In this document: positions 1 to 64,000 of the stretch, piece by piece
Layout: every line of letters begins with the position of its first letter
How positions within the stretch are numbered: position 1 is the first letter of the stretch
From: Giardia intestinalis
Lineage: Eukaryota
Assembly (NCBI GenBank): GCA_000002435.2
Contig: CM018792.1
Direction: 5' to 3' (one strand)
Length of the DNA stretch: 64,000 bases
Notes under the pieces: generated by a model
What the model saw: only the letters and a program-made list of their open reading frames with translations
The model's database searches: none
What the model was told of the DNA's origin: nothing
Program-made: the position numbers and the translations under genes

Positions 1-831
1 GTACAAAAGTCGCTCCGCAGTGCTCTTTTCAAGAATTGCCTTTTGTGAAGCGTACATCTTGTTCTTGTAATTAGCCACAAGCGCATAGAACGCAGTCTTC
101 AAAATGCGAGTATCATCCAACTCAATTAGCATGTTAGACGCGTTAATAAGCATCCGAGGGCCTCGAGTTGAGCTCTTGGGCCTGCCAGGAGAGACGTTGG
201 AAGATTGTGGTTCTTGCTTTACTGTAGCTTCATTAAACAACGCATTCGAACAGGTTTGAAAAGTGACCGTAGATGAAGCTCTTTTACGAGGTAATGACTT
301 GCTGGAAGGATGAGCATTGTAAACCATGTGTGCAGGATATGCAAGAGATGAAAGAGAGGGCGAAGGCGATGGAAGATACGTGCTTGCACTGAAGCTTCTC
401 TGGCAGTTGTTTATGCACTCGGAGTGATCAGAATGAAAACGGACCCCTACTCGCTTTGCAGCTTTTAGCCCTTTCAGCCCTCTAAACAACTTGCGAAGAC
501 GACTAAAGATAGCAGCTGCACGAGCATTCATGTACAGATCAAGTGTTTTGCCATATGCCTCTGAAATGTGGTATCCGCGTTTGCCGATATCGATAACAGA
601 GGTTAAAAAGCTAGTGTAGAAGGTGTCAGCGGTGCGCCTCATATTGTGTGTCTGCAAAACAGTCTCGAATGCGTTATTGAAGTCAGTAAACGTGGGATAT
701 TTGATTGCTTGTACATGCACGACAAAAGTGTATAAATCGTTCAGGATCTGCTTATCCCCGTGCAGAAGCTCTAGCGTACGGGCGAGAAGGGAAAAGTGGG
801 GTCGAAGATCAGCCGTCCGTGGCTGGTGCAT
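1..831 (-). CDS. Hypothetical protein, partial (277 codons open to the left edge; C-terminus outside window). Start ATG at complement 829..831; an alternative internal ATG is possible
   Basis: Manual reverse-complement translation of 1..831 gives an uninterrupted frame (MHQPRTADLRP...KAILEKSTAERLLY) that ends cleanly at position 1. It is absent from the ORF track only because no stop lies in the window. No recognisable domain. Confidence 0.4.
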   Translation of the reverse strand, partial: MHQPRTADLRPHFSLLARTLELLHGDKQILNDLYTFVVHVQAIKYPTFTDFNNAFETVLQTHNMRRTADTFYTSFLTSVIDIGKRGYHISEAYGKTLDLYMNARAAAIFSRLRKLFRGLKGLKAAKRVGVRFHSDHSECINNCQRSFSASTYLPSPSPSLSSLAYPAHMVYNAHPSSKSLPRKRASSTVTFQTCSNALFNEATVKQEPQSSNVSPGRPKSSTRGPRMLINASNMLIELDDTRILKTAFYALVANYKNKMYASQKAILEKSTAERLLY

Positions 832-1110
832 CCTCGCGCCCAAGAAGCGTTTTTTCAGATCATAGTCTTTTTGAAAGAGCTGGGCAAAGTATACGGTAAA
901 CAGCATCTACCAGCATCTAGCTGAATGCCGAACTTTCGTCGGTCGATGGCACTTCAATTTACAACCAACGAATAACTACTAAGCAAGTAAGGGTGTGCTA
1001 TGCCCCAACCCATAGGTTCTTTGTCATACTTTGTATAAAACCATCAAATATGCAGAGTGGCGTCTGTGCCCCTTTTCCAAAACTGAAATTCAAATTACGC
1101 TAAAAAACAG

Positions 1111-2328
1111 ATGGCCAACGCAGGCGGACGACAAGCTGCTGGTGGTGTGGGGCAGGCCTTTGGCGCGAAGCCTACTAGTGCGGGAAAGGAGGCAAAGGAT
1201 GTGCGACAGCAGTATATCTTCCTCAACATCATCGGAAGCGGCTCCTTCGGGAAGGTCCACAAGGTCCAGTCCAGGACGAACGGGCGGATCTTCGCGTGCA
1301 AGGAAATCGACTACGCCAAGATGAGCGAGAAGGAGAAGAAGCTCCTCGTCCACGAGGTCAACACGCTCAAGGAGCTCAGCCACGAGAACATCGTCTCCTA
1401 CATCGACCGCTTTGTCGAGCGCGAGAACGCGAAGATGTTCATCGTCATGGAGTACTGCGAGAATGGAGACCTTGCCAGATACATCAAGCGGCACAAGACA
1501 GACAGGCGCTACATCGCTGAGGAGAAGATCTGGTCTGTCTTTGTCCAGCTCCTCCATGCCCTTAACTATTGCCATAGTTTGCACAAGCACGATGATACTG
1601 GCACCCACAAAGTTATCCACCGAGATATAAAGCCCGGCAACGTGTTCCTCACACGCGATGGCTCCATCAAATTGGGGGACTTTGGTCTTTGTAGATCATT
1701 GGGTGAACTTTCGCAAGCTAAGACAAACGTCGGCACCCCCCTCTACATGGCCATAGAGGTCCTCCAGAAGCAGTCCTACACAGAGAAGGCAGACATATGG
1801 TCCCTTGGCTGCGTCATCTACGAGCTCTGTGCCCTGCAGCCCCCATTCGTGGCATCTAACATGGATTCCCTTAAAGCTAAAGTCAAGCAAGGTGCGCGTC
1901 CTGCCATACCAGCACATTACTCCAGTGACTTATCAGCTGTCATCGATTCTATGCTCAATTCCAACTTTAACTCGCGACCGTCTGCCGCAGAGCTACTTAA
2001 TCATCGTAAGATCATTGAGATGTCGGAAAGGATGAAGAACGCTGGGATGACTGGGGCTGGCATGCAAGCTGCAGCCAATCCTCCACCTCCCGTCCAGGCC
2101 CCGGTCAGTGCTGCTGCACCACGTGCCGGTGAGGCTCTTGCCGCTCTTAAGAACGAAGCAGCCAATATCGGGAACCCGGTTGACGTAGCTCAGAAGGAAC
2201 GGGAACTAAAGGAGTGGGAAGAGAGACTTCAGCAGAGAGAACAGCAAATACGAGCCCGTGAAGAGCAAGTCGAGCGCGCTCTTGTTAGTGGCAAGTCCAA
2301 TGGTGGCGCTTACAAGTATAAGATGTAG
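1111..2328 (+). CDS. Ser/Thr protein kinase, NEK family (N-terminal kinase domain plus C-terminal coiled coil)
   Basis: Gly-loop IGSGSFGKVHKV, VAIK-type lysine (FACKEI), catalytic HRDIKPGNVFL, DFGLCRS, GTPLYMAIE, C-terminal REQQIRAREEQ coiled coil. AT-rich initiator ctaaaaaacagATG. Confidence 0.85.
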   Translation: MANAGGRQAAGGVGQAFGAKPTSAGKEAKDVRQQYIFLNIIGSGSFGKVHKVQSRTNGRIFACKEIDYAKMSEKEKKLLVHEVNTLKELSHENIVSYIDRFVERENAKMFIVMEYCENGDLARYIKRHKTDRRYIAEEKIWSVFVQLLHALNYCHSLHKHDDTGTHKVIHRDIKPGNVFLTRDGSIKLGDFGLCRSLGELSQAKTNVGTPLYMAIEVLQKQSYTEKADIWSLGCVIYELCALQPPFVASNMDSLKAKVKQGARPAIPAHYSSDLSAVIDSMLNSNFNSRPSAAELLNHRKIIEMSERMKNAGMTGAGMQAAANPPPPVQAPVSAAAPRAGEALAALKNEAANIGNPVDVAQKERELKEWEERLQQREQQIRAREEQVERALVSGKSNGGAYKYKM

Positions 2329-2432
2329 ATATGTTGTACTGCCTTGCGGTTCGCTATTACTGTAAACAACGCTCGCGAGATATGCGTTCTTGTCGTGTGC
2401 AGACCGCAAAAGGGAGAAGCGGACAGTTCAGT

Positions 2433-3152
2433 TTACAGGTCCGAAATGGAGCTGTCTAGACCCAACTCAGGAAAGTCGCCAACTTCAACGGACAATGGCT
2501 TAACAAACGCCCCATATTTCATCTGTGCGTTGAAGTATTTAGTGCCTCCATGAGTCCCGTCGCTGTCACCCACTGGTTCGTCCAAGGTGACTCCGACAAA
2601 GTGTCCTTTCCCTAAAGAAGGAACGGGGCCTACAAACGCCACCTCCCCGCGCCTATCTCCAGACAGTCTACAGCGCATCCCAACACCTATCTTCTCTAGA
2701 GCTTCTGCCTCCATGGCTACCTCTTTTCGTCTCTGGCGATGCGCATCTAGCACTTGCTTACGGTACTCTGGGTCACTCTTGAATTTCTCTCGGAGATACT
2801 GGCGCACGGTCCCGTCTAGCTTGTCATAGACTTCATCAGACATAACGTACTTTTCTATCTGAGAAAGATCGCTTAAGCCTGCTTCTCGAGCGATAGAGAG
2901 CGGGTTAGTGTCGTCCACTAGAAGCTCCATCCCATCTCTGGCGTTATAATCTGAAAGAGAAGAAGATGAATCTCCTAAATCTATCACCCGGTCATCTGAT
3001 ACTCTCAGTCGAAGCACCTGATGCTGTGGCATTGTCCCAGTCATCTTATAGATTTGATCTTTGACAGAGCTGAGAGGCTCATTTTCCGCAAACTTGCACT
3101 CAAAGAAGCGTTGCTGGAGAAGAGCGTGCCTGACGTGGAGTAAGACCACCAT
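2433..3152 (-). CDS. Tubulin-folding cofactor B-like protein (N-terminal ubiquitin-like region plus C-terminal CAP-Gly domain)
   Basis: C-terminal CAP-Gly signature RCRLSGDRRGEVAFVGPVPSLGKGHFVGVTLDEPVGDSDGTHGGTKYFNAQMKYGAFVKP. Size (239 aa) and architecture match TBCB. Initiator tttaattaaATG on minus strand. Confidence 0.6.
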   Translation of the reverse strand: MVVLLHVRHALLQQRFFECKFAENEPLSSVKDQIYKMTGTMPQHQVLRLRVSDDRVIDLGDSSSSLSDYNARDGMELLVDDTNPLSIAREAGLSDLSQIEKYVMSDEVYDKLDGTVRQYLREKFKSDPEYRKQVLDAHRQRRKEVAMEAEALEKIGVGMRCRLSGDRRGEVAFVGPVPSLGKGHFVGVTLDEPVGDSDGTHGGTKYFNAQMKYGAFVKPLSVEVGDFPELGLDSSISDL

Positions 3153-4199
3153 TAATTAAACTTTGGTTCAAAAGTCATTTTATTTATGGTGTGAATCGCT
3201 TGCTAGTATTTATAATAATCAGCGATAGGAGTACCCGCTACTGTATGCTAGGCCTTAAGGTACGAGCAGTTTCCAAGCAAATTTTCAAGCCCTAACTTCC
3301 GGTAGGAACTCTGCACTGCTTGATGTAATATACTGTTTTGTGTGTGCTAAGCGTGCAGCATCTTCTGTGAGCTAGTCTATTTACATGCAGAACAAGAGAG
3401 AAAGAACAGTTTAGTAGAGAAAGACATTCAAGGGAAAAAGCAGAGCAACCAGATCATGACGAGTAATTATCTTTCATATCAACGGTTTCATTAGGACTTA
3501 AGTTAGGTGGGCATCAAACTGATTGGTTACCAAGGAAAACTCGAGTCATGGAGGCTAGGGATTAACATCCACCGAAAAATCCCAAGTATCTTTATATCAG
3601 CGATACTGTCACTGATCATGCCAAAGACGACTGAGAGTAGAAAAACCTTGTTACCATTTAAGCAAACATACTGGCAATCAATAGCCTAATGGGCAAGTTA
3701 GTCATCGCAGGTAAGTGCTCAGCCGCCGATGCAGTGGCAGGATGGTGAGGCACCTCTGGCTGCGTTAAAGATGACAGCGTACAGCAGCTCTAGCCCCTGA
3801 AGAAGGCCTTTGAGAGCAACCGAGACTCGGGGGCTGAACAAGGGGCAGCATGGTGCGAAGGGCTAGCAATTTAACCCGGATTGACTCTAGTGCAACACAA
3901 CAGTTCTCTCGGACCGCTCTTTGCAGTTTGGGATCCTGGGAAGCGAAGAGACCAGGAAGCCGGATCATATCCTTACGACCGCAGGCACAACAGAGGACTG
4001 TGCAGGCACCCATTCGTCACACAAGGTAGTAAATCGTCAAGAGGGCTCAAGACAGTTGAATCCCACCAGATCTCTCAGCCGACAGCCAGAATGGCGAGTG
4101 TCCCCCTACGTTCCACCAGGCAGCGTCAAACGTAGCAGAGGTCTGCCGGAAATGCGCCAGATGCAGTCAACGCTTTTCTGGGTGTAGTGTTAACAGAAT

Positions 4200-4560
4200 C
4201 ACACACTACGACGCGTCCCAGACAGGCTCCACCTGGCAGCGGCGCCCCAGAGACGGGCCCCGGGGGACAAAGTATCTTCGGCCCTGTCCCTGCTCCAATG
4301 CGAGCGGCCCGCGGACAGAGCCGAGGATGGGGGCCAGTGCTCGGCTTCCTGCTGGTGCGGTAGCGCCGGGAGACCACCGGACCATCGACTCGGCCGCGGC
4401 AACCGGCGGAGCGCCCTGGGCTGCTGCTGTGCCCATGCGCCTGGAGCGCGCCGCAGCAGCCCGGGATGGGTCCGCAGACAGGCGTGCCGCCCCAGCCGTC
4501 CCGGGGGCCGGCTCCTCGTGGTGGGCGGTCCTGCTCCCTTTGACTTTTCAAATGGAGAAC
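4200..4560. other. GC-rich island (about 70-75% GC) in otherwise about 48% GC intergenic DNA upstream of the VSP array; no credible ORF
   Basis: Runs of gcgcc/ccggg/gcggcc. Overlapping both-strand ORFs are Ala/Arg/Gly/Pro-rich, typical of spurious GC-rich frames. Confidence 0.5.
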
Positions 4561-5113
4561 GCAGTTATGGATCCTAGCTCTGCTGCAGAAGGTGCCTTAT
4601 GAGACGCAGCACAGCTACACCAAGCGGTATCGGGGCTGAACACTCCTTGGGACGGGCTCCTGGCGCATCTGAGAGACGCTCGTTGCTGTGCACTGCCTCT
4701 TGGGCTTTGAATGCACGTTGTGCAGAGCTGCAGGGGTCGCCCTTGCAGTTGTCGGTGGACCGTTGATGGGATCATTGAAAGCTCTGGACCGCTACTGGGC
4801 CGTGTTGTCCCAGTGCACGTGTGGCAGCTTTGGTTCGCACTGGATGGTCCGCAGAGATTGCAACGGAGCCACGAGGTGCACTAATATGACATACACATTG
4901 AGACAACCGCAGTTCTATTCGGCTCAATCCACCTCCTTCTGGCCCTGTGCCGAGATTGCAGATTGCAGAGTAGTGTTCGCGATAGACCCGGTGAGTGTTG
5001 ATTCCATCAGCGCCTGTGGTCAACGTGTGCCAGAAGGATCAATCAACTGCATCAATCAACGCGGATTGACTGATGTACCGCGAGTATGTTCCTACCAATC
5101 TATCAATCGGGCA

Positions 5114-7324
5114 ATGTTTGGCAGTTTTGTTCTCGCGGGGGTACTCGTCCAGATTGCATGGGCAGAAAAAGTAACAGAGCGCGCGGCTCAATGCGCAGAT
5201 AACACTAATTGCGCAGCAGAAGCATGCAACGTTCTGATCGGTGGTAAATTGTATTGCTCTCAATGTAACACAGGATTTGTTCCTATCAATGGACAATGTG
5301 CAGGCAAAGAAGATGCAAAAACCAAGTGTAAAGATACCGATGGAGGCGATACAGCTGATCAGACCTGTGGACAGTGCGCTGAGCAGACTTTCATGTACAA
5401 GGGCGGCTGTTACGAAGCAGCCCAGCAGCCCGGACAGACCATATGTCAGGCGGCAGAAAATGGAAAATGCACACAGGCTAAGGCTGGATACTTCGTGCCG
5501 CCGGGCGCAGACGCCTCTCACCAATCGGTCATACCGTGCGGAGACGAAGAGGAAATAACGGTTAAGAACGATAAAAAGTACAAGGGCGTAGTGCATTGTA
5601 CTCAGTGTAACGCTCCCGCAGAAGCAGCAGATGCTAACGCCAAGGCCGCCACATGTACTGCGTGCGGCGATAGCAAGATCGTCAAGACGGCCAAGGACCA
5701 AGCCACCTCCTGCGTGACAGAAAAAGAGTGCACGGATGCCCCAGGCTTCTTCGTTGATACGACGAGCGGTAAAAAATGCAGCAAGTGCGCTGAGACATGC
5801 AAGACCTGTAAGACCGAGGCTGCGAAGTGCACCTCCTGTAAGGACGACAAGCCGTACCTGAAGAAGGATGACGAGTCCACAACTGGCACGTGCGTTGACG
5901 CAAACGGCTGCCCGGCAACTCATTACGTTGATAAGGAAGCAAAGGAGTGCAACACCTGCGTTTCAGGAGGGACGGTGGACTGCACCACTTGTGAGAAAGG
6001 CGCCAACGGAGTGGTTTGTAAGACGTGTACGACTGGTACGAAGACCAAGTTTGGCCTTGGAAAGAAGTCATGCGTTGAGAACTGCCCCTCGAACTCCAGC
6101 GATGAAAAGACCCCTGGCACCTGTGAGTGCGTCGAGGGCTACGTTCCCGACGACGCGGGCACCGGGTGTACGAAGAAATCCGACCCCCAGTGCAACACCC
6201 CCGGCTGCAAGACGTGCAGTGATCCGAAGAAAGACAAGGAGGTGTGCACAGAATGCGAAGACCCCAAGGCCCTCACGCCCACGGGCCAGTGCATCGATAA
6301 CTGCGGAGATCTGGGAGGCTACTACGAGGGCACCAACGAGGGGGGCAAGAAGGCCTGCAAGAAGTGCGAGGTCGAGAACTGCCTCCTGTGCAATGGGCAG
6401 GGACAGTGCGAGACCTGCAAGGACGGGTACTACAAGAGCGGAGCCGCCTGTGCCAAGTGCGATACCTCGTGCAAGACGTGCGCGAACGGGAAGCCCAACG
6501 GGTGTACGAGCTGCGAGCCTAAGCAGGTCCTCAGCTACGAAGGGGAGGGCACGGGGACGTACAAACCAGAATGCAAGCCAGTGAGCGGCGGCAAGGATGG
6601 AACGTGCAAGAGCTGCGACCTGAGCATAGACGGGACAAGCTACTGTTCTGCCTGTAACGTGGGCACGGAGTATCCAGAGAACGGTGTGTGCGTCAAGAAG
6701 TCGGCCCGCACAGCCTCCTGCCAGGTCGAACCGAGCAATGGTGTGTGCGGGACATGTGCAAAGGGCTTCTTCCGCATGAACGGGGGCTGCTACGAAACGA
6801 CCAAACTCCCTGGAAAGAACGTCTGTGAGGAGGCAGCACCGACCGGCGATACCTGTCAGACTCCGGCCGACGGGTACAAACTGAATAACGGCGCGCTCAT
6901 CACTTGCTCGGCCGGATGTAAGACGTGCACCAGCCAGGACCAGTGCGACACGTGTAAGGCTGGATATGCTAAGACTGGCGGTAACACTAAGAAGTGCGTT
7001 CCCTGCGCCACTGGGTGCTCCGAGTGCAATGCGGACGACGCCACCAAGTGCACGGTGTGCGCTGCAGGGTACTACCTGTCCAAAGAAAAGTGCATAGCAT
7101 GCGACAAGAGCGACGGCGGATCCATCACCGGCGTCGCCAACTGCGCCAACTGCGCTCCCCCAACCAACAATAAAGGGCCTGTCCTCTGCTACCTCATACA
7201 GAACACCAACAGGAGCGGGCTTTCCACGGGGGCCATAGCGGGGATCTCCGTCGCTGTCATCGCTGTCGTGGGGGGCCTCGTGGGCTTCCTCTGCTGGTGG
7301 TTCATATGTAGAGGGAAGGCGTGA
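5114..7324 (+). CDS. Variant-specific surface protein (VSP), head gene of the tandem array (737 aa; signal peptide, CXXC-rich ectodomain, TM, CRGKA tail)
   Basis: The track ORF begins at 4688, but the VSP-type signal peptide MFGSFVLAGVLVQIAWA begins at ATG 5114 (in frame). There are many CXXC and GGCY motifs. C-terminus is NRSGLSTGAIAGISVAVIAVVGGLVGFLCWWFICRGKA followed by stop. Confidence 0.9.
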   Translation: MFGSFVLAGVLVQIAWAEKVTERAAQCADNTNCAAEACNVLIGGKLYCSQCNTGFVPINGQCAGKEDAKTKCKDTDGGDTADQTCGQCAEQTFMYKGGCYEAAQQPGQTICQAAENGKCTQAKAGYFVPPGADASHQSVIPCGDEEEITVKNDKKYKGVVHCTQCNAPAEAADANAKAATCTACGDSKIVKTAKDQATSCVTEKECTDAPGFFVDTTSGKKCSKCAETCKTCKTEAAKCTSCKDDKPYLKKDDESTTGTCVDANGCPATHYVDKEAKECNTCVSGGTVDCTTCEKGANGVVCKTCTTGTKTKFGLGKKSCVENCPSNSSDEKTPGTCECVEGYVPDDAGTGCTKKSDPQCNTPGCKTCSDPKKDKEVCTECEDPKALTPTGQCIDNCGDLGGYYEGTNEGGKKACKKCEVENCLLCNGQGQCETCKDGYYKSGAACAKCDTSCKTCANGKPNGCTSCEPKQVLSYEGEGTGTYKPECKPVSGGKDGTCKSCDLSIDGTSYCSACNVGTEYPENGVCVKKSARTASCQVEPSNGVCGTCAKGFFRMNGGCYETTKLPGKNVCEEAAPTGDTCQTPADGYKLNNGALITCSAGCKTCTSQDQCDTCKAGYAKTGGNTKKCVPCATGCSECNADDATKCTVCAAGYYLSKEKCIACDKSDGGSITGVANCANCAPPTNNKGPVLCYLIQNTNRSGLSTGAIAGISVAVIAVVGGLVGFLCWWFICRGKA

Positions 7325-7338
7325 CTTAGGTAGTGAAT
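7325..7338 (+). promoter_or_regulatory. Conserved VSP 3' motif/polyadenylation signal (CTTAGGTAGTGAAT; AGTGAAT = AGTRAAY at 7332..7338)
   Basis: Immediately 3' of the TGA; fits the Giardia AGTRAAY polyA signal and the extended VSP 3' motif ACTYAGRTAGTRAAY (recalled from literature). Repeated at 9158-9171, 10991-11004, 12890-12903, 14699-14712, 63830-63843, and as AGTAAAT at 16544-16550. Confidence 0.75.
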
Positions 7339-9157
7339 GCTGTACAGTGATAGTGATAGTGATAGTGCTATGTGGTGTGGGGGTGATAGTGGTGGTGTGG
7401 GACTTTTCTTCATGGGCGGGTGCTACAAGACAGAGAGTCAGCCCGGCAGTGACATATGCACAGCAGCCAGTAATGGAGTATGCACTACTTGTAAGGCAGA
7501 TAACGGCCTGTTCAAGAACCCAGTTACACCTCAGAAGCCTGGTAGCGAGTGCATCCTGTGCTCTGATACTAAGGGAGCAGATGGATATACGGGGGTGGCC
7601 AACTGCCTCAAGTGCACAGAACCAACTAATAGTCCAGGAGCTGCCACGTGCACTGAGTGTCAAGAGGGGTACTATAAAGAGAATAACGAATGCAATCAGT
7701 GTGATCAGTCCTGTCTGACTTGCAGTGGAAGTGGTCCGAATCATTGCACATCCTGTAAGGAGGGGAAGTATCTGAAAAGCGATAATACCTGTTCACCTAC
7801 ATGTGAAGGAAACACTTATGCTGACCCTGTGACAAGGACATGCAAGGAGTCTGGTATAGCAGATTGCACCGCGTGTGAGTACAACACGACTGTCAGCAAG
7901 CCCCAGTGCACCGCCTGTAACAATAAGAAGGTGAAGACAGAGCTGGATGGGACAACCACTTGCGTCGATGATGCTGGGTGCGCAACAGATAACGTCGACG
8001 GATCCCACTTTCTGAGTGATGATAGCACCAAGTGCATATTATGCAGTGATACAACAACAGGAACAGAAGCAAACGACAAGGGGATTGCTAATTGTAAAAC
8101 GTGTAAGAAGAACGGAGCCAAGCCGACCTGCTCAGCTTGCCTCGACGGATACTTTGGTTCTGATACATGCACAGCTTGCGGTGCCAACTGTGCTACATGC
8201 TCTGCTGCTGGCAATGATCAGTGCACTAAATGCAAGCCTGGATTCTTCATGAAACAACCCGGCTCTACTGGTGAGTGTGTTGCTTGCGACAGTAAAGCCG
8301 ACAATGGCATCGAGGGATGCAGTGCATGCACAAACGATGGCGGTGCTTTCAAGTGCACCGATTGCAAGCCCAACTATCGCAAGGAGGGCAGTACTGGCTC
8401 TGTCACATGCACCAAGACCTGTGAAGATGATACTACCTGTGGTGGTACCTCTGGCGCCTGTGATGCCATGATAATAGATGATCAGGGCACCACAAAGCAC
8501 TATTGCTCATACTGTGGGGATAGTTCACAAGCTCCTATCGATGGTCTCTGTGCTACTGATAAGAATGGGAATACTTGTACCAATAATGTCTGTACATCAT
8601 GTACTCAAGGGTACTTCTTGTACATGGACGGCTGTTATAGTACTCAGAGTCAACCTGGTAACCTCATGTGCAAGACAGCTAACAACGGGGTCTGTACAGC
8701 CGTTAATGAGAATAATAAGTACTTCATAGTACCAGAAGCAAAGCCTACTCAGCAGTCTGTACTAGCATGTGGTAACCCATTAGGCACACTAGTAGATACT
8801 AAGGCATATGTGGGGGTGGATGGCTGCTCCCAGTGTACAGCCCCAACAGCTCCATCTGAGGGTGGCATGACCCCCGCTGTGTGTACCTCCTGTGACAGTG
8901 GTAAGAAGCCCAACAGGGATGGCACTGGGTGTGTGACATGCTCTGACACCAACTGCAAGAGCTGTGCGATGGACGGTGTGTGTGGGGAGTGCAACAGTGG
9001 CTTCAGTCTAGACAATGGCAAGTGCGTGTCCACTGGCGCCAACAGGAGCGGGCTCTCCACGGGGGCCATCGCGGGCATCTCCGTCGCCGTGGTCGTCGTC
9101 GTGGGGGGCCTCGTGGGCTTCCTCTGCTGGTGGTTCGTGTGCAGGGGGAAGGCGTGA
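7337..9157 (+). CDS. VSP-family ORF, 5'-truncated cassette (606 aa; no signal peptide; likely pseudogene or silent cassette). Its ATG lies inside the preceding gene's polyA signal
   Basis: Same frame as the head gene. Begins MLYSDSDSDSAMWCGGDSGGVGLFFMGGCYKTESQPG (translation of the microsatellite, then a GGCY module). Ends ...GLSTGAIAGISVAVVVVVGGLVGFLCWWFVCRGKA. Confidence 0.75.
   Translation: MLYSDSDSDSAMWCGGDSGGVGLFFMGGCYKTESQPGSDICTAASNGVCTTCKADNGLFKNPVTPQKPGSECILCSDTKGADGYTGVANCLKCTEPTNSPGAATCTECQEGYYKENNECNQCDQSCLTCSGSGPNHCTSCKEGKYLKSDNTCSPTCEGNTYADPVTRTCKESGIADCTACEYNTTVSKPQCTACNNKKVKTELDGTTTCVDDAGCATDNVDGSHFLSDDSTKCILCSDTTTGTEANDKGIANCKTCKKNGAKPTCSACLDGYFGSDTCTACGANCATCSAAGNDQCTKCKPGFFMKQPGSTGECVACDSKADNGIEGCSACTNDGGAFKCTDCKPNYRKEGSTGSVTCTKTCEDDTTCGGTSGACDAMIIDDQGTTKHYCSYCGDSSQAPIDGLCATDKNGNTCTNNVCTSCTQGYFLYMDGCYSTQSQPGNLMCKTANNGVCTAVNENNKYFIVPEAKPTQQSVLACGNPLGTLVDTKAYVGVDGCSQCTAPTAPSEGGMTPAVCTSCDSGKKPNRDGTGCVTCSDTNCKSCAMDGVCGECNSGFSLDNGKCVSTGANRSGLSTGAIAGISVAVVVVVGGLVGFLCWWFVCRGKA
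7347..7367 (+). repeat. (GTGATAG)3 perfect heptamer microsatellite in the VSP inter-unit junction
   Basis: cagtGATAGTGATAGTGATAGtgc. Identical copy at 12912..12932. Degenerate GGTGATA/GGTGATAG heptamers at 9182-9228, 11015-11058, 14723-14769, 63863-63898. Confidence 0.85.
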
Positions 9158-9220
9158 CTTGGGTAGTGAATGCTGTACAGTGGGTGATAATGGGTGATAG
9201 AAGGTGATAGAGGGTGATAG

Positions 9221-10990
9221 TGGAGTGAGATATGCACACAGGCTAGTGATGGACTGTGCACTGCTTGTAAGGCAGCTAACCAGTACATATTCCAGAACAG
9301 GGCAGAGAGGGTGACCCCTGGTGGGGAGTGCATCCTCTGTCATGATGCCACGGGAGCGAATGAGAACAAAGGAGTGGCTAACTGCCTCAAGTGCACGGCA
9401 CCAGCTAATAGTCCAGGGGCTGCCACGTGTACTGAGTGCATGTCTGGCTTCTCAGGAGACTCGTGTGCTACTCAATGCGGAGGAGACTGTGCCGCCTGTG
9501 ATAAGAGTAACCAAAATCAGTGCACCTCTTGTAAGACTGGGAAGTACCTGAAAGAGAATCAATGTGTGGAAAAAAGTGCATGTAACAACAATCACTACCC
9601 CGATGACACTAGCATGACCTGCGTCGCCTGTAGCACCATACAAGATTGCACAGCATGCACAATGGACCAGTCCACGGGGAAGCCAAAGTGCACTAACTGC
9701 GGTGCCAGTAAGATCCCCAGGACGACTCTCGACGGAACCTCGACCTGCGTGACAAAAGGGTATGATCAGTGTCAAGGCACAGATAAGGAGCTGTTCATGA
9801 AGGAGGACCAATCGGCGTGCTTATTATGCGGAGACAATACTGAGGATACATCTGAGTCCAATAAAAACCAGGGAACTCCTAATTGCAAGACCTGTACCAA
9901 GACAGCATCCACTAAACCGGTCTGTGAGACGTGCAAGGATGGCTTCTTCTTTAATACTGGTGATAAGACATGTACAAACAAGTGCGATGCCACCTGCAAG
10001 ACGTGCTCTGCTGCTACAGATGCTAACCGATGCTTAACTTGTATGCCCGGATACTTCCCCATCGATAGTACAGATCAACAAGGGAAGAAGTGCGTCCCAT
10101 GCGATAGTGTGGACGACAAGGGTCGCGAAGGGTGCAGTGTCTGCTCTAACAATGGTGGATTCAAGTGTACTGAATGTAAGGTGAACTATAAGAAGCAGTC
10201 CAATGGAGATGCAGGGGATGACTATACATGTGTGAAGACTTGTGAAGACCCCACGGCTTGTGGTGGGACCTCTGGCGCCTGCGATGCTATAGTAATCGAC
10301 AATGATGGAGTAGAGCATCATTACTGTTCTTATTGTGGAAATCAAGGAGATGTACCAATCAATGGTATATGCACCAGCTCACTTGCAAGTAATACCTGCG
10401 CCGATGGTGTCTGCAAGTCTTGTGCTCAAGGGTACTTTATGTATATGGGAGGGTGCTATGATGTGTCGAAGGCTCCTGGTAGTCACATGTGCAAGAAAGC
10501 AGATAACAATGGGATATGCACAGAGGCGGCAAGTAATAGGTACTTCGTAGTCCCTGGGGCACAGACCACTGATCAGTCTGTATTAGCCTGTGGCAACCCC
10601 CTAGGCACACTAGTAGGCACTCAAGGTACCGCTAAGGCATACGTGGGGGTGGATGGCTGCTCACAGTGCACAGCCCCAGCAGGTCTGTCTGAGGGTGGCA
10701 TGACCCCCGCTGTCTGTACCTCCTGTGACAATAGTAAGAAGCCCAACAAGGATGGCAGCGGGTGTGTGCTGTGCTCTGACACCAACTGCAAGAGCTGTGT
10801 GATGGACGGTGTGTGTGGGGAGTGCAACAGTGGCTTCAGTCTAGACAATGGTAAGTGTGTGTCCTCTGGCGCCAACAGGAGCGGGCTCAGCACGGGCGCC
10901 ATCGCGGGGATCTCCGTGGCTGTCATCGCTGTCGTGGGGGGCCTCGTGGGCTTCCTCTGCTGGTGGTTCGTGTGCAGGGGGAAGGCGTGA
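9221..10990 (+). CDS. VSP-family 5'-truncated cassette (VSP-like frame opens at 9221 after the last in-frame junction stop; track ORF 9311..10990, 559 aa; no ATG or signal peptide at the 5' end)
   Basis: ICTQASDGLCTACKAANQYIFQN...TPGGECILCHDATGANENKG..., ends ...ISVAVIAVVGGLVGFLCWWFVCRGKA. Near-identical to 14762..16531. Confidence 0.75.
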   Translation, partial: WSEICTQASDGLCTACKAANQYIFQNRAERVTPGGECILCHDATGANENKGVANCLKCTAPANSPGAATCTECMSGFSGDSCATQCGGDCAACDKSNQNQCTSCKTGKYLKENQCVEKSACNNNHYPDDTSMTCVACSTIQDCTACTMDQSTGKPKCTNCGASKIPRTTLDGTSTCVTKGYDQCQGTDKELFMKEDQSACLLCGDNTEDTSESNKNQGTPNCKTCTKTASTKPVCETCKDGFFFNTGDKTCTNKCDATCKTCSAATDANRCLTCMPGYFPIDSTDQQGKKCVPCDSVDDKGREGCSVCSNNGGFKCTECKVNYKKQSNGDAGDDYTCVKTCEDPTACGGTSGACDAIVIDNDGVEHHYCSYCGNQGDVPINGICTSSLASNTCADGVCKSCAQGYFMYMGGCYDVSKAPGSHMCKKADNNGICTEAASNRYFVVPGAQTTDQSVLACGNPLGTLVGTQGTAKAYVGVDGCSQCTAPAGLSEGGMTPAVCTSCDNSKKPNKDGSGCVLCSDTNCKSCVMDGVCGECNSGFSLDNGKCVSSGANRSGLSTGAIAGISVAVIAVVGGLVGFLCWWFVCRGKA

Positions 10991-11059
10991 CTTGGGTAGT
11001 GAATGCTGTACAGTGGGTGATAATGGGTGATAGAAGGTGATAGAGGGTGATAATGGAGT

Positions 11060-12889
11060 GTGATATGTACAGCAGCCAGTGATGGAGTGTGCACTGCTTG
11101 TAACACAGCTAACCAGTACATATTCCAGAACAAGGCTACGACAGTGACCCCTGGTGGGGAGTGCATCCTCTGTCATGATGCCACGGGAGCGAATGAGAAC
11201 AAAGGAGTGGCTAACTGCCTCAAGTGCACGGAACCAAGTGGTAGTCCAGGAGCTGCCACGTGTACAGAGTGTCAAGCAGGGTACTATAAAGATGGTAACG
11301 GTGCATGTGTCAAATGTAATGAAGCTTGTCTGACTTGCAGCGGTGAGGGCGCAACTAAGTGCACCCTCTGTGCGGGCGAGAAGTATCTCGATGGGAATAA
11401 TTGTGTAGATGCTAGCAGTTGTAATGGAGATAAGTACCCCAACCCAAGCACTGGGAAGTGCACAGCTTGTAACGCTGGAGCAGATCAGGGGGGCATACCA
11501 GAGTGCACTGCTTGCACGTACAATGCAAAGCTACAGAAGCCGGTGTGCAGTGCCTGTAACGGTAAGAAGGTGAAGACAGAGCTGGATGGGACAACAACCT
11601 GTGTCGATGATGCTGGGTGCAAAAAAGACAGCACACACTTTGTTGACGATGATAATACTATGTGTGTTCTGTGCAGCGATACCAGCGGAAACGAGCCAAA
11701 TAAGAACAAGGGACTCAAAGGCTGTAAGGCATGTACTAAGCAGTCCAGTAGTCCCCCCACGTGTACCGGATGCTTACCCGGATATTACGATTCCGGCTCG
11801 TTTGTTTGTGAGCTCTGCACAGGGAACTGTGCCACCTGCGAAGGTGCTAATGCTAACCAGTGCCAAACCTGCAAGCCGGGATACTTCCTGAAAGGAGGCC
11901 AAGCACCTGCGGAGTGTGTCGCCTGTGATAGCACCGCCGATAACGGAGTCCCCGGCTGCGCAACATGCACCTTTGATACCATACTAACATGCGACTCCTG
12001 CAAGCCCGACTACAAGCTAACAGGGACTGGGTGTCAAAAGGTCTGTGAGGACACAACGGGGTGTGGTGGTACCTCTGGCGCTTGTGATGCCACAGTGATC
12101 GATGCTAATGGAAAGGAGCTTCACTACTGTTCCTATTGTGGAGAGAGTGGTAAGTATCCTATCGATGGGAAGTGTGTTGATAACGCTCAAAGTAATCAAT
12201 GCGCTGATGGTGTATGTACACAGTGTGCTCAAGGGTACTTTATGTACATGGGCGGGTGCTATAGCACTACCAATGCTCCTGGTAAGTCCATGTGCAAGAC
12301 AGCTGAAGGTGGCAAGTGCACAGCTGCTAATGAGAATAATAGGTACTTCGTAGTACCAGGGGCATCCAACACTGATCAGTCTGTACTAGCATGTGGTAAC
12401 CCATTAGGCACACTAGTAGGCACTAGTAATACTGCTAAGGCATACGTGGGGGTCGAGGGCTGCTCACAGTGTACGGCCCCAGCAGCTCTGTCTGATGGTG
12501 GTATGACTGCTGCTATATGCACTTCTTGTGACAATAGTAAGAAGCCCAACAAGGATGGCAGTGGGTGCTTCACATGTACCATCGATGGATGCTCGCACTG
12601 CAATAGAGACAACATGTGCGAGGCATGTAGTGATGGTAAGAAGGTGAGCCCTGGGAGGAAGTCATGCGTGGATGGCTGCCCCAGCAACTCCACTGATGAT
12701 AACTCTGTCTGTGTGTGCAACGATGGGTACAGCCCTGATGATGCTGGGGCCTCCTGTGTGTCCTCTGGCGCCAACAGGAGCGGGCTTTCCACGGGGGCCA
12801 TAGCGGGGATCTCCGTCGCTGTCATCGCTGTCGTGGGGGGCCTCGTGGGCTTCCTCTGCTGGTGGTTCATATGTAGAGGGAAGGCGTGA
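11060..12889 (+). CDS. VSP-family 5'-truncated cassette (609 aa; GTG alt-start in track, no ATG or signal peptide)
   Basis: VICTAASDGVCTACNTANQYIFQNKATTVTPGGECILCHDATG..., ends ...ISVAVIAVVGGLVGFLCWWFICRGKA. Same frame as the others. Confidence 0.75.
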   Translation: MICTAASDGVCTACNTANQYIFQNKATTVTPGGECILCHDATGANENKGVANCLKCTEPSGSPGAATCTECQAGYYKDGNGACVKCNEACLTCSGEGATKCTLCAGEKYLDGNNCVDASSCNGDKYPNPSTGKCTACNAGADQGGIPECTACTYNAKLQKPVCSACNGKKVKTELDGTTTCVDDAGCKKDSTHFVDDDNTMCVLCSDTSGNEPNKNKGLKGCKACTKQSSSPPTCTGCLPGYYDSGSFVCELCTGNCATCEGANANQCQTCKPGYFLKGGQAPAECVACDSTADNGVPGCATCTFDTILTCDSCKPDYKLTGTGCQKVCEDTTGCGGTSGACDATVIDANGKELHYCSYCGESGKYPIDGKCVDNAQSNQCADGVCTQCAQGYFMYMGGCYSTTNAPGKSMCKTAEGGKCTAANENNRYFVVPGASNTDQSVLACGNPLGTLVGTSNTAKAYVGVEGCSQCTAPAALSDGGMTAAICTSCDNSKKPNKDGSGCFTCTIDGCSHCNRDNMCEACSDGKKVSPGRKSCVDGCPSNSTDDNSVCVCNDGYSPDDAGASCVSSGANRSGLSTGAIAGISVAVIAVVGGLVGFLCWWFICRGKA

Positions 12890-12901
12890 CTTAGGTAGTG
12901 A

Positions 12902-14698
12902 ATGCTGTACAGTGATAGTGATAGTGATAGTGCTATGTGGTGTGGGGGTGATAGTGGTGGTGTGGGACTTTTCTTCATGGGCGGGTGCTACAAGACAGAG
13001 AGTCAGCCCGGCAGTGACATATGCACAGCAGCCAGTAATGGAGTATGCACTACTTGTAAGGCAGATAACGGCCTGTTCAAGAACCCAGTTACACCTCAGA
13101 AGCCTGGTAGTGAGTGCATCCTGTGCTCTGATACGACAGATAGAAACGGGGTCATGGGAGTCGCTGGATGCTCAGAATGCTCCCACACGGGCACTAGCGG
13201 ACCGGCCACGTGTACAGAGTGTCAAGCAGGGTTCGTTACGAAGGACAGTGCATGTGTGAAGTGCGGAGACGGCTGCTCTGCTTGCTCAGCTGATACTCCG
13301 ACTCAGTGTACCGCCTGCGTTGAGGGGAAGTACTTGAAGGGTGGTAACACTTGTGTAGATGCTGGTGGATGTGACAATGGTAACTATGCGGACAAGAAGA
13401 CCTGGACCTGTAAGGCCTGCAGTGAGATACAAGGATGCACCGCGTGTGCATACGACGACGCCACGGGAAAGCCGAAGTGCACCGACTGCGGTAGTAAGAC
13501 GGTCAGAGACGAGCTGGATGGGACAACGACCTGTGTTGATGAGGCCGAGTGCAAAGTGGGCAAGACGCACTTCTACGACGCCTCGAAGTGCGTGCAGTGC
13601 GGCGACAATGGTAAGGGCGGAGTCCAGAACTGCAAGCTGTGCACCGCAAAAGGCACCTGCGAGGCTTGTGTCGACGGGTATAAAGTCAACGGAAACGCCT
13701 GCGAGGCCTGCACAGGAAACTGCGCAGAGTGCGGAACAGCGGGTCAAATCAACACATGTACAAGATGCATGCCGGGGTACTTCCTTAAGGATGGCCCGCC
13801 TAAGACATGCGTTCTCTGTGATGACGAGACAAGTGGGATTCCAGGCTGTGCCGAGTGCACAGGCGGCGTGGGGTCCCTCAAATGCACTGAATGTAAGCCC
13901 AACTACAGACCCAGCGGAGAACCTAGCGACCTCACATGTACAAAGACCTGCGAGGATGAGACGGCGTGTGGGGGTACCTCTGGCGCTTGTGATGCCACAG
14001 TGATCGATGCTAATGGAAAGGAGCTTCATTACTGTTCATACTGTGGAGAGAGTGGTAAGTATCCTATCGATGGGAAGTGTGTTGATAATGCTCAAAGTAA
14101 TACTTGTAACAACCATGTATGTACATCATGTGCTCAAGGGTACTTCTTGTATATGGGAGGTTGTTACAAGGTTGATACAGTACCTGGCAACTATATGTGC
14201 AAGGCATCAAGTAAGGAGGGGATATGCACAGAGGCAGCCAACAATAGGTACTTCGTAGTCCCTGGGGCACAGACCACTGATCAGTCTGTACTAGCATGTG
14301 GTAACCCATTAGGCACACTAGTAGGCACTCAAGGTACCGCTAAGGCATACGTGGGGGTGGATGGCTGCTCACAGTGCACAGCCCCAGCAGGTCTGTCTGA
14401 GGGTGGCATGACCCCCGCTGTCTGTACCTCCTGTGACAATAGTAAGAAGCCCAACAAGGATGGCAGCGGGTGTGTGCTGTGCTCTGACACCAACTGCAAG
14501 AGCTGTGTGATGGACGGTGTGTGTGGGGAGTGCAACAGTGGCTTCAGTCTAGACAATGGTAAGTGTGTGTCCTCTGGCGCCAACAGGAGCGGGCTCAGCA
14601 CGGGCGCCATCGCGGGCATCTCCGTCGCCGTGGTCGTCGTCGTGGGGGGCCTCGTGGGCTTCCTCTGCTGGTGGTTCGTGTGCAGGGGGAAGGCGTGA
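12902..14698 (+). CDS. VSP-family 5'-truncated cassette (598 aa), a mosaic: 5' region equals unit 7337-9157, middle equals unit 11060-12889, 3' region equals units 9221-10990 and 14762-16531
   Basis: Its first about 80 aa and its junction are identical to unit 2. The block CEDETACGGTSGACDATVIDANGKELHYCSYCGESGKYPIDGKCVDNAQSN is shared with unit 4. The C-terminal about 130 aa are shared with units 3 and 6. CRGKA tail. Confidence 0.75.
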   Translation: MLYSDSDSDSAMWCGGDSGGVGLFFMGGCYKTESQPGSDICTAASNGVCTTCKADNGLFKNPVTPQKPGSECILCSDTTDRNGVMGVAGCSECSHTGTSGPATCTECQAGFVTKDSACVKCGDGCSACSADTPTQCTACVEGKYLKGGNTCVDAGGCDNGNYADKKTWTCKACSEIQGCTACAYDDATGKPKCTDCGSKTVRDELDGTTTCVDEAECKVGKTHFYDASKCVQCGDNGKGGVQNCKLCTAKGTCEACVDGYKVNGNACEACTGNCAECGTAGQINTCTRCMPGYFLKDGPPKTCVLCDDETSGIPGCAECTGGVGSLKCTECKPNYRPSGEPSDLTCTKTCEDETACGGTSGACDATVIDANGKELHYCSYCGESGKYPIDGKCVDNAQSNTCNNHVCTSCAQGYFLYMGGCYKVDTVPGNYMCKASSKEGICTEAANNRYFVVPGAQTTDQSVLACGNPLGTLVGTQGTAKAYVGVDGCSQCTAPAGLSEGGMTPAVCTSCDNSKKPNKDGSGCVLCSDTNCKSCVMDGVCGECNSGFSLDNGKCVSSGANRSGLSTGAIAGISVAVVVVVGGLVGFLCWWFVCRGKA

Positions 14699-14761
14699 CT
14701 TGGGTAGTGAATGCTGTACAGTGGGTGATAATGGGTGATAGAAGGTGATAGAGGGTGATAG

Positions 14762-16531
14762 TGGAGTGAGATATGCACACAGGCTAGTGATGGACTGTGC
14801 ACTGCTTGTAAGGCAGCTAACCAGTACATATTCCAGAACAAGGCTACGACAGTGACCCCTGGTGGGGAGTGCATACTGTGCCATGATGCCACGGGAGCGA
14901 ATGAGAACAAGGGAGTGGCTAATTGCCTCAAGTGCACGGCACCAGCTAATAGTCCAGGGGCTGCCACGTGTACTGAGTGCATGTCTGGCTTCTCAGGAGA
15001 CTCGTGTGCTACTCAATGCGGAGGAGACTGTGCCGCCTGTGATAAGAGTAACCAAAATCAGTGCACCTCTTGTAAGACTGGGAAGTACCTGAAAGAGAAT
15101 CAATGTGTGGAAAAAAGTGCATGTAACAACAATCACTACCCCGATGACACTAGCATGACCTGCGTCGCCTGTAGCACCATACAAGATTGCACAGCATGCA
15201 CAATGGACCAGTCCACGGGGAAGCCAAAGTGCACTAACTGCGGTGCCAGTAAGATCCCCAGGACGACTCTCGACGGAACCTCGACCTGCGTGACAAAAGG
15301 GTATGATCAGTGTCAAGGCACAGATAAGGAGCTGTTCATGAAGGAGGACCAATCGGCGTGCTTATTATGCGGAGACAATACTGAGGATACATCTGAGTCC
15401 AATAAAAACCAGGGAACTCCTAATTGCAAGACCTGTACCAAGACAGCATCCACTAAACCGGTCTGTGAGACGTGCAAGGATGGCTTCTTCTTTAATACTG
15501 GTGATAAGACATGTACAAACAAGTGCGATGCCACCTGCAAGACGTGCTCTGCTGCTACAGATGCTAACCGATGCTTAACTTGTATGCCCGGATACTTCCC
15601 CATCGATAGTACAGATCAACAAGGGAAGAAGTGCGTCCCATGCGATAGTGTGGACGACAAGGGTCGCGAAGGGTGCAGTGTCTGCTCTAACAATGGTGGA
15701 TTCAAGTGTACTGAATGTAAGGTGAACTATAAGAAGCAGTCCAATGGAGATGCAGGGGATGACTATACATGTGTGAAGACTTGTGAAGACCCCACGGCTT
15801 GTGGTGGGACCTCTGGCGCCTGCGATGCTATAGTAATCGACAATGATGGAGTAGAGCATCATTACTGTTCTTATTGTGGAAATCAAGGAGATGTACCAAT
15901 CAATGGTATATGCACCAGCTCACTTGCAAGTAATACCTGCGCCGATGGTGTCTGCAAGTCTTGTGCTCAAGGGTACTTTATGTATATGGGAGGGTGCTAT
16001 GATGTGTCGAAGGCTCCTGGTAGTCACATGTGCAAGAAAGCAGATAACAATGGGATATGCACAGAGGCGGCAAGTAATAGGTACTTCGTAGTCCCTGGGG
16101 CACAGACCACTGATCAGTCTGTATTAGCCTGTGGCAACCCCCTAGGCACACTAGTAGGCACTCAAGGTACCGCTAAGGCATACGTGGGGGTGGATGGCTG
16201 CTCACAGTGCACAGCCCCAGCAGGTCTGTCTGAGGGTGGCATGACCCCCGCTGTCTGTACCTCCTGTGACAATAGTAAGAAGCCCAACAAGGATGGCAGC
16301 GGGTGTGTGCTGTGCTCTGACACCAACTGCAAGAGCTGTGTGATGGACGGTGTGTGTGGGGAGTGCAACAGTGGCTTCAGTCTAGACAATGGTAAGTGTG
16401 TGTCCTCTGGCGCCAACAGGAGCGGGCTCAGCACGGGCGCCATCGCGGGGATCTCCGTGGCTGTCATCGCTGTCGTGGGGGGCCTCGTGGGCTTCCTCTG
16501 CTGGTGGTTCGTGTGTAGAGGGAAGGCGTAG
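14762..16531 (+). CDS. VSP-family 5'-truncated cassette, near-identical duplicate of 9221..10990 (track ORF 14852..16531 encodes the identical 559-aa product); terminal unit of the array
   Basis: ORF-track proteins for 9311..10990 and 14852..16531 are identical. Ends CRGKA + TAG, then AGTAAAT polyA signal (16544..16550). No further junction follows. Confidence 0.75.
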   Translation, partial: WSEICTQASDGLCTACKAANQYIFQNKATTVTPGGECILCHDATGANENKGVANCLKCTAPANSPGAATCTECMSGFSGDSCATQCGGDCAACDKSNQNQCTSCKTGKYLKENQCVEKSACNNNHYPDDTSMTCVACSTIQDCTACTMDQSTGKPKCTNCGASKIPRTTLDGTSTCVTKGYDQCQGTDKELFMKEDQSACLLCGDNTEDTSESNKNQGTPNCKTCTKTASTKPVCETCKDGFFFNTGDKTCTNKCDATCKTCSAATDANRCLTCMPGYFPIDSTDQQGKKCVPCDSVDDKGREGCSVCSNNGGFKCTECKVNYKKQSNGDAGDDYTCVKTCEDPTACGGTSGACDAIVIDNDGVEHHYCSYCGNQGDVPINGICTSSLASNTCADGVCKSCAQGYFMYMGGCYDVSKAPGSHMCKKADNNGICTEAASNRYFVVPGAQTTDQSVLACGNPLGTLVGTQGTAKAYVGVDGCSQCTAPAGLSEGGMTPAVCTSCDNSKKPNKDGSGCVLCSDTNCKSCVMDGVCGECNSGFSLDNGKCVSSGANRSGLSTGAIAGISVAVIAVVGGLVGFLCWWFVCRGKA

Positions 16532-16718
16532 ATGTACTTAGGTAGTAAATGCGTCGACCGTGTTCAAGCTGTCAGGTGTTGTGGCATATACTTGTGAAGC
16601 TCGTCTGGTACTGGGATTTATAGACTTCCATCTAATTACCACGAACAGATAAATTTCTAAAAAACTCGCCGCTTGGGACTTCGAGGCTTTTATTAGTTAG
16701 CTTAGGCATTTCTAGGCA

Positions 16719-17813
16719 ATGGTCAAGATAGCAAGTTGCAATATCAACTACTGGCACGATTACCGTGGAATATATGTCGGAGAGCAGATCGTCTCGTTTC
16801 TTTCGTCTGCTGTTTCCTCTACGGATGTGCTGTGCCTTCAGAATGTATCATATACGCAGCGGTACCTTTCTACTGTGCCAGCGCACTTCAGAGAGGTTCA
16901 GCTTTGCTGCTCTCACTTTCATGGAGCAATGGTGGTGAAAGCAGACTGCTCATCTATATCTAACTTTGTCTCGTCTTTAAAGCAACACCTTGGCCTCCCA
17001 TTAACAGCAGTCATCTCTATTTGTTCAGAAGATAAGAAGTTTGTCATTCCAGGTACCCTTTCTCCTGAGAGTCAACAAACACCTGTTCCAGAGTTGTCCT
17101 CCATCCTTTTCATCACAATAGTGCATCCCGGATCATGGGCCGGTGCAGCCTCAATTCATACTAGCAGTGCCCTCAATGCCTTAATAGAAGAGCTTAAAAT
17201 GCCCAATATCTTCTGCTTTCCTGTGGGGACCAATTCAATGGGGACCGTGCTTCTATCGAGGTTCCCAGTAATGAGTATTACCATCCAGAATCTCTTTGTA
17301 ACCCCTAGTCATCTTCTATCTGTCCCCGTAGTAACTATACAGACTCCAGACAGTGTTCAGTTTAACCTTTTCATTATCTCTCTCACCAGCGACCATGCCA
17401 CGCGACGCTTAGAATGTAACCAATTGCAACTCTTTCTACAGACATGCAAAGACTTTCAATCTTGCCCCACATTTCTATGTGGAGAATTCAATGCAATCAA
17501 TCGTAACGAGTACACCAAAACCCAATGGAATCATATCACAAAGCAACATATAGAGAACGGAAGCCCTTTTCTTGATGAGCCAATTTACGATGAGCTCCTT
17601 AAAGATGGGTTTATAGACGTGCTTTGGGGAGCTCCGTTGCAGCCGAAAAGTGGTGATATCTTTATCCATAGCGGGAAGAACAGAAGGACTCAGTATATCT
17701 TTACTTCTGCACGTCTTCATGGGTGCACATCTAGAGCTTTATTTAGTCATGACGCCACAACGAAGCTGGACTACATAACAGCCGATATACATATGTCCTT
17801 GAGAGCATGCTAA
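16719..17813 (+). CDS. Endonuclease/exonuclease/phosphatase (EEP)-family protein
   Basis: N-terminal VKIASCNINYWHD (like ...SWNINGL), VLCLQNV (like DIVCLQEV), LTSDHA (SDH motif), C-terminal TQYIFTS. AT-rich initiator ttttattagttag...ATG. Confidence 0.45.
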   Translation: MVKIASCNINYWHDYRGIYVGEQIVSFLSSAVSSTDVLCLQNVSYTQRYLSTVPAHFREVQLCCSHFHGAMVVKADCSSISNFVSSLKQHLGLPLTAVISICSEDKKFVIPGTLSPESQQTPVPELSSILFITIVHPGSWAGAASIHTSSALNALIEELKMPNIFCFPVGTNSMGTVLLSRFPVMSITIQNLFVTPSHLLSVPVVTIQTPDSVQFNLFIISLTSDHATRRLECNQLQLFLQTCKDFQSCPTFLCGEFNAINRNEYTKTQWNHITKQHIENGSPFLDEPIYDELLKDGFIDVLWGAPLQPKSGDIFIHSGKNRRTQYIFTSARLHGCTSRALFSHDATTKLDYITADIHMSLRAC

Positions 17814-19420
17814 TTTACAACGATAGTTACTAGTATTAACGCCAAACCGACGCAAACAGAGACTGCGATACTGGTAGAACTAGCGAATGCACTAGTAATG
17901 GTGGTACATTGTTCTGTCTTGTGGTCCCATGTACCTTTTTTGCAGAAGCATCCGACGCCTGATTTTCCTGTGGGCCACCTATTACCAGAGGGACACTGCT
18001 GACATGTGGATGTTCCCCCCTTGCTATAGCTGTTTCTCTGACACTGAATACATCCAGCATCTATATTGTCTGCATCTCTTAGAACAAAGCCTGGCGCGCA
18101 CTCACAGTATTCTTCCAAGCGAGCACCGTCGTGCACCGTTGTCTTATTGGGAGGACAGGGTACACATTCGACTTGGCCAACTTCTTCATTGTAGAATCCT
18201 ATAGGGCACGGGTCGCATTCGGATGCAGCAGTCTTATTTGAATACGTTCCTGCTTCACACGGCGCACATGTGCCAGAACTGGCTTGTCCACGCTCTCCCG
18301 GGCCGCAGATAGCACCAAAGGCGACTATGGGGCTAACTTCATCAATATATGGTTCAGAACTAGGCTCTGCCACTACTTGATCAGGGAACAGTGTTTCCAA
18401 GACACTGTATGAAAACAGCTCAACCCCACTATTAGAGATAGAGGTTACAACATCTCCATTGACACTGTTGTAGAACCCTGTATCAAGGCTAGACTCTCGG
18501 TTATATAATAGAATAGTCTTTATCACAGCAGCGCTGCCTTCAGTTCTATCCATGTGCTCATGTGCAGTTTCTACAAATTCTTCCAGCCACATGCTCTTTG
18601 CCTTCGTGCTGCTAACCATTTCCCCGTGCCCATCATCCACCATGCTTGAGGTTCCACCTATGAGCATGACAGGTTTCCCTGGAGCGAGACTAGACGCAAC
18701 CCCCATCCCTACCTGAATCGGCTCCCTTGGATCTACCCAGTTATGTATGTCATCGTTGATGAGCTGCAATGCTATCCAATTAACGTAAGATTCTCCCGGG
18801 AAATACTCAGACGGTGTATGGACAAGATTGGTAGTATCCAAAGCATACGGATTGCCCTCGACTGCCTTAAACTTTGTAATATCAATATTCCACCCCCAGA
18901 TAATCCTGTCTGCAACTCCAGCTGCCTTCCCTTTAAGGTGAAGCCTCTTGTAAACCCTGACATACAGCTCTGGGTCTTCCGACCAGTACACGCCATTTGA
19001 ATTGCAGGTTGTGCCAAAGAAGAGCACACAATAGGATTTCTGCACTGTTCCATTCAGTAGTGTGAAAAAAGCGTCAATTATGTCGTCATGCAATCCATCC
19101 TCTATTGCCTGCAATGTGTCCCGATACGTGTCACTTAGTAAGGGGTTCCAGTTGATAACAGGAATTGCGTTCACAGATACGATTGCATTGATCTCGTCTT
19201 CAACACTTTTTAACGTTGCACTGGTTGTGGTCCAAGCCACGTCCAATGCTCTAAATACAAGCCGCTTTCCCAAGAAAAGCTCAGTATCAAATGTCTCATT
19301 AATAGGAAACCACCCACTGACACTTCCCAACACTGCAGCGCCTGCAAAGACAGGATGGAAAAGCCAGACACATACAAAGGCGATGCTTAGAAGCATAGGT
19401 ACGTGGATGTTACTGTACAT
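17810..19420 (-). CDS. Type I membrane protein: N-terminal signal/TM, large ectodomain, Cys-rich ephrin-receptor/GCC2_GCC3-like repeats, C-terminal TM
   Basis: MLLSIAFVCVWLFHPVFAGAA leader; repeats CAPCEAGTYSNKT..CDPCPIGFYNEE..CVPCPPNKTT..CIQCQRNSYSKGG..CQQCPSGN; terminal hydrophobic VSVCVGLALILVTIVVN. Stop overlaps the convergent neighbour by 4 nt. Confidence 0.5.
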   Translation of the reverse strand: MYSNIHVPMLLSIAFVCVWLFHPVFAGAAVLGSVSGWFPINETFDTELFLGKRLVFRALDVAWTTTSATLKSVEDEINAIVSVNAIPVINWNPLLSDTYRDTLQAIEDGLHDDIIDAFFTLLNGTVQKSYCVLFFGTTCNSNGVYWSEDPELYVRVYKRLHLKGKAAGVADRIIWGWNIDITKFKAVEGNPYALDTTNLVHTPSEYFPGESYVNWIALQLINDDIHNWVDPREPIQVGMGVASSLAPGKPVMLIGGTSSMVDDGHGEMVSSTKAKSMWLEEFVETAHEHMDRTEGSAAVIKTILLYNRESSLDTGFYNSVNGDVVTSISNSGVELFSYSVLETLFPDQVVAEPSSEPYIDEVSPIVAFGAICGPGERGQASSGTCAPCEAGTYSNKTAASECDPCPIGFYNEEVGQVECVPCPPNKTTVHDGARLEEYCECAPGFVLRDADNIDAGCIQCQRNSYSKGGTSTCQQCPSGNRWPTGKSGVGCFCKKGTWDHKTEQCTTITSAFASSTSIAVSVCVGLALILVTIVVN

Positions 19421-19490
19421 GCTCCGCGTTTTACCTTTATTTTGGCTGATCTACAGCTCCATCACAAAGGACAGAAAGTTGTAAAAAAGA

Positions 19491-20177
19491 ATGTCAGACA
19501 AGTTCTTTGGCGGGCCTTTCTTCTATGAGAATTCGATCATTAGTGGAGCACTACTGGTGACCGTTCTACTTCTCGGACTTGTTCCCGTTATCTTCGATGT
19601 GTCATCACTATTTCTTCTTAATCCATCCATGATGTTGGAGCAGAACCAATGGTGGCGGCTAGTAACGGGGTTTCTTGTTACAACGAATCCAGACATCCTT
19701 TGTCTCCTGGTGTACCTTCTTTACGTTGGAAGGGCCTATGAAGCGGCAAGTGGACGCTGGGCCTGCGCAAATCTGCTTTTGATAGCAGCTCTGGTATCCT
19801 GCGGTATAGCCTCTGCCCTCTGCTTCTGGAGCTACTATAGGTCGTACTACATTCCTCAATATGCTTTTGGGCTGGGGGCGGCATTTGGAACAGCCTCGAT
19901 CTTGACTAACAAGGGTAAGTGGCAGGCCCCAGTGTTTTCAAAGCTCATGATTTACAATAGCACAGGAACCTATGTGGCACTTGTTATGGCTTTCTTGAAC
20001 AGATTTGCCCTTGAGTCTGCCCTGTTCACTGCTGGTGGAATGTTGGCCGGCTTTTTGGTCGCCAAAAAGGTTCCGCCATTTTATATGTGCTGCAAGTGTT
20101 CTCATAGAAGAACAGCTCACGATGTTGATGCTGCGACGAATCTGGTGGAGACTACTACTGAATCTATACTTCAGTAG
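19491..20177 (+). CDS. Derlin/Der1-like (rhomboid-pseudoprotease family) multi-pass membrane protein
   Basis: Four predicted TM helices; the motif QNQWWRLVTGFLV matches the Der1-like Q.WRL.T.F signature. Initiator gtaaaaaagaATG. Confidence 0.5.
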   Translation: MSDKFFGGPFFYENSIISGALLVTVLLLGLVPVIFDVSSLFLLNPSMMLEQNQWWRLVTGFLVTTNPDILCLLVYLLYVGRAYEAASGRWACANLLLIAALVSCGIASALCFWSYYRSYYIPQYAFGLGAAFGTASILTNKGKWQAPVFSKLMIYNSTGTYVALVMAFLNRFALESALFTAGGMLAGFLVAKKVPPFYMCCKCSHRRTAHDVDAATNLVETTTESILQ

Positions 20178-20379
20178 TGGCATCTCCATGTTAACTATCG
20201 ATCGGGCATCCGAGAAGTAACAGTCTGCATATTAATATTTTTCCAGTATTTTTGATTGTAAATCAATCTTATCGTTATGATTAAAGATTGTACTCTTTTA
20301 ATCGGTAAATCAACTTGTCCTTTTACTTTGTGGACGTTGCAAGCTAGTCTTCGTCGTGGCCATAAATAAAAAAGGGTCC

Positions 20380-22359
20380 ATGCCAGGCTGCATTTTATGC
20401 CACAAAGAGGCAGAATCATGTTGTACCTTGTGTTTCTCTCCCCTATGTGAAGATCACCTCTTACCCTTGTCTCTACATAAGCAGCAATGCTCAGCTATCC
20501 TTCTCAAACGATTTACTGAAGCTGCTGCTCAAAGGGAGGTCAGTGACAATGCATCTCCAATGTATCACGATCTTCATAAATTATATATAGAGTGGGAGCA
20601 GGCTGCCACCAGGGTCATGCAGGCCGATGATTGCCTCACTAAGATAGACGCGCTGCTCCAGACACTTTGTCTTAGTAACACCCTATTTGGAAGTGGTCAT
20701 CCTGTGCCACAGGACGCCCTTGTTAGGTTACTTTCTCTTCTATCAGAAAGATATGTAGATGCCAAGGTGGTCATTGAAGTGCTTGACAACTTGGCCGAGT
20801 ATCCGTTGAAAATGACGTCGAAAATAAGGTACCTATACAACCTTTTCATTCTATCGTCCGGGTGTGTGCCCTCTAATTTAAAGGTCATAGGCAGTGATAG
20901 ATACCTGACGGTCAAGCGGAACATAAATCAAGCGATTTTTCTTCTCCTAAATGGTGAAGGGTGTTCAGCTCAGGCTTTGCTAGGAGACTTATTTCACCGT
21001 GACCGTTCACCAATTGAAACAGTGGTTTTGCGTTATGCATGGAGCTGCACTCAAACCAACAACAAAAACCGGCAAACCACTCTTTATTCGGTAACCGAAA
21101 AAGATCTGGAACAATCTTTTCCTAGGCAGTGTGAGGATGGCCATGTCACTATCTTTTTCATGCAACTGCTGCTTTACTTTACATATTATAATAGCCCATC
21201 CAACTACTCTAGTAAAACAGTGCATGACAAGATGGTGCTTGCCAAGTCTATGTTACGAGATACGCTGTATATGCTGCAAGGTGTTTGCACACTGAGCACT
21301 AGCATGTTGGCTGCTCTCTACATTCGAATTCTGGCTGTGCTTGTGGAAACATCATCGCTAAATAGTCTCATATATGAGTACGGCAGAGAAGCCAGCAGAA
21401 TCTTCGCGCAGTTTCTGCTACCTCCGAAGGAGTCGTCCGCACCAGACCAAACGGTAGAAGAGCCTGCTGGTTCCTCCGAGCGAGAATTAGTCATAGATGA
21501 TCTGGATATGACACCGCCTGTACGCAGAAAGATACATCACAGGCTGTGCTTCTTCCCCAGCGACTCCCTTCCGCCCATGCTAATCACAACAGTACCAAAT
21601 AACCCCTGTCTACAGGCAGAGCTAGCCTTCAATGTGACTAGGACTATGAAGTCGATACGTGCCTCAATCTCTAAACGGCAGAAAGAACGGTCGCTAGCAC
21701 GACGCGTAGCCTCGTCCTTTGTCGACCAGCGCATTTTGCCTCTCCATCACAAGAGCCCAAAGGTGAAAGCAATCTCCCAGCATCAAAGTGCACTCATACC
21801 TGCCAGCAATTTACAAAAAGGAGGAGTGGGTTGTGAAATGCTTGGTGGAAGCTCATCCAGGGGAAGAGCGGAGGCAAACCTAAGAGTACACGAAATCCTT
21901 GCAGACATGAGGCAGGCATACAGAGAGCGTACTAAGGCTTGCAACCTATCGGAAAAAATGACACTTGTATCTAACGATATAGACTTGGACTTCTTAGAAC
22001 ATAAATTGTACAGCTCTAGAATTGAAAGCTTTATCAAAAGCCCCGGAGACCAATACATTGCAACTCTTACTAAGGAAGTACTCTCCCCGTACTCTAAGCA
22101 ATCTCTTTGTAAGTTTTCAAAAGAGCTGGCTCGTAGTAGAGAGACAAGAAACCCTGATAGACTGATAAGTAGAAATCTTTGCTCTGTGGATATATCCTCT
22201 CCAGAATCAAAAGAGGCTTTCTCTGAACCACTTAAAACAATGAAGGGCAGTACATGGATTGCAGAGGTAGACGGGTTATTGGCAGCAACAACTGATGTTA
22301 TCAATGAGCTCAATGCTTACGAGATTGACGAGTTGAAGTCCGGTTGCGCACAGGTTTAG
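20380..22359 (+). CDS. Hypothetical protein (660 aa). Track start 20356 is a GTG; the first ATG is 20380, preceded by gccataaataaaaaagggtccATG
   Basis: Long ORF with an AT-rich initiator; no recognisable domain. Overlaps the convergent 2009-aa gene by 50 nt. Confidence 0.5.
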   Translation: MPGCILCHKEAESCCTLCFSPLCEDHLLPLSLHKQQCSAILLKRFTEAAAQREVSDNASPMYHDLHKLYIEWEQAATRVMQADDCLTKIDALLQTLCLSNTLFGSGHPVPQDALVRLLSLLSERYVDAKVVIEVLDNLAEYPLKMTSKIRYLYNLFILSSGCVPSNLKVIGSDRYLTVKRNINQAIFLLLNGEGCSAQALLGDLFHRDRSPIETVVLRYAWSCTQTNNKNRQTTLYSVTEKDLEQSFPRQCEDGHVTIFFMQLLLYFTYYNSPSNYSSKTVHDKMVLAKSMLRDTLYMLQGVCTLSTSMLAALYIRILAVLVETSSLNSLIYEYGREASRIFAQFLLPPKESSAPDQTVEEPAGSSERELVIDDLDMTPPVRRKIHHRLCFFPSDSLPPMLITTVPNNPCLQAELAFNVTRTMKSIRASISKRQKERSLARRVASSFVDQRILPLHHKSPKVKAISQHQSALIPASNLQKGGVGCEMLGGSSSRGRAEANLRVHEILADMRQAYRERTKACNLSEKMTLVSNDIDLDFLEHKLYSSRIESFIKSPGDQYIATLTKEVLSPYSKQSLCKFSKELARSRETRNPDRLISRNLCSVDISSPESKEAFSEPLKTMKGSTWIAEVDGLLAATTDVINELNAYEIDELKSGCAQV

Positions 22360-25300
22360 GGGAAGAGCTATCATCACTGGGCTCCGAGTCGCTGTTACTA
22401 ACGGTGCTGCTAGAAACTTCCTCAAGGTCTTGGCTTGTTTCAGCACTCTTTTCATCCTGATCATCACCTTGTGAACTTTCAAAGCGAACAGACTCACAAA
22501 TGGCTAGATACTCATTATCTGTCAAGGCGGCGATGCCACGCACTAACAGTAGCAAATTACCAATCAGCTTTTCACAGAACTCTGCACATATTGCTATTGT
22601 TTGATCGCCGTTAAAGGAGTCCCAGTTTCCAGCGATGATACGGATGTCATTAATTAGTGATCTAAAACATGTATAGTAGCCAGTGGCAATGCGGTGCATA
22701 ATTAAGTTAAACCATAATGGATGAGCCACTACCCCAGCATATCTCTTTATTCTACCACATGGGTTGGCAAACGTTTCAAGTAAAATGTCCCGATAGGCAG
22801 AGGTGGTTAAAGTAATGTTTATGGCCTCAACAAGTACCAAGAATAGCCTCATTCGTGAAAGTATGGACATGGGATTAAATATTCCATCAAATGTGAGAGC
22901 ATGCTCCTGTCTTGACCTCGAAGATTTGCGCAGTCCAGTATGGGTTCCGGACATGTTGCCAGGTTTGATTCCAAATGGTCTAACGGTCAAGCTTCTGATT
23001 ATTTGAGCAAAGGTAATACTCTCATCGTTATTGGTGCTGCATGATGAGTCAGCTGTACTTACTGTAGTGCTCTGTGGTGATACAAACGAAAAGTCCAAGT
23101 TTGTGTGTGTAATTTCATTAGCTTCTAACGCATAGGGGACTAACTCGGTTACCAGGGATGAGTACAAAGGCGACACCGGTGATTGCGAAGAGGAAGATTC
23201 AATCCCAGAGGCATTAAGTGATAGGGAGAATAGACTGGCGGGTATATATGTCAAAATATTTGTATCGCGAATATATAGATCCTCCAAAATACTGAAGATA
23301 CGTGCACACGTCTCTGCTGAAAACGTAGCAGACTGTGCATCTATGTTATCCCATACAGATGCTTGTTTGACGATTTCTTCTTGGGCTTGGTCTCTTGGAA
23401 CTTGCATGTCTTCAGTAAAGTAGTAAAGGCCTGAGGCAAAGGTATTGTCTCTGTAAAGTTGGTAGCACACACTTACCAAATAAGACTTTGATTCTTCCAA
23501 CTCTAGTTTGCTCAATTGTCGCTTTGTCAGATTATCAGATGGTGCATCAGGGAAGAATGTGTCCAGCACGTGCTCTCTGAACAGTGCTTCTGCTGAGTAA
23601 ATTTTGAGTGTGTCAGTGCGGGTTGTAGCTTTCAGGAATAGGTGATATAATAGACCAAATGCGTGAGGAATATAATGGTCGCCCCATCGCTTTGGAGATC
23701 CATTTCTTACAGCAGTTTGAACCATGAGAAGCCGGGGCGTGGATCGGGGAGAGTAAAAATAAGGTGTCTTCTTGATTGTGTCGTTAAAGAAGGCCGACAT
23801 GTGTTGAACTGAAGAGAGGACAAGCTTCCTGATGTATCCATGCTTGCGCTGGAAGCGAGTATCCTCAGATTCGTAGCTTGAGTCAGATTCTGTGTCTGAA
23901 GCAGAACTTGAGCTTGAGTTTTGCTTGGTCTTGTTACTCGTTTTCGACTCAGACGCCTTCTTAGAGGCAGTATTGGCGCGTAGGACAACATTCCCCCTGC
24001 TTGTTAAGGCAAAGAGCTGTGGATGAAGCACGTGCTCCGGAGCAGGGGCAAAAGGGACCGTTCTATGATAAGCTTCGAGCGGAAATGAGTCTGATATAGT
24101 CTTTATTTTCCTAATGTCTTGAATGGCAGCGGGAGGAAGTACAGATAGCTTTATTGGATAACTGAGACATTCCGCAAGAAGGGTGTCCTCCAGAAGATCA
24201 CAATATTCTAGGCCATGATGGCAATAGAAGTCACTGGTGAAGGTCAATGATGGAAACGATGCCTTAAAGCATTTGGCTACCTGTTCCGATGCACAAGGCC
24301 CCTCCCGAATGTATTTTATCCATTGTCCCAGGACCTTCGATAGCGTCCTCAAGTGGTAGGCGCCAGACCAGTAAGGCAATATCGGAAACTCAGGTATCAG
24401 GTTCCGTGGCTCCAGTAGAAGTGAGTGCGACAGAGGAAGGATTACAAGGTCGTGACTTTTAGTTATCTGCAGATTGTACGTATTTTTTGTGCGCTCATTT
24501 GCTAAAAGCTTGTCCAGAAGTTCATAATCTGGGGTTATCAAGGGAGTTATTTGATCTATGCTGGTTACTGGTTTAATGAGAATGGTAAGTAACGTAAGAG
24601 GCATTCCCACAAAAGGGGGTCTACCCTTGTCTATCTGCCAATACTGAGGGTAAATGTCCTTGATGATTGCAAGGTATGGCTTATTATTGGGGTTTTCGGG
24701 GGCGTCTCCATAAAACCCTGTTTCTGGAGGCGGCCCTATAAGTCGATCTAAGACTGTAATGGTGCTACCAGTTATTCTTTTATCGAAGAAGGAGTCGATG
24801 AATTGGATGGAGTATCGATAATGAACAGGCAACACCAAAATGGCGTCTCCCACCTGGGGTATTGCGTATGAGTTTGCTTTACCTGCAACCAGCGGGGTTG
24901 ATGATGCAAAATCCTTCATGAACTCTATATTTCTCTTAATAAGTGTCTTGTATTGTAAACTGAGAAAGACCTTCGTATACTTTACCAGAGCTGTTGCACT
25001 TGTTACCTTTTCAATATATCTCTTTAAAGGTGGTTCCGACTTGGATTGTTCAACGGTTTCTTTTTTCGTATTCTTTTCCAAAACGAACTCTTCTGTTGTC
25101 TCTATCTCTTCACTATACGCTACGCTGTCAGATCCGCTGCTAGAATAGACAAATGAGTCGGTATCCTGCATGTCTTTTATTCGCTTCTTTTTTCTTCTGC
25201 CAGGGTTTTCTAATGACTCCTCGGAGTCGTTGTCCTTAGTAGATCTTTCATAAGCACCGGATTCGCTAGCTGATGACGAAATCGATGCAGAAGATTCCTC

Positions 25301-28300
25301 CTCCTGTTCCTGCACGTCAGATTCAGACTCAAAGGCGAGCTCATCTGCTCCCAAACTAGAGATGCTGAGGAGAGACCCTTCTGATTCTCCGGGTCCCGAT
25401 TTATTAATGAGGTGTCGCCGTGGATTCCTGATGCGGCGCGGGACAGAAGGAACAACATGACTCGAGATTGCTTCCTCAATACGTGCGATACAATTATCCA
25501 TATCGTCGAAAACATCAGTGTTATCATCCTGTATTTCCTTGACTTGTTTGGTCTGTAATTCTATATTCGAAGAAGCAACGAAGCCAGAGACATCTGTTGC
25601 AAAGAGGGGTTCAGATGTATTGAGCAGGTCCGAGATCAGCTCTATCTTCTCTCGTTGCTTGACATCCTTAAGCGTTGTTACATTCTCTAAAAGCAGAAAC
25701 TTTGATGAAGCACGATCAAGCAAAAATTCAGCCGCTGGTTGACAAAGAATCATAGCATTTAAAGAAGCGCACTTGGGGGTGATGATCCCCAGGTCTAAAT
25801 AGGATAGTTCATTGATTGATCTCATCGAAATAATGCTCTCATAAAATCCATGATAACAATGCTTCTGAGCCTTCTCATAATAACGAGCTAACTCTTCCAG
25901 GTAAGAGGGTAATGACTGCCTTTGCCGGCTCTCTTCCAGCGATGCAGGAATGAAGTAAACAGTACCATAAAATGAGCAGATTGCTAGTGGGTTTTCATAA
26001 TTAGCTAGATATCTCACCGTGTCATATACAGACAGTCCTGTAAACATACTCTTGGGTGCTTTAATGCTGAGCTTGAGCATGTGGTCGGTAGTAAGAGTTC
26101 TTAGATCAAGGTTGGGCAGACGGGTGATCAAGGCATTGTGTAGAGTGTACCGGAAAATGGTATCTATCCTTCCGATGCAATAGACAGAAACCACAAAGTG
26201 ACCCTCCGCCTGCTTGGCCTCAAGTTTAGAAATCAATTGCTTAAGTTGGTTTGGCGAGTCGAATAGTAGACAGCTATCATCAGAAAAATGACACTCCACA
26301 GCTAACTCCTCTGACAGAATTTTTGATATGCTAGTGCTTAACTCTTCGTGAAACATCTTCATTCCTGTGACGTTCAGGATCGCCTTGGCCCCTTTGATCA
26401 TTAATGGTTGAGTTGTAGGTGAAGATAGTTGCTCTGTAGGCAGCAAAGATGATGCCGTGAGTGCAGAGTTAACAGACTCATCTGGATCTGTCCCATATCG
26501 AGCGCTAAAGATCCCTGGTAGCTCAAAGAACAGGAACTGCTCTTGAGGAGAAATATAGCTCGGTGGAAATGTTGCCCCAATACCAATGGACATTATCTGG
26601 CCAGTGACATTCGAGACGAATAGCTCTCCGGTCTCTGAACTAAGGCAGATATCGCTAAAGACCAAACCCTCATTGTCTTGAGAAGAACATGGCATGCGGA
26701 TGTTCCAGACATTCTGGGTGCCATCGGGAGAGAGAAAGAAAAGGAAGAGATCCAAAGGAGATATGGTTAAGGGCAGTTCCTCGCCAGTTCGTTCCAGAAA
26801 GCGCAGACCAGTATTTTCCAGGTTCATGGTATCACTGACAACCCAAACATATGGAAGAGATGAGGATGAAGTGGCAGGGACGGCGCAGTTGAAGTAGGGA
26901 TGATTGGATAAGTCAAGACAGCAGATTGAGATACCGAAACCACAACCACACAGTATAACACGCGAAGTAGGTGATACCTTACGCTCAATAAAGGACTCGT
27001 CTGCCCCTAGGGGAAACTCATTTGCTCTATCGTGAGCCTCATCAGTAACCATTTGCTGTTCTAGCAAAGCTAGAGAAGGTGCGGCCGAAATATACGTATA
27101 CAGTAAAGCTAGTTCAAAGAACACGAGATAATTCTTACTAAACTTAGTGTTAGAGCACTTAACTTGTGCTGCAAGATAACGACTGTCGGGACTGATAAAG
27201 AACGATGTACAAGACCAGTAACTGGTGTTTGCCTCGCAGTATGATACGACTGACACAGAAATAAGCGTAAGACACCATGGCTTAAGATCCCGAACCATTG
27301 GAAATGGAAGAATTCGATATCCGCTGGTGTCAGACCCTGAAGACGCTAAGTTGGCGTCTTCAAAAGAGCCAGTATCTAGTTTTGCAAAAGAACCTCTATA
27401 CTCAGATGTGCTATAGGCTAACAAGCAAGACATGTTATGAAAGCTTACGACGAGGAGAAGGTCGTTTGGAGCGTACTGAATGTACTTAGGAAAAATGAGA
27501 ACGGTGCTGAGACCCCATTCTGTCTGTGGAGCTTCAATACAAAAGTGCATTAGATGCATCCCGCACACTTCTCCCCTGATTAGTGTCTGCCCATCGATAG
27601 AAATGTACTTCCATGGAAGCAAAGAGAAAGATCCGTTATCAGTGTATACCTCTTTAATATTGCTCGTCCTGAGAATGGTTATAAATGGCAGCCCATTTGC
27701 TGTCCAGGCGATGGCTAATTCAGTGGATGACTCATTAAGACAAGCCCAAACAATCCGGTTGTTCTCGGCATCAGTTGAGGAGGCTGTGAGCTCCATTATG
27801 ATGGCTGCATCACCTGTCGCGATGCATACTAGAAAGATGATTGCAGAAGATTGTACAATAGCAAAGGGGCTATTCTTAATGGTTAGAAGCTTCTCCAGCT
27901 GGTTTACGTAAAGGCTACTGCTCTTCTTTCCCACTGGCTGGGTTGTTCGTAGATAGCTTGAAGAAATATACGTGCAACTGCAGTAAAGTTCAGGTCCGTC
28001 CGCGATATCCAACGGAATGTCCCACACTATTACCACGTCCATCCACATGGCAACGACATAGCGCTCCTGGCTGATGGCCAGGTCGATTATCCGACTATGG
28101 TGTTCTACTGGAGAAATTAAATAACCGACTAAACGGACCACAGGGCCTTGAACATACCAAAGTTTTACTGCCCCGTCGTCAGATGCACTCACAAGATAGT
28201 GCTTTCTAAGAAGCTGAAGAGGAGTAAAGCCAACCCCATGGATCTGATGCCCATGGACAATAAAATTTCTTACAATCACGCCACTAAAGTCATGAAAAGC

Positions 28301-28339
28301 ATCTAGGTCTTGACAAGAAAGACCCCTGCGCTGTAGCAT
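22310..28339 (-). CDS. Large hypothetical protein (2009 aa) with N-terminal WD40-like repeat(s) and an acidic/Ser-rich C-terminus
   Basis: HGHQIHGVGFTPLQ...LVSASDDGAVKLWYVQG WD repeat near the N-terminus. Uninterrupted 6-kb ORF. Acidic SDSE/DSEPSDD tracts. Confidence 0.6.
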   Translation of the reverse strand: MLQRRGLSCQDLDAFHDFSGVIVRNFIVHGHQIHGVGFTPLQLLRKHYLVSASDDGAVKLWYVQGPVVRLVGYLISPVEHHSRIIDLAISQERYVVAMWMDVVIVWDIPLDIADGPELYCSCTYISSSYLRTTQPVGKKSSSLYVNQLEKLLTIKNSPFAIVQSSAIIFLVCIATGDAAIIMELTASSTDAENNRIVWACLNESSTELAIAWTANGLPFITILRTSNIKEVYTDNGSFSLLPWKYISIDGQTLIRGEVCGMHLMHFCIEAPQTEWGLSTVLIFPKYIQYAPNDLLLVVSFHNMSCLLAYSTSEYRGSFAKLDTGSFEDANLASSGSDTSGYRILPFPMVRDLKPWCLTLISVSVVSYCEANTSYWSCTSFFISPDSRYLAAQVKCSNTKFSKNYLVFFELALLYTYISAAPSLALLEQQMVTDEAHDRANEFPLGADESFIERKVSPTSRVILCGCGFGISICCLDLSNHPYFNCAVPATSSSSLPYVWVVSDTMNLENTGLRFLERTGEELPLTISPLDLFLFFLSPDGTQNVWNIRMPCSSQDNEGLVFSDICLSSETGELFVSNVTGQIMSIGIGATFPPSYISPQEQFLFFELPGIFSARYGTDPDESVNSALTASSLLPTEQLSSPTTQPLMIKGAKAILNVTGMKMFHEELSTSISKILSEELAVECHFSDDSCLLFDSPNQLKQLISKLEAKQAEGHFVVSVYCIGRIDTIFRYTLHNALITRLPNLDLRTLTTDHMLKLSIKAPKSMFTGLSVYDTVRYLANYENPLAICSFYGTVYFIPASLEESRQRQSLPSYLEELARYYEKAQKHCYHGFYESIISMRSINELSYLDLGIITPKCASLNAMILCQPAAEFLLDRASSKFLLLENVTTLKDVKQREKIELISDLLNTSEPLFATDVSGFVASSNIELQTKQVKEIQDDNTDVFDDMDNCIARIEEAISSHVVPSVPRRIRNPRRHLINKSGPGESEGSLLSISSLGADELAFESESDVQEQEEESSASISSSASESGAYERSTKDNDSEESLENPGRRKKKRIKDMQDTDSFVYSSSGSDSVAYSEEIETTEEFVLEKNTKKETVEQSKSEPPLKRYIEKVTSATALVKYTKVFLSLQYKTLIKRNIEFMKDFASSTPLVAGKANSYAIPQVGDAILVLPVHYRYSIQFIDSFFDKRITGSTITVLDRLIGPPPETGFYGDAPENPNNKPYLAIIKDIYPQYWQIDKGRPPFVGMPLTLLTILIKPVTSIDQITPLITPDYELLDKLLANERTKNTYNLQITKSHDLVILPLSHSLLLEPRNLIPEFPILPYWSGAYHLRTLSKVLGQWIKYIREGPCASEQVAKCFKASFPSLTFTSDFYCHHGLEYCDLLEDTLLAECLSYPIKLSVLPPAAIQDIRKIKTISDSFPLEAYHRTVPFAPAPEHVLHPQLFALTSRGNVVLRANTASKKASESKTSNKTKQNSSSSSASDTESDSSYESEDTRFQRKHGYIRKLVLSSVQHMSAFFNDTIKKTPYFYSPRSTPRLLMVQTAVRNGSPKRWGDHYIPHAFGLLYHLFLKATTRTDTLKIYSAEALFREHVLDTFFPDAPSDNLTKRQLSKLELEESKSYLVSVCYQLYRDNTFASGLYYFTEDMQVPRDQAQEEIVKQASVWDNIDAQSATFSAETCARIFSILEDLYIRDTNILTYIPASLFSLSLNASGIESSSSQSPVSPLYSSLVTELVPYALEANEITHTNLDFSFVSPQSTTVSTADSSCSTNNDESITFAQIIRSLTVRPFGIKPGNMSGTHTGLRKSSRSRQEHALTFDGIFNPMSILSRMRLFLVLVEAINITLTTSAYRDILLETFANPCGRIKRYAGVVAHPLWFNLIMHRIATGYYTCFRSLINDIRIIAGNWDSFNGDQTIAICAEFCEKLIGNLLLLVRGIAALTDNEYLAICESVRFESSQGDDQDEKSAETSQDLEEVSSSTVSNSDSEPSDDSSSPKPVRNRTSTRQSRKH

Positions 28340-28612
28340 TCGCGGAGAAGTGAAAAATGTGGTGGTAATATCTGTAAGCGCTTTGGACGCTCGTACTCCT
28401 CTGGTAGCAAGGTTATTAAGTGTCTGTATCTGTGTGTTAGGCTGTTGGGAAAAAATAAATCATACGATAGTATATGTGCTTGCCTTGATCTGTGGCCAGG
28501 AACGGATGGTCTGGAGCAGCTCGAGTGTTTGGGCTTCTGGTACACCTTCTTCGCGAAGGGCCGCAAGAAAAAGAGAGATCACAGAATCCAGCATTTTTTA
28601 ATCTGAAGAGTT

Positions 28613-31006
28613 CTAACCCTGGAACCACGTCTCCATGCGTTTACCTAGTAAAGTACTTAGCGAGAGATGTGGATAGCTGTCCCACCTGGGGACCTTCCAC
28701 GAGTGCAAAAGGTGAACAATGAAGTTTTCTCTTACAGAGGAATCTAGGGGGTGTAGATGTGGGGAAAAGTTTGCTTTGGCGCTACTAATAGAACTGTCCC
28801 TACTATTACGTGAGCTCCTATCGTCTGGGCCAGTTATGAAGATACTACATTGCCGCTTGTTGCCGCTGAGGATCGTCTGCAGCTTGCTCTCCCACATGCT
28901 GATTTCGCTTGACGACCACAGTAGTCCTACAAAGAAGCATACATATGTACGACTAAGGGCAAAACATATGGATACAGCGTCGTCTATGCACACCAAGGCG
29001 GCTAGCTCGCCGCTTTGGAGCCTGTGTATGCTGTCTAAAGAGGCATTCATATTTCTTTTCTCACTAATGCTTTCTACTTTCAATCCGTTGTTGCGTAGAG
29101 CATCTGCTAATAAGTCTCCTGTCTCTTTTCCATGTACGATAACTATGAACTGTATTGAATTAAGAGAATAGAATCCCGCAAGCGTATCTGCTAGAAGCAT
29201 CACAGCTACTTCGGAGTCACGCACCTCAATAAGCATGTCATTGTCTGTGCTTCTGTTAGTCCGCGTGTCCCTTTCACCTTCTAAATATAGGATAAAGCGT
29301 TGTTTAGGCCCAACGTACCTTTCAGACAATCTGCTGAGGCAACATATACCAAATATATACGCTAATTCATCTTGCATGCTTACTCCTGATGCTGTCGTAA
29401 TAACTTTTCCGCTTCTTAATTCTCGCTTTTTCAGCTCACAATAACGTGCAAGAAACTCCATCCTTCCGAGAGATAAGCCTAGTATGATTAGTTGTGGATG
29501 TAGGACTTTCAAAAGGCTCACACAGGCAATAGAGATGCATGTTATTACACGGGAGCAAGTAGATAAGATTAGAGAGAGCTCTTTGGTACGCTTTGAAGAC
29601 ATATCTTTGTAATCTTGGGCGTCCGATAATATAAACGTTGACGATTGAGTGTGAATTAGGCCATTTTTATAGAGAGTCAGAAAGTTTTGTGCTGTAAGGA
29701 CGATAATCATCCGTCTTCTACAAACAGTAACGCCTTCGAAGCATGTCTGAACTGCGTGCGTGTATACTTGTGAAAAGGCACCACGAGATGTGATGTCCTC
29801 ATACCCTAGAGCGTAGATAGCAGAGGCACTATCTGGGTTGATGTTATACTCACATGGCAGCTCATAAACCCGTCTGAGCCTCGTTCGCTTCATCACTTTG
29901 ACTTCAGATCCTGAAGACCGCTTTAGAGCCACCTTTTTCAGACTATTTGTCTTTGCCTCATGCGCGTCCTTCTCTTTCAACCACTGCGACATACAACTAC
30001 GCCGCGCTGGCTCGGTATTGTACCACAGATACACCTGTTCTTTCCAGTATGAAATAGAGTTTGTATGCACGATTATGAACAGCGGGAAGCTGTCCTTGTA
30101 CTGGTATGTGCTAAGAAGAGCCTGCGCAGCAACACCCATCTCTGGAGGATCTGCCAGGATGCACTTCCCTCCACGTAAAAGGTAAAACTCTATTGCTTCC
30201 CTCTGCCATGGCCGCAGACTGTACAAGTTTGGAGTGGATGGATCAATACTATACTTATAACTCTTGTGCTCTTCTCGTTTTATTCTATTGTTGGTTATAA
30301 TTACAGGGAGAGACCAGTTTAGTAAGGCCAGCGGAATGCATACATTAGCTCTAACGAGCACTCCGTTTAATCGTTCCGCGGTAAAATTGCGAGTCTTTTT
30401 CTCTATATCTTTAATGTGCTGGTTGTACTCTAATACCGAAACAGTGTATGCTGTGCGAGAACGGGGTACTTTGTTTGAAAGAGTAGGGCAGTCTATAGAT
30501 GCTGTTTGGATTCGCTTTGCGGTGGAGCAACTGTCAATGGCGGTTTGTATAGATTGTGGCACGGAAGGTGTGCTTGATAGACTTTGAACAAATACCACGT
30601 CGATCCTAACAACAGTAACTTCAATTAGTTGACACGTTAGATCTATTATCGCCTTTATTTCTGGTTGTTGCATATGGATTGCTGTCACCTTTCCTTTGCG
30701 GATATCTCTGGATTGGCTTTTGTTGGGAGTACTTTCAGTACCACATAAGGGGCACTTGGTTTGCACAATAATGGAAGTAAATGAAGTGGCAGAAGCTTTC
30801 TTGTCTTCAGGTAGATCCTCTGCTGTGAGTGTTGCTGGTTGAGAAGGTGATACGAGGAATGGACCGGGACTTTTAAGAGGTGGTTCAGTAGCCGCCACAT
30901 TGTCAACGCTGTGCTTACTATCAGTAAGAGCATCTCTTATTGATCGAATAAACGGACATGGACGAAAGGGTTTTGGCTGGGGGATTTGCTCACCTGGAGA
31001 GGACAT
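28613..31006 (-). CDS. Rad54/SNF2-like protein with a degenerate (probably catalytically dead) motif I. Start set at the ATG at complement 31004..31006; the track ORF extends to 31246
   Basis: LRPWQREAIEFYLLRGGKCILADPPEMGVAAQALL aligns to SNF2 motif I LRPhQ.EGV.FL...G.ILADEMGLGKT.Q, but the GKT is replaced by GVAAQ. C-terminal region has a helicase-C-like fold hint (FIVIVHGKETGDLLADALRNNGLKVESI...RLQSGE). The longer track ORF would overlap the divergent gene at 31155. Confidence 0.45.
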   Translation of the reverse strand: MSSPGEQIPQPKPFRPCPFIRSIRDALTDSKHSVDNVAATEPPLKSPGPFLVSPSQPATLTAEDLPEDKKASATSFTSIIVQTKCPLCGTESTPNKSQSRDIRKGKVTAIHMQQPEIKAIIDLTCQLIEVTVVRIDVVFVQSLSSTPSVPQSIQTAIDSCSTAKRIQTASIDCPTLSNKVPRSRTAYTVSVLEYNQHIKDIEKKTRNFTAERLNGVLVRANVCIPLALLNWSLPVIITNNRIKREEHKSYKYSIDPSTPNLYSLRPWQREAIEFYLLRGGKCILADPPEMGVAAQALLSTYQYKDSFPLFIIVHTNSISYWKEQVYLWYNTEPARRSCMSQWLKEKDAHEAKTNSLKKVALKRSSGSEVKVMKRTRLRRVYELPCEYNINPDSASAIYALGYEDITSRGAFSQVYTHAVQTCFEGVTVCRRRMIIVLTAQNFLTLYKNGLIHTQSSTFILSDAQDYKDMSSKRTKELSLILSTCSRVITCISIACVSLLKVLHPQLIILGLSLGRMEFLARYCELKKRELRSGKVITTASGVSMQDELAYIFGICCLSRLSERYVGPKQRFILYLEGERDTRTNRSTDNDMLIEVRDSEVAVMLLADTLAGFYSLNSIQFIVIVHGKETGDLLADALRNNGLKVESISEKRNMNASLDSIHRLQSGELAALVCIDDAVSICFALSRTYVCFFVGLLWSSSEISMWESKLQTILSGNKRQCSIFITGPDDRSSRNSRDSSISSAKANFSPHLHPLDSSVRENFIVHLLHSWKVPRWDSYPHLSLSTLLGKRMETWFQG

Positions 31007-31154
31007 GTATAGGGACAGAATGAAAGTACAGACAGAGTAGGGTAAATTCTGAAGTAGTAAACCTTGATAGCTTGGTGCACAGAATCGTGAGTGTTGCTGT
31101 GTCTTCTGAATGTTAACGCAATGCTCTCTCCAAATAATTGAAATCGAGGCCACG

Positions 31155-32936
31155 ATGACTCTGACTCCCCTGCAGTCTGCGCGCATCATCCTCGCAGACG
31201 ACGTTGGATTTGTGCGCGTTATGTACCCTATGCTTCCAAATCTCAATGGGGGACAGGCTCATCGAATAAATTCGGTCTCCAGATACTCTGTCCCCATAAC
31301 AGCAATGTGCTACGGTGAGACAGAAGAGACAGTCATTATGGCATACAAAGACGGGAAAGTTGAAATATACCATATACCTCTGAAATTCACCGCGTATACC
31401 AATGGTACATACAAATTTGACGAGCCGAAGCTTATAACGTATACAAATATCTCTGTTGTTGTTGATGTTGCAGAGCACCGTGTCTACCGAGAAACAGTGG
31501 ATGATAAGGATCAGGCGCTTAGACAGCGCATTAGTCCACGGGAAATTCGTGCCATAGCATTTGCTAAGCCTAACAATTTGGTGATGATAACGTCCAATTC
31601 GAAAGTGCACAGATTCATTTTAGAAAACAATGATAACGGAAAGCCATCAATCACCTTTATGTCTTCTTTCCAAATGAGTCTAAACATTCAGGCACCAAGG
31701 CCCCTTCCAGCTCCGACGTTGGGCGATTTTGTGCAGGAAGAGCCGCCTCCAGAACTGCGCAACGCTTCTTCTGAGGCATATATCCTTATACCTATAGGGC
31801 AGAAAATATATGCTGCATGCGGTGGATGGGGTCATGCCCCACGAATTTACGACTCTGCTTCTGGGAAGGTGGTCTATGTGCCCCGCGACCCTCCTCCCTC
31901 CTTTCCAGCTCGTGCCGCTCTTCGATTCATAGCTACTTGTTTCTGCTATGATGAGAAGGATGGCATCTTTGTTGTTGGTGACATGGACGGATGGATACAC
32001 TGTTATAAGACAGGTCTCTGGGGGCCTGCAGTGCCCATTGCAGAACGACCGGAAAATATCAGTGGCTGGAACGAGCCGCAAGAGCTTAAGAAGCGCAAAG
32101 GACGGCCAATCCAGAGTGTCTCAGAGCTGGTTCCACACAACGTGGTCGACGACGTACACAAGCAGCCCTATCAGCTTTCCGAGGGGGTAATAAGTAGTGC
32201 AGCATTGTGGTATAACCGCAATTTTGAGAGGAAGGTATGTGCAGTTAGTATTGTGACAGTACGTTTGGACGACGGTATTGGGAAGTATCTTTGTGCTTCA
32301 AATGGCGAGGGAACATGCGACCTCCTTTCTTTAGAGTCAGGGAAGCTTTGCAGGCGCTTTAACAAGCACGGAGGTGCAGTGAAGTGTTTCGCTAGTCTCC
32401 GACTTAATGAAGTATTAGCAGCTCATATGAACAAAAGCTTTTCTAGGAAGATACAAAGACTCAATGACGACCAATCAGCTGATAGCGACTCTACTGACTC
32501 CACAAGCAATAGTCTATCTTCGGAGATTTCTGAAGATGATGCCGACCAAAAGTCTGTTGCAGCGGTCGTGCTGGGGAACTCCTCAACAGCTCACAAGGAT
32601 ATGAAGACAACTGACACGCTGATATTCACTGGATGCTTGGACAAGTTCCTACGAGTGTATATACCTGGATCTAGAGAGCCCCTGTGCAGCCATTATGTTG
32701 TCAATAGCCCACTAGTTCTGTTGGCTTCATTTGGTAAGATGCGTTATGAGCGGGCTCTAGAAGAGTCAGGAGATTCACCTGAAGAAGCTACATCCTCAGA
32801 ATCAGAAAGTTTTGACGATGAAACAAAACGGCCTGCGGACCTCCCAGAAGACTCCATTGATAACATAGACCTAAACCTTAATATTACGACGTCCGTTTTG
32901 CAAAAGAAGAACACGCAAAAGGTTATTAAGCGATGA
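31155..32936 (+). CDS. Hypothetical protein (594 aa) with an acidic Ser/Asp-rich C-terminal region
   Basis: ATG at 31155 preceded by ccaaataattgaaatcgaggccacgATG; the track ORF from 31110 has a non-ATG start. No recognisable domain. Confidence 0.5.
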   Translation: MTLTPLQSARIILADDVGFVRVMYPMLPNLNGGQAHRINSVSRYSVPITAMCYGETEETVIMAYKDGKVEIYHIPLKFTAYTNGTYKFDEPKLITYTNISVVVDVAEHRVYRETVDDKDQALRQRISPREIRAIAFAKPNNLVMITSNSKVHRFILENNDNGKPSITFMSSFQMSLNIQAPRPLPAPTLGDFVQEEPPPELRNASSEAYILIPIGQKIYAACGGWGHAPRIYDSASGKVVYVPRDPPPSFPARAALRFIATCFCYDEKDGIFVVGDMDGWIHCYKTGLWGPAVPIAERPENISGWNEPQELKKRKGRPIQSVSELVPHNVVDDVHKQPYQLSEGVISSAALWYNRNFERKVCAVSIVTVRLDDGIGKYLCASNGEGTCDLLSLESGKLCRRFNKHGGAVKCFASLRLNEVLAAHMNKSFSRKIQRLNDDQSADSDSTDSTSNSLSSEISEDDADQKSVAAVVLGNSSTAHKDMKTTDTLIFTGCLDKFLRVYIPGSREPLCSHYVVNSPLVLLASFGKMRYERALEESGDSPEEATSSESESFDDETKRPADLPEDSIDNIDLNLNITTSVLQKKNTQKVIKR

Positions 32937-32951
32937 ACTGGCTTCGCTAAA

Positions 32952-33398
32952 CTAATCTGCAACTGGCTCGTGCTTAGATAGGAGTTCTTGGTACTCAGCA
33001 GGCTCGTTATCCAGTACAGTCGGGTCTATAGCCACAGCGCTGAATAAAAATTCAAGCGCCTCCTCTATCTGCCCTAGCTTGAAGCAACTCTGCCCCAGAC
33101 GCATGTTGATATGGGCGTCAATAATGCCCCCGGGAGATGAAATTGCCCACCTGAAGAATTCGTCTGACGCCTCATAATCCTTCTGCTGAAAGTATAGCTC
33201 GCCTGTGTTCGCAAAAAGCCAGCAGGATATTCCCCATTCCTCACGCGGATCTGGGAGGAGTTGAATAGCCTGTTCCCATGAGTAAATGGCCTCGTCAAGG
33301 TCATTCTTCCCCTTGTCTTCGAGTCCCTTCTTGCACAGCTCCTTGATACGCTTCAAAACGTCACTGGGAAGGTCATTGAACGTGTCATCTGGCTGCAT
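32952..33398 (-). CDS. Small TPR-like repeat protein (149 aa). Start re-anchored to ATG at complement 33396..33398 (MQPDDTFNDL...)
   Basis: Helical repeat signatures (...AIYSWEQAIQLLP..., ...LGQSCFKLGQIEEALEFLFSAVAIDP). AT-rich initiator cttttgtattttttattcgctaATG on minus strand. The longer track ORF would overlap the divergent gene. Confidence 0.45.
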   Translation of the reverse strand: MQPDDTFNDLPSDVLKRIKELCKKGLEDKGKNDLDEAIYSWEQAIQLLPDPREEWGISCWLFANTGELYFQQKDYEASDEFFRWAISSPGGIIDAHINMRLGQSCFKLGQIEEALEFLFSAVAIDPTVLDNEPAEYQELLSKHEPVAD

Positions 33399-33422
33399 TA
33401 GCGAATAAAAAATACAAAAGAG
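33399..33422. promoter_or_regulatory. 24-bp AT-rich bidirectional initiator region shared by the divergent genes 32952..33398 (-) and 33423..34805 (+)
   Basis: tagcgaataaaaaatacaaaagag lies between the two ATGs. Giardia promoters are short AT-rich elements abutting the start codon. Confidence 0.5.
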
Positions 33423-34805
33423 ATGAGCGGCCTTGAAGCAAAGCTCCAGGGTATGCTGGCTAGCGCGTGCCAACGCTCTGTAAGGGTGTCTGCTACAGAT
33501 CAAAAACCAAGTTCTCCGCGACGCAGTACGCGTATATCGGGTATTCGGCCCTTTCTTCCCGGAGACACCTCCAGACAAATTCCAGGGTATATGCTCCCGC
33601 GAGAAACTGTCCAGCAGCGTGAGGAGCGACTCGAAGCACTCAAAGCAGAGCGAGAGGCGCAGGAGCTGGCCGAATGTACCTTCCGGCCTGCAATTAACCC
33701 AGAGAGTGTCTACTACGCAGGAGAAAGATCTGGGCCAGCATATGAAAGGCTATATAACCATGCACTAGATAAGCAAGAACGAGAGCAGGATTTATTTGAG
33801 ATGGGCGACGTCCTTGACGAAACAGTCTACACATTCAAACCTCAGCTCAAGGCTAAGTACGTACCCAAGTCAGATAGCTCCAAAGTGGTAATACGTATGG
33901 CCGATGTTCCCAGTGAGATGAAGCAGTGCGTTTTCAAGCCAAAGCTATCCCCGACCAGCGAGAGAATATGCAAGAGAAAGTTTGGAGACACACCGGTTTT
34001 TGAGCGTCTTACACGACCACCCGAGCGGCCCGCCAGTGCGTCAGATAAGTGCCCGTCAAGTGCAAACACTAGTATAAATGGATGTACAAGTCCAGATACA
34101 ATTGAGAAGACGGGTACGAGAGGGGCCTCTGGAGGACCTAAGAGGAGGTCAACCGTTGAATCTTTCAACGAATTCCTCAGCAGACAAGAATATATAGTGG
34201 CCAAAAAGCAGTTGACTGCATCTCGAGTCAATAAGGAGGAGCTTCGCGAGTGTACATTCAAGCCAAAGATCAGTGAAACAAGCAAGCTTATAGCTCAAAC
34301 TATTGGAGCACGTGACCCTCTCTATGAACGTACATATTCTGCTGATACCAGAGGCTCAAGCCCAAGAAGGACTGCTGGGACGTATCCTTCGCTAGACGAC
34401 CAAGACACCTTCATACCCCATATAAATGAAAGATCAAAGAGAATTATGTCCGCCAAGTGTGACATACCTGTATATGACCGGCTCTACCAGGATTCAGAGA
34501 CGCAGCACCGCTTAGAGCTCTTGAAGAAACAGCAGGACCAGCTTAGTGCAGATGGATGCACATTTCAACCTGCCAAGATTGCCAATCAGCCCGAGCACAT
34601 AGCAAGTACCATTAAAAACCTTGACGAATACATGGAGGAGCGAAAGCAGATGCGCCTCAGGATGGAGCAGGAGCGGCAAGCCAGAGCTGACCAGCGGGAG
34701 GATTTCGGAGAGTGCACCTTTAAACCCAAAATTATTAAAGCACCATCCTCCATCCGCAAAATAGTTTCTGAATTAAGGAAAAATGATATTCACGCACGCC
34801 TGTAG
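33423..34805 (+). CDS. Hypothetical protein with six dispersed C/T-F-K/R-P-K-I motif repeats (possible microtubule-associated, TPX2-like)
   Basis: ECTFRPAINPES, YTFKPQLKAKYVP, CVFKPKLSPTSE, ECTFKPKISETSK, GCTFQPAKIANQ, ECTFKPKIIKAPS spaced about 40-80 aa apart; coiled-coil segments. Confidence 0.5.
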   Translation: MSGLEAKLQGMLASACQRSVRVSATDQKPSSPRRSTRISGIRPFLPGDTSRQIPGYMLPRETVQQREERLEALKAEREAQELAECTFRPAINPESVYYAGERSGPAYERLYNHALDKQEREQDLFEMGDVLDETVYTFKPQLKAKYVPKSDSSKVVIRMADVPSEMKQCVFKPKLSPTSERICKRKFGDTPVFERLTRPPERPASASDKCPSSANTSINGCTSPDTIEKTGTRGASGGPKRRSTVESFNEFLSRQEYIVAKKQLTASRVNKEELRECTFKPKISETSKLIAQTIGARDPLYERTYSADTRGSSPRRTAGTYPSLDDQDTFIPHINERSKRIMSAKCDIPVYDRLYQDSETQHRLELLKKQQDQLSADGCTFQPAKIANQPEHIASTIKNLDEYMEERKQMRLRMEQERQARADQREDFGECTFKPKIIKAPSSIRKIVSELRKNDIHARL

Positions 34806-34837
34806 AGATAGCTAAAAGGGCTTTTGTGTAAATTTTA

Positions 34838-37800
34838 ATGACCAATGCAGGGTTTTATCGCACTCTATGGAAGACAGGCCTCTTTGACACTGACATGCTG
34901 AAGCGGCAAGTCCAAGAAAAAGACGAGGATGTTCAGCTCTGGAGTAGTGCGGAGCTGCTATTAGATCTTATCAGATCTGATAGACCACGTCCCCCCTTTA
35001 CCAAAGTCAGTGCAGAGATCTTTTTTGATGGCTCCCAATCCGCAGAAGCTGATGAGAAACCTTCCATAGACGTTAAAGGGGCCACTTTGAACCTTTTCTT
35101 TGACATCTTACATCAGTCGTCAATCTTGACCAGTAGCCTAGTTCAATACTTGACCACCAAACTACTCCTTAATTGGAGTGATGTGGATACAATTTCAGCG
35201 TCCCTAGATCCTGTGGGATACGTTTGTTTACTGCTGGTTTACCACTCAATGGTCTCATCAGATTCGGCACTCGTCCTTTTAATAGAGAAGTTAATTACGG
35301 CAACTATCCATTCAATCAGTAATAAGCGCTTCAATGAGACTTTAGGAACGTTTTTGGTCATTTGTCGGGGAACTCTAGTTGACATTGAGGAGCTAATAAT
35401 ACGTCACTCCATCTCTCTGCAAAACCTTGCACAGTATGAGAGGAATCTTGCCTTTCTTTCAGGGATGGCACACGGGTACACATACCTGCAAATAGAGTCC
35501 CATAAGTTCGCTGTTTTAAGCAAGCACTGCGGCTTCTCTCGCGGGGATACATTCGCTCTATCACAATCACTAATGAAAGTGCTGCCGGCAAACCAGTGTT
35601 TGTTACAATATCAATATATGGATCTCCTTGCTATTGTTCTGTCCGTCAATCTGTGGCAACCTCAAGCGTGCAGCACTCTTACCGATTTCCTAAATCACAT
35701 TCAGGCATTAAGTCATCAAGCAGGCTATAAATTAAAGACTGCAATGCGCATCAATCCCCATAGCTTCTTAGCTGTTTCTATTATCCGTCTATGCTCACGA
35801 CTTAAAAGCTTTGTCAATGGATCTCTTGAGCAATTGCAAGTGAAGACTCCAGCGCAACAAAATATTCTCGTCACGCTGCGCACGCTGCTGCAGCGGATGC
35901 AGCTATTGATCACTGATGCCCTCAACGGACAGGCAACCGTGGCAGCTAAGAGCAATATTTTTCTGAAGGACCTTCGATCAACGTTCCCGACCATGTACAG
36001 TGAGTTTATACGGCCATATTGTTGCGCATTTATAGTACTGCTTGATGTATGTGCATATTTGAATAAGAGAGGCGTAGAGATCGGACTCGACACGACAGAC
36101 ATGCAAGAGTCTTTGCTTATCATCTGGAGGTCACTTATTGTCTTGGATGCTCCTTATCTGGGCCATAAAGACACCAAGAAAGGCCTTTACTTCCATCTCT
36201 CCTCGGGCTTCTATTGTGATTCCCTGTTAGACTTTCTACTAGAACATCTCAACATTTCTACGTCAGACAACAATTTCTTCAGTAAGTTAACTGAGGTAAA
36301 TTGGTCCACACTATTCAAGCACCTTGCCTTTCATACAGAGCCAGTTCCGTTTGTCTTTTCTTCCGATAGGAAATATAGTTTAGAGGAGGAAATGCCGGCC
36401 GGAAGTCTGCATCACCTACGTGAGTCCCTGATAGCCGAGCTTAACTCCCGGTCGTTGTCTCATCGGAAGACGCGAGATGCGGTTAACTCCATTCCTGATG
36501 GATACATCTGTGGGCTCTACGCTCTCACTCTCATTGAGATTTATTCTGCGCTTTGGTCTGGACGAGGTTCATTGAGTCTAGCGTTCAACAAGAAAGAGAA
36601 ATCCGTAGTGGGCAGACTTAGTCGATATAATATCTATGGATACTTGCCTAAAGAACCTTTCAATGAGCTTATTAATTTTGAAAAGGAGATTGTAAGGCAG
36701 AAGTCCGAGGATAAAGGTGGTATCTACCTCCTCAATGAATCAGCAGGAGATGTTCCACTATACTTTTCATCTTCTAGCCCGTTAGATGCAGAGAACTGCA
36801 TTGTCTCTGTAGGGCCCATACCAGATGAGCCCCTTACAAATAATAAGAGCTCTGCAGGGATTTCTTCAACAAACTTTTTTAAGTTCTATGCCGAGCTTTT
36901 CTGTTCGGTGTATGAACAGCTCTCTTCATACACGTTTTTGGAAGAGCTTATCATTCACCAAGAAGTAGCACACAAATGGACTTCAATTTGCTTTGCTAGT
37001 AATCCTAAGACACACACTCGCACAATCCCTGTCTTTCTTGTTAAGGACGTGGACATCCCTGACCCTCTGCCAGACCTTTTATTTCGCAAGATTGTTTTTG
37101 AAATTGTCAATCTTCTTGTGAGCGCAGAAGACTCTATGTCGCTCACTGAAATTAATATCTATCTCGACTTCGCAGGCACACTATTGCAGAAGCTTCCCAA
37201 TATAAAGCTTAGCCCGTCTATACTCAGTCAATATATTCAAACAGGGGTTTCAATTTATAACAAATTTAATTTCATATTTGGTGTCACGGCAGATTATTTT
37301 GCATCCATTATGTCGAATTCTTTCTTTTTTGAACAGCTCTTAACGAGTGCATTTATCTGCAATGACAGACAGAAGATGCTCATGGTGGTACCAGCCATTA
37401 ATGAATTTTTCTCGAAGCTTTTCTCACACAATCGTTTTATCTCCGTCCTGTATGCACATGCTATTAATCATGCTGCCCTGAAACACTCAGATGTTAATTT
37501 TTCCACTGCAAACTTGCCCACTACCCTGTCGATAATTTTAAGCAACATATTCCTGAAGTTTACTCGTAACTCCTTCTTAGTCCAGCAACCTCAAGTTCAC
37601 AGTACTGAGGAATCCAACCAAGAGGGGTACAGATACATAGTTACAAGTCAGATTGAGTTCTCTTGTCTCATGACGGAGCTCAGAGAGCACTTGTGTAGCC
37701 TGCCCATTTGGGAGTACAAGCAGACGGCTATTGCGTGCCTAGAGTCCATGCTTGATATGCTGACAACTCCGCCCATAGCCCTAAACTTGGGCTCTAGCAA

Positions 37801-40800
37801 ACAGGCTTGCCGATATATATCTGTAGAGGACCATTTCCTTGCTAAATATATTCCTGATACCTTCTATCTTCTGAATCAGAAGCGGTTGTCTGTGTTAGTG
37901 CCCACAGACTTCGGATTTACCGAACTGACAACAACCATGCACGGAATCTGTATCGATGGACATACAAAGAAGTGTGGTATACAGCTCACCCTTTACTTTT
38001 CATCGCATTTGATGCGTCTCATTGTTATGATGAAGCGGGGAGCAAGCCCACTTTTACGCCCGATCATAAAGGGGCAAAATTGTACTCTTGAAACGAGCAT
38101 GACGCAGATTCAGCAGCCTGCAGAGGCTGATGTCAATCCTCTGCTGATAGATCTTGACGAGGGTTGTGAGTTACTCAATGCCCTTCTGATATTTGCAAGC
38201 AATGAGCTAGATTTCGACCTTGCAGTGCGAGCCTCAATCTTTTGCAGCGACTTCATATATGTTTTAGCATCCACCTGGCCTGTTATGCTCTTCATTCAAA
38301 AGTTTTCAACAAACATGTTTCTTTCCCACTCGTCTTCAAATGTAAAGCCGTCTATGGTACTGCCACTAATCTCATTAAAAGATACAGGTATGTCAGGGTA
38401 TACACTACTGACAACTTTGCGCACATTGCAAATAATTTTATACTTTAATCAATTTTTTATGTACAATTCAACCAATCTTCATCTTAGAACAAAGTACAGA
38501 TTTCAGCTGTATAGATATTCTTATAAAACGGTGGTTGAGTTGAACAGTATCTGGACAAAACCGTCTCGTTCATCAAAAGGCCCCAGCAAGCGAGGATTCG
38601 ACTCGTCCCTAATAGCCTGTTACTTGGCCTTCTACTACACAAAGGCAATTATTGCTAAGCTACTGATCAATCTTGTATTCCTTTTGCGTTGTGACAAGTC
38701 TAACCTTCTGACCTACACTGATAGATACTTTGCTGATTGTCTTTCTGAGCTGCACCAGATTGTCCCATACTTTTGTGATGTACAACGCAATGAGGCATCG
38801 GTAAGGTCTGCCCTGGATAATCGTCAACACTCTGACCGCAAGACCACAATGGATCACGGCTTTTCATTGAATACAAATAGGTTTTCTCGTGAGCTATCGT
38901 TCTATGTTTCAAATATTATGCCACTTATTGCCGAAATATCTCATTGCAGCATCGCAAATCCGGCGTCTCTATATACCAATCAAACAGGAGCCAGTGGTTT
39001 TAGAGTCTTGGAAGACGACACAATCTCAACCTCCATCCTGAAGATCGTCGCCTTGCTCGGTCGAAGACATGGAGAAACCTTAGACGCGAGTCTCCAACTC
39101 ATGCGGAACTTTATCCCGCTTATGGATGGAGCCAAGATTGCAATAGGCTGGCTTGTGGACGTCCTTCAGACATACCTAAATCCTCTTCGGGCTATTCTAC
39201 CAAAGAATAGTAAGGTATTTACATTAGCCTCAAACATTAATCGCTCCTGTAATAGCCTGCCCAACTTTGCTCCAATGTGCGCTGAAACAGGTAGTGAAGC
39301 ACGCCATATGACGGCAGCGACAGGCCTGTTATGGTCTTATCAGCGCCAAGATACTCTTTTTGCCCAGTACTGCGTGTGCAAGAATGCCTTCGTTAACACA
39401 CTTTATGAGAATATGTTCAGCAAGGAAACCATTTCCGCACTCATTCATACCACTTGCTACATGGATAACCGGGACTATCAAAAGTATATGAATCCATATT
39501 ACATTTCTCGATCACGGTCAGGACTTGAACAGCAGTACCAACAAAAGTACGAGCATGACCATTTTCTAAAAATCACCACACCGGCCATTTTACCTGATAG
39601 AATCCCTTTATCTGCCGATATTATAACCAATTCATCATTTGTCATGACGATTCTTCAAATATTAGCGTCTGCTGATCTCATTAATGCGAATATACTAGCT
39701 TCTTTTGCAGATATGATAAATAAGAAAAGCGTCTTCACAGAGCTGTCAAACTACACGGAAAGCTGCTTGCTACCGTCTAATAAAGAGAGTGCACGGTACC
39801 CAACCGCTGCCATAGAGCTCCATGCTCATCCTTCCAAAAAGATCCATACAGCCCGCCAGCTTCTCTGCATGGCGGTTCCATCAATATCCATTGCGTGTTC
39901 CCTCCTCAATAGCTACTCCTGCCAAGAGATCCGCTACGTAGCTGCTCTAAAATTCTATTACCTCTCGCACATAGGGAAAAGCAAAACAATCCTGGCATAC
40001 CTTCTTTTCCTCACCAATGCATTACACTTCGACATGTACTCCGGTGATTTGCTCATCAACATAGCCTCTCATTCGCGTCTTTTTGGGCTCTACACGTTGA
40101 TTCAGCTTAGCTCTTTATATTCTCAGTTTCTCACACAACAGCACAGTGAGATCTTTCTCAGTGTTGCAGTTGGCGGAGCTGTTGCAGAAGAGCTGCTATC
40201 AATTATAAAAAGTATGACATTAGACAAGCTGGTTGTGTACATCCACGGTAATCCATTTTCCAAGCAGATCGAGCAACAGAAATATTTAGCGTTGCAGGAG
40301 GTAATAACGAAGAAGCTTTCTAGTAAAGGAGTCACTCTACAGACCATAAGAACTAATCTGATGACATTCTTTGGCTATACGAAAGCAGGGGCTGCTCCAG
40401 ATAACGGTCCCATCTATGCGCTCTATCAGCAACTAATGCTTTCGATACCAGATACGAATCATATTGTTATTCGTGCATATCTATTGTACCTCCTTATCCT
40501 AACATCAGGTTCTAAGGAAGATGCCCTATTTTATATAGCCAATCTTCATTTTTATGATACTATGACGAACTATTCCGCTGAGTTACTACGAATAAATGCC
40601 GGAAACAGGGATCCAGTCCTGGCCCAGAAGCTGAAGGAGTTCAGTGCAGTACTAAATGCAAAGAGCAACATCGTGCTACTTAGCGACCCTGATTACACAA
40701 TAACAGGGATTTGCTATCAGAAAGCGAAGTGCTTGAAATCTCATGCAAAGGCACCCTATCTGGTGTTCTTTAACACTCTAAAGACCAACGCCACCCACAA

Positions 40801-41617
40801 AGCAGCTGTTAAGGGAGGAATATTCAAAGCAGGAGACGATGTCTCGCAAGATCAGCTAACAATGGTGTTGATCTCGCTGTTCAAACAGGTCTTCGAGCCA
40901 TTGAAGATGTGGCTTTCTCCTTACATTGCACTTCCAATAGGAAAGGACTACGGCTTCATAGAGCTTTTAAACAAGGCCAGCAGCCTTGACCAGATAGGTG
41001 CAACTTCGGACAACTTCTTAGTGGGATACATAAGTAGCATTACCGAAGCCAGTAGAGAGGAAGCTACTGGCACCCCGCACGCTTCACAAAAGCTAAGTCT
41101 TACCGTCGCCAAACGGCGCTTTCTATTATCTTACGCTGGGTACTCAATTCTTAGCTATCTATTATCATTCAAAGATAGACACAACGGAAACATCATGATT
41201 AACGAGTACTGCAACGTAATTCATATAGATTTTGGGTTTCTTTTGGAAATAGCCCCTGGGGGAAAGTTTAATACTGAAAGCGCACCATTCAAGCTGACAA
41301 AGGCGTTTAAAACGATATTAGGTGGCGAAGAATCAACGTCATATACACTGTTTCAGCACATCTTCGTTAGAGGCCTGCTCTTGTCTAAAATATTTGGGAA
41401 GGATATTTCTTATTTAATTGAAGCCATGCTGAAGTCAAATCTCCCTGCAATCAAGGGCAGTGGGTCCATCACACAGTTCAGACAAAGGATGTTCCTGGAA
41501 GATTCGTTTGGGTCTGCTGCGGAGCAGGCAGTTCAGCTAATCAACGAGAGTTCTAAGAAAGGGTATGGGGCGTATGATAAGTTCCAGAGCTGGCAGAACA
41601 ATATAACCTATGGCTAG
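34838..41617 (+). CDS. Phosphatidylinositol 4-kinase (PI3K/PI4K superfamily; PI4K-alpha-like, 2259 aa)
   Basis: C-terminal catalytic domain GDDVSQDQLTMVLISLFKQVFE...; catalytic loop DRHNGNIMI; activation loop IHIDFGFLLE...PFKLTKAF. The long helical N-terminus is typical of PI4KIIIalpha. Initiator gtgtaaattttaATG. Confidence 0.8.
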   Translation: MTNAGFYRTLWKTGLFDTDMLKRQVQEKDEDVQLWSSAELLLDLIRSDRPRPPFTKVSAEIFFDGSQSAEADEKPSIDVKGATLNLFFDILHQSSILTSSLVQYLTTKLLLNWSDVDTISASLDPVGYVCLLLVYHSMVSSDSALVLLIEKLITATIHSISNKRFNETLGTFLVICRGTLVDIEELIIRHSISLQNLAQYERNLAFLSGMAHGYTYLQIESHKFAVLSKHCGFSRGDTFALSQSLMKVLPANQCLLQYQYMDLLAIVLSVNLWQPQACSTLTDFLNHIQALSHQAGYKLKTAMRINPHSFLAVSIIRLCSRLKSFVNGSLEQLQVKTPAQQNILVTLRTLLQRMQLLITDALNGQATVAAKSNIFLKDLRSTFPTMYSEFIRPYCCAFIVLLDVCAYLNKRGVEIGLDTTDMQESLLIIWRSLIVLDAPYLGHKDTKKGLYFHLSSGFYCDSLLDFLLEHLNISTSDNNFFSKLTEVNWSTLFKHLAFHTEPVPFVFSSDRKYSLEEEMPAGSLHHLRESLIAELNSRSLSHRKTRDAVNSIPDGYICGLYALTLIEIYSALWSGRGSLSLAFNKKEKSVVGRLSRYNIYGYLPKEPFNELINFEKEIVRQKSEDKGGIYLLNESAGDVPLYFSSSSPLDAENCIVSVGPIPDEPLTNNKSSAGISSTNFFKFYAELFCSVYEQLSSYTFLEELIIHQEVAHKWTSICFASNPKTHTRTIPVFLVKDVDIPDPLPDLLFRKIVFEIVNLLVSAEDSMSLTEINIYLDFAGTLLQKLPNIKLSPSILSQYIQTGVSIYNKFNFIFGVTADYFASIMSNSFFFEQLLTSAFICNDRQKMLMVVPAINEFFSKLFSHNRFISVLYAHAINHAALKHSDVNFSTANLPTTLSIILSNIFLKFTRNSFLVQQPQVHSTEESNQEGYRYIVTSQIEFSCLMTELREHLCSLPIWEYKQTAIACLESMLDMLTTPPIALNLGSSKQACRYISVEDHFLAKYIPDTFYLLNQKRLSVLVPTDFGFTELTTTMHGICIDGHTKKCGIQLTLYFSSHLMRLIVMMKRGASPLLRPIIKGQNCTLETSMTQIQQPAEADVNPLLIDLDEGCELLNALLIFASNELDFDLAVRASIFCSDFIYVLASTWPVMLFIQKFSTNMFLSHSSSNVKPSMVLPLISLKDTGMSGYTLLTTLRTLQIILYFNQFFMYNSTNLHLRTKYRFQLYRYSYKTVVELNSIWTKPSRSSKGPSKRGFDSSLIACYLAFYYTKAIIAKLLINLVFLLRCDKSNLLTYTDRYFADCLSELHQIVPYFCDVQRNEASVRSALDNRQHSDRKTTMDHGFSLNTNRFSRELSFYVSNIMPLIAEISHCSIANPASLYTNQTGASGFRVLEDDTISTSILKIVALLGRRHGETLDASLQLMRNFIPLMDGAKIAIGWLVDVLQTYLNPLRAILPKNSKVFTLASNINRSCNSLPNFAPMCAETGSEARHMTAATGLLWSYQRQDTLFAQYCVCKNAFVNTLYENMFSKETISALIHTTCYMDNRDYQKYMNPYYISRSRSGLEQQYQQKYEHDHFLKITTPAILPDRIPLSADIITNSSFVMTILQILASADLINANILASFADMINKKSVFTELSNYTESCLLPSNKESARYPTAAIELHAHPSKKIHTARQLLCMAVPSISIACSLLNSYSCQEIRYVAALKFYYLSHIGKSKTILAYLLFLTNALHFDMYSGDLLINIASHSRLFGLYTLIQLSSLYSQFLTQQHSEIFLSVAVGGAVAEELLSIIKSMTLDKLVVYIHGNPFSKQIEQQKYLALQEVITKKLSSKGVTLQTIRTNLMTFFGYTKAGAAPDNGPIYALYQQLMLSIPDTNHIVIRAYLLYLLILTSGSKEDALFYIANLHFYDTMTNYSAELLRINAGNRDPVLAQKLKEFSAVLNAKSNIVLLSDPDYTITGICYQKAKCLKSHAKAPYLVFFNTLKTNATHKAAVKGGIFKAGDDVSQDQLTMVLISLFKQVFEPLKMWLSPYIALPIGKDYGFIELLNKASSLDQIGATSDNFLVGYISSITEASREEATGTPHASQKLSLTVAKRRFLLSYAGYSILSYLLSFKDRHNGNIMINEYCNVIHIDFGFLLEIAPGGKFNTESAPFKLTKAFKTILGGEESTSYTLFQHIFVRGLLLSKIFGKDISYLIEAMLKSNLPAIKGSGSITQFRQRMFLEDSFGSAAEQAVQLINESSKKGYGAYDKFQSWQNNITYG

Positions 41618-41620
41618 GTT

Positions 41621-43498
41621 CTACTTAGTGCTCTTGGGTGCACGGTGCTTTGGCATGGTCTCTACTCCGGCTATGCGTGCAGCAAATTTGAGAGAGCTTA
41701 CAGCCTCCTGGTAGTTGCTCTCCTCTGGGGCCAGAGTGACAACGACCATTGTCTTGCTGTCCCCGGAGAGCGATGGCTGCAATATACTTGTTAGTTTAGA
41801 GTCTCTATAAGGAACATGAGGGGTCTTTGTAACCAGACTACATATAACACTAGAAAGTGCAGTTAGTGACTTGTTGATAGCAATTGCCTCTGCAAGGCGC
41901 TCTTCCTTTGCCCCGCTCTTCTCGACATTCTCGCTCCCAGCCAGATCTATGAGATTGAGCTGTCCGTGCAATTGCTGATTGTGTTCTTCGTTAGACGCGT
42001 TGATGTCCAGCTGAAAAATCGCATGTGAACGTGACGAGCGCGCATTCATATCCGTAGAACCAACTGCCCTATTATCAAAAGCTTGGCATAGGAGCCAGTT
42101 GAGCTCTTCTGGTGATGCTACATTTTTCTTGAAGAGGTTGTCGACGTATGCGTTCCCATTAGCATCTCGCATTATCTGGCACTTCTTCCCCGTGTTGCTG
42201 CCTGACTTTTGAACAAGAAGATCCTGTACTGTGTCATTGTATATCTCAAAGAATGAGGCGGTTAGCTCGTACGACCACTTATCCCGCGCCGTCTCACTAG
42301 CAAACAGGAAGATCTGCTCTACTGCACGAGGCATGATGCCCTTGTCTTCCGGAGCCATGGTTGCCCACGATCCAGAGCTAGGACCAAGCATTGTATGTGT
42401 TTTACCCGAAGCTGTCTGGCCATAAGCAAATATGCAGACTCTGAAGCCATCTAGTGCCGACTGCACTAACTCACTGACATCGTTCCAGATGTCCTGCTGT
42501 GTTGCATCCATGGAGTACACTCGGTCAAATTCATAAGAATGCTCTGCTCTTCTGACCTTCATGCCATCAAGTGATTTTTCTGCTCTACCAAAGAGTGAAA
42601 TTAGCCGCTTATCTGTTGCACTATCTGGGAACTCAAACCGTATGCCGCCATCTGTACCACCTGGAGACGTGACAGCCGTACTGGGTCGGAGCCGAACCGC
42701 AACACGAATGGCGCCTCGCAGATCTTGTATAATGTTGTGAAGCCGTCGGCGTTCTTGCATATCTAATTGACGCTGAGCGAGAAGGTGGCGTGTTTCTTCA
42801 CGCAGCTCTTCTAGCTGAGCGACTATGGTCCCCTTCTCCTGAGAGGATGTGGCCAAGTGTGTCTCCATCATGCGCTCCCGCTCCAGAAGCCTCTGGTTGT
42901 CGTCTTTCAACGTTGCATTTGTGGCCTGTAATACAGCTATTTGTTCCTGCAAACTTTCTACGTCCACGTTACCAATGGCCAACAGTTTGGTGTGCTCGGT
43001 CTGGAGTTCAGTAAGCCGTTGCACCATGCTTGCCAGCTGTTGCTCCAAAGCATCCTTCTCAGCTGTTAAATTACATGTTACCTGTTCTTGAGCCCGAAGT
43101 TGTCCTTTAAGCCTGGCAATCTCATCATTAGCTCTATCGGATAGTTGAATAAGGGGTCTAGAAAAGTCTGTCGCATTCAGCTGTTCAATAAGCGCTTTTG
43201 CCTTGGAGTTTGTGGTCACCGCATCCTCTGTCGTCTTCATGATGTCTCGTAAAGCTTGCTTCTTACTCCCCCTGGTAGAATGCCTATCATGCTCAATGCT
43301 GTGAATTTCACTCAAAGATGCTCCAGCTAGGGTCTTTGTGGCAGTCTTGCCTAGGGTACTCATCATCTTTGCTGTCTTGTGAGAAAATAGAGCTTGACTT
43401 GACTTCTTCATGACCGACGGACTTACACCGGATTCCCTGGTTTCGCTACGCACGCCACTTTCTACAAAAGAGCGAGATCCGCGGAGCGAATTCGGCAT
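41621..43498 (-). CDS. Kinesin-14 (C-terminal motor kinesin)
   Basis: N-terminal coiled coil; kinesin-14 neck RRRLHNIIQDLRGAIRVAVRLRP; P-loop FAYGQTASGKTHTM; switch I NARSSRSHAIFQ; switch II LIDLAGSE. Motor at the C-terminus. Its stop lies 3 nt from the PI4K stop (convergent). Confidence 0.85.
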   Translation of the reverse strand: MPNSLRGSRSFVESGVRSETRESGVSPSVMKKSSQALFSHKTAKMMSTLGKTATKTLAGASLSEIHSIEHDRHSTRGSKKQALRDIMKTTEDAVTTNSKAKALIEQLNATDFSRPLIQLSDRANDEIARLKGQLRAQEQVTCNLTAEKDALEQQLASMVQRLTELQTEHTKLLAIGNVDVESLQEQIAVLQATNATLKDDNQRLLERERMMETHLATSSQEKGTIVAQLEELREETRHLLAQRQLDMQERRRLHNIIQDLRGAIRVAVRLRPSTAVTSPGGTDGGIRFEFPDSATDKRLISLFGRAEKSLDGMKVRRAEHSYEFDRVYSMDATQQDIWNDVSELVQSALDGFRVCIFAYGQTASGKTHTMLGPSSGSWATMAPEDKGIMPRAVEQIFLFASETARDKWSYELTASFFEIYNDTVQDLLVQKSGSNTGKKCQIMRDANGNAYVDNLFKKNVASPEELNWLLCQAFDNRAVGSTDMNARSSRSHAIFQLDINASNEEHNQQLHGQLNLIDLAGSENVEKSGAKEERLAEAIAINKSLTALSSVICSLVTKTPHVPYRDSKLTSILQPSLSGDSKTMVVVTLAPEESNYQEAVSSLKFAARIAGVETMPKHRAPKSTK

Positions 43499-43544
43499 GG
43501 GAAATCAAAAGTTTTAGCAAAGTTTTAGATCTGGGAATTTACTA

Positions 43545-45968
43545 TCACTTGTCCAACTTCTTCAGCAGCTCACTGTTTTCACGCGTAAGACGCTTAACTG
43601 TATTCATTAGCTCTGTACGCGCAGCTATGGAGTAGATCTCTCCCTGAGGCATGCCTTCTACCTCAAAACTATAGAGAAAATCGTCAATTCGAATCCTTTT
43701 ATAGTCAAGCATGTAGAATGCTCTGATCATTCCGAAGAGCTCCATAAACGCTCTGAGCCGCTTTTCCTTGTCCTCTGCATGGTTGACGCCAATCTTGACT
43801 CTTCTTCGACTTTCATTAGCAAAGATTGAAAGCGTACTCGACGAATTGGGTAGTGGTACGGGATTTAGAATATATCGTATCAATGATATTGTGCTTATTT
43901 CGGCCATAACATTCCTCTCAATGGATGCATCACGTGACTGATCCCCTTTCGCAAACACATCTGAGAGTGCTGCATACTCCTTGGTAAGCTTCCCAAACTT
44001 TTCCTTAAGTACCTGGTATTCCATATATACTTTTCTAAACTCTTCTACAGTAAGCCCGCTATCCTTTTCACTTTGTTTGTATAACAGATCCCTCTCTTGA
44101 CGCAACCGATCTGCGTCTTCCTTTAGTGCACAGTTCTTGTCTGTCAGTTTCCTATTTTCTGCTTTCAAAATGATATTAGATTTTTGTAACTCTGCAATGG
44201 TACGTTGCATAGTGTCTTGCCTCGTCTCCATCTCCTTGATAAGAAGAGTGAGACTGCTTTCCTTTTTGTCCATCTCGAGCTTTAGCTGCTCCGCTACTTC
44301 GACAGACATATGTGTGGCAGAAGTTAAGGCGGTCGTAATTCCACTAGCAGCTGTGGAAGAGCTGATGAGTTGATCTATGTTACCATCTGGCCGGCTACTC
44401 TTGTTCAGCTCGGCACGAAGCTTCTCGTTTTCATTCTTCAGTGCCATATATGCGGAGACAGAGACATTGGGTACCGATTGGAGACTTGCTTCCTCTAGAG
44501 TACGCTGGGTTGCGTGTAGCTGCTCAGATTTTTGGATGACTTCCTTTTCCAATGCATCTATTCTTTCCAGCAAGCGTTCATAGGCCAAAGGTAGCTCTGT
44601 TTGAAGAGCGGAACTAGACGGTGTACCAGGAGAAGTGTAGCTTTTTTGTCCATGTTCATGCAGATGCGTACGTGTTCCCTTCTCTTTTGTGGTGATGCTG
44701 CCGTTCCTGGTTGCATCAGGTGACTCTCCCGTGCTACCAGACTCTAGCGTGCTATTCCCCAGAGATGCCAAAGCAGCCACACTGAGAGGCGACTCTTCAA
44801 ATAGTTGCTTACAGTTCAAACAGATCGCTTTTCCATTTAGAAACCGGGACATAGTCATCGCCAGCTCATTTATAAAGTTCTTTACCTGGCGCAATGTCTC
44901 GTTAGACTCATTAATCCCGTTCATAATGTAATCCTGATCAGACTTGGCGTGAAATGAGAGCTGAAGAAGTTCGGTGAGCATGTGGATGGGGTCTTCTGCT
45001 AGACTAGTGGCCTGTGGTTTGGCATGTGACTCATCTCGACCCGAATTGAGGCGCATTAAAGAGTCAGATTGATTTAGACGCGTGCTGTTGTGTGGACTAT
45101 GTAACTCTGTAATAAGCTGATCTTGAATGCAGTCTCTAACCAGTGCGCTGGCAGCGGAGTAAGTTACCTCGTCAAGAGAAAGGTCTTGCAACAACGTGTC
45201 GTTGTGGGCTATTAGCGTCAAGAAAATGTGCCGCTGTACAGTCCTGTTGGGAGACGAATCCATGGAGAATCTGTGTGGGCATGTTATAATGTGGTCATTA
45301 TATAATTTAAATAGGGTATCTGAAAATGTGCAGCCCTTCTGTGCATAAGGACAGCGGGTTATCAATCTTGTTTGTGTTTCTTCTAAAAGTATGGCGTCAA
45401 CTAGGGCCAGACCTATTCTGTCTGTACAAGCAGGGCACGAAAAAGATCGCTGATCAATGGAGGCAACCCCCTTCTCAATGCAAGTGGAACATACAACGTG
45501 GGTGCACGGATAGATAATTATGGGCACAAACAGGATCTCTTTGCAATGAGCACATCGAGCTAGGGAAGCCTCGGTGTCATGCGATTCTGATAGTAAAGCA
45601 TCATGCTTTAAAGGACCAGAAGAAAGAGACATGGGATCTGCTCCTTCTTGATTCAGAGGTACTCCAGCTGAGGTAGTACATTCACTAGAAACAACCGTTT
45701 CCGTATTTAACGCCACAGGTTGCACATCCCCCCTCAGATGGTAAAGCAAATAGTCGTTTGGGAGCATGATCAGTGGGTTGAACCTACCATCATTGAGTAG
45801 GCAAACGAAGTATTTGAGGACTTGGGATAGATGAGCCATCACTTGCTGGTCCACTTCAAAAGTCCGAATGGCTCCCGTGCATTTCATGATAAGAGTCTGA
45901 ATACAATGGGACTCGACGTTACTATCGCCTTCTATCCCTAGTGCAGACAAAATACCGAATGCAGACAT
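43545..45968 (-). CDS. RING-finger coiled-coil protein (putative E3 ligase-like). Start re-anchored to ATG at complement 45966..45968 (the track start 46046 is a TTG)
   Basis: C3HC4-like CAHCKEILFVPIIIYPCTHVVCSTCIEKGV...CPACTD; extensive coiled coil in the C-terminal half. Confidence 0.55.
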   Translation of the reverse strand: MSAFGILSALGIEGDSNVESHCIQTLIMKCTGAIRTFEVDQQVMAHLSQVLKYFVCLLNDGRFNPLIMLPNDYLLYHLRGDVQPVALNTETVVSSECTTSAGVPLNQEGADPMSLSSGPLKHDALLSESHDTEASLARCAHCKEILFVPIIIYPCTHVVCSTCIEKGVASIDQRSFSCPACTDRIGLALVDAILLEETQTRLITRCPYAQKGCTFSDTLFKLYNDHIITCPHRFSMDSSPNRTVQRHIFLTLIAHNDTLLQDLSLDEVTYSAASALVRDCIQDQLITELHSPHNSTRLNQSDSLMRLNSGRDESHAKPQATSLAEDPIHMLTELLQLSFHAKSDQDYIMNGINESNETLRQVKNFINELAMTMSRFLNGKAICLNCKQLFEESPLSVAALASLGNSTLESGSTGESPDATRNGSITTKEKGTRTHLHEHGQKSYTSPGTPSSSALQTELPLAYERLLERIDALEKEVIQKSEQLHATQRTLEEASLQSVPNVSVSAYMALKNENEKLRAELNKSSRPDGNIDQLISSSTAASGITTALTSATHMSVEVAEQLKLEMDKKESSLTLLIKEMETRQDTMQRTIAELQKSNIILKAENRKLTDKNCALKEDADRLRQERDLLYKQSEKDSGLTVEEFRKVYMEYQVLKEKFGKLTKEYAALSDVFAKGDQSRDASIERNVMAEISTISLIRYILNPVPLPNSSSTLSIFANESRRRVKIGVNHAEDKEKRLRAFMELFGMIRAFYMLDYKRIRIDDFLYSFEVEGMPQGEIYSIAARTELMNTVKRLTRENSELLKKLDK

Positions 45969-46163
45969 GAAAATCCAGAACCCTGTCGATCTATTTTTAA
46001 CTTTGGAATTTGCCTTTCTGTCTTTCGCTTTTTGGATGTCCTTCAATCTTATTTCAAAGAGCTCTCAAACATGTACGCGTCCGCTGGCAACCTTTTAGGA
46101 TACGTTAGTCTGGTCACAAATCTTTAGCATCAAATTTGAGTGTCTGGCTTGCATAGAGAAAAA

Positions 46164-46664
46164 ATGGCGCTCAGCTCGTCCCAAGTAGCCATTCTGAAGG
46201 AAGTCTTTTATATTTATGAAGATCCCGCTAAGCGTAGTGGTCCTGTTCGGGATGATAGTGTAGACCCTACTGGACGAATACGAAAGTCTGACCTTCTCCG
46301 CTTCCTACGTGCTCTGGGGTTGCCATTTACTCTTAAAGATGTTGCTGATTATACTAGTCAATACTCAATAACTGGTAACTCTATATCGTTTACGGATGCT
46401 GTTACATTGGTGACGGCTTGGAAGCGCTCCAGCCACCCTGATCCCTCTGATGCCGTCTCTGTCATCTTCAATGCATGTACTCCACGAGACGGTGTAATTA
46501 CAATTCAAAAGTTGAAATCTGTCATTTGCAGTTCAGCCTTGGAAGATGGCATCACGCCTATGGACTTTGATCTTTTGATCTCCGATCACGGGTTTTCTGG
46601 GAATTCAGTGCTTACGCTCCCGGATCTCGTGAAGCTTCTTGGGCCTCCTACTCCGTTGATATAG
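46164..46664 (+). CDS. Small EF-hand-like (calmodulin/centrin-like, degenerate) protein. First ATG is 46164; the track start 46140 is a GTG
   Basis: ILKEVFYIYED...G.I....LLRFLRALG and ...FNACTPRDGVITIQKLKSVI resemble a degenerate EF-hand pair. Initiator gagaaaaaATG. Confidence 0.35.
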   Translation: MALSSSQVAILKEVFYIYEDPAKRSGPVRDDSVDPTGRIRKSDLLRFLRALGLPFTLKDVADYTSQYSITGNSISFTDAVTLVTAWKRSSHPDPSDAVSVIFNACTPRDGVITIQKLKSVICSSALEDGITPMDFDLLISDHGFSGNSVLTLPDLVKLLGPPTPLI

Positions 46665-46692
46665 AACCTTTGTTAAACCTAAAAAGTAAACG

Positions 46693-48291
46693 ATGGACGA
46701 GAACGGCCGTAAAATACGTCCGTTCCCGCCCACGGGAATAGGTGCAGACTCTCGGCAAGGATCCATTAGTAGCACAGGACCAGGACAGCGGTCACGGGGT
46801 GCATGGCCCCACGTTTCTCAATACTCTACCACATATCCAGATGCTGCTTCTGCCTCCCTTTGCAACCCCTATCAGACGAACTTTACGTCATCTCAAGCTG
46901 GGCAACCCAGATATTCAGAGCACAGCGTCTATCCTAATACTCTAATTTGGACCCCTTCTACCAGCTCTTTGAATCAGGAAATACCCAATGTTGAGCAGCA
47001 GCAACAGCAGCAGTACGTGCCAAAAGATCGAACAGCTCTTCCACGACACTCCTTGCAGCCAGGTCAATCACATTTTGTGGGGCCTTTTCAAGATCCATCA
47101 TCCTATACAATCTCGTCATTTGAGAACAATCCACAGTTTCAACCGAATAACCCCAGTGCATATCCACAGTCTCAGACACCGATAAGTAACATTATCACAC
47201 AGACCCCCAGTCTAATGTATCATCCCCAAGCCTATGTCCCCGTGCCATCCATGTCCATGCCTCCGCAGTTGTACTCACACCCCCCTGCCTTGGCTGACCA
47301 GCAATCGATCGGCTATGACACAATTAGTATGGGATCCGTGCAGCCAGTTGCGTCCAATTCCTTGATACAAGAGATTCTTGCCCGCATGCGAATTCTTTAC
47401 ACCTCTCTCTTTAATCTATACACAAATTCTAATAAGGTTATGCTAGCATATCGGAATTCTCAGGTGTTTCAGGTATATTACGACATATCTATGACGATGT
47501 GGTATCTTGGGAAGACTACTTCAGAGATAATTCAGCTAATCACTAGTTCTATCGCGTCCTCGTCAACGTTGCCTCTTTCCATGGACGCAAATTTGGGCCT
47601 TGGCAGCACCTCAAATTCTATATCTCGCTTGGCAAATCCTCGGACCAAGGAGGACTCTGTAATAGAGACGGAGCCCAAGGCCACTATCGACGCCTTTGCC
47701 TCAATCATCACCCATACAAAAGACTTTCTTGGATCAGACCCGGTTTATCCGCATGCAGAAATTACATTCGAAAAGAAGTCCACTGAGGACCGGATTGCAG
47801 AGTTAGAGTCTAACTTACGAAGGATGATTAAGCACATCTATGGCGAATTAGACGTTGATGCAGTGCTGGAAGCAGCCGGGTTAGCCTCGCTTGTTGCCGA
47901 GAAGGCTACCCCTAGTGCAACTATAGGTTATCTCACAGGAGCTGATGAGGAACCGGTTTATTCTAAGGATGTCCTCTTGGCAATGGATAAGAGCCAATTG
48001 GTAGAACGGATAGAGGCGCAGAATGCAATCATTGACACTCTACGACACACTTTTAGTCTAGTAACTGCAAATATTACGACGCTATCTCGAGCCTCAGTTC
48101 CTTCGAACGCGATGGGCGCGACTGATGAGCTGAGCAATACTACACCACCTGCTGTCAGCACATTAATGAAACAGTTAACTGAGCGCACTACGCAGTTGGC
48201 ATCTGCCCAGAGACGGCTCTTGACAGCAGAAGCAGAGCTACGGTGCCTTAGAGCTGAACGTGAGCAGCAGCACCCAGTGTCTACAAGCTAG
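46693..48291 (+). CDS. Hypothetical Gln/Pro-rich protein with a C-terminal coiled coil (532 aa)
   Basis: QQQQQYVPKDRT..., low-complexity N-terminal half, C-terminal LTAEAELRCLRAEREQQ. Initiator cctaaaaagtaaacgATG. Confidence 0.45.
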   Translation: MDENGRKIRPFPPTGIGADSRQGSISSTGPGQRSRGAWPHVSQYSTTYPDAASASLCNPYQTNFTSSQAGQPRYSEHSVYPNTLIWTPSTSSLNQEIPNVEQQQQQQYVPKDRTALPRHSLQPGQSHFVGPFQDPSSYTISSFENNPQFQPNNPSAYPQSQTPISNIITQTPSLMYHPQAYVPVPSMSMPPQLYSHPPALADQQSIGYDTISMGSVQPVASNSLIQEILARMRILYTSLFNLYTNSNKVMLAYRNSQVFQVYYDISMTMWYLGKTTSEIIQLITSSIASSSTLPLSMDANLGLGSTSNSISRLANPRTKEDSVIETEPKATIDAFASIITHTKDFLGSDPVYPHAEITFEKKSTEDRIAELESNLRRMIKHIYGELDVDAVLEAAGLASLVAEKATPSATIGYLTGADEEPVYSKDVLLAMDKSQLVERIEAQNAIIDTLRHTFSLVTANITTLSRASVPSNAMGATDELSNTTPPAVSTLMKQLTERTTQLASAQRRLLTAEAELRCLRAEREQQHPVSTS

Positions 48292-48411
48292 CTTTGCTGA
48301 CGAGAAAGTGCTTATCATGACATGCATGATTATCTAGTATAGCTGTATCAGCAGTACTGTTAGGTTCTTCTTGTATCATGGAAAGAAGGCGGTTGGTAAA
48401 AAATAATTGTT

Positions 48412-49818
48412 ATGGCCAGTCGTCAGACTCAGTTTGCCTTAGAGAAAATGGTACCAGAGTTCACCGCATACAAGCGGGCTAAGGTGTTCCAGCCAGAGGA
48501 GTTGGTCAAACTCGTTCGTCGGCGAAAGGAATTTGAAGAAAAACTTAATGCAGATCTGCCCCCCTTAAGGCTCTTCCTCCAGTATATTATGCATCTGCAC
48601 TCTACATACAAGCTTGCGGCAGATCGATGGGTACAGCTAGGAAACTCGAAAGAGGAGCTATTTGAGGAGGCCCGGAGTGTTTATGTTAGGGCAAGCGGAG
48701 TAGTGGATCTCGCCATTAGACGTTATAGAGGGAACCCAGAAGCGTGGCAGGCTCTTCTAGAGCTACTTGGACGTATCAAAATGTTGGATAAGCGAGCCAC
48801 TGTTGCTCAGCTTTATCTGCAGACTTTTCCATCAGATGCCGAGCCTTGGATCTTGGCGGCCCATATTGCTGAAGAGACTGAGGGCGTCACTCATGCACGT
48901 AGTATTTACCAGCAGGCAGTCAAGTCGATTGGCTTACTCTCCGGAGTCACACTGAATGGCCGATACCATGGATCGGGACGCTCAGGAATCGCCAACACAG
49001 AAACAAACAAGCGCATTGTTGAGGTTGCTATCCGCAGGAAATTGGATTCTGTTCGAGCAAGTACAGACCCCCAATTGATGCTGTCTCCCTGGAAGCGATA
49101 TTCTTCACTTATCATCAATTGGGCCTGCTTCGAGGTGCGGCATATAGCAGCGTTACGCGGAAAACACAACGAGAAAAACTACCTCTCTGATTACATCATT
49201 GATAAAAGATTTGATGGGTCTCCATATATGCAGAAGATACTTCAAGGGGAATTGGTTGCCATCGTCCTGAGACGAGGAATTATCGCCGCCTTAAGTGTTA
49301 CTAAGCTACCAGGCATACCCGATAGCATTGAATTTGATCTTCTAAGTGCGTATGAGCAGGGGAAAATGCCATACCTAGATCACCCGACAGAGTATAGAGC
49401 GATTTGCTACACGAGTATTGACAGGATATTGAGCTCTCCACTTGTTGAGGCCTTTCTGAAAGATGTGTATGAAGCACTAGAGCCCATTTGTGTGCAGAAC
49501 AAATGGGTGTCTTGGTGGACCGATAGAGTGCTGAATTGGGCTCTGCAGAAGACAGCGGCAACGCTTCAAAGAGCCATTGAAACAGAGGAGCTTTCTGTTT
49601 TGAAGAGGTATCAGGTTGAGACCAGCGCTGTTCATCAGTCTGCGTTTGACTGGTTAAGACATCTTAATAACGATGATTATAGTAACGATCCGCTCAGAAA
49701 TGTAGCTGATTCTATCTCCCTGGAGGACCTTCAGCGTTTGCAGGAGAGGATCAGCACTGCAATGTTAGACTTGACCGAGACACAACACAAAGACCTCGAT
49801 GTACAAAATCTCGAATAG
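48412..49818 (+). CDS. U3 snoRNP protein UTP6-like (HAT-repeat nucleolar rRNA-processing factor)
   Basis: N-terminus FALEKMVPEFTAYKRAKVFQPEELVKLVRRRKEFEEKLNADLPPLRLFLQYIMHL matches the UTP6 N-terminal domain pattern; HAT/TPR-like helical repeats follow. Initiator ggtaaaaaataattgttATG. Confidence 0.55.
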   Translation: MASRQTQFALEKMVPEFTAYKRAKVFQPEELVKLVRRRKEFEEKLNADLPPLRLFLQYIMHLHSTYKLAADRWVQLGNSKEELFEEARSVYVRASGVVDLAIRRYRGNPEAWQALLELLGRIKMLDKRATVAQLYLQTFPSDAEPWILAAHIAEETEGVTHARSIYQQAVKSIGLLSGVTLNGRYHGSGRSGIANTETNKRIVEVAIRRKLDSVRASTDPQLMLSPWKRYSSLIINWACFEVRHIAALRGKHNEKNYLSDYIIDKRFDGSPYMQKILQGELVAIVLRRGIIAALSVTKLPGIPDSIEFDLLSAYEQGKMPYLDHPTEYRAICYTSIDRILSSPLVEAFLKDVYEALEPICVQNKWVSWWTDRVLNWALQKTAATLQRAIETEELSVLKRYQVETSAVHQSAFDWLRHLNNDDYSNDPLRNVADSISLEDLQRLQERISTAMLDLTETQHKDLDVQNLE

Positions 49819-50853
49819 TGTAAAGTAAATCCCTCTGGGTTTAAGGATTTTGTACGCGCCCGTTAAGATATTAGCGGAAAGAAATGCCCACTGCCCTCGG
49901 ACAGGTGGGACTGAGTCATGAGGGCAATGTACGGTGAGGATCCAACAGCAGTATGTTGTTGCCAACAAAAGAAACACAACAGCGGGAGACATAAAATGGG
50001 CATTGACACCCGCCTGGGATGGGAAGTAGAAGAGACAAAGTAGGACTAGGATCATTAGATGTTTCAGGTTCTTATTAGAATGATCTTGGGCTATTGTGAA
50101 TATAAGCTGCGTGAGCACATGTAGCGGGAAGTACCCTAGCAGCGCAGCCCATGGTCCTGCAAATCTCAGTACTGGGTTCTGCGGATAAAATGATAAAATC
50201 ACCTGGTTTAATCCCATCAATGTACCTATACATAATAGGCTTTGGGTTCTTTTTAGACGCTTTGCCAGGAAACCGAGGACGCGCACCAAAAGCATTGTTA
50301 GAAAGGAGTTCCAATATGGACCGTACTCTTCCTTATCAGCGCCTGGAAGATAGAAGCCAATACAAACCCGCACGATCCCTGCAACTAAAAGATATAGTTG
50401 TCCCTTCCAGTATGGACAAGAGCGATTGATAGAGCTCAGTGAATCACTAATTATGAAGTAACCTAGACCTGTATCCATTAAGCTTAACTGGCCTGCTTCC
50501 CAAGTGCTTTTTCTATGTTTTGCTGGAAGAATTCCCGTATCAATCTCATGAATACAGACGGCCGTAAAGCCAAGGGTTGCTAATCTTAATGCTCGTCTAA
50601 AGTTACTGGAAGTAGAGGCGGTTGCAATTTCAGTTCCTGTACAGTGCGATCGAAAGTACCTGGTTACCGCATATAACGCTATACATTCAATGGCTCCCCC
50701 ATAGGAGGAAAGTAGTGTCAGAGTTACAAGAACGCAGAGCCGTCCGCGAGGAGCAACTAGAACGACCATGTATCCAGAGATCACAGTAGTTATTGTGTCA
50801 ACAGTCTTAAGTACCGGTGGAGAAACGTATAACAAGGAACCTACCCACGCCAT
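49765..50853 (-). CDS. Polytopic membrane protein (8 or more predicted TM helices), function unknown
   Basis: Repeated hydrophobic segments throughout. Overlaps the UTP6-like 3' end by 54 nt (convergent). Confidence 0.5.
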   Translation of the reverse strand: MAWVGSLLYVSPPVLKTVDTITTVISGYMVVLVAPRGRLCVLVTLTLLSSYGGAIECIALYAVTRYFRSHCTGTEIATASTSSNFRRALRLATLGFTAVCIHEIDTGILPAKHRKSTWEAGQLSLMDTGLGYFIISDSLSSINRSCPYWKGQLYLLVAGIVRVCIGFYLPGADKEEYGPYWNSFLTMLLVRVLGFLAKRLKRTQSLLCIGTLMGLNQVILSFYPQNPVLRFAGPWAALLGYFPLHVLTQLIFTIAQDHSNKNLKHLMILVLLCLFYFPSQAGVNAHFMSPAVVFLLLATTYCCWILTVHCPHDSVPPVRGQWAFLSANILTGAYKILKPRGIYFTLFEILYIEVFVLCLGQV

Positions 50854-50928
50854 TTCTATTGCTCACTGACTGTAGAGAGCAGACTGTTTAGCCTAGAACC
50901 ATATTATTCAGTAGTCAAGTTCACTCAA

Positions 50929-51855
50929 TCAGGGGGCACCTGACCCCAGGGCGGCCCGCAGGCCCGCGACCTCCCCCCGGAGCCGGGCGACCTCGTCCTC
51001 CAGGGCCTTGAAGCGCAGGGCCGTCGCGACCGCAGGCGCCCCGCCCTCTGCGTCGAGGAGCTCCACGAGGGCCGCGGCGGTGAGGCGGCGCTCCGGCTCC
51101 AGGACGAGGAGGTGGGCGAGGACGCCCCGGACGACGGGGTCCCCGACCGCGCCCAGGTCCGGCCGCCAGCCCGCGACGTAGACCTCCGCGGGGGCCCGCC
51201 CGGAGAGGAACGGGGGCCTGCCGCCCGCCGCGAGCTCGTAGGCGACCATCCCGAGGCTCCACATGTCCGCGGCCGGCGTGTGGCTCCCGCCCCGCAGGAC
51301 CTCCGGCGCGGCGTAGACGGGGACGGCCATGGAGGCGAGCCCCCCGGGGCCCTCCCTGCAGAGCCCGAAGTCGGAGATGGCGAACTCCGCCCCGGCCTCG
51401 TCGAGGAGGACGTTCGCGGGCCGCAGGTCGCAGTGCGTGAGGGCGGGGAGCGGGGCGCCCGCGGCGTCGGTCTTCCCGGGCCGGTGGAGGTAGGCGAGCC
51501 CCGCGCCCACCTGGCGGAGGACGGCGACGACCATCTCGCGCGGGGCGAGCTGCCTTCTGCGGCGGAGGCTCCGGATGGCCCCGTCGAGGGAGCCTGCGTA
51601 GCGCCGCATCTCGACGTAGATGTAGCCCTCGTGCCGGACGACGCGCCCGTACTCGACGACGTTCGGGTGGCGGAGGCGCGGGAGGGTCCGGAGCTCGAGC
51701 TCGAGCGAGGCCTGCGCGTCGGGGGGCAGCCCGTCGGTCGGGATCTCCTTGACCGCCCGGTCGGGGGCGCTCTTCAGGCCGTAGACGGTCCCGTGGGCCC
51801 CGCTCCCGAGCTCTGCGCCCAGGTCTTCGAGGAGGGCGTCGATGGCCTCGGACAT
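50929..51855 (-). CDS. Ser/Thr protein kinase (NEK-like) with C-terminal coiled coil; extremely GC-rich coding sequence
   Basis: LGSGAHGTVYGLKS, AVKEI, HCDLRPANVLLD, DFGLCREG, APEVLRG, WSLGMVAYEL; C-terminal LEDEVARLRGEVAGLRAALG. Initiator gcggattaaaaagATG. Region 50.9-52.1 kb is about 70% GC. Confidence 0.8.
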   Translation of the reverse strand: MSEAIDALLEDLGAELGSGAHGTVYGLKSAPDRAVKEIPTDGLPPDAQASLELELRTLPRLRHPNVVEYGRVVRHEGYIYVEMRRYAGSLDGAIRSLRRRRQLAPREMVVAVLRQVGAGLAYLHRPGKTDAAGAPLPALTHCDLRPANVLLDEAGAEFAISDFGLCREGPGGLASMAVPVYAAPEVLRGGSHTPAADMWSLGMVAYELAAGGRPPFLSGRAPAEVYVAGWRPDLGAVGDPVVRGVLAHLLVLEPERRLTAAALVELLDAEGGAPAVATALRFKALEDEVARLRGEVAGLRAALGSGAP

Positions 51856-52906
51856 CTTTTTAATCCGCGACTGGGCGATTGGGTGGGCTCAATCGCTTGG
51901 GCTCAGATCGGGGCCTGTATAGGTCTACAATGGTCACCGTGGCAGTCGTTGTCTCCCTTCTCATCATAGCGGCCGTCGCCCTCACATGCTGGCTCGTCCT
52001 GCGGAGGCGGCGGGGATCGAAGCCGATCTCGAAGAAGAGGGCAGCGGCCGAGAACGTGGAGCTCATGGGGACGGTGGACGAGTTCTAGCTCTGCGGCTGG
52101 CGGGCCGCAGCTCATAGAGAGTGAATGCTTAGGGCCCGGATCATCCCCTGGACTGACGCCCAGCCCCTTGCAAGCGCCTCCCGGACCGCCAGATCGTGGC
52201 CTGCCCCCAGCGGGTGGGTGCCACCGGCCTCTCAGTGCACAAACCTCAAGCTAGGGTGCAGGTAAGAAGACAACTTTGGTCATCGCGCCTCAGATGACCA
52301 TACTGCTGCCACAGCAGCGAAGCTGAGAGTGTACTAGGTACTATGTTGCCACGTTCCTGGTCGAGAGGCCAGCCGTGATATCCATAGGACCGGACTCTCA
52401 GGGACTGACTAATACTTGATTCAGCCAACGGATTGTATTGGACGTAAAGAGGTAGCGGACATCTACCTTTACGACTCACTATAGATCAAGATACAGGAAC
52501 CCATTGGGCTGATCCTTGGTTTCGCACGTAGCTGACGGTGAAGTACACGATGGATACCGCGACAGTCGAGAAGAGAGAGTATTGCTGTAGATTGTATTGT
52601 GATTGAGATACACAATCAGCAGGGCAAAAATCTGCAAATAAGGAGCACAATATGATACAGAAGTAACAGAGATTGCAGGGAGCAGTACTACTTAAACACC
52701 TTGTAAATGGATTGGACAATATCAGGATTTTCAATTTCAATTCATAGATCCTCGTATGTAATGTTGTGGATTTACTCAAGTTTCCCAAAAACTAGTATCA
52801 GCATCCAATAATATGGTAAAAAGATACACAGCAGTATTATTCAGCACTATTAAGGTCAAAGATTTTCTAATGGATTTATTATTAAGCAAGACAACAATTT
52901 CTCTGA

Positions 52907-54418
52907 ATGCTGGTCTTATTACTTCTCTCCGCCATTTTATCATGTGACATGAATACACCTTTCACTGAGGAGCCCAGCCATGGGATGGGTGTGCGTTTCA
53001 CTCAGCGTGGATTGGAGAAGTTTTGTCAGAAAGGTTATGCTATTATTCCTGATATCATCTCTGCAATGCCTTCACTTCAGGTCCCAGAAGTAACTGTTGG
53101 ACCTCTCAAGTTTACTTTGTCAAATGTCAAACCTCGCGCAGCGCGCGTCTCGACTATGAAGGTTCATTTGCAGGACAACAACTTTGTCAAGATGGAGGCC
53201 CGGGACGGCATCATGCAGATCTCGATGCGGCTTAAAACTACCATCACTGGGATCACCGGGACCGTCGACTGCACCTTCACCCTCAAAGACTTCGGGGCAG
53301 ACATCTCCCTGAGGATCGGAGATGACCCCACCTGTCCCTATCACTTCGGGCTCTTCGAAATATTGAATGTCATATACTCGTCTGGGCTCGACATCGATGC
53401 CATCGGACTCGACACAGGCGGATCTGTCCTTGCAACTGCCATCCAGGGCATGGCGCCCACGTTGGAGACCTTAATAAAGGACACCGTACTGCAGTTCCTC
53501 TTAGATACCATCTTTAAGTCGATAAAACAGTCAATGCTTAATTTGGGCCTTGTTGCTTATGTTGGTAATTATTGCACTGATCAGCGTTATATCGGCGGGA
53601 TCAATATCATCGACAACAAGATAGTGGCAAACCAAGGAGGATATTCTATGATTGAAGATCCAATGGATTGGCCCATCCAAAAAGTCTATCCAAACAAGAT
53701 CACCTCTCCTCCTCCAAAAACAGTCTACACTAATCGAGACTATGAGTTCTATCTTGACAGAGAGTCTTTTAACTCTTACTTATACATCTGGCATACGAAG
53801 TACGACAAGTTCAAGGCAGACGGTCTCACTGTTCCGTACAGCACCATCAGGGCGCAGAACATACCCGGCCTTGCAGAGGCTCTTGTGGAGGCCGGACTAC
53901 TAAACAATGTTAACGACCTTGGACTCGGGGTCACCTTGACTCTGTCGGTCAGCCCCTCCAAGGACACTGCTCCCCACATACCGTGGATCGGGGCGGCTGC
54001 ACTACCGGTCAACCTCACGGGGGCACTCGTTGTGACAGCCAGCAAGGCTTCCACCTCTGCTTCTAAACTGTTGGTTAGTGCAGAAGGCAATGTGCTCTTC
54101 TCTGCTCGACCTCGACTGAGAAAGCACACGTATGGGTTTAACAACGACCAAGCCCGTGCATACTTAGAACTCACTGAGCTAGCTAATATCACCATAACTA
54201 AGGAGGATAGAGGAGCCATGCATGAGTCCGAGCCCCTGCTGAAGTATCTAGTTCTAAACAAGTACCTCCCTTTTGTCAACAGCATTCTCATTGACCCAGG
54301 AGTATGCCTCATGAACGGGAACTTCATTGATCTTGCTAGCGTCACTCCTGTTCAGTTGTGCGACGAGGACAGGGTGCTTTTCGTCGCCGACATTGAGAAG
54401 AATCAGTACTTCACTTGA
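52907..54418 (+). CDS. BPI/LBP/CETP-family (lipid-binding) secreted protein-like
   Basis: Signal peptide MLVLLLLSAILSC. The N-terminal domain GVRFTQRGLEKFCQKGYAIIPDII...SLQVPEV resembles the BPI N-terminus (RISQKGLDYASQQG...). 503 aa, two-domain size. Confidence 0.55.
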   Translation: MLVLLLLSAILSCDMNTPFTEEPSHGMGVRFTQRGLEKFCQKGYAIIPDIISAMPSLQVPEVTVGPLKFTLSNVKPRAARVSTMKVHLQDNNFVKMEARDGIMQISMRLKTTITGITGTVDCTFTLKDFGADISLRIGDDPTCPYHFGLFEILNVIYSSGLDIDAIGLDTGGSVLATAIQGMAPTLETLIKDTVLQFLLDTIFKSIKQSMLNLGLVAYVGNYCTDQRYIGGINIIDNKIVANQGGYSMIEDPMDWPIQKVYPNKITSPPPKTVYTNRDYEFYLDRESFNSYLYIWHTKYDKFKADGLTVPYSTIRAQNIPGLAEALVEAGLLNNVNDLGLGVTLTLSVSPSKDTAPHIPWIGAAALPVNLTGALVVTASKASTSASKLLVSAEGNVLFSARPRLRKHTYGFNNDQARAYLELTELANITITKEDRGAMHESEPLLKYLVLNKYLPFVNSILIDPGVCLMNGNFIDLASVTPVQLCDEDRVLFVADIEKNQYFT

Positions 54419-57400
54419 GTATTCATATTTATCCCATCTGGCACATACACAAGGAACCAAGCTATATCCGCGAACGGCCTCCTTTGAATAAAGAACGCCA
54501 TCTCCGGTTTAGTTTTTAATGTAAACTCTTGTGCAGACTCTCGAGCGTGTGCTGACCACGGCAGCCGGTACCGTTGTCTAGCAGTCTCATACTAGAATGC
54601 AGGGTCATGCATTGTTTCAATAGCAGGTATGAGCAATACCGCACTGAGAACTGCACAGGCCAGAAAGATGATGGTAGCTAGCGAAGATGCTCAGTGTTTA
54701 ATAAGGCCTCGTACTCACAGACCATGGTCCACACCAATACGTGGCTAAGATATACACAGATCGATGACTTCTCAGGAGAGAACTAGACAAACTAGTGAGC
54801 AGGAGCACAGCAGTGTACGGTTAGCATTGCACAAGCAAGGTAGCAGACAACACAATGGAGTCGGTGAGAATGGCGTCTAAAAGGGAGATGGTGCATGCAG
54901 GACCGATACACGAGCGCGCAGGATAGCGCAATCCTTCTAACAAAACTCGAGACGCTTGGGACCGAGCAAGAACTGGAGATGGCCATGCATGAAGTTCAGC
55001 TCCCTTGCGGCTATGGAAGGACAGTAGCATGCTAGTCGTTACATACACGTTCCCAAAGGTTGTGATATCACGATGCATACAACCAGCAGATCAATAGGAT
55101 GGTTTGCTGGACAAAGTGCCTTCCCATCGTATTGAGAACTTCAGTGTGCAGATGAAGCAACGAGGCGCACATCCCCACACTATAGGTGACGGATGGACGA
55201 GACGATATGAGAGCCTGAGGAGAGGCAGCAAATAAGTGCCCGGTGGTATTAGCAATACCATTAGTCTCTATGCCCATAGTAGCGTTCTACAGTGGAAGGA
55301 CCAGATGTTCATGGTACTAACGGGCAGTGGCTCGATGGGTAGATCAGTCGTAGCTTGTAGACTCCTAAGGCTATCCAGGTGGAGCGGTGGGTCAAGGCAA
55401 GGACAACTCCAAGCTGTACTAGAAGGTAGCGCTGGGTACCATTCCAACCCTCGGAGGATGCTTCCAAAACGACTGCACAACTCGACGAGGAGACACGTAG
55501 TCGTGCTAGAAGTTGCTGGTCCAGGCTGGTAGCTCTGGATAAGAAGTTGTCTCCCAGTGTTGTCTGCAGCAATAAGATGGACCTCGAGTGCGCGCACGCT
55601 GCCGCGGACTGTCGCCCTGCCACTCGGAGGGATGCGGTGGACCCGCTCGTGGTAGAAGGCAGCGAGGGCCTACGACGTCCTTCCAGTGGGCGCAGGAGTG
55701 GCCAGCGTCAGCTGTGGGGCCGCTCGAACAGGCTCAGCCCTCGTACCGGCTCCTCCCCGGCCGCTTCATTCACGGTGCCACCGAGAAGACGCGTGCCCTG
55801 ACTCGCGAACCAAGGCGCTGACCATGGAGCAGCGACATGCGGTAAGTAGAGTACAAAAAATCCACAACACCGGCAAGCGATGCACTCGGGCAAAGGTGCC
55901 TCCTGCCTCGGGAGATCATGCATCTAGACACCGATGCTGCTCTTCCGTTGCTGCGGCTCCAGGCTTCCAGATAGTCCGGCCCTTTCCAGTATCACACATC
56001 CTCTTCTATCTGACATGAGACCAGGACTACGGTGCTCTGAGCTCTGAACGTCGCCCTATGGGTGTGGCGGAATTTTACAGCCCTCACTGTCGAGCGGCCT
56101 TACCCATAGGCATCCCCACAGCTCAGGGCCAGCAGGCGTAGGTGGCGCCCTTGCAGTGAGCCCCAGAGAACAGCCAGCGCGGAGTTTGATACGATCCTTA
56201 TCATACCTCGCCAGACCTGGTCGAGAGCGCCCCCATTTTCCATAGAATGGCCCCCAACACAGTCCCAAGGCTGGGCGTAATGGGCAGCCTTTGGATTGCA
56301 GGGCGACACAGTGGATACTAGTGCACCCCGGCGAGACCTTGTGACCTGCTTCAGAGGTTGCAAGAAATGCCCGTCTCTGGCCTACGTTTGTGCTAACGCT
56401 ACGGTTTCAGAACGAAGCGAGGGAAGAACGCCTTGCCAGGCTCCGTGGTAGCCCGTCTGTTTGGGAGACTGCAGATTACTGACTTGTGCGAGGCAACCGG
56501 AGGAGCCTGCTAGGCCAGACTACGAGGACTATGAGAGCCGCGGACATAGCAGCCACACGGCCCCTACCTTCTTTCGGCTTCTCGAATCTCAGTTGGCGCA
56601 TCTGGCTGTGCACGACTCTATTTCCCTTTGTCAGGTGCATGGCGCGAGGGTAGAGCAGCCCAGTCACAGCGTTCAACGCGTCTACTGCTGGATGGGCCCG
56701 AATAGTAGAAGAATGCCTATGGGTGTAATGACAGCGGCGATTCACGGGCAGTCCACGATTGTACGTTCCACAGCCACCGACCGGAGTAGCCTTCGACTGG
56801 GCGTGTCTATACTAAGCCGTGGGCTGCTCTTCGAGGCTCTAGATGCGTTTGATCCCTGCTCATGCATCCTGGCCTTATGCCTGCGGGTCTTTGGCTCGCA
56901 GCTATCTGGGCTTTGTCTACCATGGACCGTTCGCTATGTATCCTTGTTCCTGGAAAGCCCTCTAATGGCTGACAGAACAGGATCACAGGCTCCTGTGTCG
57001 CCGCAGTACGTGTCCGTTTCCTTCACCAGGTGATCGTACTCTCGCAAATGACTCTGCCACCGGCTCTGTCGTCTTGGAAGAGTCTATACTGCAGGACTTC
57101 CCGTGAACTGTTTCTATGCAGATTAGAAATCTTACGTGCTTACCAACGTAGGGATCCAATAACATGGCGCCATGCTCACAGTCCCAGGGTCACCAGACAA
57201 TGGAGCACGGGGCTGAGAAACTCAGATTGCAGCAGTCCAGCTCTTGAGAATCCCTGCATATATTAGGACAGAGTGACTGGGCTAGCACACAGTGACATAT
57301 TGAACCAGCCAGAGAGGCAAACAATCTCCTCTCATGTAAGACCCCTGTATATCTAGGGCGCCCAGACCATCTGAACTCGTAGGCATGCATCCAGTTCAAT

Positions 57401-58869
57401 ATCGGTAATCTAAGCACTGATAGACCGGTTGTGAGGCAGAGCCAGTGCCGACCCCAAGAGCTCAACTGCTCTGAGGCAGCACATTGTAGGCTATAACATT
57501 CTACACACTTCTGCTGATCGACCTCGCGCTCCAGCTGGCGGCAGAGGAGTGCACAGAAGTAGCTGATGGCCGCCACAGCCACTGCACGGGCCTCCAGGGC
57601 AGGGGGTCTCTCTGCCACTGCAATCTGCAGCAGCGTGGGGGCCGCCCCGTGTGCTGCCCCCTCTGCCGTAGCGGGGCTTCAGGCATGCCATCGGGACTGT
57701 CCGACGGTCGCCGGTTGGGCCCTGTGTGACAGCAACAGACGAGAAGACTGTCCCACAACGACATGCCCTCGCTGGAGGACTGTCAGCAGGGCGGGGGAAG
57801 CTGCGGCCCACTGGGCGGGTGAACGATCTCCGTGGGTCCAGGCGCACTTCACTGCGGGTCTGTCGGCTCAGGCTCTGATGGGCGCCGCGATCGCTCTGCC
57901 CGGTCTGGCAGATCACGGGGGACCTGAGGCCGGCCTATTGGGAGGAGGACCGGGACCCTCGCTGATGGTCGAGCAGAGTCACCACAGGGGGGCATGAGCT
58001 CGAGTGAATGAGGGCCCTCTTAGCAGCGCGCATGTCAACCGAGCAAGGAGAATGACATAGCAGACACCAAAGGAGCCATGACCTTCTGAGCCCTCTGAGG
58101 TTTGTACTAGGCTCGCTGGGCTTATCAATCTCAGGCTCTGGTTCGCTCGAGTGAGCACTGCAAGGGTGGGAAGGGAACCTAAATGGAGATAAGCCTCCAC
58201 AAGTGGCGGACAGAGTATCTGTGATCGACACTTGCCACTGATGCTGTCTGGCAACTTGGCTTCGAGAGGCCCATTGAGTAGGCACTCCAGGCAGTAACAA
58301 CGCAGTCAGCTAGCCACTGCTCTAGACTGCTCCTGGAGACCTGCAGCGAGGAAAGGCGAAGTCCCTAGAGCTTACCGATGCAGTGCCAGAGCTTATGCTC
58401 TTCTTCGATGATCTGCTGAGGCTATCTCAACGGCTCCAAGATTATGGAGAGGGAAGCTTGATAGTAGGAATTCATAATCAGTGCTGCTCAGGACCCAGTA
58501 AGCCCTCCTCTCCAGTCATGGCGAGCTGCCGGGCCCTGGGAACGTCAGATGGCCTTGCCGATGTGCATGGGCGGTGGGTAAGAGTTCCTCAAATGTCTAC
58601 GGTTCACCGGAGCTGTTTTACTACAGGCTGTCAGGCTTCTTCCATGACATCACAGGGTTTTTGAAGCAGAGGCCCGGCAGAAAGAAGGTGGTGATAAGAT
58701 AGCCAGGTCTCCAGCAGTGCAACAGAGAAGACCCTTGCTCTATTAACCACGACTCGCTTCTGTTTCTGGACACAATCGAGCATTGACTGAAGTTACTCAC
58801 GGGATCCTTGGGGTGTGCTCGTAGGCAAGGGTCCTAGCAGCACAACGCTGAAGATGACTGGTAGACGGA

Positions 58870-59775
58870 ATGAAGAAGTCCGAAGCTCTAGTGCCCACCC
58901 TGCACTGGTGCCCAGCCGGCTACAACCCCACAATTGAAGTCATCTCTCATTGGGCACTTGCCACACAAGGCAAGAAGAGCAGAGGGGATCCAGGGCGTAC
59001 AATCCGTGTTTGGTGCGCTATCTGGATGATCTGTAAACAATACCGTGAATCGCAAGCTTACCAGTACACGCGTTTCCTTTGTGACCATGGAATAAAAATG
59101 TCGTCTACAGATTATTCAGGTCAATTCCTTCAGGAGCACGACTGCGCCCCACCCCTCATGTCTGAGAAGAACACCGACGATGAGTATACGAGCGAAGACA
59201 GTCCCACCGAGTCTTCAGAGATGGATGGTGAAGATGGCGTGGACGAGGACGGCGTCACTGAGCTCATGAAGGCGGCCAGACGAAACGACGTAGATGCAGT
59301 GAAGCGCTATATTCCTCAGCAGGCGGGAATGGTGGCGAAGTTTTTCAGGGCAAGGATGGTAGATATACACGGGGGGACGGCCCTGATGGTCGCCGCGGTG
59401 CTTGGACACGCTGAGGTGGTGAAGCTGCTGATGAAGCACGAGAGCCGCATGAGGAGCAGCAATGAGTACACGGCCCTCATGTGGGCGACAGCCAACGAGC
59501 GTATCGAGGTTGTGAGGCTACTCCTGGATGCTGAGGGCTGCATGGAGAGGGACAGGGGCTTTACTGCCCTCACAATTGCAGCATACTTTGGTTGTTTGGA
59601 CTGTGTCAAAGTGCTGTTGGAGAAGGAGAAGTACATAAGCAGCAGGTCTGCTCTTTGCGTAGCTGATATGAATGGTCACCCCGAGGTGGTGTCTCTTCTC
59701 AAGAGTGAAGGCGTTGGACTGGAGGAGCCCCGTCTACGGATGCCGCCCAGAAAGCCCGTGAGTGAACGCGCCTAA
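58870..59775 (+). CDS. Ankyrin-repeat protein (Giardia 'protein 21.1'-like)
   Basis: At least four ANK repeats: GGTALMVAAVLGHAEVVKLLMKH, NEYTALMWATANERIEVVRLLLDAEG, GFTALTIAAYFGCLDCVKVLLEK, MNGHPEVVSLLKSEG. The true ATG may be internal. Confidence 0.6.
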   Translation: MKKSEALVPTLHWCPAGYNPTIEVISHWALATQGKKSRGDPGRTIRVWCAIWMICKQYRESQAYQYTRFLCDHGIKMSSTDYSGQFLQEHDCAPPLMSEKNTDDEYTSEDSPTESSEMDGEDGVDEDGVTELMKAARRNDVDAVKRYIPQQAGMVAKFFRARMVDIHGGTALMVAAVLGHAEVVKLLMKHESRMRSSNEYTALMWATANERIEVVRLLLDAEGCMERDRGFTALTIAAYFGCLDCVKVLLEKEKYISSRSALCVADMNGHPEVVSLLKSEGVGLEEPRLRMPPRKPVSERA

Positions 59776-60077
59776 CTGTTGATTGCATCCGACGATGGAC
59801 TAGAATCTCCCTCAGCTGTGCAGCAAACAGACACCTCAATGAAGTGGTGGCTGTCAGTGGATCACGCAGCTGCCCGTTTCCGCAGAGGCCAGGGAGAGCA
59901 GGCCTCCTTGCCCCTGGCCAGCACTGGAACGCCGGTGGGTGAAACGGTCGCACGGGTGGCCTTCTCGCTCCTGATGCAGTAGTCCTCCGCAAGCATTGGT
60001 CACTACAGATCTGTAGACATAAACCTCTGTGGAAACAGATCGTTTCCAAAACGGTAGATTACCAAAATAATACCAGG

Positions 60078-61374
60078 ATGGACACTGCCTTGTCTGGGTC
60101 TGCAACAACAGCTGTCAGTGTCCCACCGTTCACCCCTAGGGAGGTTCATGAGCGGTTAGGTGATGTGCTTAATGAAAACACCATGGGGACAGTCTACTCT
60201 CTCAAAGCTATCTGGGCCTCGCTGTAAAGGTCATTCAGCTTGGAGACCTGGACAAGGATGACGTGGAAATCATCAGACTAGAGCTGACCACCCTCCCCGA
60301 CCTCTCCAACCCAGGGGTTCTCAGGCACCACCAGGTGCTTACGGACGAGGGCTTCACCTACATCGTCATAGACCGCCACGACAAGACCCTCGAGCGCCTC
60401 CTTATAGAGCACAAACGAAGGAAGACTCTCATCCCTATCGCTGTGATCCTCTCCGCCATGAAGCAGGTCGCTGCCGCCCTCGCCTACCTCCACGGCCTCA
60501 GCGAGGTAAGTGCTAACAGGCTTGTCCACCGCGACCTCAGGCCTACCAGCATCCTTATCAGCGCAGACGGAGAGCGCTTCGTCATTGCTGATTTCGGCCT
60601 CTGTAAGGACGCCCTGTGGAGTGGGAGCACTCTCATGGGAATAATGGCGTACATGGCCCCCGAGGTGCTCCTCCGTAATGAGACCAGCCCTGCTTCCGAC
60701 GTGTGGAGCCTCGGGGTCATCCTCTACGAGATGGCCACTCTAAGGAAACCGGACTTCCTAGAAGGTAAAGACCCAGCAGAGGTCTTCGTGACGGGTGGAG
60801 GCCGGACCTGAGCGGTGTCACTGATGGCTTCATAAAGAGTGTTCTGGAGAGGATACTCGTGCTGGAGCCAGAGAGGAGGCCGATGGTCAGGGAGCTGCAC
60901 GAGACGCTCGCTACATTCGACATCCCAGTTAGTGAGCTGGGGCATCGGTGTGTGGCGCTAGAGGACAAGTGCAGCGCCTTGGAGACTGCGATGAGTAATA
61001 TTAATGACAGGATTGCTATTCTTGAGGCGGCCCTCGAGAGCAAGCCGACCAGGGACCGCGCCGAGCTCTGGATGCATCGATGGAGAGGAGCTCTTAGTAT
61101 GTTATCCACAACCAGCCATCGTCTCCGGACGGTCGAGAAGTGGGCGCAGCTTACCCATGAGACCTCTGAGCGCACCTGCAGGCGGGCCCAGCGATACAGC
61201 GACAGCAATGTACAGGAGTGCGCCCCGAACAATCACTCCACAAAGGTGCGTTCTGAGTCTGGCCCTCACCGATCCTGTTCCTATCGAAGCCAGGGGGAAC
61301 TGCGCTATCAGCCGACCTCTGGTGGGTGTGCTCCTATCTTGTCCTTCTCCAGTACAACTGATCAAGGAGAGTAA
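60078..61374 (+). pseudogene. Frameshifted NEK-like protein kinase, a paralogue of 50929..51855, with two -1 frame changes (near 60197-60227 and near 60793-60808)
   Basis: Segment 1 (frame 0, ATG 60078): ...VHERLGDVLNENTMGTVYSLKA then stop. Segment 2 (track ORF 60263..60811): ...LAVKVIQ...HRDLRPTSILI..DFGLCKD..APEVL..WSLGVILYE...AEVFVTGG then stop. Segment 3 (track ORF 60859..61374): GWRPDL...LVLEPERRPMVREL plus coiled coil. The joined sequence is collinear with the GC-rich kinase. Shift sites fall in a (CT)3 run and a GGG run. Confidence 0.5.
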
Positions 61375-61447
61375 GAGCGGCTGTCTCTCACTGCTCGCGG
61401 CAACACACCAGCCTGACGGAAGAGCAGTGGCACGTGTACTCCGGCTA

Positions 61448-63829
61448 ATGTTGGTAGGATTTCTCCTAGTTTGTGCAACCGTGCTGGCAAAGGACACCGG
61501 GAAGACCGCATGCGAGCTTTCCAACACAGAATGCGCCCAAAACCTGAAGGACGCGGGCTGCAAGACGTGCGTCGGGACGGAGCCTGACCAGACGTGCACT
61601 GAGTGTACAGATCCCTCCCACAATGTACAGATTGACAAGAAGAGTTGCGACGCCAACTGCCCGGAGCACGCCGCGGCCAACTCGAAAGTGTGCGGGTGCG
61701 TCGCTGGGTACCAGCCGACTCCCGGGCAGAACCAGTGCGAGCTTTCCAACACAGAATGCGCCCAAAACCTGAAGGACGCGGGCTGCAAGACGTGCGTCGG
61801 GACGGAGCCTGACCAGACGTGCACTGAGTGTACAGATCCCTCCCACAATGTACAGATTGACAAGAAGAGTTGCGACGCCAACTGCCCGGAGCACGCCGCG
61901 GCCAACTCGAAAGTGTGCGGGTGCGTCGCTGGGTACCAGCCGACTCCCGGGCAGAACCAGTGCGAGCTTTCCAACACAGAATGCGCCCAAAACCTGAAGG
62001 ACGCGGGCTGCAAGACGTGCGTCGGGACGGAGCCTGACCAGACGTGCACTGAGTGTACAGATCCCTCCCACAATGTACAGATTGACAAGAAGAGTTGCGA
62101 CGCCAACTGCCCGGAGCACGCCGCGGCCAACTCGAAAGTGTGCGGGTGCGTCGCTGGGTACCAGCCGACTCCCGGGCAGAACCAGTGCGAGCTTTCCAAC
62201 ACAGAATGCGCCCAAAACCTGAAGGACGCGGGCTGCAAGACGTGCGTCGGGACGGAGCCTGACCAGACGTGCACTGAGTGTACAGATCCCTCCCACAATG
62301 TACAGATTGACAAGAAGAGTTGCGACGCCAACTGCCCGGAGCACGCCGCGGCCAACTCGAAAGTGTGCGGGTGCGTCGCTGGGTACCAGCCGACTCCCGG
62401 GCAGAACCAGTGCGAGCTTTCCAACACAGAATGCGCCCAAAACCTGAAGGACGCGGGCTGCAAGACGTGCGTCGGGACGGAGCCTGACCAGACGTGCACT
62501 GAGTGTACAGATCCCTCCCACAATGTACAGATTGACAAGAAGAGTTGCGACGCCAACTGCCCGGAGCACGCCGCGGCCAACTCGAAAGTGTGCGGGTGCG
62601 TCGCTGGGTACCAGCCGACTCCCGGGCAGAACCAGTGCGAGCTTTCCAACACAGAATGCGCCCAAAACCTGAAGGACGCGGGCTGCAAGACGTGCGTCGG
62701 GACGGAGCCTGACCAGACGTGCACTGAGTGTACAGATCCCTCCCACAATGTACAGATTGACAAGAAGAGTTGCGACGCCAACTGCCCGGAGCACGCCGCG
62801 GCCAACTCGAAAGTGTGCGGGTGCGTCGCTGGGTACCAGCCGACTCCCGGGCAGAACCAGTGCGAGAAGGCCCCTAACACGCAGTGCAATACTCCCAACT
62901 GCAAGACCTGTGACAACCCCAAAACAGACAACGAAATCTGCACCGAATGTAATGATGGCAACTACCTCACCCCGACAAAGCAGTGCACGCAGAGCTGCGG
63001 AACAATAGGAAGCTACTATGATGGAGACAAAGCGTGCGAGCCTTGTGATCCTAGCTGTGCTGGGTGCACCACAAAGGGGCCAGCGAAGTGCACGCTGTGT
63101 CCTCCCGGGAAGAGGCTCCAGTACACCAATGATGATCCTAATCAAGGTGGATCTTGTGTAGATGAGTGCAAAGCAGAGATGGACGGGTGTGCAGAGTGTG
63201 GAGCGATAATCGGCGGTACGAAGTACTGTTCAAAATGCAAGGAAGATAAGTGGGCACCTCAGAATGGCGTGTGCGCTAATTCAGTAACAAGGAATTCATT
63301 CTGCACGAACGCAGCAGGTGGTGTATGCACTCAGTGTGCTGCAGATCATTTCCTTCAAGATGGCGGTTGCTACAAACTCGGCAGACAGCCTGGTGTCCAG
63401 ATATGTGCAGCGGCGGGTCCCAATAGCCTGTGTACTACGTGCGTAAATGGACAGAGACCAGATACCAATACTGGAGCCTGTCCTGTGTGTCCAACAGGCT
63501 GTGACACATGTACAGGGACATCCTCGCGGGCGCCCGAATGCCAATCTTGCCTTCTGGGATACTATTTCGATTCTGATAAAAAACTGTGTGTGAAATGTAC
63601 CGAGAATAGTAGTGCTATTCAAGGTGTTAGCAGCTGTGTGAGCTGCGCTCCTCCATCTAACAATCAAGGATCTGTCGTCTGCTACCTCATAAATGATAGC
63701 GGTAGCACAAACAAGAGTAGCGGGCTCTCCACGGGGGCCATAGCGGGGATCTCCGTTGCTGTGGTCGTTGTTGTGGGGGGTCTCGTAGGGTTCCTTTGCT
63801 GGTGGTTCCTCTGCCGGGGCAAGGCGTGA
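61448..63829 (+). CDS. Variant-specific surface protein (VSP, 793 aa) containing six perfect 75-aa tandem repeats
   Basis: Signal peptide MLVGFLLVCATVLA at ATG 61448 (the track ORF from 61004 is an upstream in-frame extension). CXXC-rich. C-terminus NKSSGLSTGAIAGISVAVVVVVGGLVGFLCWWFLCRGKA + TGA + CTTAGGTAGTGAAT. Confidence 0.9.
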   Translation: MLVGFLLVCATVLAKDTGKTACELSNTECAQNLKDAGCKTCVGTEPDQTCTECTDPSHNVQIDKKSCDANCPEHAAANSKVCGCVAGYQPTPGQNQCELSNTECAQNLKDAGCKTCVGTEPDQTCTECTDPSHNVQIDKKSCDANCPEHAAANSKVCGCVAGYQPTPGQNQCELSNTECAQNLKDAGCKTCVGTEPDQTCTECTDPSHNVQIDKKSCDANCPEHAAANSKVCGCVAGYQPTPGQNQCELSNTECAQNLKDAGCKTCVGTEPDQTCTECTDPSHNVQIDKKSCDANCPEHAAANSKVCGCVAGYQPTPGQNQCELSNTECAQNLKDAGCKTCVGTEPDQTCTECTDPSHNVQIDKKSCDANCPEHAAANSKVCGCVAGYQPTPGQNQCELSNTECAQNLKDAGCKTCVGTEPDQTCTECTDPSHNVQIDKKSCDANCPEHAAANSKVCGCVAGYQPTPGQNQCEKAPNTQCNTPNCKTCDNPKTDNEICTECNDGNYLTPTKQCTQSCGTIGSYYDGDKACEPCDPSCAGCTTKGPAKCTLCPPGKRLQYTNDDPNQGGSCVDECKAEMDGCAECGAIIGGTKYCSKCKEDKWAPQNGVCANSVTRNSFCTNAAGGVCTQCAADHFLQDGGCYKLGRQPGVQICAAAGPNSLCTTCVNGQRPDTNTGACPVCPTGCDTCTGTSSRAPECQSCLLGYYFDSDKKLCVKCTENSSAIQGVSSCVSCAPPSNNQGSVVCYLINDSGSTNKSSGLSTGAIAGISVAVVVVVGGLVGFLCWWFLCRGKA
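61511..62860 (+). repeat. Six perfect head-to-tail copies of a 225-bp (75-aa) coding repeat inside the VSP
   Basis: Unit CELSNTECAQNLKDAGCKTCVGTEPDQTCTECTDPSHNVQIDKKSCDANCPEHAAANSKVCGCVAGYQPTPGQNQ begins at 61511, 61736, 61961, 62186, 62411, 62636. The copies show no visible nucleotide divergence (minus-strand ORF translations are also perfectly periodic). Confidence 0.9.
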
Positions 63830-64000
63830 CTTAGGTAGTGAATGCTGTACAATGTGTGATAGAAGGTGATAGTGGGTGATAGTGTGATAATGGAGTGTGA
63901 TATGTACAGCAGCCAGTGATGGAGTGTGCACTGCTTGTAACACAGCTAACCAGTACATATTCCAGAACAAGGCTACGACAGTGACCCCTGGTGGGGAGTG
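63830..64000 (+). other. VSP junction module (3' motif + heptamer repeats) followed by the start of another 5'-truncated VSP cassette running off the right edge
   Basis: The sequence after 63829 is near-identical to junction 10991-11170 (..GGTGATAG.. repeats, then SVICTAASDGVCTACNTANQYIFQNKATTVTPGGEC). Confidence 0.7.

What the first reader, a model, noticed from the sequence alone, without database searches (positions are those of the whole stretch)
60078..61374. Frameshifted NEK-like kinase, paralogous to the intact GC-rich kinase at 50929-51855
Three successive frames (0 then 2 then 1) together encode a complete kinase collinear with the 50929-51855 protein: ...ERLGDVLNENTMGTVY[S]LKA | YLGLAVKVIQLGDLD...HRDLRPTSIL..DFGLCKD..APEVL...AEVFVTG | GWRPDLSGV...LVLEPERRPMVRELHETL plus coiled coil. 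The first -1 shift lies at a CTCTCTC run (removing one CT would give GTVYSQSYLGLAVKVI). The second lies at ACGGGTGG (one missing G would restore VTGGWRPDL). This is either a recently decayed kinase pseudogene (Giardia has a large, partly degenerate NEK family) or two homopolymer/dinucleotide sequencing errors. The segment boundaries are inferred by translation; there is no in-window evidence for programmed frameshifting.
Basis: partly seen in the sequence, partly recalled or inferred. Interest (0 to 1): 0.5.

Follow-up and report, generated by a model that had tools for sequence, protein, structure and literature searches.

The report
Known dead NEK kinase gene, Giardia
This is a broken copy of a Giardia NEK-family kinase gene, with two single-base deletions and its 3' half missing. 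It was already catalogued as a pseudogene (GK129) in the 2011 Giardia kinome paper, so it is real but ordinary.

Summary
The window is Giardia intestinalis WB C6, from the 2.76 Mb chromosome of the 2020 assembly. In detail: 60078-61046 encodes a full protein kinase domain plus the start of a coiled coil, read in three frames (0, then 2, then 1). It is a true pseudogene, not a sequencing artefact.

- Manning et al. 2011 list this locus as GK129/G104, Nek-GL4, 'Pseudogene'. Their three pieces map exactly to 60078-60206, 60209-60787 and 60790-61032. They worked from the older Sanger assembly.
- The syntenic gene in isolate DH (assemblage AII) carries the same first deletion but is intact at the second site.
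- Neither lesion lies in a homopolymer. Each is a 1-nt deletion: codon 44 at 60207-60208, and a Val codon at 60788-60789.
- The gene is also truncated. NEK homology stops at about 61030-61050. The DH orthologue continues into more coiled coil and ankyrin repeats, whereas WB continues into the 5' flank of a VSP gene.

The GC-rich kinase at 50929-51855 is only a distant paralogue (Nek-GL1, 38-41% identity). The closest relatives are GL4 NEKs (66-77%). Verdict: already known, low interest.

The parts
60078..60206 (+). Pseudogene segment 1 (frame 0): Met1 to Lys43, the N-terminal extension plus the degenerate Gly-loop (...NENTMGTVYSLK).
   Evidence: Maps exactly to the first piece of Manning's GK129 sequence.
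60207..60208 (+). Lesion 1: a broken codon 'GC' left by a 1-nt deletion. Paralogues have GAT, GGC or GGT here. It is shared with the syntenic DH gene and, per Manning's alignment, with the WB pseudogene GK126.
   Evidence: There is no homopolymer longer than 3 and no slippery heptamer.
60209..60787 (+). Pseudogene segment 2 (frame 2): YLGLAVKVI (VAIK Lys) ... HRDLRP ... DFG ... APE ... AEVF. This is the bulk of the kinase domain, and the K/D/D catalytic residues are still encoded.
60788..60789 (+). Lesion 2: a broken Val codon 'GT' left by a 1-nt deletion. The DH syntenic copy has GTC, and DH paralogue L007 has GTT. This lesion is WB-specific among the sequences seen.
   Evidence: One search shows it is the only WB/DH indel inside the gene, at 60790. 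Also.
60790..61046 (+). Pseudogene segment 3 (frame 1): DGWRPDLSGV...LVLEPERRP (end of the kinase domain) plus the first about 40 residues of the coiled coil. NEK homology ends here.
   Evidence: blastn to DH loci ends at 61030 and 61037. Also.
61047..61374 (+). Open-frame tail with no NEK homology. It is not part of the ancestral gene. At least 61188-61374 is homologous to the 5' flank of another VSP gene (P0078). The breakpoint of the 3' truncation lies at its left edge.
   Evidence: no NEK hit covers more than about 75% of the repaired protein..
61448..63829 (+). Context: the VSP gene (KAE8303970.1, 793 aa, CRGKA tail) that sits where the coiled-coil and ankyrin half of the NEK gene should be.
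58870..59775 (+). Context: the ankyrin repeat protein gene (GL50803_112008; annotated as 225 aa in 2020). It forms a duplicated Ank-NEK module with the spacer at 59776-60077 and the NEK gene.
   Evidence: DH loci L007, L008 and L009 share it.
50929..51855 (-). The comparison kinase: GL50803_86934, Nek-GL1, intact, with K/D/D present. It sits in a GC island of about 74% GC.

Best explanation
The locus is a non-functional remnant (unitary pseudogene) of a Giardia Nek-GL4 kinase gene in the WB isolate. The ancestral gene had the GL4 architecture: kinase domain, coiled coil and ankyrin repeats, about 650-700 codons. It sat downstream of an ankyrin-repeat gene in a duplicated Ank-NEK module.

Three lesions disabled it.
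(1) A 1-nt deletion in codon 44 lies between the Gly-loop and the VAIK lysine. It predates the split of sub-assemblages AI and AII, or spread by gene conversion.
(2) A WB-lineage 1-nt deletion hit a Val codon in the C-lobe.
(3) A rearrangement at about 61030-61050 replaced the rest of the coiled coil and all the ankyrin repeats with a VSP gene and its 5' flank.

No full-length kinase can be translated, and neither genome annotation calls a protein there.

Shown: the three frames, the exact lesions, their presence in independent sequences, the truncation, and the family assignment. Inferred: the order of events, the absence of any product, and a role for gene conversion in the mosaic 84-86% nucleotide identity to the DH copies.
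For: - The three-frame kinase is confirmed.
- The window is WB C6, 2020 assembly. Exact protein matches KAE8303965-70 lie on a 2,761,001-bp record.
- Manning et al. 2011 (PMC3218828, Additional file 1) list G104/GK129 as Nek-GL4, 'Pseudogene', with x at SLKxYLG and EVFxDGW. Their three pieces are identical to window 60078-60206, 60209-60787 and 60790-61032. That paper reports 30 WB kinase pseudogenes, 29 of them GL4.
- DH contig AHGT01000038.1 is collinear with window 50289-61030. At site 1 it has the same sequence as WB. At site 2 it has one extra base, which is the only indel inside the gene.
- The DH gene continues as a 648-aa ORF with ankyrin repeats (P0017). WB homology stops at about 61030-61050, and the tail matches a VSP 5' flank.
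- The lesion sites have no homopolymer longer than 3 and no slippery heptamer.
- The 2020 assembly was Illumina-corrected for homopolymer indels.
- No protein more than 77% identical exists among 5.8 billion clusters, and none of the fragment ORFs is on record. This is consistent with the 31 sequences from 2011 (classed Nek-GL4 or Nek-Unclassified) that are absent from the new proteome.
Against: - Apart from the two frameshifts there are no in-frame stops, and the catalytic K/D/D residues are still encoded.
- dN/dS against DH GL4 genes is 0.40-0.47, no higher than between intact GL4 genes at 0.44-0.53. Decay is therefore recent, or the sequence is refreshed by gene conversion.
- Lesion 2 is supported only by the two WB assemblies. 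I could not inspect reads.
- Transcription and translation were not tested.
Confidence: 0.93

Rival explanations
1. The gene is intact in the organism, and the two frame breaks are sequencing or assembly errors (homopolymer or dinucleotide indels).
For: PacBio assemblies do carry homopolymer indels. Xu et al. had to fix 85 of them. The ORF is otherwise clean.
Against: - Both breaks are at identical positions in the Sanger-based 2007 sequence curated by Manning and in this window.
- Break 1 is also in the syntenic gene of isolate DH, which was sequenced independently.
- Neither site lies in a run longer than 3 nt, and the deleted bases are not within runs.
- The assembly was Illumina-corrected.
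- Even if repaired, the gene would still lack its 3' half.
Confidence: 0.02
2. A full-length kinase is made by two programmed -1 ribosomal frameshifts, or by transcriptional slippage.
For: Both breaks need the same -1 correction. Break 1 is conserved between WB and DH.
Against: - Neither overlap window contains an X XXY YYZ slippery heptamer, and there is no long homopolymer for slippage.
- Break 2 is absent from DH and from all intact paralogues.
- Two successive events would give negligible yield.
- DH annotators had to start the orthologue at an internal Met.
Confidence: 0.01
3. The relic keeps a non-coding or partial role. It could be a donor or acceptor in gene conversion among GL4 NEKs. 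It could be a spacer or promoter context for the downstream VSP. It could also yield short products such as the 49-aa N-terminal peptide or the Met-initiated 117-aa C-lobe fragment.
For: - Identity to three DH GL4 copies is mosaic, and dN/dS of about 0.4 is indistinguishable from intact genes.
- The frameshift patch is identical in WB and DH although the surrounding coding sequence is only about 84% identical.
- The same break is reported in GK126.
- Manning found one GL4 pseudogene (114495_mod) with SAGE expression.
Against: There is no direct evidence of expression for this locus. The fragments lack either the N-lobe or the C-lobe and cannot be kinases. None of the fragment ORFs is annotated anywhere.
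Confidence: 0.08

Closest known systems
GK129 / G104, Nek-GL4 pseudogene of G. lamblia WB (Manning et al. 2011, Genome Biol 12:R66, Additional file 1)
   Same: It is the same locus. The published conceptual translation, with 'x' at both frameshifts, matches the window residue for residue in the three frames.
   Different: Nothing of substance differs. The paper does not give the nucleotide lesions, the DH comparison or the VSP-side truncation, and it extends the model upstream into what looks like spacer sequence.
DH (assemblage AII) syntenic gene P0017 on AHGT01000038.1, annotated 'Serine/threonine protein kinase', 648 aa
   Same: It is the positional orthologue, with the same neighbours: the K2 orthologue, the GL50803_102575 orthologue and the ankyrin gene. 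It carries the same 1-nt deletion at site 1.
   Different: It is intact at site 2 and keeps the coiled coil and ankyrin repeats. It is annotated from an internal Met. Its DFG motif is EFS and its HRD motif is HCD. It is only about 84% nucleotide-identical in the coding region.
Intact Nek-GL4 kinases with ankyrin repeats (e.g. DH P0001, 696 aa; WB P0008, 697 aa)
   Same: They share 66-77% amino-acid identity over the kinase domain and the start of the coiled coil. They also share the upstream ankyrin gene and spacer.
   Different: They have uninterrupted ORFs and a complete C-terminal ankyrin array.
GL50803_86934 (window 50929-51855, Nek-GL1)
   Same: It has a kinase domain, a short coiled coil and a collinear alignment with this locus.
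   Different: It belongs to a different subfamily and is only 38-41% identical. It is about 74% GC, intact and predicted active, and it has three near-identical copies in WB.

Membership tests
Eukaryotic protein kinase domain (Pfam PF00069) | Significant match to the Pkinase profile above the gathering score | tested here: met
   The repaired protein scores 108.8 bits (cut-off 31.7), E = 4.1e-31, over residues 36-226.
Eukaryotic protein kinase domain (Pfam PF00069) | Catalytic K (VAIK), D (HRD) and D (DFG) are encoded | tested here: met
   LAVKVI, VHRDLRP and IADFGLC can be read in frame 2.
Giardia Nek-GL4 subfamily (Manning et al. 2011) | The closest relatives are GL4 members, and the locus was placed in GL4 by the family's authors | tested here: met
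   The best hits are Giardia NEKs at 66-77% identity. The locus is listed as GK129_WB_GL4.
Giardia Nek-GL4 subfamily (Manning et al. 2011) | Kinase + coiled coil + C-terminal ankyrin repeats, as in the closest full-length relatives seen here. Several other close hits carry no ankyrin domain, so this is the architecture of the nearest relatives rather than a formal definition of GL4. | tested here: not met
   Homology ends at about 61030-61050 and no ankyrin repeats follow. The DH orthologue and the closest paralogues do have them.
Pseudogene | The reading frame is disrupted relative to intact homologues | tested here: met
   There are two 1-nt deletions and a 3' truncation.
Pseudogene | The disruptions are real, i.e. 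reproduced in independent sequence data | tested here: met
   They appear in the 2007-based curated sequence and in the 2020-type window. Site 1 is also in isolate DH. Raw reads were not available.
Pseudogene | No functional product is made (no translation of a full-length protein) | not testable with these tools
   The evidence is indirect only. No protein is annotated in either WB annotation, and no fragment is on record.
Programmed -1 ribosomal frameshift site | A slippery heptamer X XXY YYZ lies in the overlap window | tested here: not met
   There is none in 60170-60227 or in 60765-60811.
Programmed -1 ribosomal frameshift site | The frameshift is conserved in orthologues and paralogues | tested here: not met
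   Site 2 is absent from DH and from all paralogues. Site 1 is present only in the DH orthologue and in GK126, not in intact GL4 genes.
NIMA-related kinases (NEK) in the strict sense | Orthology to NEKs outside Giardia | not tested
   The label comes from Manning 2011. A 2025 re-annotation questions it for most of the Giardia expansion.

The most novel reading that the evidence does not exclude
The site-1 frameshift is old and occurs at several GL4 loci: WB GK129, WB GK126 and the DH syntenic gene. The downstream reading frames nevertheless stay open, with dN/dS of about 0.4. This leaves two possibilities. Frameshifted GL4 copies may be retained as partners in gene conversion within the fast-turning-over NEK/VSP neighbourhoods. 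Alternatively, as in DH, they may be expressed from an internal start as N-lobe-less pseudokinase-ankyrin scaffolds. On that reading the WB copy would be a later dead derivative of such a form.
Probability: 0.1. Interest if true: 0.35.

Novelty: already known. Interest (0 to 1): 0.08.

Why it matters
It matters little beyond bookkeeping. It illustrates the already described rapid birth-and-death turnover of the Giardia Nek-GL4 subfamily in the variable, VSP-rich and synteny-breaking parts of the genome. It also shows that the current WB annotation omits a kinase pseudogene that was curated in 2011.

The small additions here are the following:
- the exact nucleotide lesions;
- evidence that one lesion is shared with isolate DH, and so pre-dates the AI/AII split or spread by conversion;
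- evidence that the WB copy also lost its ankyrin half at a junction with a VSP cassette.

Tried and rejected
- I looked for independent WB assemblies covering the locus. Logan Illumina contigs carrying the K2 kinase end at about window 53.6 kb and never reach the locus.
- Exact look-ups of the fragment ORFs (49, 117, 163, 171 and 182 aa), and of ORFs in the spacer upstream of the gene, found nothing on record.
- I first took DH contig AHGT01000216.1 (L007), which has an intact ORF, as the orthologue. I rejected this once AHGT01000038.1 (L008) proved collinear over 10.7 kb. L007 and L009 are paralogous copies of the Ank-NEK module.
- I rejected programmed frameshifting because there is no slippery site and site 2 is not conserved.
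- I considered an intron. GTAAGTGCTAACAG at 60507-60520 looks like splice signals, but it is 14 nt long, not a multiple of 3, and is homologous coding sequence in the paralogues.
- dN/dS did not separate the pseudogene from intact paralogues, so it gives no dating.
- A lenient local alignment beyond 61050 showed no convincing residual NEK homology.

Full report
**Source of the window.** Six ORFs from the window are exact matches to proteins KAE8303965-KAE8303970 of Giardia intestinalis WB clone C6. All lie on a 2,761,001-bp record. One of them is the 793-aa VSP at 61448-63829, which carries only accessions issued with the new annotation (KAE8303970.1, XP_037901999.1). The window therefore corresponds to the PacBio assembly of Xu et al. 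2020, which was corrected with 100x Illumina reads specifically for homopolymer indels (PMC7000408).

**Check of the observation.**
- Frame 0 runs from the ATG at 60078 through ...NENTMGTVYSLK.
- Frame 2 carries YLGLAVKVI...HRDLRP...DFG...APE...AEVF.
- Frame 1 carries DGWRPDLSGV...LVLEPERRP and a heptad-like stretch.

tblastn with the 308-aa kinase encoded on the minus strand at 50929-51855 gives two collinear HSPs in successive frames, at 38% and 41% identity and a joint E of 3e-47. A conceptually repaired protein matches Pfam Pkinase at E = 4e-31.

**It is already catalogued.** Manning et al. 2011 (PMC3218828) report 30 kinase pseudogenes in WB, 29 of them in the fast-evolving Nek-GL4 subfamily. 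Their Additional file 1 has an entry G104/GK129: Other/Nek/Nek-GL4, 'Pseudogene', with no GiardiaDB ORF id. Its sequence reads ...GTVYSLKxYLGLAVKVI...AEVFxDGWRPDLSGV.... The three pieces between the x marks are found exactly in the window at 60078-60206 (frame 0), 60209-60787 (frame 2) and 60790-61032 (frame 1). Each x covers two orphan nucleotides, which means a 1-nt deletion. That curation used GiardiaDB release 2.3, the Sanger-based assembly. The same file classifies the 50929-51855 kinase as GL50803_86934, Nek-GL1, active (K, D, D present), and one of three almost identical copies.

**Relatives.** A search of 5.8 billion protein clusters found nothing more than 77% identical to the repaired protein. 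The best hits are Giardia NEKs at 66-77% identity, many of them 650-700 aa with C-terminal ankyrin repeats. None of the fragment ORFs is on record anywhere. A 2025 re-annotation notes that 31 of the 2011 sequences, classed as Nek-GL4 or unclassified, are missing from the new proteome (PMC12538575).

**Orthologous locus in another isolate.** DH (assemblage AII) contig AHGT01000038.1 (L008) is collinear with window 50289-61030 at 93% identity. It has the same gene order: the K2 orthologue, the GL50803_102575 orthologue, a gene-poor stretch, an ankyrin gene and then a NEK.
- At site 1 the DH sequence is CTCTCTCAAAGCTATCTGGGCCTCGCTGTAAAG, identical to WB. DH therefore carries the same deletion. 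This explains why its protein (P0017, 648 aa) is annotated from an internal Met.
- At site 2 DH reads GTCTTCGTCGACGGG against WB GTCTTCGT-GACGGG. This is the only indel between the two genes.
- Two paralogous DH copies of the same Ank-NEK module, L007 and L009 (P0001, 696 aa), are intact at both sites. There they read AAGGATTATCTG and GTTGAC.

It follows that lesion 1 is a lost base in codon 44 (60207-60208). It is not an extra CT in the conserved CTCTCTC (VYSLK). Lesion 2 is a lost base in a Val codon (60788-60789; ancestral VFVDGWRPDL). It is not a lost G in the GGG run. Neither site lies in a run longer than 3 nt, and neither overlap window holds an X XXY YYZ heptamer.

**Truncation.** blastn alignments to L008 and L009 end at 61030 and 61037. 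A lenient local alignment shows similarity fading by about 61050. The DH genes continue into further coiled coil and ankyrin repeats. In WB the frame merely stays open to 61374. Residues encoded at about 61188-61370 are 77% identical to the read-through 5' extension of another VSP ORF (P0078), which means they are VSP upstream flank. The VSP gene itself starts at 61448. The WB copy has therefore lost roughly half of the ancestral gene at a junction with a VSP cassette. This fits the published observation that synteny breaks where VSP, NEK and ankyrin families cluster.

**Evolutionary signal.** Codon alignments give dN/dS of 0.40-0.47 between the WB relic and the three DH genes. Among the DH genes themselves the values are 0.44-0.53. 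Nucleotide identity to the positional orthologue is only about 84%, while flanking non-coding DNA is mostly 91-98% identical. The patch around lesion 1 is identical in both isolates. Manning's alignment shows the same x in a second WB pseudogene, GK126. I infer that gene conversion among GL4 copies produced this mosaic pattern, but I have not demonstrated it.

**Conclusion.** The locus is a genuine, previously catalogued Nek-GL4 pseudogene with two 1-nt deletions and a 3' truncation. Sequencing error is very unlikely, because two WB assemblies built with different technologies agree and an independent isolate confirms lesion 1. Programmed frameshifting has no support. The link to the GC-rich kinase is only family-level paralogy. 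Expression and translation were not testable here.

Noticed in passing
window 61448-63829 (repeat array 61511-62866): The VSP gene (KAE8303970.1, 793 aa, CRGKA tail) contains 6.0 perfectly identical tandem copies of a 225-bp (75-aa) unit. The exact protein carries only accessions issued with the 2020 annotation. The older annotation has shorter cluster relatives located elsewhere.
   Followed up: partly
window 51001-52000 (gene 50929-51855, minus strand): A sharp GC island of 73.8% GC sits against flanks of about 45-49%. It coincides with the Nek-GL1 kinase GL50803_86934. WB has three near-identical copies of this gene on the same chromosome. The GC richness creates long spurious antisense ORFs.
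   Followed up: partly
window 54419-58869: This 4.4-kb stretch has no ORF longer than 190 aa and is 56-59% GC, yet it is 91-98% identical to isolate DH. It may be the gene-poor DNA that Xu et al. describe around VSPs, or old decayed genes. I did not analyse it.
   Followed up: no
window 53501-54000 (inside GL50803_102575, 52907-54418): WB-DH identity drops locally to 78%, with several small indels, inside an otherwise 93-99% identical gene. The longer Logan Illumina contigs (L001, L002) that carry the neighbouring kinase end at about 53.5-53.6 kb.
   Followed up: no
window 58955-61037; loci L007, L008, L009: The ankyrin gene, its 300-bp spacer and the GL4 NEK form a module present at three or more places in isolate DH. 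The spacer is better conserved between copies than the kinase coding sequence.
   Followed up: partly
L008 9795-11947 (DH, AHGT01000038.1): The DH positional orthologue carries the same site-1 frameshift and has EFS instead of DFG and HCD instead of HRD. It still keeps a 648-codon open frame with ankyrin repeats and is annotated as a kinase from an internal Met. It may itself be a pseudogene or an N-lobe-less pseudokinase.
   Followed up: partly
window 60507-60520: GTAAGTGCTAACAG resembles a 5' splice site, branch point and AG. It is only 14 nt long and is homologous coding sequence (SEVSAN) in the paralogues, so it is probably a chance resemblance.
   Followed up: yes
window 1111-2328: A third kinase ORF (405 aa) is 25-31% identical to both kinases discussed here.
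   Followed up: no
window 4688-16531: This is a run of about 560-880-aa ORFs that share repeated 3' ends, at 8750-8940, 10576-10764, 12379-12904, 14284-14472 and 16117-16305. These ends also match DNA downstream of the DH NEK. It looks like a cysteine-rich VSP/HCMP-type gene cluster.
   Followed up: no

What the first reader, a model, noticed from the sequence alone, without database searches (positions are those of the whole stretch)
61511..62860. Six perfect 225-bp tandem repeats inside a VSP coding region
The 75-aa unit CELSNTECAQNLKDAGCKTCVGTEPDQTCTECTDPSHNVQIDKKSCDANCPEHAAANSKVCGCVAGYQPTPGQNQ is repeated six times with no visible nucleotide differences. Absence of even synonymous divergence implies very recent expansion or strong concerted evolution. 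Repeat-number change would alter ectodomain length and epitope valency without changing the TM/CRGKA anchor.
Basis: seen in the sequence. Interest (0 to 1): 0.55.

Follow-up and report, generated by a model that had tools for sequence, protein, structure and literature searches.

The report
Known tandem repeats in Giardia VSP
The six identical 225-base repeats are real, but they lie in an already annotated surface-antigen gene of the parasite Giardia (GL50803_0050181), where such repeat arrays are a well-documented, ordinary feature.

Summary
Bases 61511-62866 are exactly periodic at 225 bp, giving six whole copies plus 6 bases with no mismatch. The array lies in frame in a 793-aa variant-specific surface protein (VSP) gene at 61448-63829 (+).

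The protein is 100% identical to XP_037901999.1 / KAE8303970.1, which is GL50803_0050181 on chromosome 4 of the Giardia intestinalis WB-C6 long-read reference genome. A 2022 preprint already tabulates its repeats.

I infer it is vsp95 ("TR225") of the 2010 WB catalogue. A three-unit model reproduces that entry's length, mass, cysteine count, cysteine percentage and CXXC count exactly. So the older Sanger assembly held three units where this one holds six. I cannot tell whether that reflects assembly collapse or real copy-number variation.

Paralogous VSPs carry arrays of 2-21 units of the same 74-76-aa, 10-cysteine module. Units are identical within a gene but only 41-65% identical between genes. 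This pattern fits amplification and homogenisation by unequal recombination or slippage.

Verdict: real, ordinary, already known, low interest.

The parts
61448..63829 (+). Complete VSP gene (793 aa plus stop): GL50803_0050181 / XP_037901999.1 / KAE8303970.1. Inferred to be vsp95 of Adam et al. 2010.
   Evidence: ORF. Pfam VSP E = 6e-81. 793/793 identity to P0121. Accessions. Gene id, NC_051859.1, 2382 nt / 793 aa / 102 Cys / 26 CXXC in the preprint's supplementary table. vsp95 match.
61446..61452 (+). TAATGTT initiator-like element spanning the start codon
   Evidence: Read directly from the sequence. Listed as 'taatgtt' for this gene in the preprint's table and as TAATGTT for vsp95.
61448..61489 (+). 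Signal peptide MLVGFLLVCATVLA. A 7-aa linker, KDTGKTA, follows at 61490-61510.
   Evidence: Translation. The preprint's table gives this signal peptide. The same 14 residues begin P0002, P0010, P0123 and P0126.
61511..62860 (+). Six identical, in-frame 225-bp units. Each encodes a 75-aa module with 10 Cys and 2 CXXC motifs.
   Evidence: All 10 Cys are invariant across units of six paralogues.
62861..62866 (+). TGCGAG, a 6-nt partial seventh copy. The same hexamer starts the array, so the unit boundaries are ambiguous by 6 nt.
62861..63736 (+). Non-repeat cysteine-rich ectodomain. It is 90-100% identical in 40-aa segments to the paralogue vsp23 (GL50803_101496, P0122) and shows a mosaic identity pattern against other VSPs. 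Its first ~70 aa align to the repeat unit at only 29% identity, which is too weak to establish homology.
63737..63826 (+). Transmembrane segment AIAGISVAVVVVVGGLVGFLCWWFL followed by the cytoplasmic tail CRGKA (63812-63826)
63828..63847 (+). Conserved VSP 3' element GACTTAGGTAGTGAATGCTG. It contains AGTGAA (63837-63842), which resembles the Giardia polyadenylation signal.
   Evidence: Sequence. The same 20-mer is listed for this gene in the preprint's Table S6. It is conserved after the other VSPs of the window. The polyadenylation role rests on my background knowledge.
61157..61447 (+). 5' flank shared with paralogous loci. Its in-frame translation is 85/111 identical to the N-terminal extension of P0126 and 61/95 identical to that of P0004. 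It is probably a non-coding promoter or 5' region, not part of the protein.
   Evidence: The reference annotation starts the protein at 61448.
63830..64000 (+). Conserved inter-VSP spacer, then the start of an ATG-less VSP-like ORF that runs off the window. The repeat gene therefore heads a linear VSP array.
   Evidence: 94% identical to the spacer after the VSP ending at 10990. Frame translation. vsp95 is flagged as first in a linear array.

Best explanation
This is the tandem-repeat domain of an ordinary, already annotated Giardia intestinalis (assemblage A, WB-C6) VSP gene, GL50803_0050181 on chromosome 4.

Shown: the ectodomain begins with six identical copies of a 75-aa module with 10 cysteines, followed by a 322-aa part made of a non-repeat cysteine-rich region, a transmembrane helix and CRGKA.

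Inferred: the array arose, and is kept homogeneous, by unequal homologous recombination between misaligned units, or by replication slippage. Recombination could occur between sister chromatids or among the four genome copies (tetraploidy per PMC7048089). Each event adds or removes whole 225-bp units, so it stays in frame. It changes ectodomain length and the number of copies of one epitope set, and leaves the signal peptide, membrane anchor and flanking control sequences untouched.

Inferred from the cysteine pattern and a structure model: each unit is a self-contained disulfide-rich module, so copy number is structurally tolerated, like beads on a string.
For: - Exact array.
- VSP hallmarks: Pfam VSP E = 6e-81; 102 Cys and 26 CXXC; transmembrane segment and CRGKA; TAATGTT at the start and the conserved 3' element.
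- Identity: 793/793 to XP_037901999.1 / KAE8303970.1 on the 2.76-Mb chromosome, which is GL50803_0050181 on NC_051859.1, with repeat-motif counts of 6 in the preprint's Table S2.
- Family pattern: paralogues P0001, P0002, P0003, P0005, P0006, P0010 and P0124 carry 2-21 copies of 74-76-aa units, with 0-1 mismatching positions between successive copies. Units are 41-65% identical between genes, all 10 Cys are invariant, and single-copy forms exist in P0122, P0126 and P0127.
- Copy number differs between records. A model of the 148-aa upstream extension plus three units gives 716 aa, 74.5 kDa, 78 Cys, 10.9% Cys and 20 CXXC, exactly the vsp95 entry (TR225, chromosome 4, TAATGTT, first in a linear array) of Adam et al. 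2010.
- Three other repeat VSPs also differ in unit number between records.
- Literature: 30 WB vsp genes contain repeats of 105-516 bp; copy numbers may be condensed by assembly; alleles of vspA6 and vspC5 differ in copy number; the vspA6 repeats are immunodominant (PMC2996952).
- AlphaFold model of two units: pLDDT 85 but pTM 0.50, with lower confidence at the unit boundary. The best PDB matches are furin-like cysteine-rich repeats (R-spondin Fu1-Fu2, E = 5.5e-3), then EGFR and insulin-receptor cysteine-rich domains.
Against: - No reads were available, so I cannot verify that all four genome copies carry exactly six units.
- I also cannot verify that the perfect identity is untouched by consensus polishing. 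The reference assembly was corrected with Illumina reads (PMC7000408), which map ambiguously inside a repeat.
- The recombination or slippage mechanism is inferred from the pattern, not observed.
- I found no expression or antigenicity data for this particular gene.
- The fold matches are weak (E >= 5e-3, TM <= 0.35).
- The vsp95 identification rests on matching numbers in a table, not on an alignment of sequences.
Confidence: 0.93

Rival explanations
1. Assembly artefact. The copy number, or the perfect identity of the copies, was produced by assembly or polishing and is not in the genome. In that case the true locus has fewer, more, or slightly diverged units.
For: The 2010 catalogue entry that fits this gene has three units and this sequence has six. 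Adam et al. warn that repeat numbers may be condensed by assembly. The reference assembly was corrected with short reads, which could homogenise minor differences between copies.
Against: The array is only 1.35 kb, which PacBio reads should span easily. Two independent assemblies both show multiple tandem copies. At least seven paralogues, including older GenBank records such as AS7 and CRP65, show the same perfect arrays at the protein level. No N bases or breaks occur in or near the array. Collapse in the older Sanger assembly is the more likely artefact, and it would make six the better estimate.
Confidence: 0.05
2. The array is a single, very recent amplification that is now static. On this reading there is no ongoing homogenisation or copy-number turnover, and the 3-versus-6 difference is purely collapse in the old assembly.
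For: Single-copy relatives of the module exist (P0122, P0126, P0127), so each gene could have amplified its own unit independently and recently. Zero divergence is what a young duplication looks like.
Against: Every repeat-bearing paralogue examined is equally perfect despite copy numbers from 2 to 21. That would require many independent, equally recent bursts. Three other repeat VSPs differ in unit number between independent records, including cloned GenBank sequences. Allelic copy-number variation is published for vspA6 and vspC5.
Confidence: 0.2
3. The gene is a non-functional pseudo-VSP, and the repeats are neutral junk in an unexpressed array member.
For: It sits at the head of a linear array whose downstream members lack start codons. 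Xu et al. class 208 such genes as pseudo-VSPs. I found no paper mentioning this gene id.
Against: The reading frame is intact over 2382 nt. The gene has an ATG inside a TAATGTT initiator, a signal peptide, a transmembrane segment with CRGKA, and the conserved 3' element. Both the reference annotation and the 2022 preprint class it as a VSP, not a pseudo-VSP.
Confidence: 0.05

Closest known systems
vsp95 of Adam et al. 2010 (BMC Genomics 11:424), which I infer is the same gene as GL50803_0050181 / XP_037901999.1 in the 2020 WB-C6 reference
   Same: I infer it is the same gene. The protein here is 793/793 identical to the reference entry. For vsp95 the catalogue gives a 225-nt repeat, chromosome 4, TAATGTT and first place in a linear array. 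Its length, mass, Cys count, Cys percentage and CXXC count are reproduced exactly by a three-unit version with the upstream ATG.
   Different: There are three units in the 2010 record and six here. The 2010 model starts at an upstream in-frame ATG (61004), and the current model starts at 61448.
vspA6 / CRP170 (vsp67) and its relatives A6-S1 and A6-S2
   Same: The layout is the same: a short leader, then in-frame tandem repeats, then about 1.3 kb of non-repeat sequence and the conserved 3' end. A near-identical paralogue (A6-S1) has only about one unit, as vsp23 does here. Alleles differ in copy number, and the repeats are immunodominant (PMC2996952).
   Different: The unit is 195 bp with about 23 copies and an unrelated sequence. 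Copy-number variation and antigenicity have been shown experimentally for vspA6 but not for this gene.
CRP65 / CRP136 family (vsp27, vsp130; AAB06228.1 = P0010; VSP136-3 = P0125)
   Same: The signal peptide is identical (MLVGFLLVCATVLAKD...). The unit is a homologous 10-Cys module of 76 aa in CRP65, in perfect tandem copies. The same gene cluster shows 1, 4 and 21 units in different records.
   Different: The unit is only 41% identical to the one here, and the C-terminal region differs (28-95% by segment).
vsp23 = GL50803_101496 (XP_001709308; P0004 / P0122), chromosome 5
   Same: It is the closest paralogue. The non-repeat ectodomain and anchor are 90-100% identical in 40-aa segments, and the 5' flank is related.
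   Different: It has one truncated copy of the module (62 aa, 62% identical) and no array.
Tandem-repeat surface antigens of other pathogens (from my own background knowledge)
   Same: Examples are the Plasmodium circumsporozoite protein and streptococcal M and alpha-C proteins. The logic is the same: in-frame, highly homogeneous repeats whose number changes by recombination or slippage, altering size and epitope valency.
   Different: These are unrelated proteins, mostly with short, low-complexity units. Here the unit is a 75-aa disulfide-rich module, and antigenic variation works mainly by switching between VSP genes.

Membership tests
Giardia variant-specific surface protein (VSP, Pfam PF03302) | Significant match to the VSP profile | tested here: met
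   PF03302 E = 6.3e-81, 272.7 bits against a cut-off of 31.4. 386 homologues were found, and every named one among the 120 listed is a Giardia VSP or high-cysteine protein.
Giardia variant-specific surface protein (VSP, Pfam PF03302) | N-terminal signal peptide | tested here: met
   The hydrophobic leader MLVGFLLVCATVLA is shared with other VSPs. It is recorded as a predicted signal peptide for this gene in the preprint's supplementary table. I ran no signal-peptide predictor myself.
Giardia variant-specific surface protein (VSP, Pfam PF03302) | Cysteine-rich ectodomain (about 11-13% Cys) with many CXXC motifs | tested here: met
   102 Cys (12.9%) and 26 CXXC motifs.
Giardia variant-specific surface protein (VSP, Pfam PF03302) | C-terminal transmembrane helix followed by the invariant CRGKA tail | tested here: met
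   ...AIAGISVAVVVVVGGLVGFLCWWFLCRGKA*.
Giardia variant-specific surface protein (VSP, Pfam PF03302) | Initiator-like TAATGTT or CAATGTT at the start, and the conserved 3' element with AGTGAA after the stop | tested here: met
   TAATGTT at 61446-61452 and GACTTAGGTAGTGAATGCTG at 63828-63847.
Giardia variant-specific surface protein (VSP, Pfam PF03302) | One-at-a-time surface expression with switching | not testable with these tools
   This needs expression data from cloned trophozoites. No paper mentions the gene id.
Tandem-repeat-containing VSPs (vspA6, vspC5, CRP65/CRP136, AS7 type) | In-frame head-to-tail repeats of 105-516 bp in the ectodomain, directly after a 66-99 bp leader | tested here: met
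   A 63-bp leader (61448-61510) is followed by 6 x 225 bp in frame. The ranges come from PMC2996952.
Tandem-repeat-containing VSPs (vspA6, vspC5, CRP65/CRP136, AS7 type) | Units essentially identical within a gene but distinct between genes | tested here: met
   0 mismatches within this gene. 0-1 mismatching positions within seven paralogues. 41-65% identity between genes. A search with the unit alone found only two distant relatives at about 60% identity.
Tandem-repeat-containing VSPs (vspA6, vspC5, CRP65/CRP136, AS7 type) | Copy number varies between alleles or isolates | tested here: inconclusive
   Three units in the 2010 catalogue entry against six here. Collapse in the Sanger assembly cannot be separated from real variation without reads.
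Tandem-repeat-containing VSPs (vspA6, vspC5, CRP65/CRP136, AS7 type) | Repeats are an immunodominant target | not testable with these tools
   Reported for vspA6 only (PMC2996952).

The most novel reading that the evidence does not exclude
The 3-unit and 6-unit versions could both be real alleles or subclone variants of GL50803_0050181 within the tetraploid WB line. Under this reading the array is turning over on laboratory time-scales. The unit's high GC3 (0.79 against 0.52 in the rest of the same gene) might then be a footprint of frequent recombination with GC-biased repair. This would make the locus a convenient natural reporter of mitotic recombination between Giardia's genome copies.
Probability: 0.25. 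Interest if true: 0.3.

Novelty: already known. Interest (0 to 1): 0.1.

Why it matters
It matters little beyond housekeeping. Repeat arrays in VSPs affect antigen size and epitope valency, and they are a known weak point of Giardia assemblies.

The one useful by-product is that the unit count for this gene, and for at least three other repeat VSPs, differs between the 2010 catalogue, older GenBank records and the 2020 long-read reference. Published VSP sizes and repeat numbers should therefore be treated as assembly-dependent until checked with spanning reads.

Tried and rejected
- Looking up the encoding contig for the window protein, P0004, P0121 and P0122 returned nothing. I could not fetch DNA of paralogous or orthologous loci, so comparisons between genes are at the protein level only.
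- A search with two units alone found only two distant relatives. This unit sequence is specific to this gene in that database.
- A metagenome scan for the unit-to-unit junction found no hits.
- No other copy of the unit exists in the window. blastn gave only 13-23-nt chance matches, and tblastn gave one weak VSP hit.
- The Pfam KARI_N match (E = 2e-8, no stretch passing on its own) is a summed artefact of six identical units. I rejected it.
- The 941-aa ORF starting at 61004, and the 619-aa and 559-aa minus-strand ORFs through the array, are mechanical consequences of bacterial-style ORF calling and of a stop-free periodic sequence. I rejected them as genes. The reference annotation starts the protein at 61448.
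- No solved structure is related by sequence.
- The two classic papers on VSP repeat copy number (PMC308127 and PMC186261) are not held. I cite them only through Adam et al. 2010.
- The phage, plasmid, E. coli and bacterial-genome collections were not searched, because this is a eukaryotic parasite gene.
Full report
**1. The observation**

Tandem Repeats Finder reports a single array in the whole window, at 61511-62866. It has period 225, 6.0 copies, 100% matches and no indels. A direct comparison shows 0 mismatches in each of the six 225-bp units between 61511 and 62860. Exact periodicity continues for 6 more bases (TGCGAG) to 62866, and the next 225 bases differ at 153 positions.

**2. The gene**

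The array lies in frame in an ORF that ends ...GFLCWWFLCRGKA* at 63829.
- From the ATG at 61448 the protein is 793 aa, with 102 cysteines (12.9%) and 26 CXXC motifs.
- It matches Pfam VSP (PF03302) at E = 6e-81.
- The start codon sits inside TAATGTT (61446-61452).
- The stop is followed by GACTTAGGTAGTGAATGCTG. The other VSPs of the window carry this element too, and a published table lists it for this very gene.
- The 941-aa ORF from 61004 listed is an upstream in-frame extension that the current annotation does not use.

**3. Identity**

The protein is 793/793 identical to P0121, which is KAE8303970.1 / XP_037901999.1, a VSP of Giardia intestinalis on a 2,761,001-bp contig. The supplementary tables of bioRxiv 10.1101/2022.03.07.483299 give it as GL50803_0050181 on NC_051859.1, chromosome 4. 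They record 2382 nt, 793 aa, 'taatgtt', 102 Cys, 26 CXXC, signal peptide MLVGFLLVCATVLA, the transmembrane segment and CRGKA. Their tandem-repeat table shows motif counts of 6 for this gene. The window therefore corresponds to the PacBio-based WB-C6 reference genome (PMC7000408), or to an identical sequence. The repeat has already been catalogued.

**4. Link to the older catalogue**

Additional file 1 of Adam et al. 2010 (PMC2996952) lists vsp95 with these properties: a linear-array gene that is first in its array, a 225-nt tandem repeat, chromosome 4, TAATGTT, 716 aa, 74.5 kDa, 78 Cys, 10.9% Cys and 20 CXXC.

I built a model from the window's upstream ATG (a 148-aa extension) plus only three units. 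It gives exactly 716 aa, 74.5 kDa, 78 Cys, 10.9% and 20 CXXC, and no other unit number fits.

The neighbouring entries also match. vsp92, vsp93 and vsp94 (852, 606 and 516 aa, with their masses, Cys and CXXC counts) equal the window ORFs at 4766-7324, 7337-9157 and 9440-10990. vsp103 and vsp104 equal those at 11660-12889 and 12902-14698.

So I infer that this gene is vsp95, and that the Sanger-era assembly held three units where the long-read assembly holds six. The authors themselves warned that arrays may have been condensed by assembly.

**5. The family pattern**

The closest relatives are other Giardia VSPs.
- Seven of them (P0001, P0002, P0003, P0005/AS7, P0006, P0010/CRP65 and P0124) carry arrays of 2.1 to 21.2 copies of 74-76-aa units. 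Successive copies differ at 0 or 1 position in total.
- Aligned units share all ten cysteines and a few other residues, but they are only 41-51% identical to the window's unit.
- Single-copy versions in P0122 (vsp23), P0126 and P0127 are 62-65% identical to it.
- Searching with the unit alone finds nothing closer.
- Perfect identity within a gene against deep divergence between genes is the classical signature of amplification and homogenisation by unequal recombination or slippage. It agrees with the statement that each repeat-bearing vsp has its own repeat sequence.

Downstream of the array the protein is 90-100% identical in 40-aa segments to vsp23 on chromosome 5. It shows a mosaic pattern against AS7, P0001, P0006 and P0012. 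This fits the recombination among vsp genes that Adam et al. described. The 5' flank (about 61157-61447) is also shared with paralogous loci.

**6. Copy number is record-dependent in general**

Three other repeat VSPs reproduce catalogue entries exactly once units are removed:
- P0003 minus one unit equals vsp165.
- AS7 (GenBank, five units) minus one unit equals vsp21.
- CRP65 (P0010, four units) minus three units equals vsp27.

A member of the CRP65 cluster in the 2020 assembly has 21 units. With these tools I cannot tell how much of this is assembly collapse and how much is real variation. Allelic copy-number variation has been published for vspA6 and vspC5. Long-read work also finds structural variants enriched at VSP loci within isolates (PMC7048089).

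**7. How it most likely works**

Shown:
- The unit is 3 x 75 nt, so it stays in frame.
- The unit has an even number of cysteines (10), all conserved.
- The array sits between the leader and the non-repeat ectodomain.
- The anchor and the flanking control elements lie outside the array.

Modelled: AlphaFold on two units, with six paralogous rows in the alignment, gives pLDDT 85 but pTM 0.50, with a confidence dip at the unit boundary. This suggests well-defined modules with an undefined mutual orientation. The best PDB matches, all weak, are furin-like cysteine-rich repeats: R-spondin Fu1-Fu2 at E = 5.5e-3, then the cysteine-rich domains of EGFR/HER3 and the insulin receptor. This agrees with the SMART hits reported in the preprint.

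Inferred:
- Misaligned recombination, or slippage, between identical units adds or deletes whole modules.
- Each such event changes ectodomain length by 75 aa (7.8 kDa) and changes the valency of one epitope set.
- By analogy with vspA6, the repeats may dominate the antibody response.

**8. Rivals**

- An assembly artefact cannot be excluded without reads, but it is unlikely for a 1.35-kb array in a PacBio assembly. It would more plausibly explain the three-unit record than the six-unit one.
- A single recent, static amplification remains possible.
- A pseudogene reading is contradicted by the intact gene features and by the annotation.

**9. Verdict**

It is already known and of low interest.

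**10. Seen in passing**

- The window holds a six-member linear VSP array at 4766-16531 with a near-identical internal duplication.
- The repeat gene is itself followed by the conserved array spacer and an ATG-less VSP-like ORF.
- A kinase gene just upstream is split over three reading frames.
- The unit's GC3 is 0.79 against 0.52 in the rest of the gene.

Noticed in passing
window 4766-16531 (+): A linear array of six VSP or pseudo-VSP ORFs (852, 606, 516, 409, 598 and 516 aa), all ending in CRGKA. The first five match vsp92-94 and vsp103-104 of the 2010 catalogue by length, mass and Cys counts. The copies at 9440-10990 and 14981-16531 are 1547/1551 identical, which indicates a recent segmental duplication inside the array.
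   Followed up: partly
window 63830-64000 (+): Directly after the repeat gene's stop comes the conserved inter-VSP spacer, 94% identical to the one after 10990. A VSP-like ORF without a start codon follows (...CTACNTANQYIFQNKATTVTPGGE) and runs off the window. The repeat gene therefore heads another linear array, and the next member is probably a pseudo-VSP.
   Followed up: partly
window ~60100-61374 (+): A protein-kinase homologue is split over three reading frames. It matches Pfam Pkinase at E = 1e-28 but covers only profile positions 45-196 of 263. The N-lobe-like, core and C-terminal pieces each lie in a different frame. It is either a kinase pseudogene or carries residual long-read frameshift errors. 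Its 3' tail overlaps the conserved 5' flank of the VSP.
   Followed up: partly
window 61511-62860 versus 62861-63826: The repeat unit has much higher GC (0.61) and GC3 (0.79) than the rest of the same gene (0.52 and 0.52) and than the other VSPs in the window (GC3 0.52-0.66). This could reflect a different origin of the module or GC-biased repair during frequent recombination. I did not test either idea.
   Followed up: no
window 61102-62961 (-) and 61466-63145 (-): Two long antisense ORFs (619 and 559 aa) run through the array. They exist only because a stop-free 225-bp unit is repeated six times. They are not evidence of genes.
   Followed up: yes
window 58870-59775 (+): A 301-aa ankyrin-repeat protein (Pfam Ank_2 E = 4e-27) lies upstream. 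It is typical of the Giardia ankyrin-repeat (protein 21.1 / ARP) family, which clusters with NEK kinases and VSPs.
   Followed up: no
proteins P0003, P0005, P0010 and P0124 (not in the window): Other repeat-bearing VSPs differ in unit number between records. P0003 minus one unit equals vsp165. AS7 (five units) minus one unit equals vsp21. CRP65 (four units) minus three units equals vsp27, and a member of its cluster has 21 units in the 2020 assembly. Repeat numbers in VSP catalogues therefore depend on the assembly or the clone.
   Followed up: partly

What the first reader, a model, noticed from the sequence alone, without database searches (positions are those of the whole stretch)
63830..64000. 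Same junction and cassette module begins again after the second VSP, suggesting a dispersed, reusable array architecture
The 170 bp after the 61448-63829 VSP stop are near-identical to 10991-11170: the VSP 3' motif, GGTGATAG-type heptamers, then a signal-peptide-less cassette starting ...CTAASDGVCTACNTANQYIFQNKATTVTPGGEC. Two arrays about 44 kb apart in the same orientation share junction and cassette sequences, so inter-array ectopic recombination is plausible.
Basis: seen in the sequence. Interest (0 to 1): 0.5.

Follow-up and report, generated by a model that had tools for sequence, protein, structure and literature searches.

The report
Giardia pseudo-VSP array junction, already catalogued

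Summary
The window is Giardia intestinalis WB chromosome 4 (2020 assembly). 63830-64000 matches 10991-11163 at 162/173 positions, and the last 113 nt are identical.

The stretch has three parts:
- the VSP extended polyadenylation signal (63829-63845);
- four copies of a GTGATA-core repeat with an 8-10 nt period, not heptamers (63855-63890);
- from 63891, an in-frame VSP body with no ATG, initiator or signal peptide.

This body is the first 110 nt of GL50803_0050182, an annotated 1,770-nt pseudo-VSP. Its head matches array-1 unit 4 and its body matches unit 6.

Adam et al. 2010 already listed this pair (vsp95/vsp96) as a "linear array" and proposed the recombination-cassette idea. Xu et al. 2020 annotated 208 such pseudo-VSPs.

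My analyses add support for exchange:
- array units are mosaics (permutation p<=0.0005);
- all are stop-free, with dN/dS about 0.3 and 96% of Cys columns conserved;
- unit 5 shares an 80-residue, 98-100% identical tract with an intact chromosome-3 VSP.

How many cassettes follow GL50803_0050182 could not be determined.

Verdict: real, correctly read, already known.

The parts
61446..61452 (+). Initiator element TAATGTT around the ATG (61448) of the intact VSP
   Evidence: Sequence ...ggctaATGTTGG. The published table lists 'taatgtt' for GL50803_0050181 and for vsp95.
61448..63829 (+). Intact VSP gene GL50803_0050181 (KAE8303970.1 / XP_037901999.1, 793 aa; vsp95 of Adam 2010). It is the first member of the second linear array.
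   Evidence: Exact protein match. Pfam PF03302 VSP, E=6e-81. N-terminus MLVGFLLVCATVLA and C-terminus CRGKA. Supplement rows.
61511..62866 (+). Six perfect tandem copies of a 225-bp (75-aa) repeat inside the VSP
   Evidence: TRF reports period 225, 6.0 copies, 100% matches. Listed as LA_TR225 in Adam 2010.
63712..63829 (+). Conserved 3' terminal region (transmembrane helix plus CRGKA). This is where DNA homology to the array-1 units begins.
   Evidence: blastn HSPs start at 63712. Per-25-nt identity rises to 20-25/25 only in the last ~120 nt. Adam 2010 describe a conserved 117-nt 3' terminus.
63829..63845 (+).
   Evidence: 7 matches in the window against 0 expected, one after each unit's stop codon. 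The extended PAS ACUUAGRUAGURAAYRY is reported as associated with VSPs and pVSPs in 323 of 327 genome hits.
63855..63890 (+). Four imperfect copies of a GTGATA-core microsatellite (10, 10, 8 and 8 nt), ending in an in-frame TAA at 63888-63890
   Evidence: Sequence. GGTGATA at 63865 and 63875, and at exact 10-nt spacing in the array-1 junctions. TRF period 10 at 9179-9228, 11014-11056 and 14720-14769.
63891..64000 (+). First 110 nt of pseudo-VSP GL50803_0050182 (1,770 nt in all, running ~1.66 kb past the window end). It has no ATG, no Inr and no signal peptide. Head = unit 4 type; body = unit 6 type.
   Evidence: Identical to the published first 110 nt. The published row reads 'pVSP, 1770, N, N, WSVICTAASDG...'. 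Mismatch map against U3, U4 and U6. Translation.
5114..7324 (+). Intact VSP GL50803_00137606 (KAE8303950.1, 736 aa; vsp92), the first member of array 1
   Evidence: Exact protein match. CAATGTT at the ATG. Table row.
7325..16531 (+). Five head-to-tail pseudo-VSP units: U2 7325-9157, U3 9158-10990, U4 10991-12889, U5 12890-14698, U6 14699-16531. U6 contains GL50803_0050180 at 14762-16531.
   Evidence: Open frames and CRGKA ends. Junction alignment. No KAE protein accession falls between 8303950 and 8303951. Lengths match vsp93/94 and vsp103-105. Mosaic analysis.

Best explanation
The 171 bp is the junction between an intact, expressible VSP gene and the first (possibly only) silent pseudo-VSP of a Giardia 'vsp linear array'.

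The junction has four parts: a stop codon; the VSP extended polyadenylation signal; a short GTGATA-core microsatellite; and a VSP body that starts about 100 codons into a full-length clade-I VSP. The body therefore lacks a promoter/initiator, a start codon and a signal peptide.

Inferred origin. One ancestral junction was propagated by tandem duplication. The two junction types differ by a single 55-nt deletion plus changes in repeat number. The module can become attached behind unrelated VSP genes by ectopic recombination in the ~117-nt conserved 3' end.

Inferred function. The cassettes are not expressed themselves. They exchange segments with each other and with intact VSP genes by gene conversion, so they act as a slowly used reservoir that diversifies the VSP repertoire over evolutionary time. 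They do not drive switching, which in Giardia is epigenetic or post-transcriptional.

Shown here: the anatomy, the identity with the annotated pVSP, mosaic tracts, and protein-level constraint. Inferred: silence, the direction of exchange, and its biological use.
For: Identity of the locus:
- Exact matches to WB proteins KAE8303950/951/965/967/968/970.
- The cassette equals GL50803_0050182, a 1,770-nt pVSP with no start codon.
- The pair is catalogued as vsp95 (first in a linear array, TR225, TAATGTT) plus vsp96 (linear-array member, 3' end missing, 470 aa).

Architecture:
- The spacer here is 61 nt.
- Inr elements occur only at 5114 and 61448. The ATG of U2 and U5 lies inside the preceding polyadenylation signal.
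- The cassettes align to intact clade-I VSPs only from about residue 85-105 onward.

Exchange:
- GL50803_0050182 has 0 mismatches to U4 over nt 1-113 and 0 mismatches to U6 over nt 52-399.
- U2/U5 are 100% identical for 200 columns and then 50-70%. U5 equals U3/U6 at 100% for 300 columns. U4/U5 are 97% in one 100-column block.
- The longest concordant runs beat all 2,000 permutations for every pair.
- U3 and U6 differ at 15 sites, 11 of them within 83 nt.
- Intact chromosome-3 VSP P0148 is 98-100% identical to U5 over residues 121-200 and 75-90% identical to U4 alone over residues 601-680.

Constraint:
- All five units have 589-611 codons without a stop. dN/dS is ~0.3 at dS ~1. 96% of Cys columns are conserved, against 43% of other columns.

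Related species:
- In G. muris, pseudo-VSP arrays are essentially untranscribed and show recombination or gene conversion with VSPs.
Against: - No expression data were examined for this locus, so silence is inferred from missing signals and from G. muris.
- Within the window the two intact VSPs share only their last ~120 nt with the cassettes. No cassette-to-expressed-gene transfer is therefore seen at these two loci.
- The P0148 tract is protein-level only, and its direction is unknown.
- Low dN/dS could equally reflect recent pseudogenisation of sequences that diverged while they were functional.
- The number of cassettes after GL50803_0050182 is unknown. IDs 0050183-87 are absent from the Cys-rich tables.
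Confidence: 0.75

Rival explanations
1. Pure relic. The cassettes are discarded by-products of unequal crossing-over that merely homogenise among themselves and never contribute sequence to functional VSP genes.
For: They have no start codon, Inr or signal peptide. [quoted passage not shown] Within this window the intact VSPs share only the conserved 3' end with the cassettes.
Against: Five units that are ~33% divergent at the DNA level all remain stop-free over ~600 codons, with dN/dS ~0.3 and 96% of Cys columns conserved. An intact chromosome-3 VSP shares an 80-residue, 98-100% identical tract with U5.
Confidence: 0.2
2. The downstream units are real genes, expressed by read-through from the upstream VSP or from internal ATGs, as the 2007 annotation assumed when it called 7337-9157 a 606-aa VSP.
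For: The frames are long, open and constrained. XP_001706653.1 was annotated as a VSP in 2007.
Against: The 606-aa ORF starts at the ATG inside the preceding gene's polyadenylation signal and encodes MLYSDSDSDS..., not a signal peptide. Every unit is preceded by a stop codon and a complete extended PAS. The 2020 annotation and the 2022 reclassification both call these units pVSP.
Confidence: 0.04
3. Assembly artefact: repeat-rich reads were mis-joined, so the cassette does not really follow the second VSP.
For: VSP arrays broke the 2007 assembly, and Logan short-read contigs stop near 51.8 kb.
Against: Two independent assemblies place a linear-array member directly after this 225-bp-repeat VSP: the 2007 Sanger assembly (vsp95/vsp96) and the 2020 PacBio assembly (GL50803_0050181/0050182). 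The junction sequence also differs from every array-1 junction in its first 60 nt.
Confidence: 0.01

Closest known systems
Giardia intestinalis vsp 'linear arrays' / pseudo-VSP arrays (Adam et al. 2010, PMC2996952; Xu et al. 2020, PMC7000408; Rodriguez-Walker et al. 2022, bioRxiv 10.1101/2022.03.07.483299)
   Same: Everything tested matches. The organism, assembly and locus are the same. The units are head-to-tail with a ~60-bp spacer. The first member has an Inr and a signal peptide. The downstream member has no start, Inr or signal peptide. An extended PAS follows each unit. The specific pair is listed as vsp95/vsp96 and as GL50803_0050181/0050182.
   Different: Nothing substantive. Details not found in the sections and supplements of these papers that I searched (not full readings): the 10-nt-periodic GTGATA microsatellite in the spacer, the 55-nt deletion relating the two junction types, and the U4-head/U6-body chimera of GL50803_0050182.
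Giardia muris telomere-adjacent pseudo-VSP arrays (Xu et al. 2020, PMC7641422)
   Same: Arrays of pseudo-VSPs without signal peptides, generated by duplication. They are untranscribed and show phylogenetic evidence of recombination or gene conversion with intact VSPs.
   Different: The G. muris arrays are long and almost all next to telomeres. The arrays here are chromosome-internal, short (5 and at least 1 cassettes), and sit directly behind an intact VSP.
Trypanosoma brucei silent VSG arrays with upstream 70-bp repeats and conserved 3' ends (my own knowledge, plus the comparison drawn in PMC7641422)
   Same: Promoter-less, often incomplete antigen genes in tandem arrays. A short repeat lies upstream and a conserved block lies at the 3' end of each unit. 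Mosaic genes arise by segmental conversion.
   Different: In T. brucei, conversion into a telomeric expression site is itself the switching mechanism. In Giardia, switching is reported to be epigenetic (abstract of PMC2996952), and no expression site or programmed conversion is known. The proteins are unrelated.

Membership tests
Giardia vsp linear array (Adam 2010) | Two or more adjacent vsp sequences, head to tail on one strand, separated by tens of bp (mean 60; from overlapping to 241 bp) | tested here: met
   There are 61 nt between the stop codon (63829) and the opening of the next VSP frame (63891). The array-1 spacers are 12 or 63 nt.
Giardia vsp linear array (Adam 2010) | The first member has its own upstream region, an Inr (PyAATGTT), an ATG and a signal peptide | tested here: met
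   TAATGTT at 61446-61452 and MLVGFLLVCATVLA. The published table lists 'taatgtt' and a signal peptide.
Giardia vsp linear array (Adam 2010) | Downstream members lack an Inr and a usable start or signal peptide | tested here: met
   The frame opens at TGG (63891) after a TAA stop, and the 36 window codons contain no Met. The annotation flags 'N, N' for ORF and start.
Giardia vsp linear array (Adam 2010) | The downstream member is a VSP body with CXXC motifs that ends in TM-CRGKA followed by the extended PAS | tested here: inconclusive
   Met for U2-U6. For GL50803_0050182 only the first 399 nt and ~400 aa could be read; these are CXXC-rich and U6-like. Its length equals U6, and a PAS is listed 5 nt after its end. 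The CRGKA end itself was not seen.
Pseudo-VSP array in the stricter sense (more than 3 pseudo-VSPs; definition used for G. muris in PMC7641422) | More than three consecutive pseudo-VSPs | not testable with these tools
   Array 1 has five. After the second VSP only GL50803_0050182 is documented. The WB chromosome could not be fetched.
Intact VSP gene (Xu 2020 / Rodriguez-Walker 2022 criteria) | Signal peptide, CXXC-rich ectodomain, TM and CRGKA | tested here: not met
   The cassette has no ATG or signal peptide. It is therefore a pseudo-VSP, not a VSP.
Archival-cassette gene-conversion systems (VSG, vls, msp2 type) | Silent donor cassettes bounded by conserved sequence on both sides | tested here: met
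   Each unit is flanked by the conserved 3' end plus PAS plus GTGATA repeats.
Archival-cassette gene-conversion systems (VSG, vls, msp2 type) | Segments of the donors are found in expressed genes (mosaics) | tested here: inconclusive
   Intact VSP P0148 shares 98-100% identical residues 121-200 with U5. This is protein-level only, and the direction and timing of transfer are unknown.
Archival-cassette gene-conversion systems (VSG, vls, msp2 type) | Conversion into an expression site accompanies antigenic switching | not testable with these tools
   No data here. The literature states that Giardia switching is epigenetic.

The most novel reading that the evidence does not exclude
The junction module (extended polyadenylation signal plus the 10-nt-periodic GTGATA microsatellite upstream, conserved TM-CRGKA block downstream) is a dedicated recombination boundary, functionally like the trypanosome 70-bp repeats. 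On this reading, pseudo-VSP cassettes are copied into intact VSP genes on the timescale of an infection. Giardia would then diversify its antigens by DNA recombination in addition to epigenetic switching.
Probability: 0.07. Interest if true: 0.75.

Novelty: already known. Interest (0 to 1): 0.13.

Why it matters
The finding matters little as a discovery. This exact gene pair, the array architecture and the 'cassettes for recombination' hypothesis are in the 2010 WB vsp catalogue, and the cassette is annotated as a pVSP in the current reference genome.

Its residual value is as a clean worked example.
- It shows that start-less units stay open and constrained.
- It shows chimeric units with mapped crossover intervals.
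- It shows a tract shared with an intact VSP on another chromosome.

These observations favour the 'reservoir' reading over the 'graveyard' reading of Giardia pseudo-VSP arrays. Both readings were left open in the sources I read (2010-2022).

The two same-orientation arrays also flank about 45 kb that includes predicted housekeeping-type genes (PI3K/PI4K-type kinase, kinesin, U3/Utp6, GWT1). That predicts copy-number variants of the interval, which could be looked for.

Tried and rejected
- Extending the sequence to the right failed. Exact-protein look-ups for the 793-aa VSP, the 941-aa upstream-ATG ORF, the ankyrin gene, GL50803_00102575 and P0001 found nothing.
- The U3/Utp6 gene was found only on Logan short-read contigs of at most ~34 kb, which end near 51.8 kb. 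The NCBI WB chromosome is evidently not in the position index.
- An exact scan of metagenome contigs with the 43-nt cassette head found nothing.
- A protein search with unit 4 returned only VSPs that are at most ~64% identical over most of the query (one short ENA protein reaches 80% over 37% of it). The cassettes themselves are absent because they are pseudogenes.
- Alternative GTG-start ORFs of the units are not in the collection.
- An ENA contig carrying hit P0155 turned out to hold a solitary VSP, not an array.
- The bacterial promoter/terminator scan is irrelevant for a eukaryote and showed nothing above background.
- I first guessed that the repeat-containing VSP was vspA6 (195-bp repeats). 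TRF shows 225-bp repeats, and the catalogue identifies it as vsp95.
- The supplement tables carry no coordinates, so they could not tell whether old-ID pVSPs follow GL50803_0050182.

Full report
**Source of the window.** Exact-sequence look-ups identify the window as Giardia intestinalis WB clone C6, on the 2.76-Mb contig of the 2020 chromosome-scale assembly.
- 5114-7324 is VSP KAE8303950.1.
- 16719-17813 is KAE8303951.1.
- 48412-49818 is the U3/Utp6 protein KAE8303965.1.
- 50929-51855 is NEK kinase KAE8303967.1.
- 52907-54418 is KAE8303968.1.
- 61448-63829 is VSP KAE8303970.1 (XP_037901999.1).

Published supplementary tables give the last gene the ID GL50803_0050181 on NC_051859.1, chromosome 4.

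**The observation.** The VSP at 61448-63829 ends ...CRGKA-TGA. The 171 nt that follow align to 10991-11163 with 162 matches in 173 columns. All differences lie in the first 60 nt, and the last 113 nt are identical. The larger block 63712-64000 hits 10873-11163 at 89.7% (E=1e-109). It also hits the equivalent junctions at 14581-14871 and 9040-9330.

One detail needs correcting. The repeats are not heptamers. A 7-nt core GGTGATA recurs with a 10-nt period (TRF period 10 in array 1; exact 10-nt spacing). In this junction there are four copies of 10, 10, 8 and 8 nt at 63855-63890.

**Anatomy of the junction.**
- ACTTAGGTAGTGAATGC (63829-63845) is the VSP extended polyadenylation signal. It occurs 7 times in the window against 0 expected, once after each VSP or pseudo-VSP stop codon. 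The literature reports this motif as almost exclusive to VSPs and pVSPs (323 of 327 genome hits).
- The microsatellite follows and ends in an in-frame TAA at 63888-63890.
- A frame opens at 63891 and reads WSVICTAASDGVCTACNTANQYIFQNKATTVTPGGE. It has no ATG.
- Initiator elements occur only at the two intact genes: CAATGTT at 5114 and TAATGTT at 61448.

**The first array.** The region 5114-16531 is one intact VSP followed by five head-to-tail units: U2 7325-9157, U3 9158-10990, U4 10991-12889, U5 12890-14698 and U6 14699-16531. Each unit ends in TM-CRGKA.

There are two junction types, and they differ by one 55-nt deletion plus changes in repeat number. This argues for a single ancestral junction that was copied, not created repeatedly.

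In U2 and U5 the apparent start ATG lies inside the preceding unit's polyadenylation signal (AGTGAATGC) and encodes MLYSDSDSDS..., which is not a signal peptide.

Aligned to intact clade-I VSPs such as P0148 (720 aa, N-terminus MFQLIPLFVASALMAAC), the cassettes have no counterpart to the first ~85-105 residues.

**What lies beyond the window.** I could not fetch the chromosome. The supplement of Rodriguez-Walker et al. 2022 does list GL50803_0050182 on the same chromosome as a pVSP of 1,770 nt with no start codon. Its first 110 nt equal window 63891-64000 exactly. U6 is GL50803_0050180 and is also 1,770 nt.

Over its readable 399 nt, GL50803_0050182 has no mismatch to U4 in nt 1-113 and no mismatch to U6 in nt 52-399. 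It is therefore a chimera, with a crossover interval at about 63943-64003. Further along, its protein departs from U6 and shares exact peptides with U4 and U5.

So the module is a full-length unit, not a stub. IDs 0050183-87 are absent from the Cys-rich tables, and another array (0050188 to at least 0050194) carries the same cassette head. How many units follow GL50803_0050182 remains unknown.

**Prior knowledge.** Adam et al. 2010 described 'vsp linear arrays' in this very isolate.
- More than half of all vsp genes lie in such arrays.
- The mean spacer is 60 bp.
- The first member has an Inr, and downstream members do not.

Their table already contains this locus.
- vsp92, vsp93 and vsp94 (852, 606 and 516 aa) match U1-U3 by length.
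- vsp103, vsp104 and vsp105 (409, 598 and 516 aa) match U4-U6 by length.
- vsp95 is a TR225, TAATGTT, first-in-array gene of 716 aa. That equals the 941-aa upstream-ATG ORF minus three repeats.
- vsp95 is followed by vsp96, an array member with its 3' end missing at 470 aa.

Xu et al. [quoted passage not shown] For G. muris the same group showed that pseudo-VSP arrays are untranscribed and exchange sequence with VSPs. The finding is therefore a correct rediscovery.

**Added evidence on mechanism.** The units are mosaics.
- U2 and U5 are 100% identical for the first 200 alignment columns, then 50-70%.
- U5 is 100% identical to U3 and U6 over columns 1601-1900.
- U4 and U5 are 97% identical in columns 1201-1300, against ~55-65% elsewhere.

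A Sawyer-type permutation of variable sites gives p<=0.0005 for every pair. U3 and U6 differ at only 15 of 1,833 sites, and 11 of those lie within 9300-9382. At six of them (9300-9310) U6 carries the U4/junction-B bases.

The start-less units are not decaying.
- Each has 589-611 codons and no stop.
- dN/dS is ~0.3 at dS ~1.
- 96% of Cys columns are conserved among U2, U3 and U4, against 43% of other columns.

The intact chromosome-3 VSP P0148 is 98-100% identical to U5 over residues 121-200 and resembles only U4 over residues 601-680. This indicates exchange between cassettes and intact genes.

DNA homology between the second VSP and the array units begins only ~120 nt before the stop codon. 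That fits attachment of an array behind an unrelated VSP by recombination in the conserved 3' end.

**Limits.** Silence of the cassettes is inferred, not measured. The direction and age of the transfers are unknown. The two intact VSPs in the window share nothing with the cassettes beyond the 3' end. The relic model therefore keeps some weight, read-through expression very little, and an assembly artefact almost none, because two independent assemblies agree.

Noticed in passing
window 61511-62866: Six perfectly identical 225-bp (75-aa) tandem repeats sit inside the second VSP (TRF 100% matches). The 2010 catalogue lists this gene with about 2 repeats and 716 aa. That length equals the 941-aa upstream-ATG ORF minus three repeats, so the 2007 assembly had collapsed the repeat.
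   Followed up: partly
window 7337 and 12902: The ATG that opens the 606- and 598-aa ORFs of units 2 and 5 lies inside the preceding unit's polyadenylation signal (AGTGAATGC). The 2007 annotation called 7337-9157 a VSP (XP_001706653.1). It begins MLYSDSDSDS and has no signal peptide, so the ORF start is an annotation artefact.
   Followed up: yes
window 61004-61447: The region upstream of the second VSP's ATG is open in frame. Its last 80 codons are 64% identical (61/95, E=9e-25) to the N-terminal extension of XP_001709308.1; the corrected version of that gene lies on the 4.02-Mb contig. The 5' flanks of VSP paralogues are therefore conserved.
   Followed up: partly
window 58870-61374: An ankyrin-repeat gene (58870-59775) and a protein-kinase domain split over two frames (60263-60811 and 60859-61374; probably a frameshifted NEK pseudogene) lie directly upstream of the second VSP. 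This is the usual ankyrin/NEK company of VSP loci.
   Followed up: partly
window 54419-58869: A stretch of about 4.4 kb, relatively GC-rich (0.52-0.58), contains only short overlapping ORFs on both strands and no recognised gene. This is consistent with the gene-poor regions reported around VSPs. Its origin was not examined.
   Followed up: no
window 50929-51969: There is a local GC spike (0.60) at NEK kinase gene KAE8303967.1, with a 285-aa antisense ORF spanning nearly the whole gene. Two near-identical NEK paralogues exist elsewhere on the same chromosome (KAE8304034, KAE8304058).
   Followed up: no
window 16532-16552: The last unit of array 1 ends differently from the internal units. It has TAG instead of TGA, 4 extra nt, and AGTAAA instead of AGTGAA in the PAS. 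Unique sequence starts right after ...AAATGC. The duplicated unit therefore runs from just after one PAS to the next PAS.
   Followed up: partly
window 16532-61447: The two same-orientation arrays bracket about 45 kb that includes predicted housekeeping-type genes (PI3K/PI4K-type kinase, kinesin, U3/Utp6, GWT1). Unequal recombination between the arrays would delete or duplicate this block, and copy-number variation in isolates was not checked.
   Followed up: no
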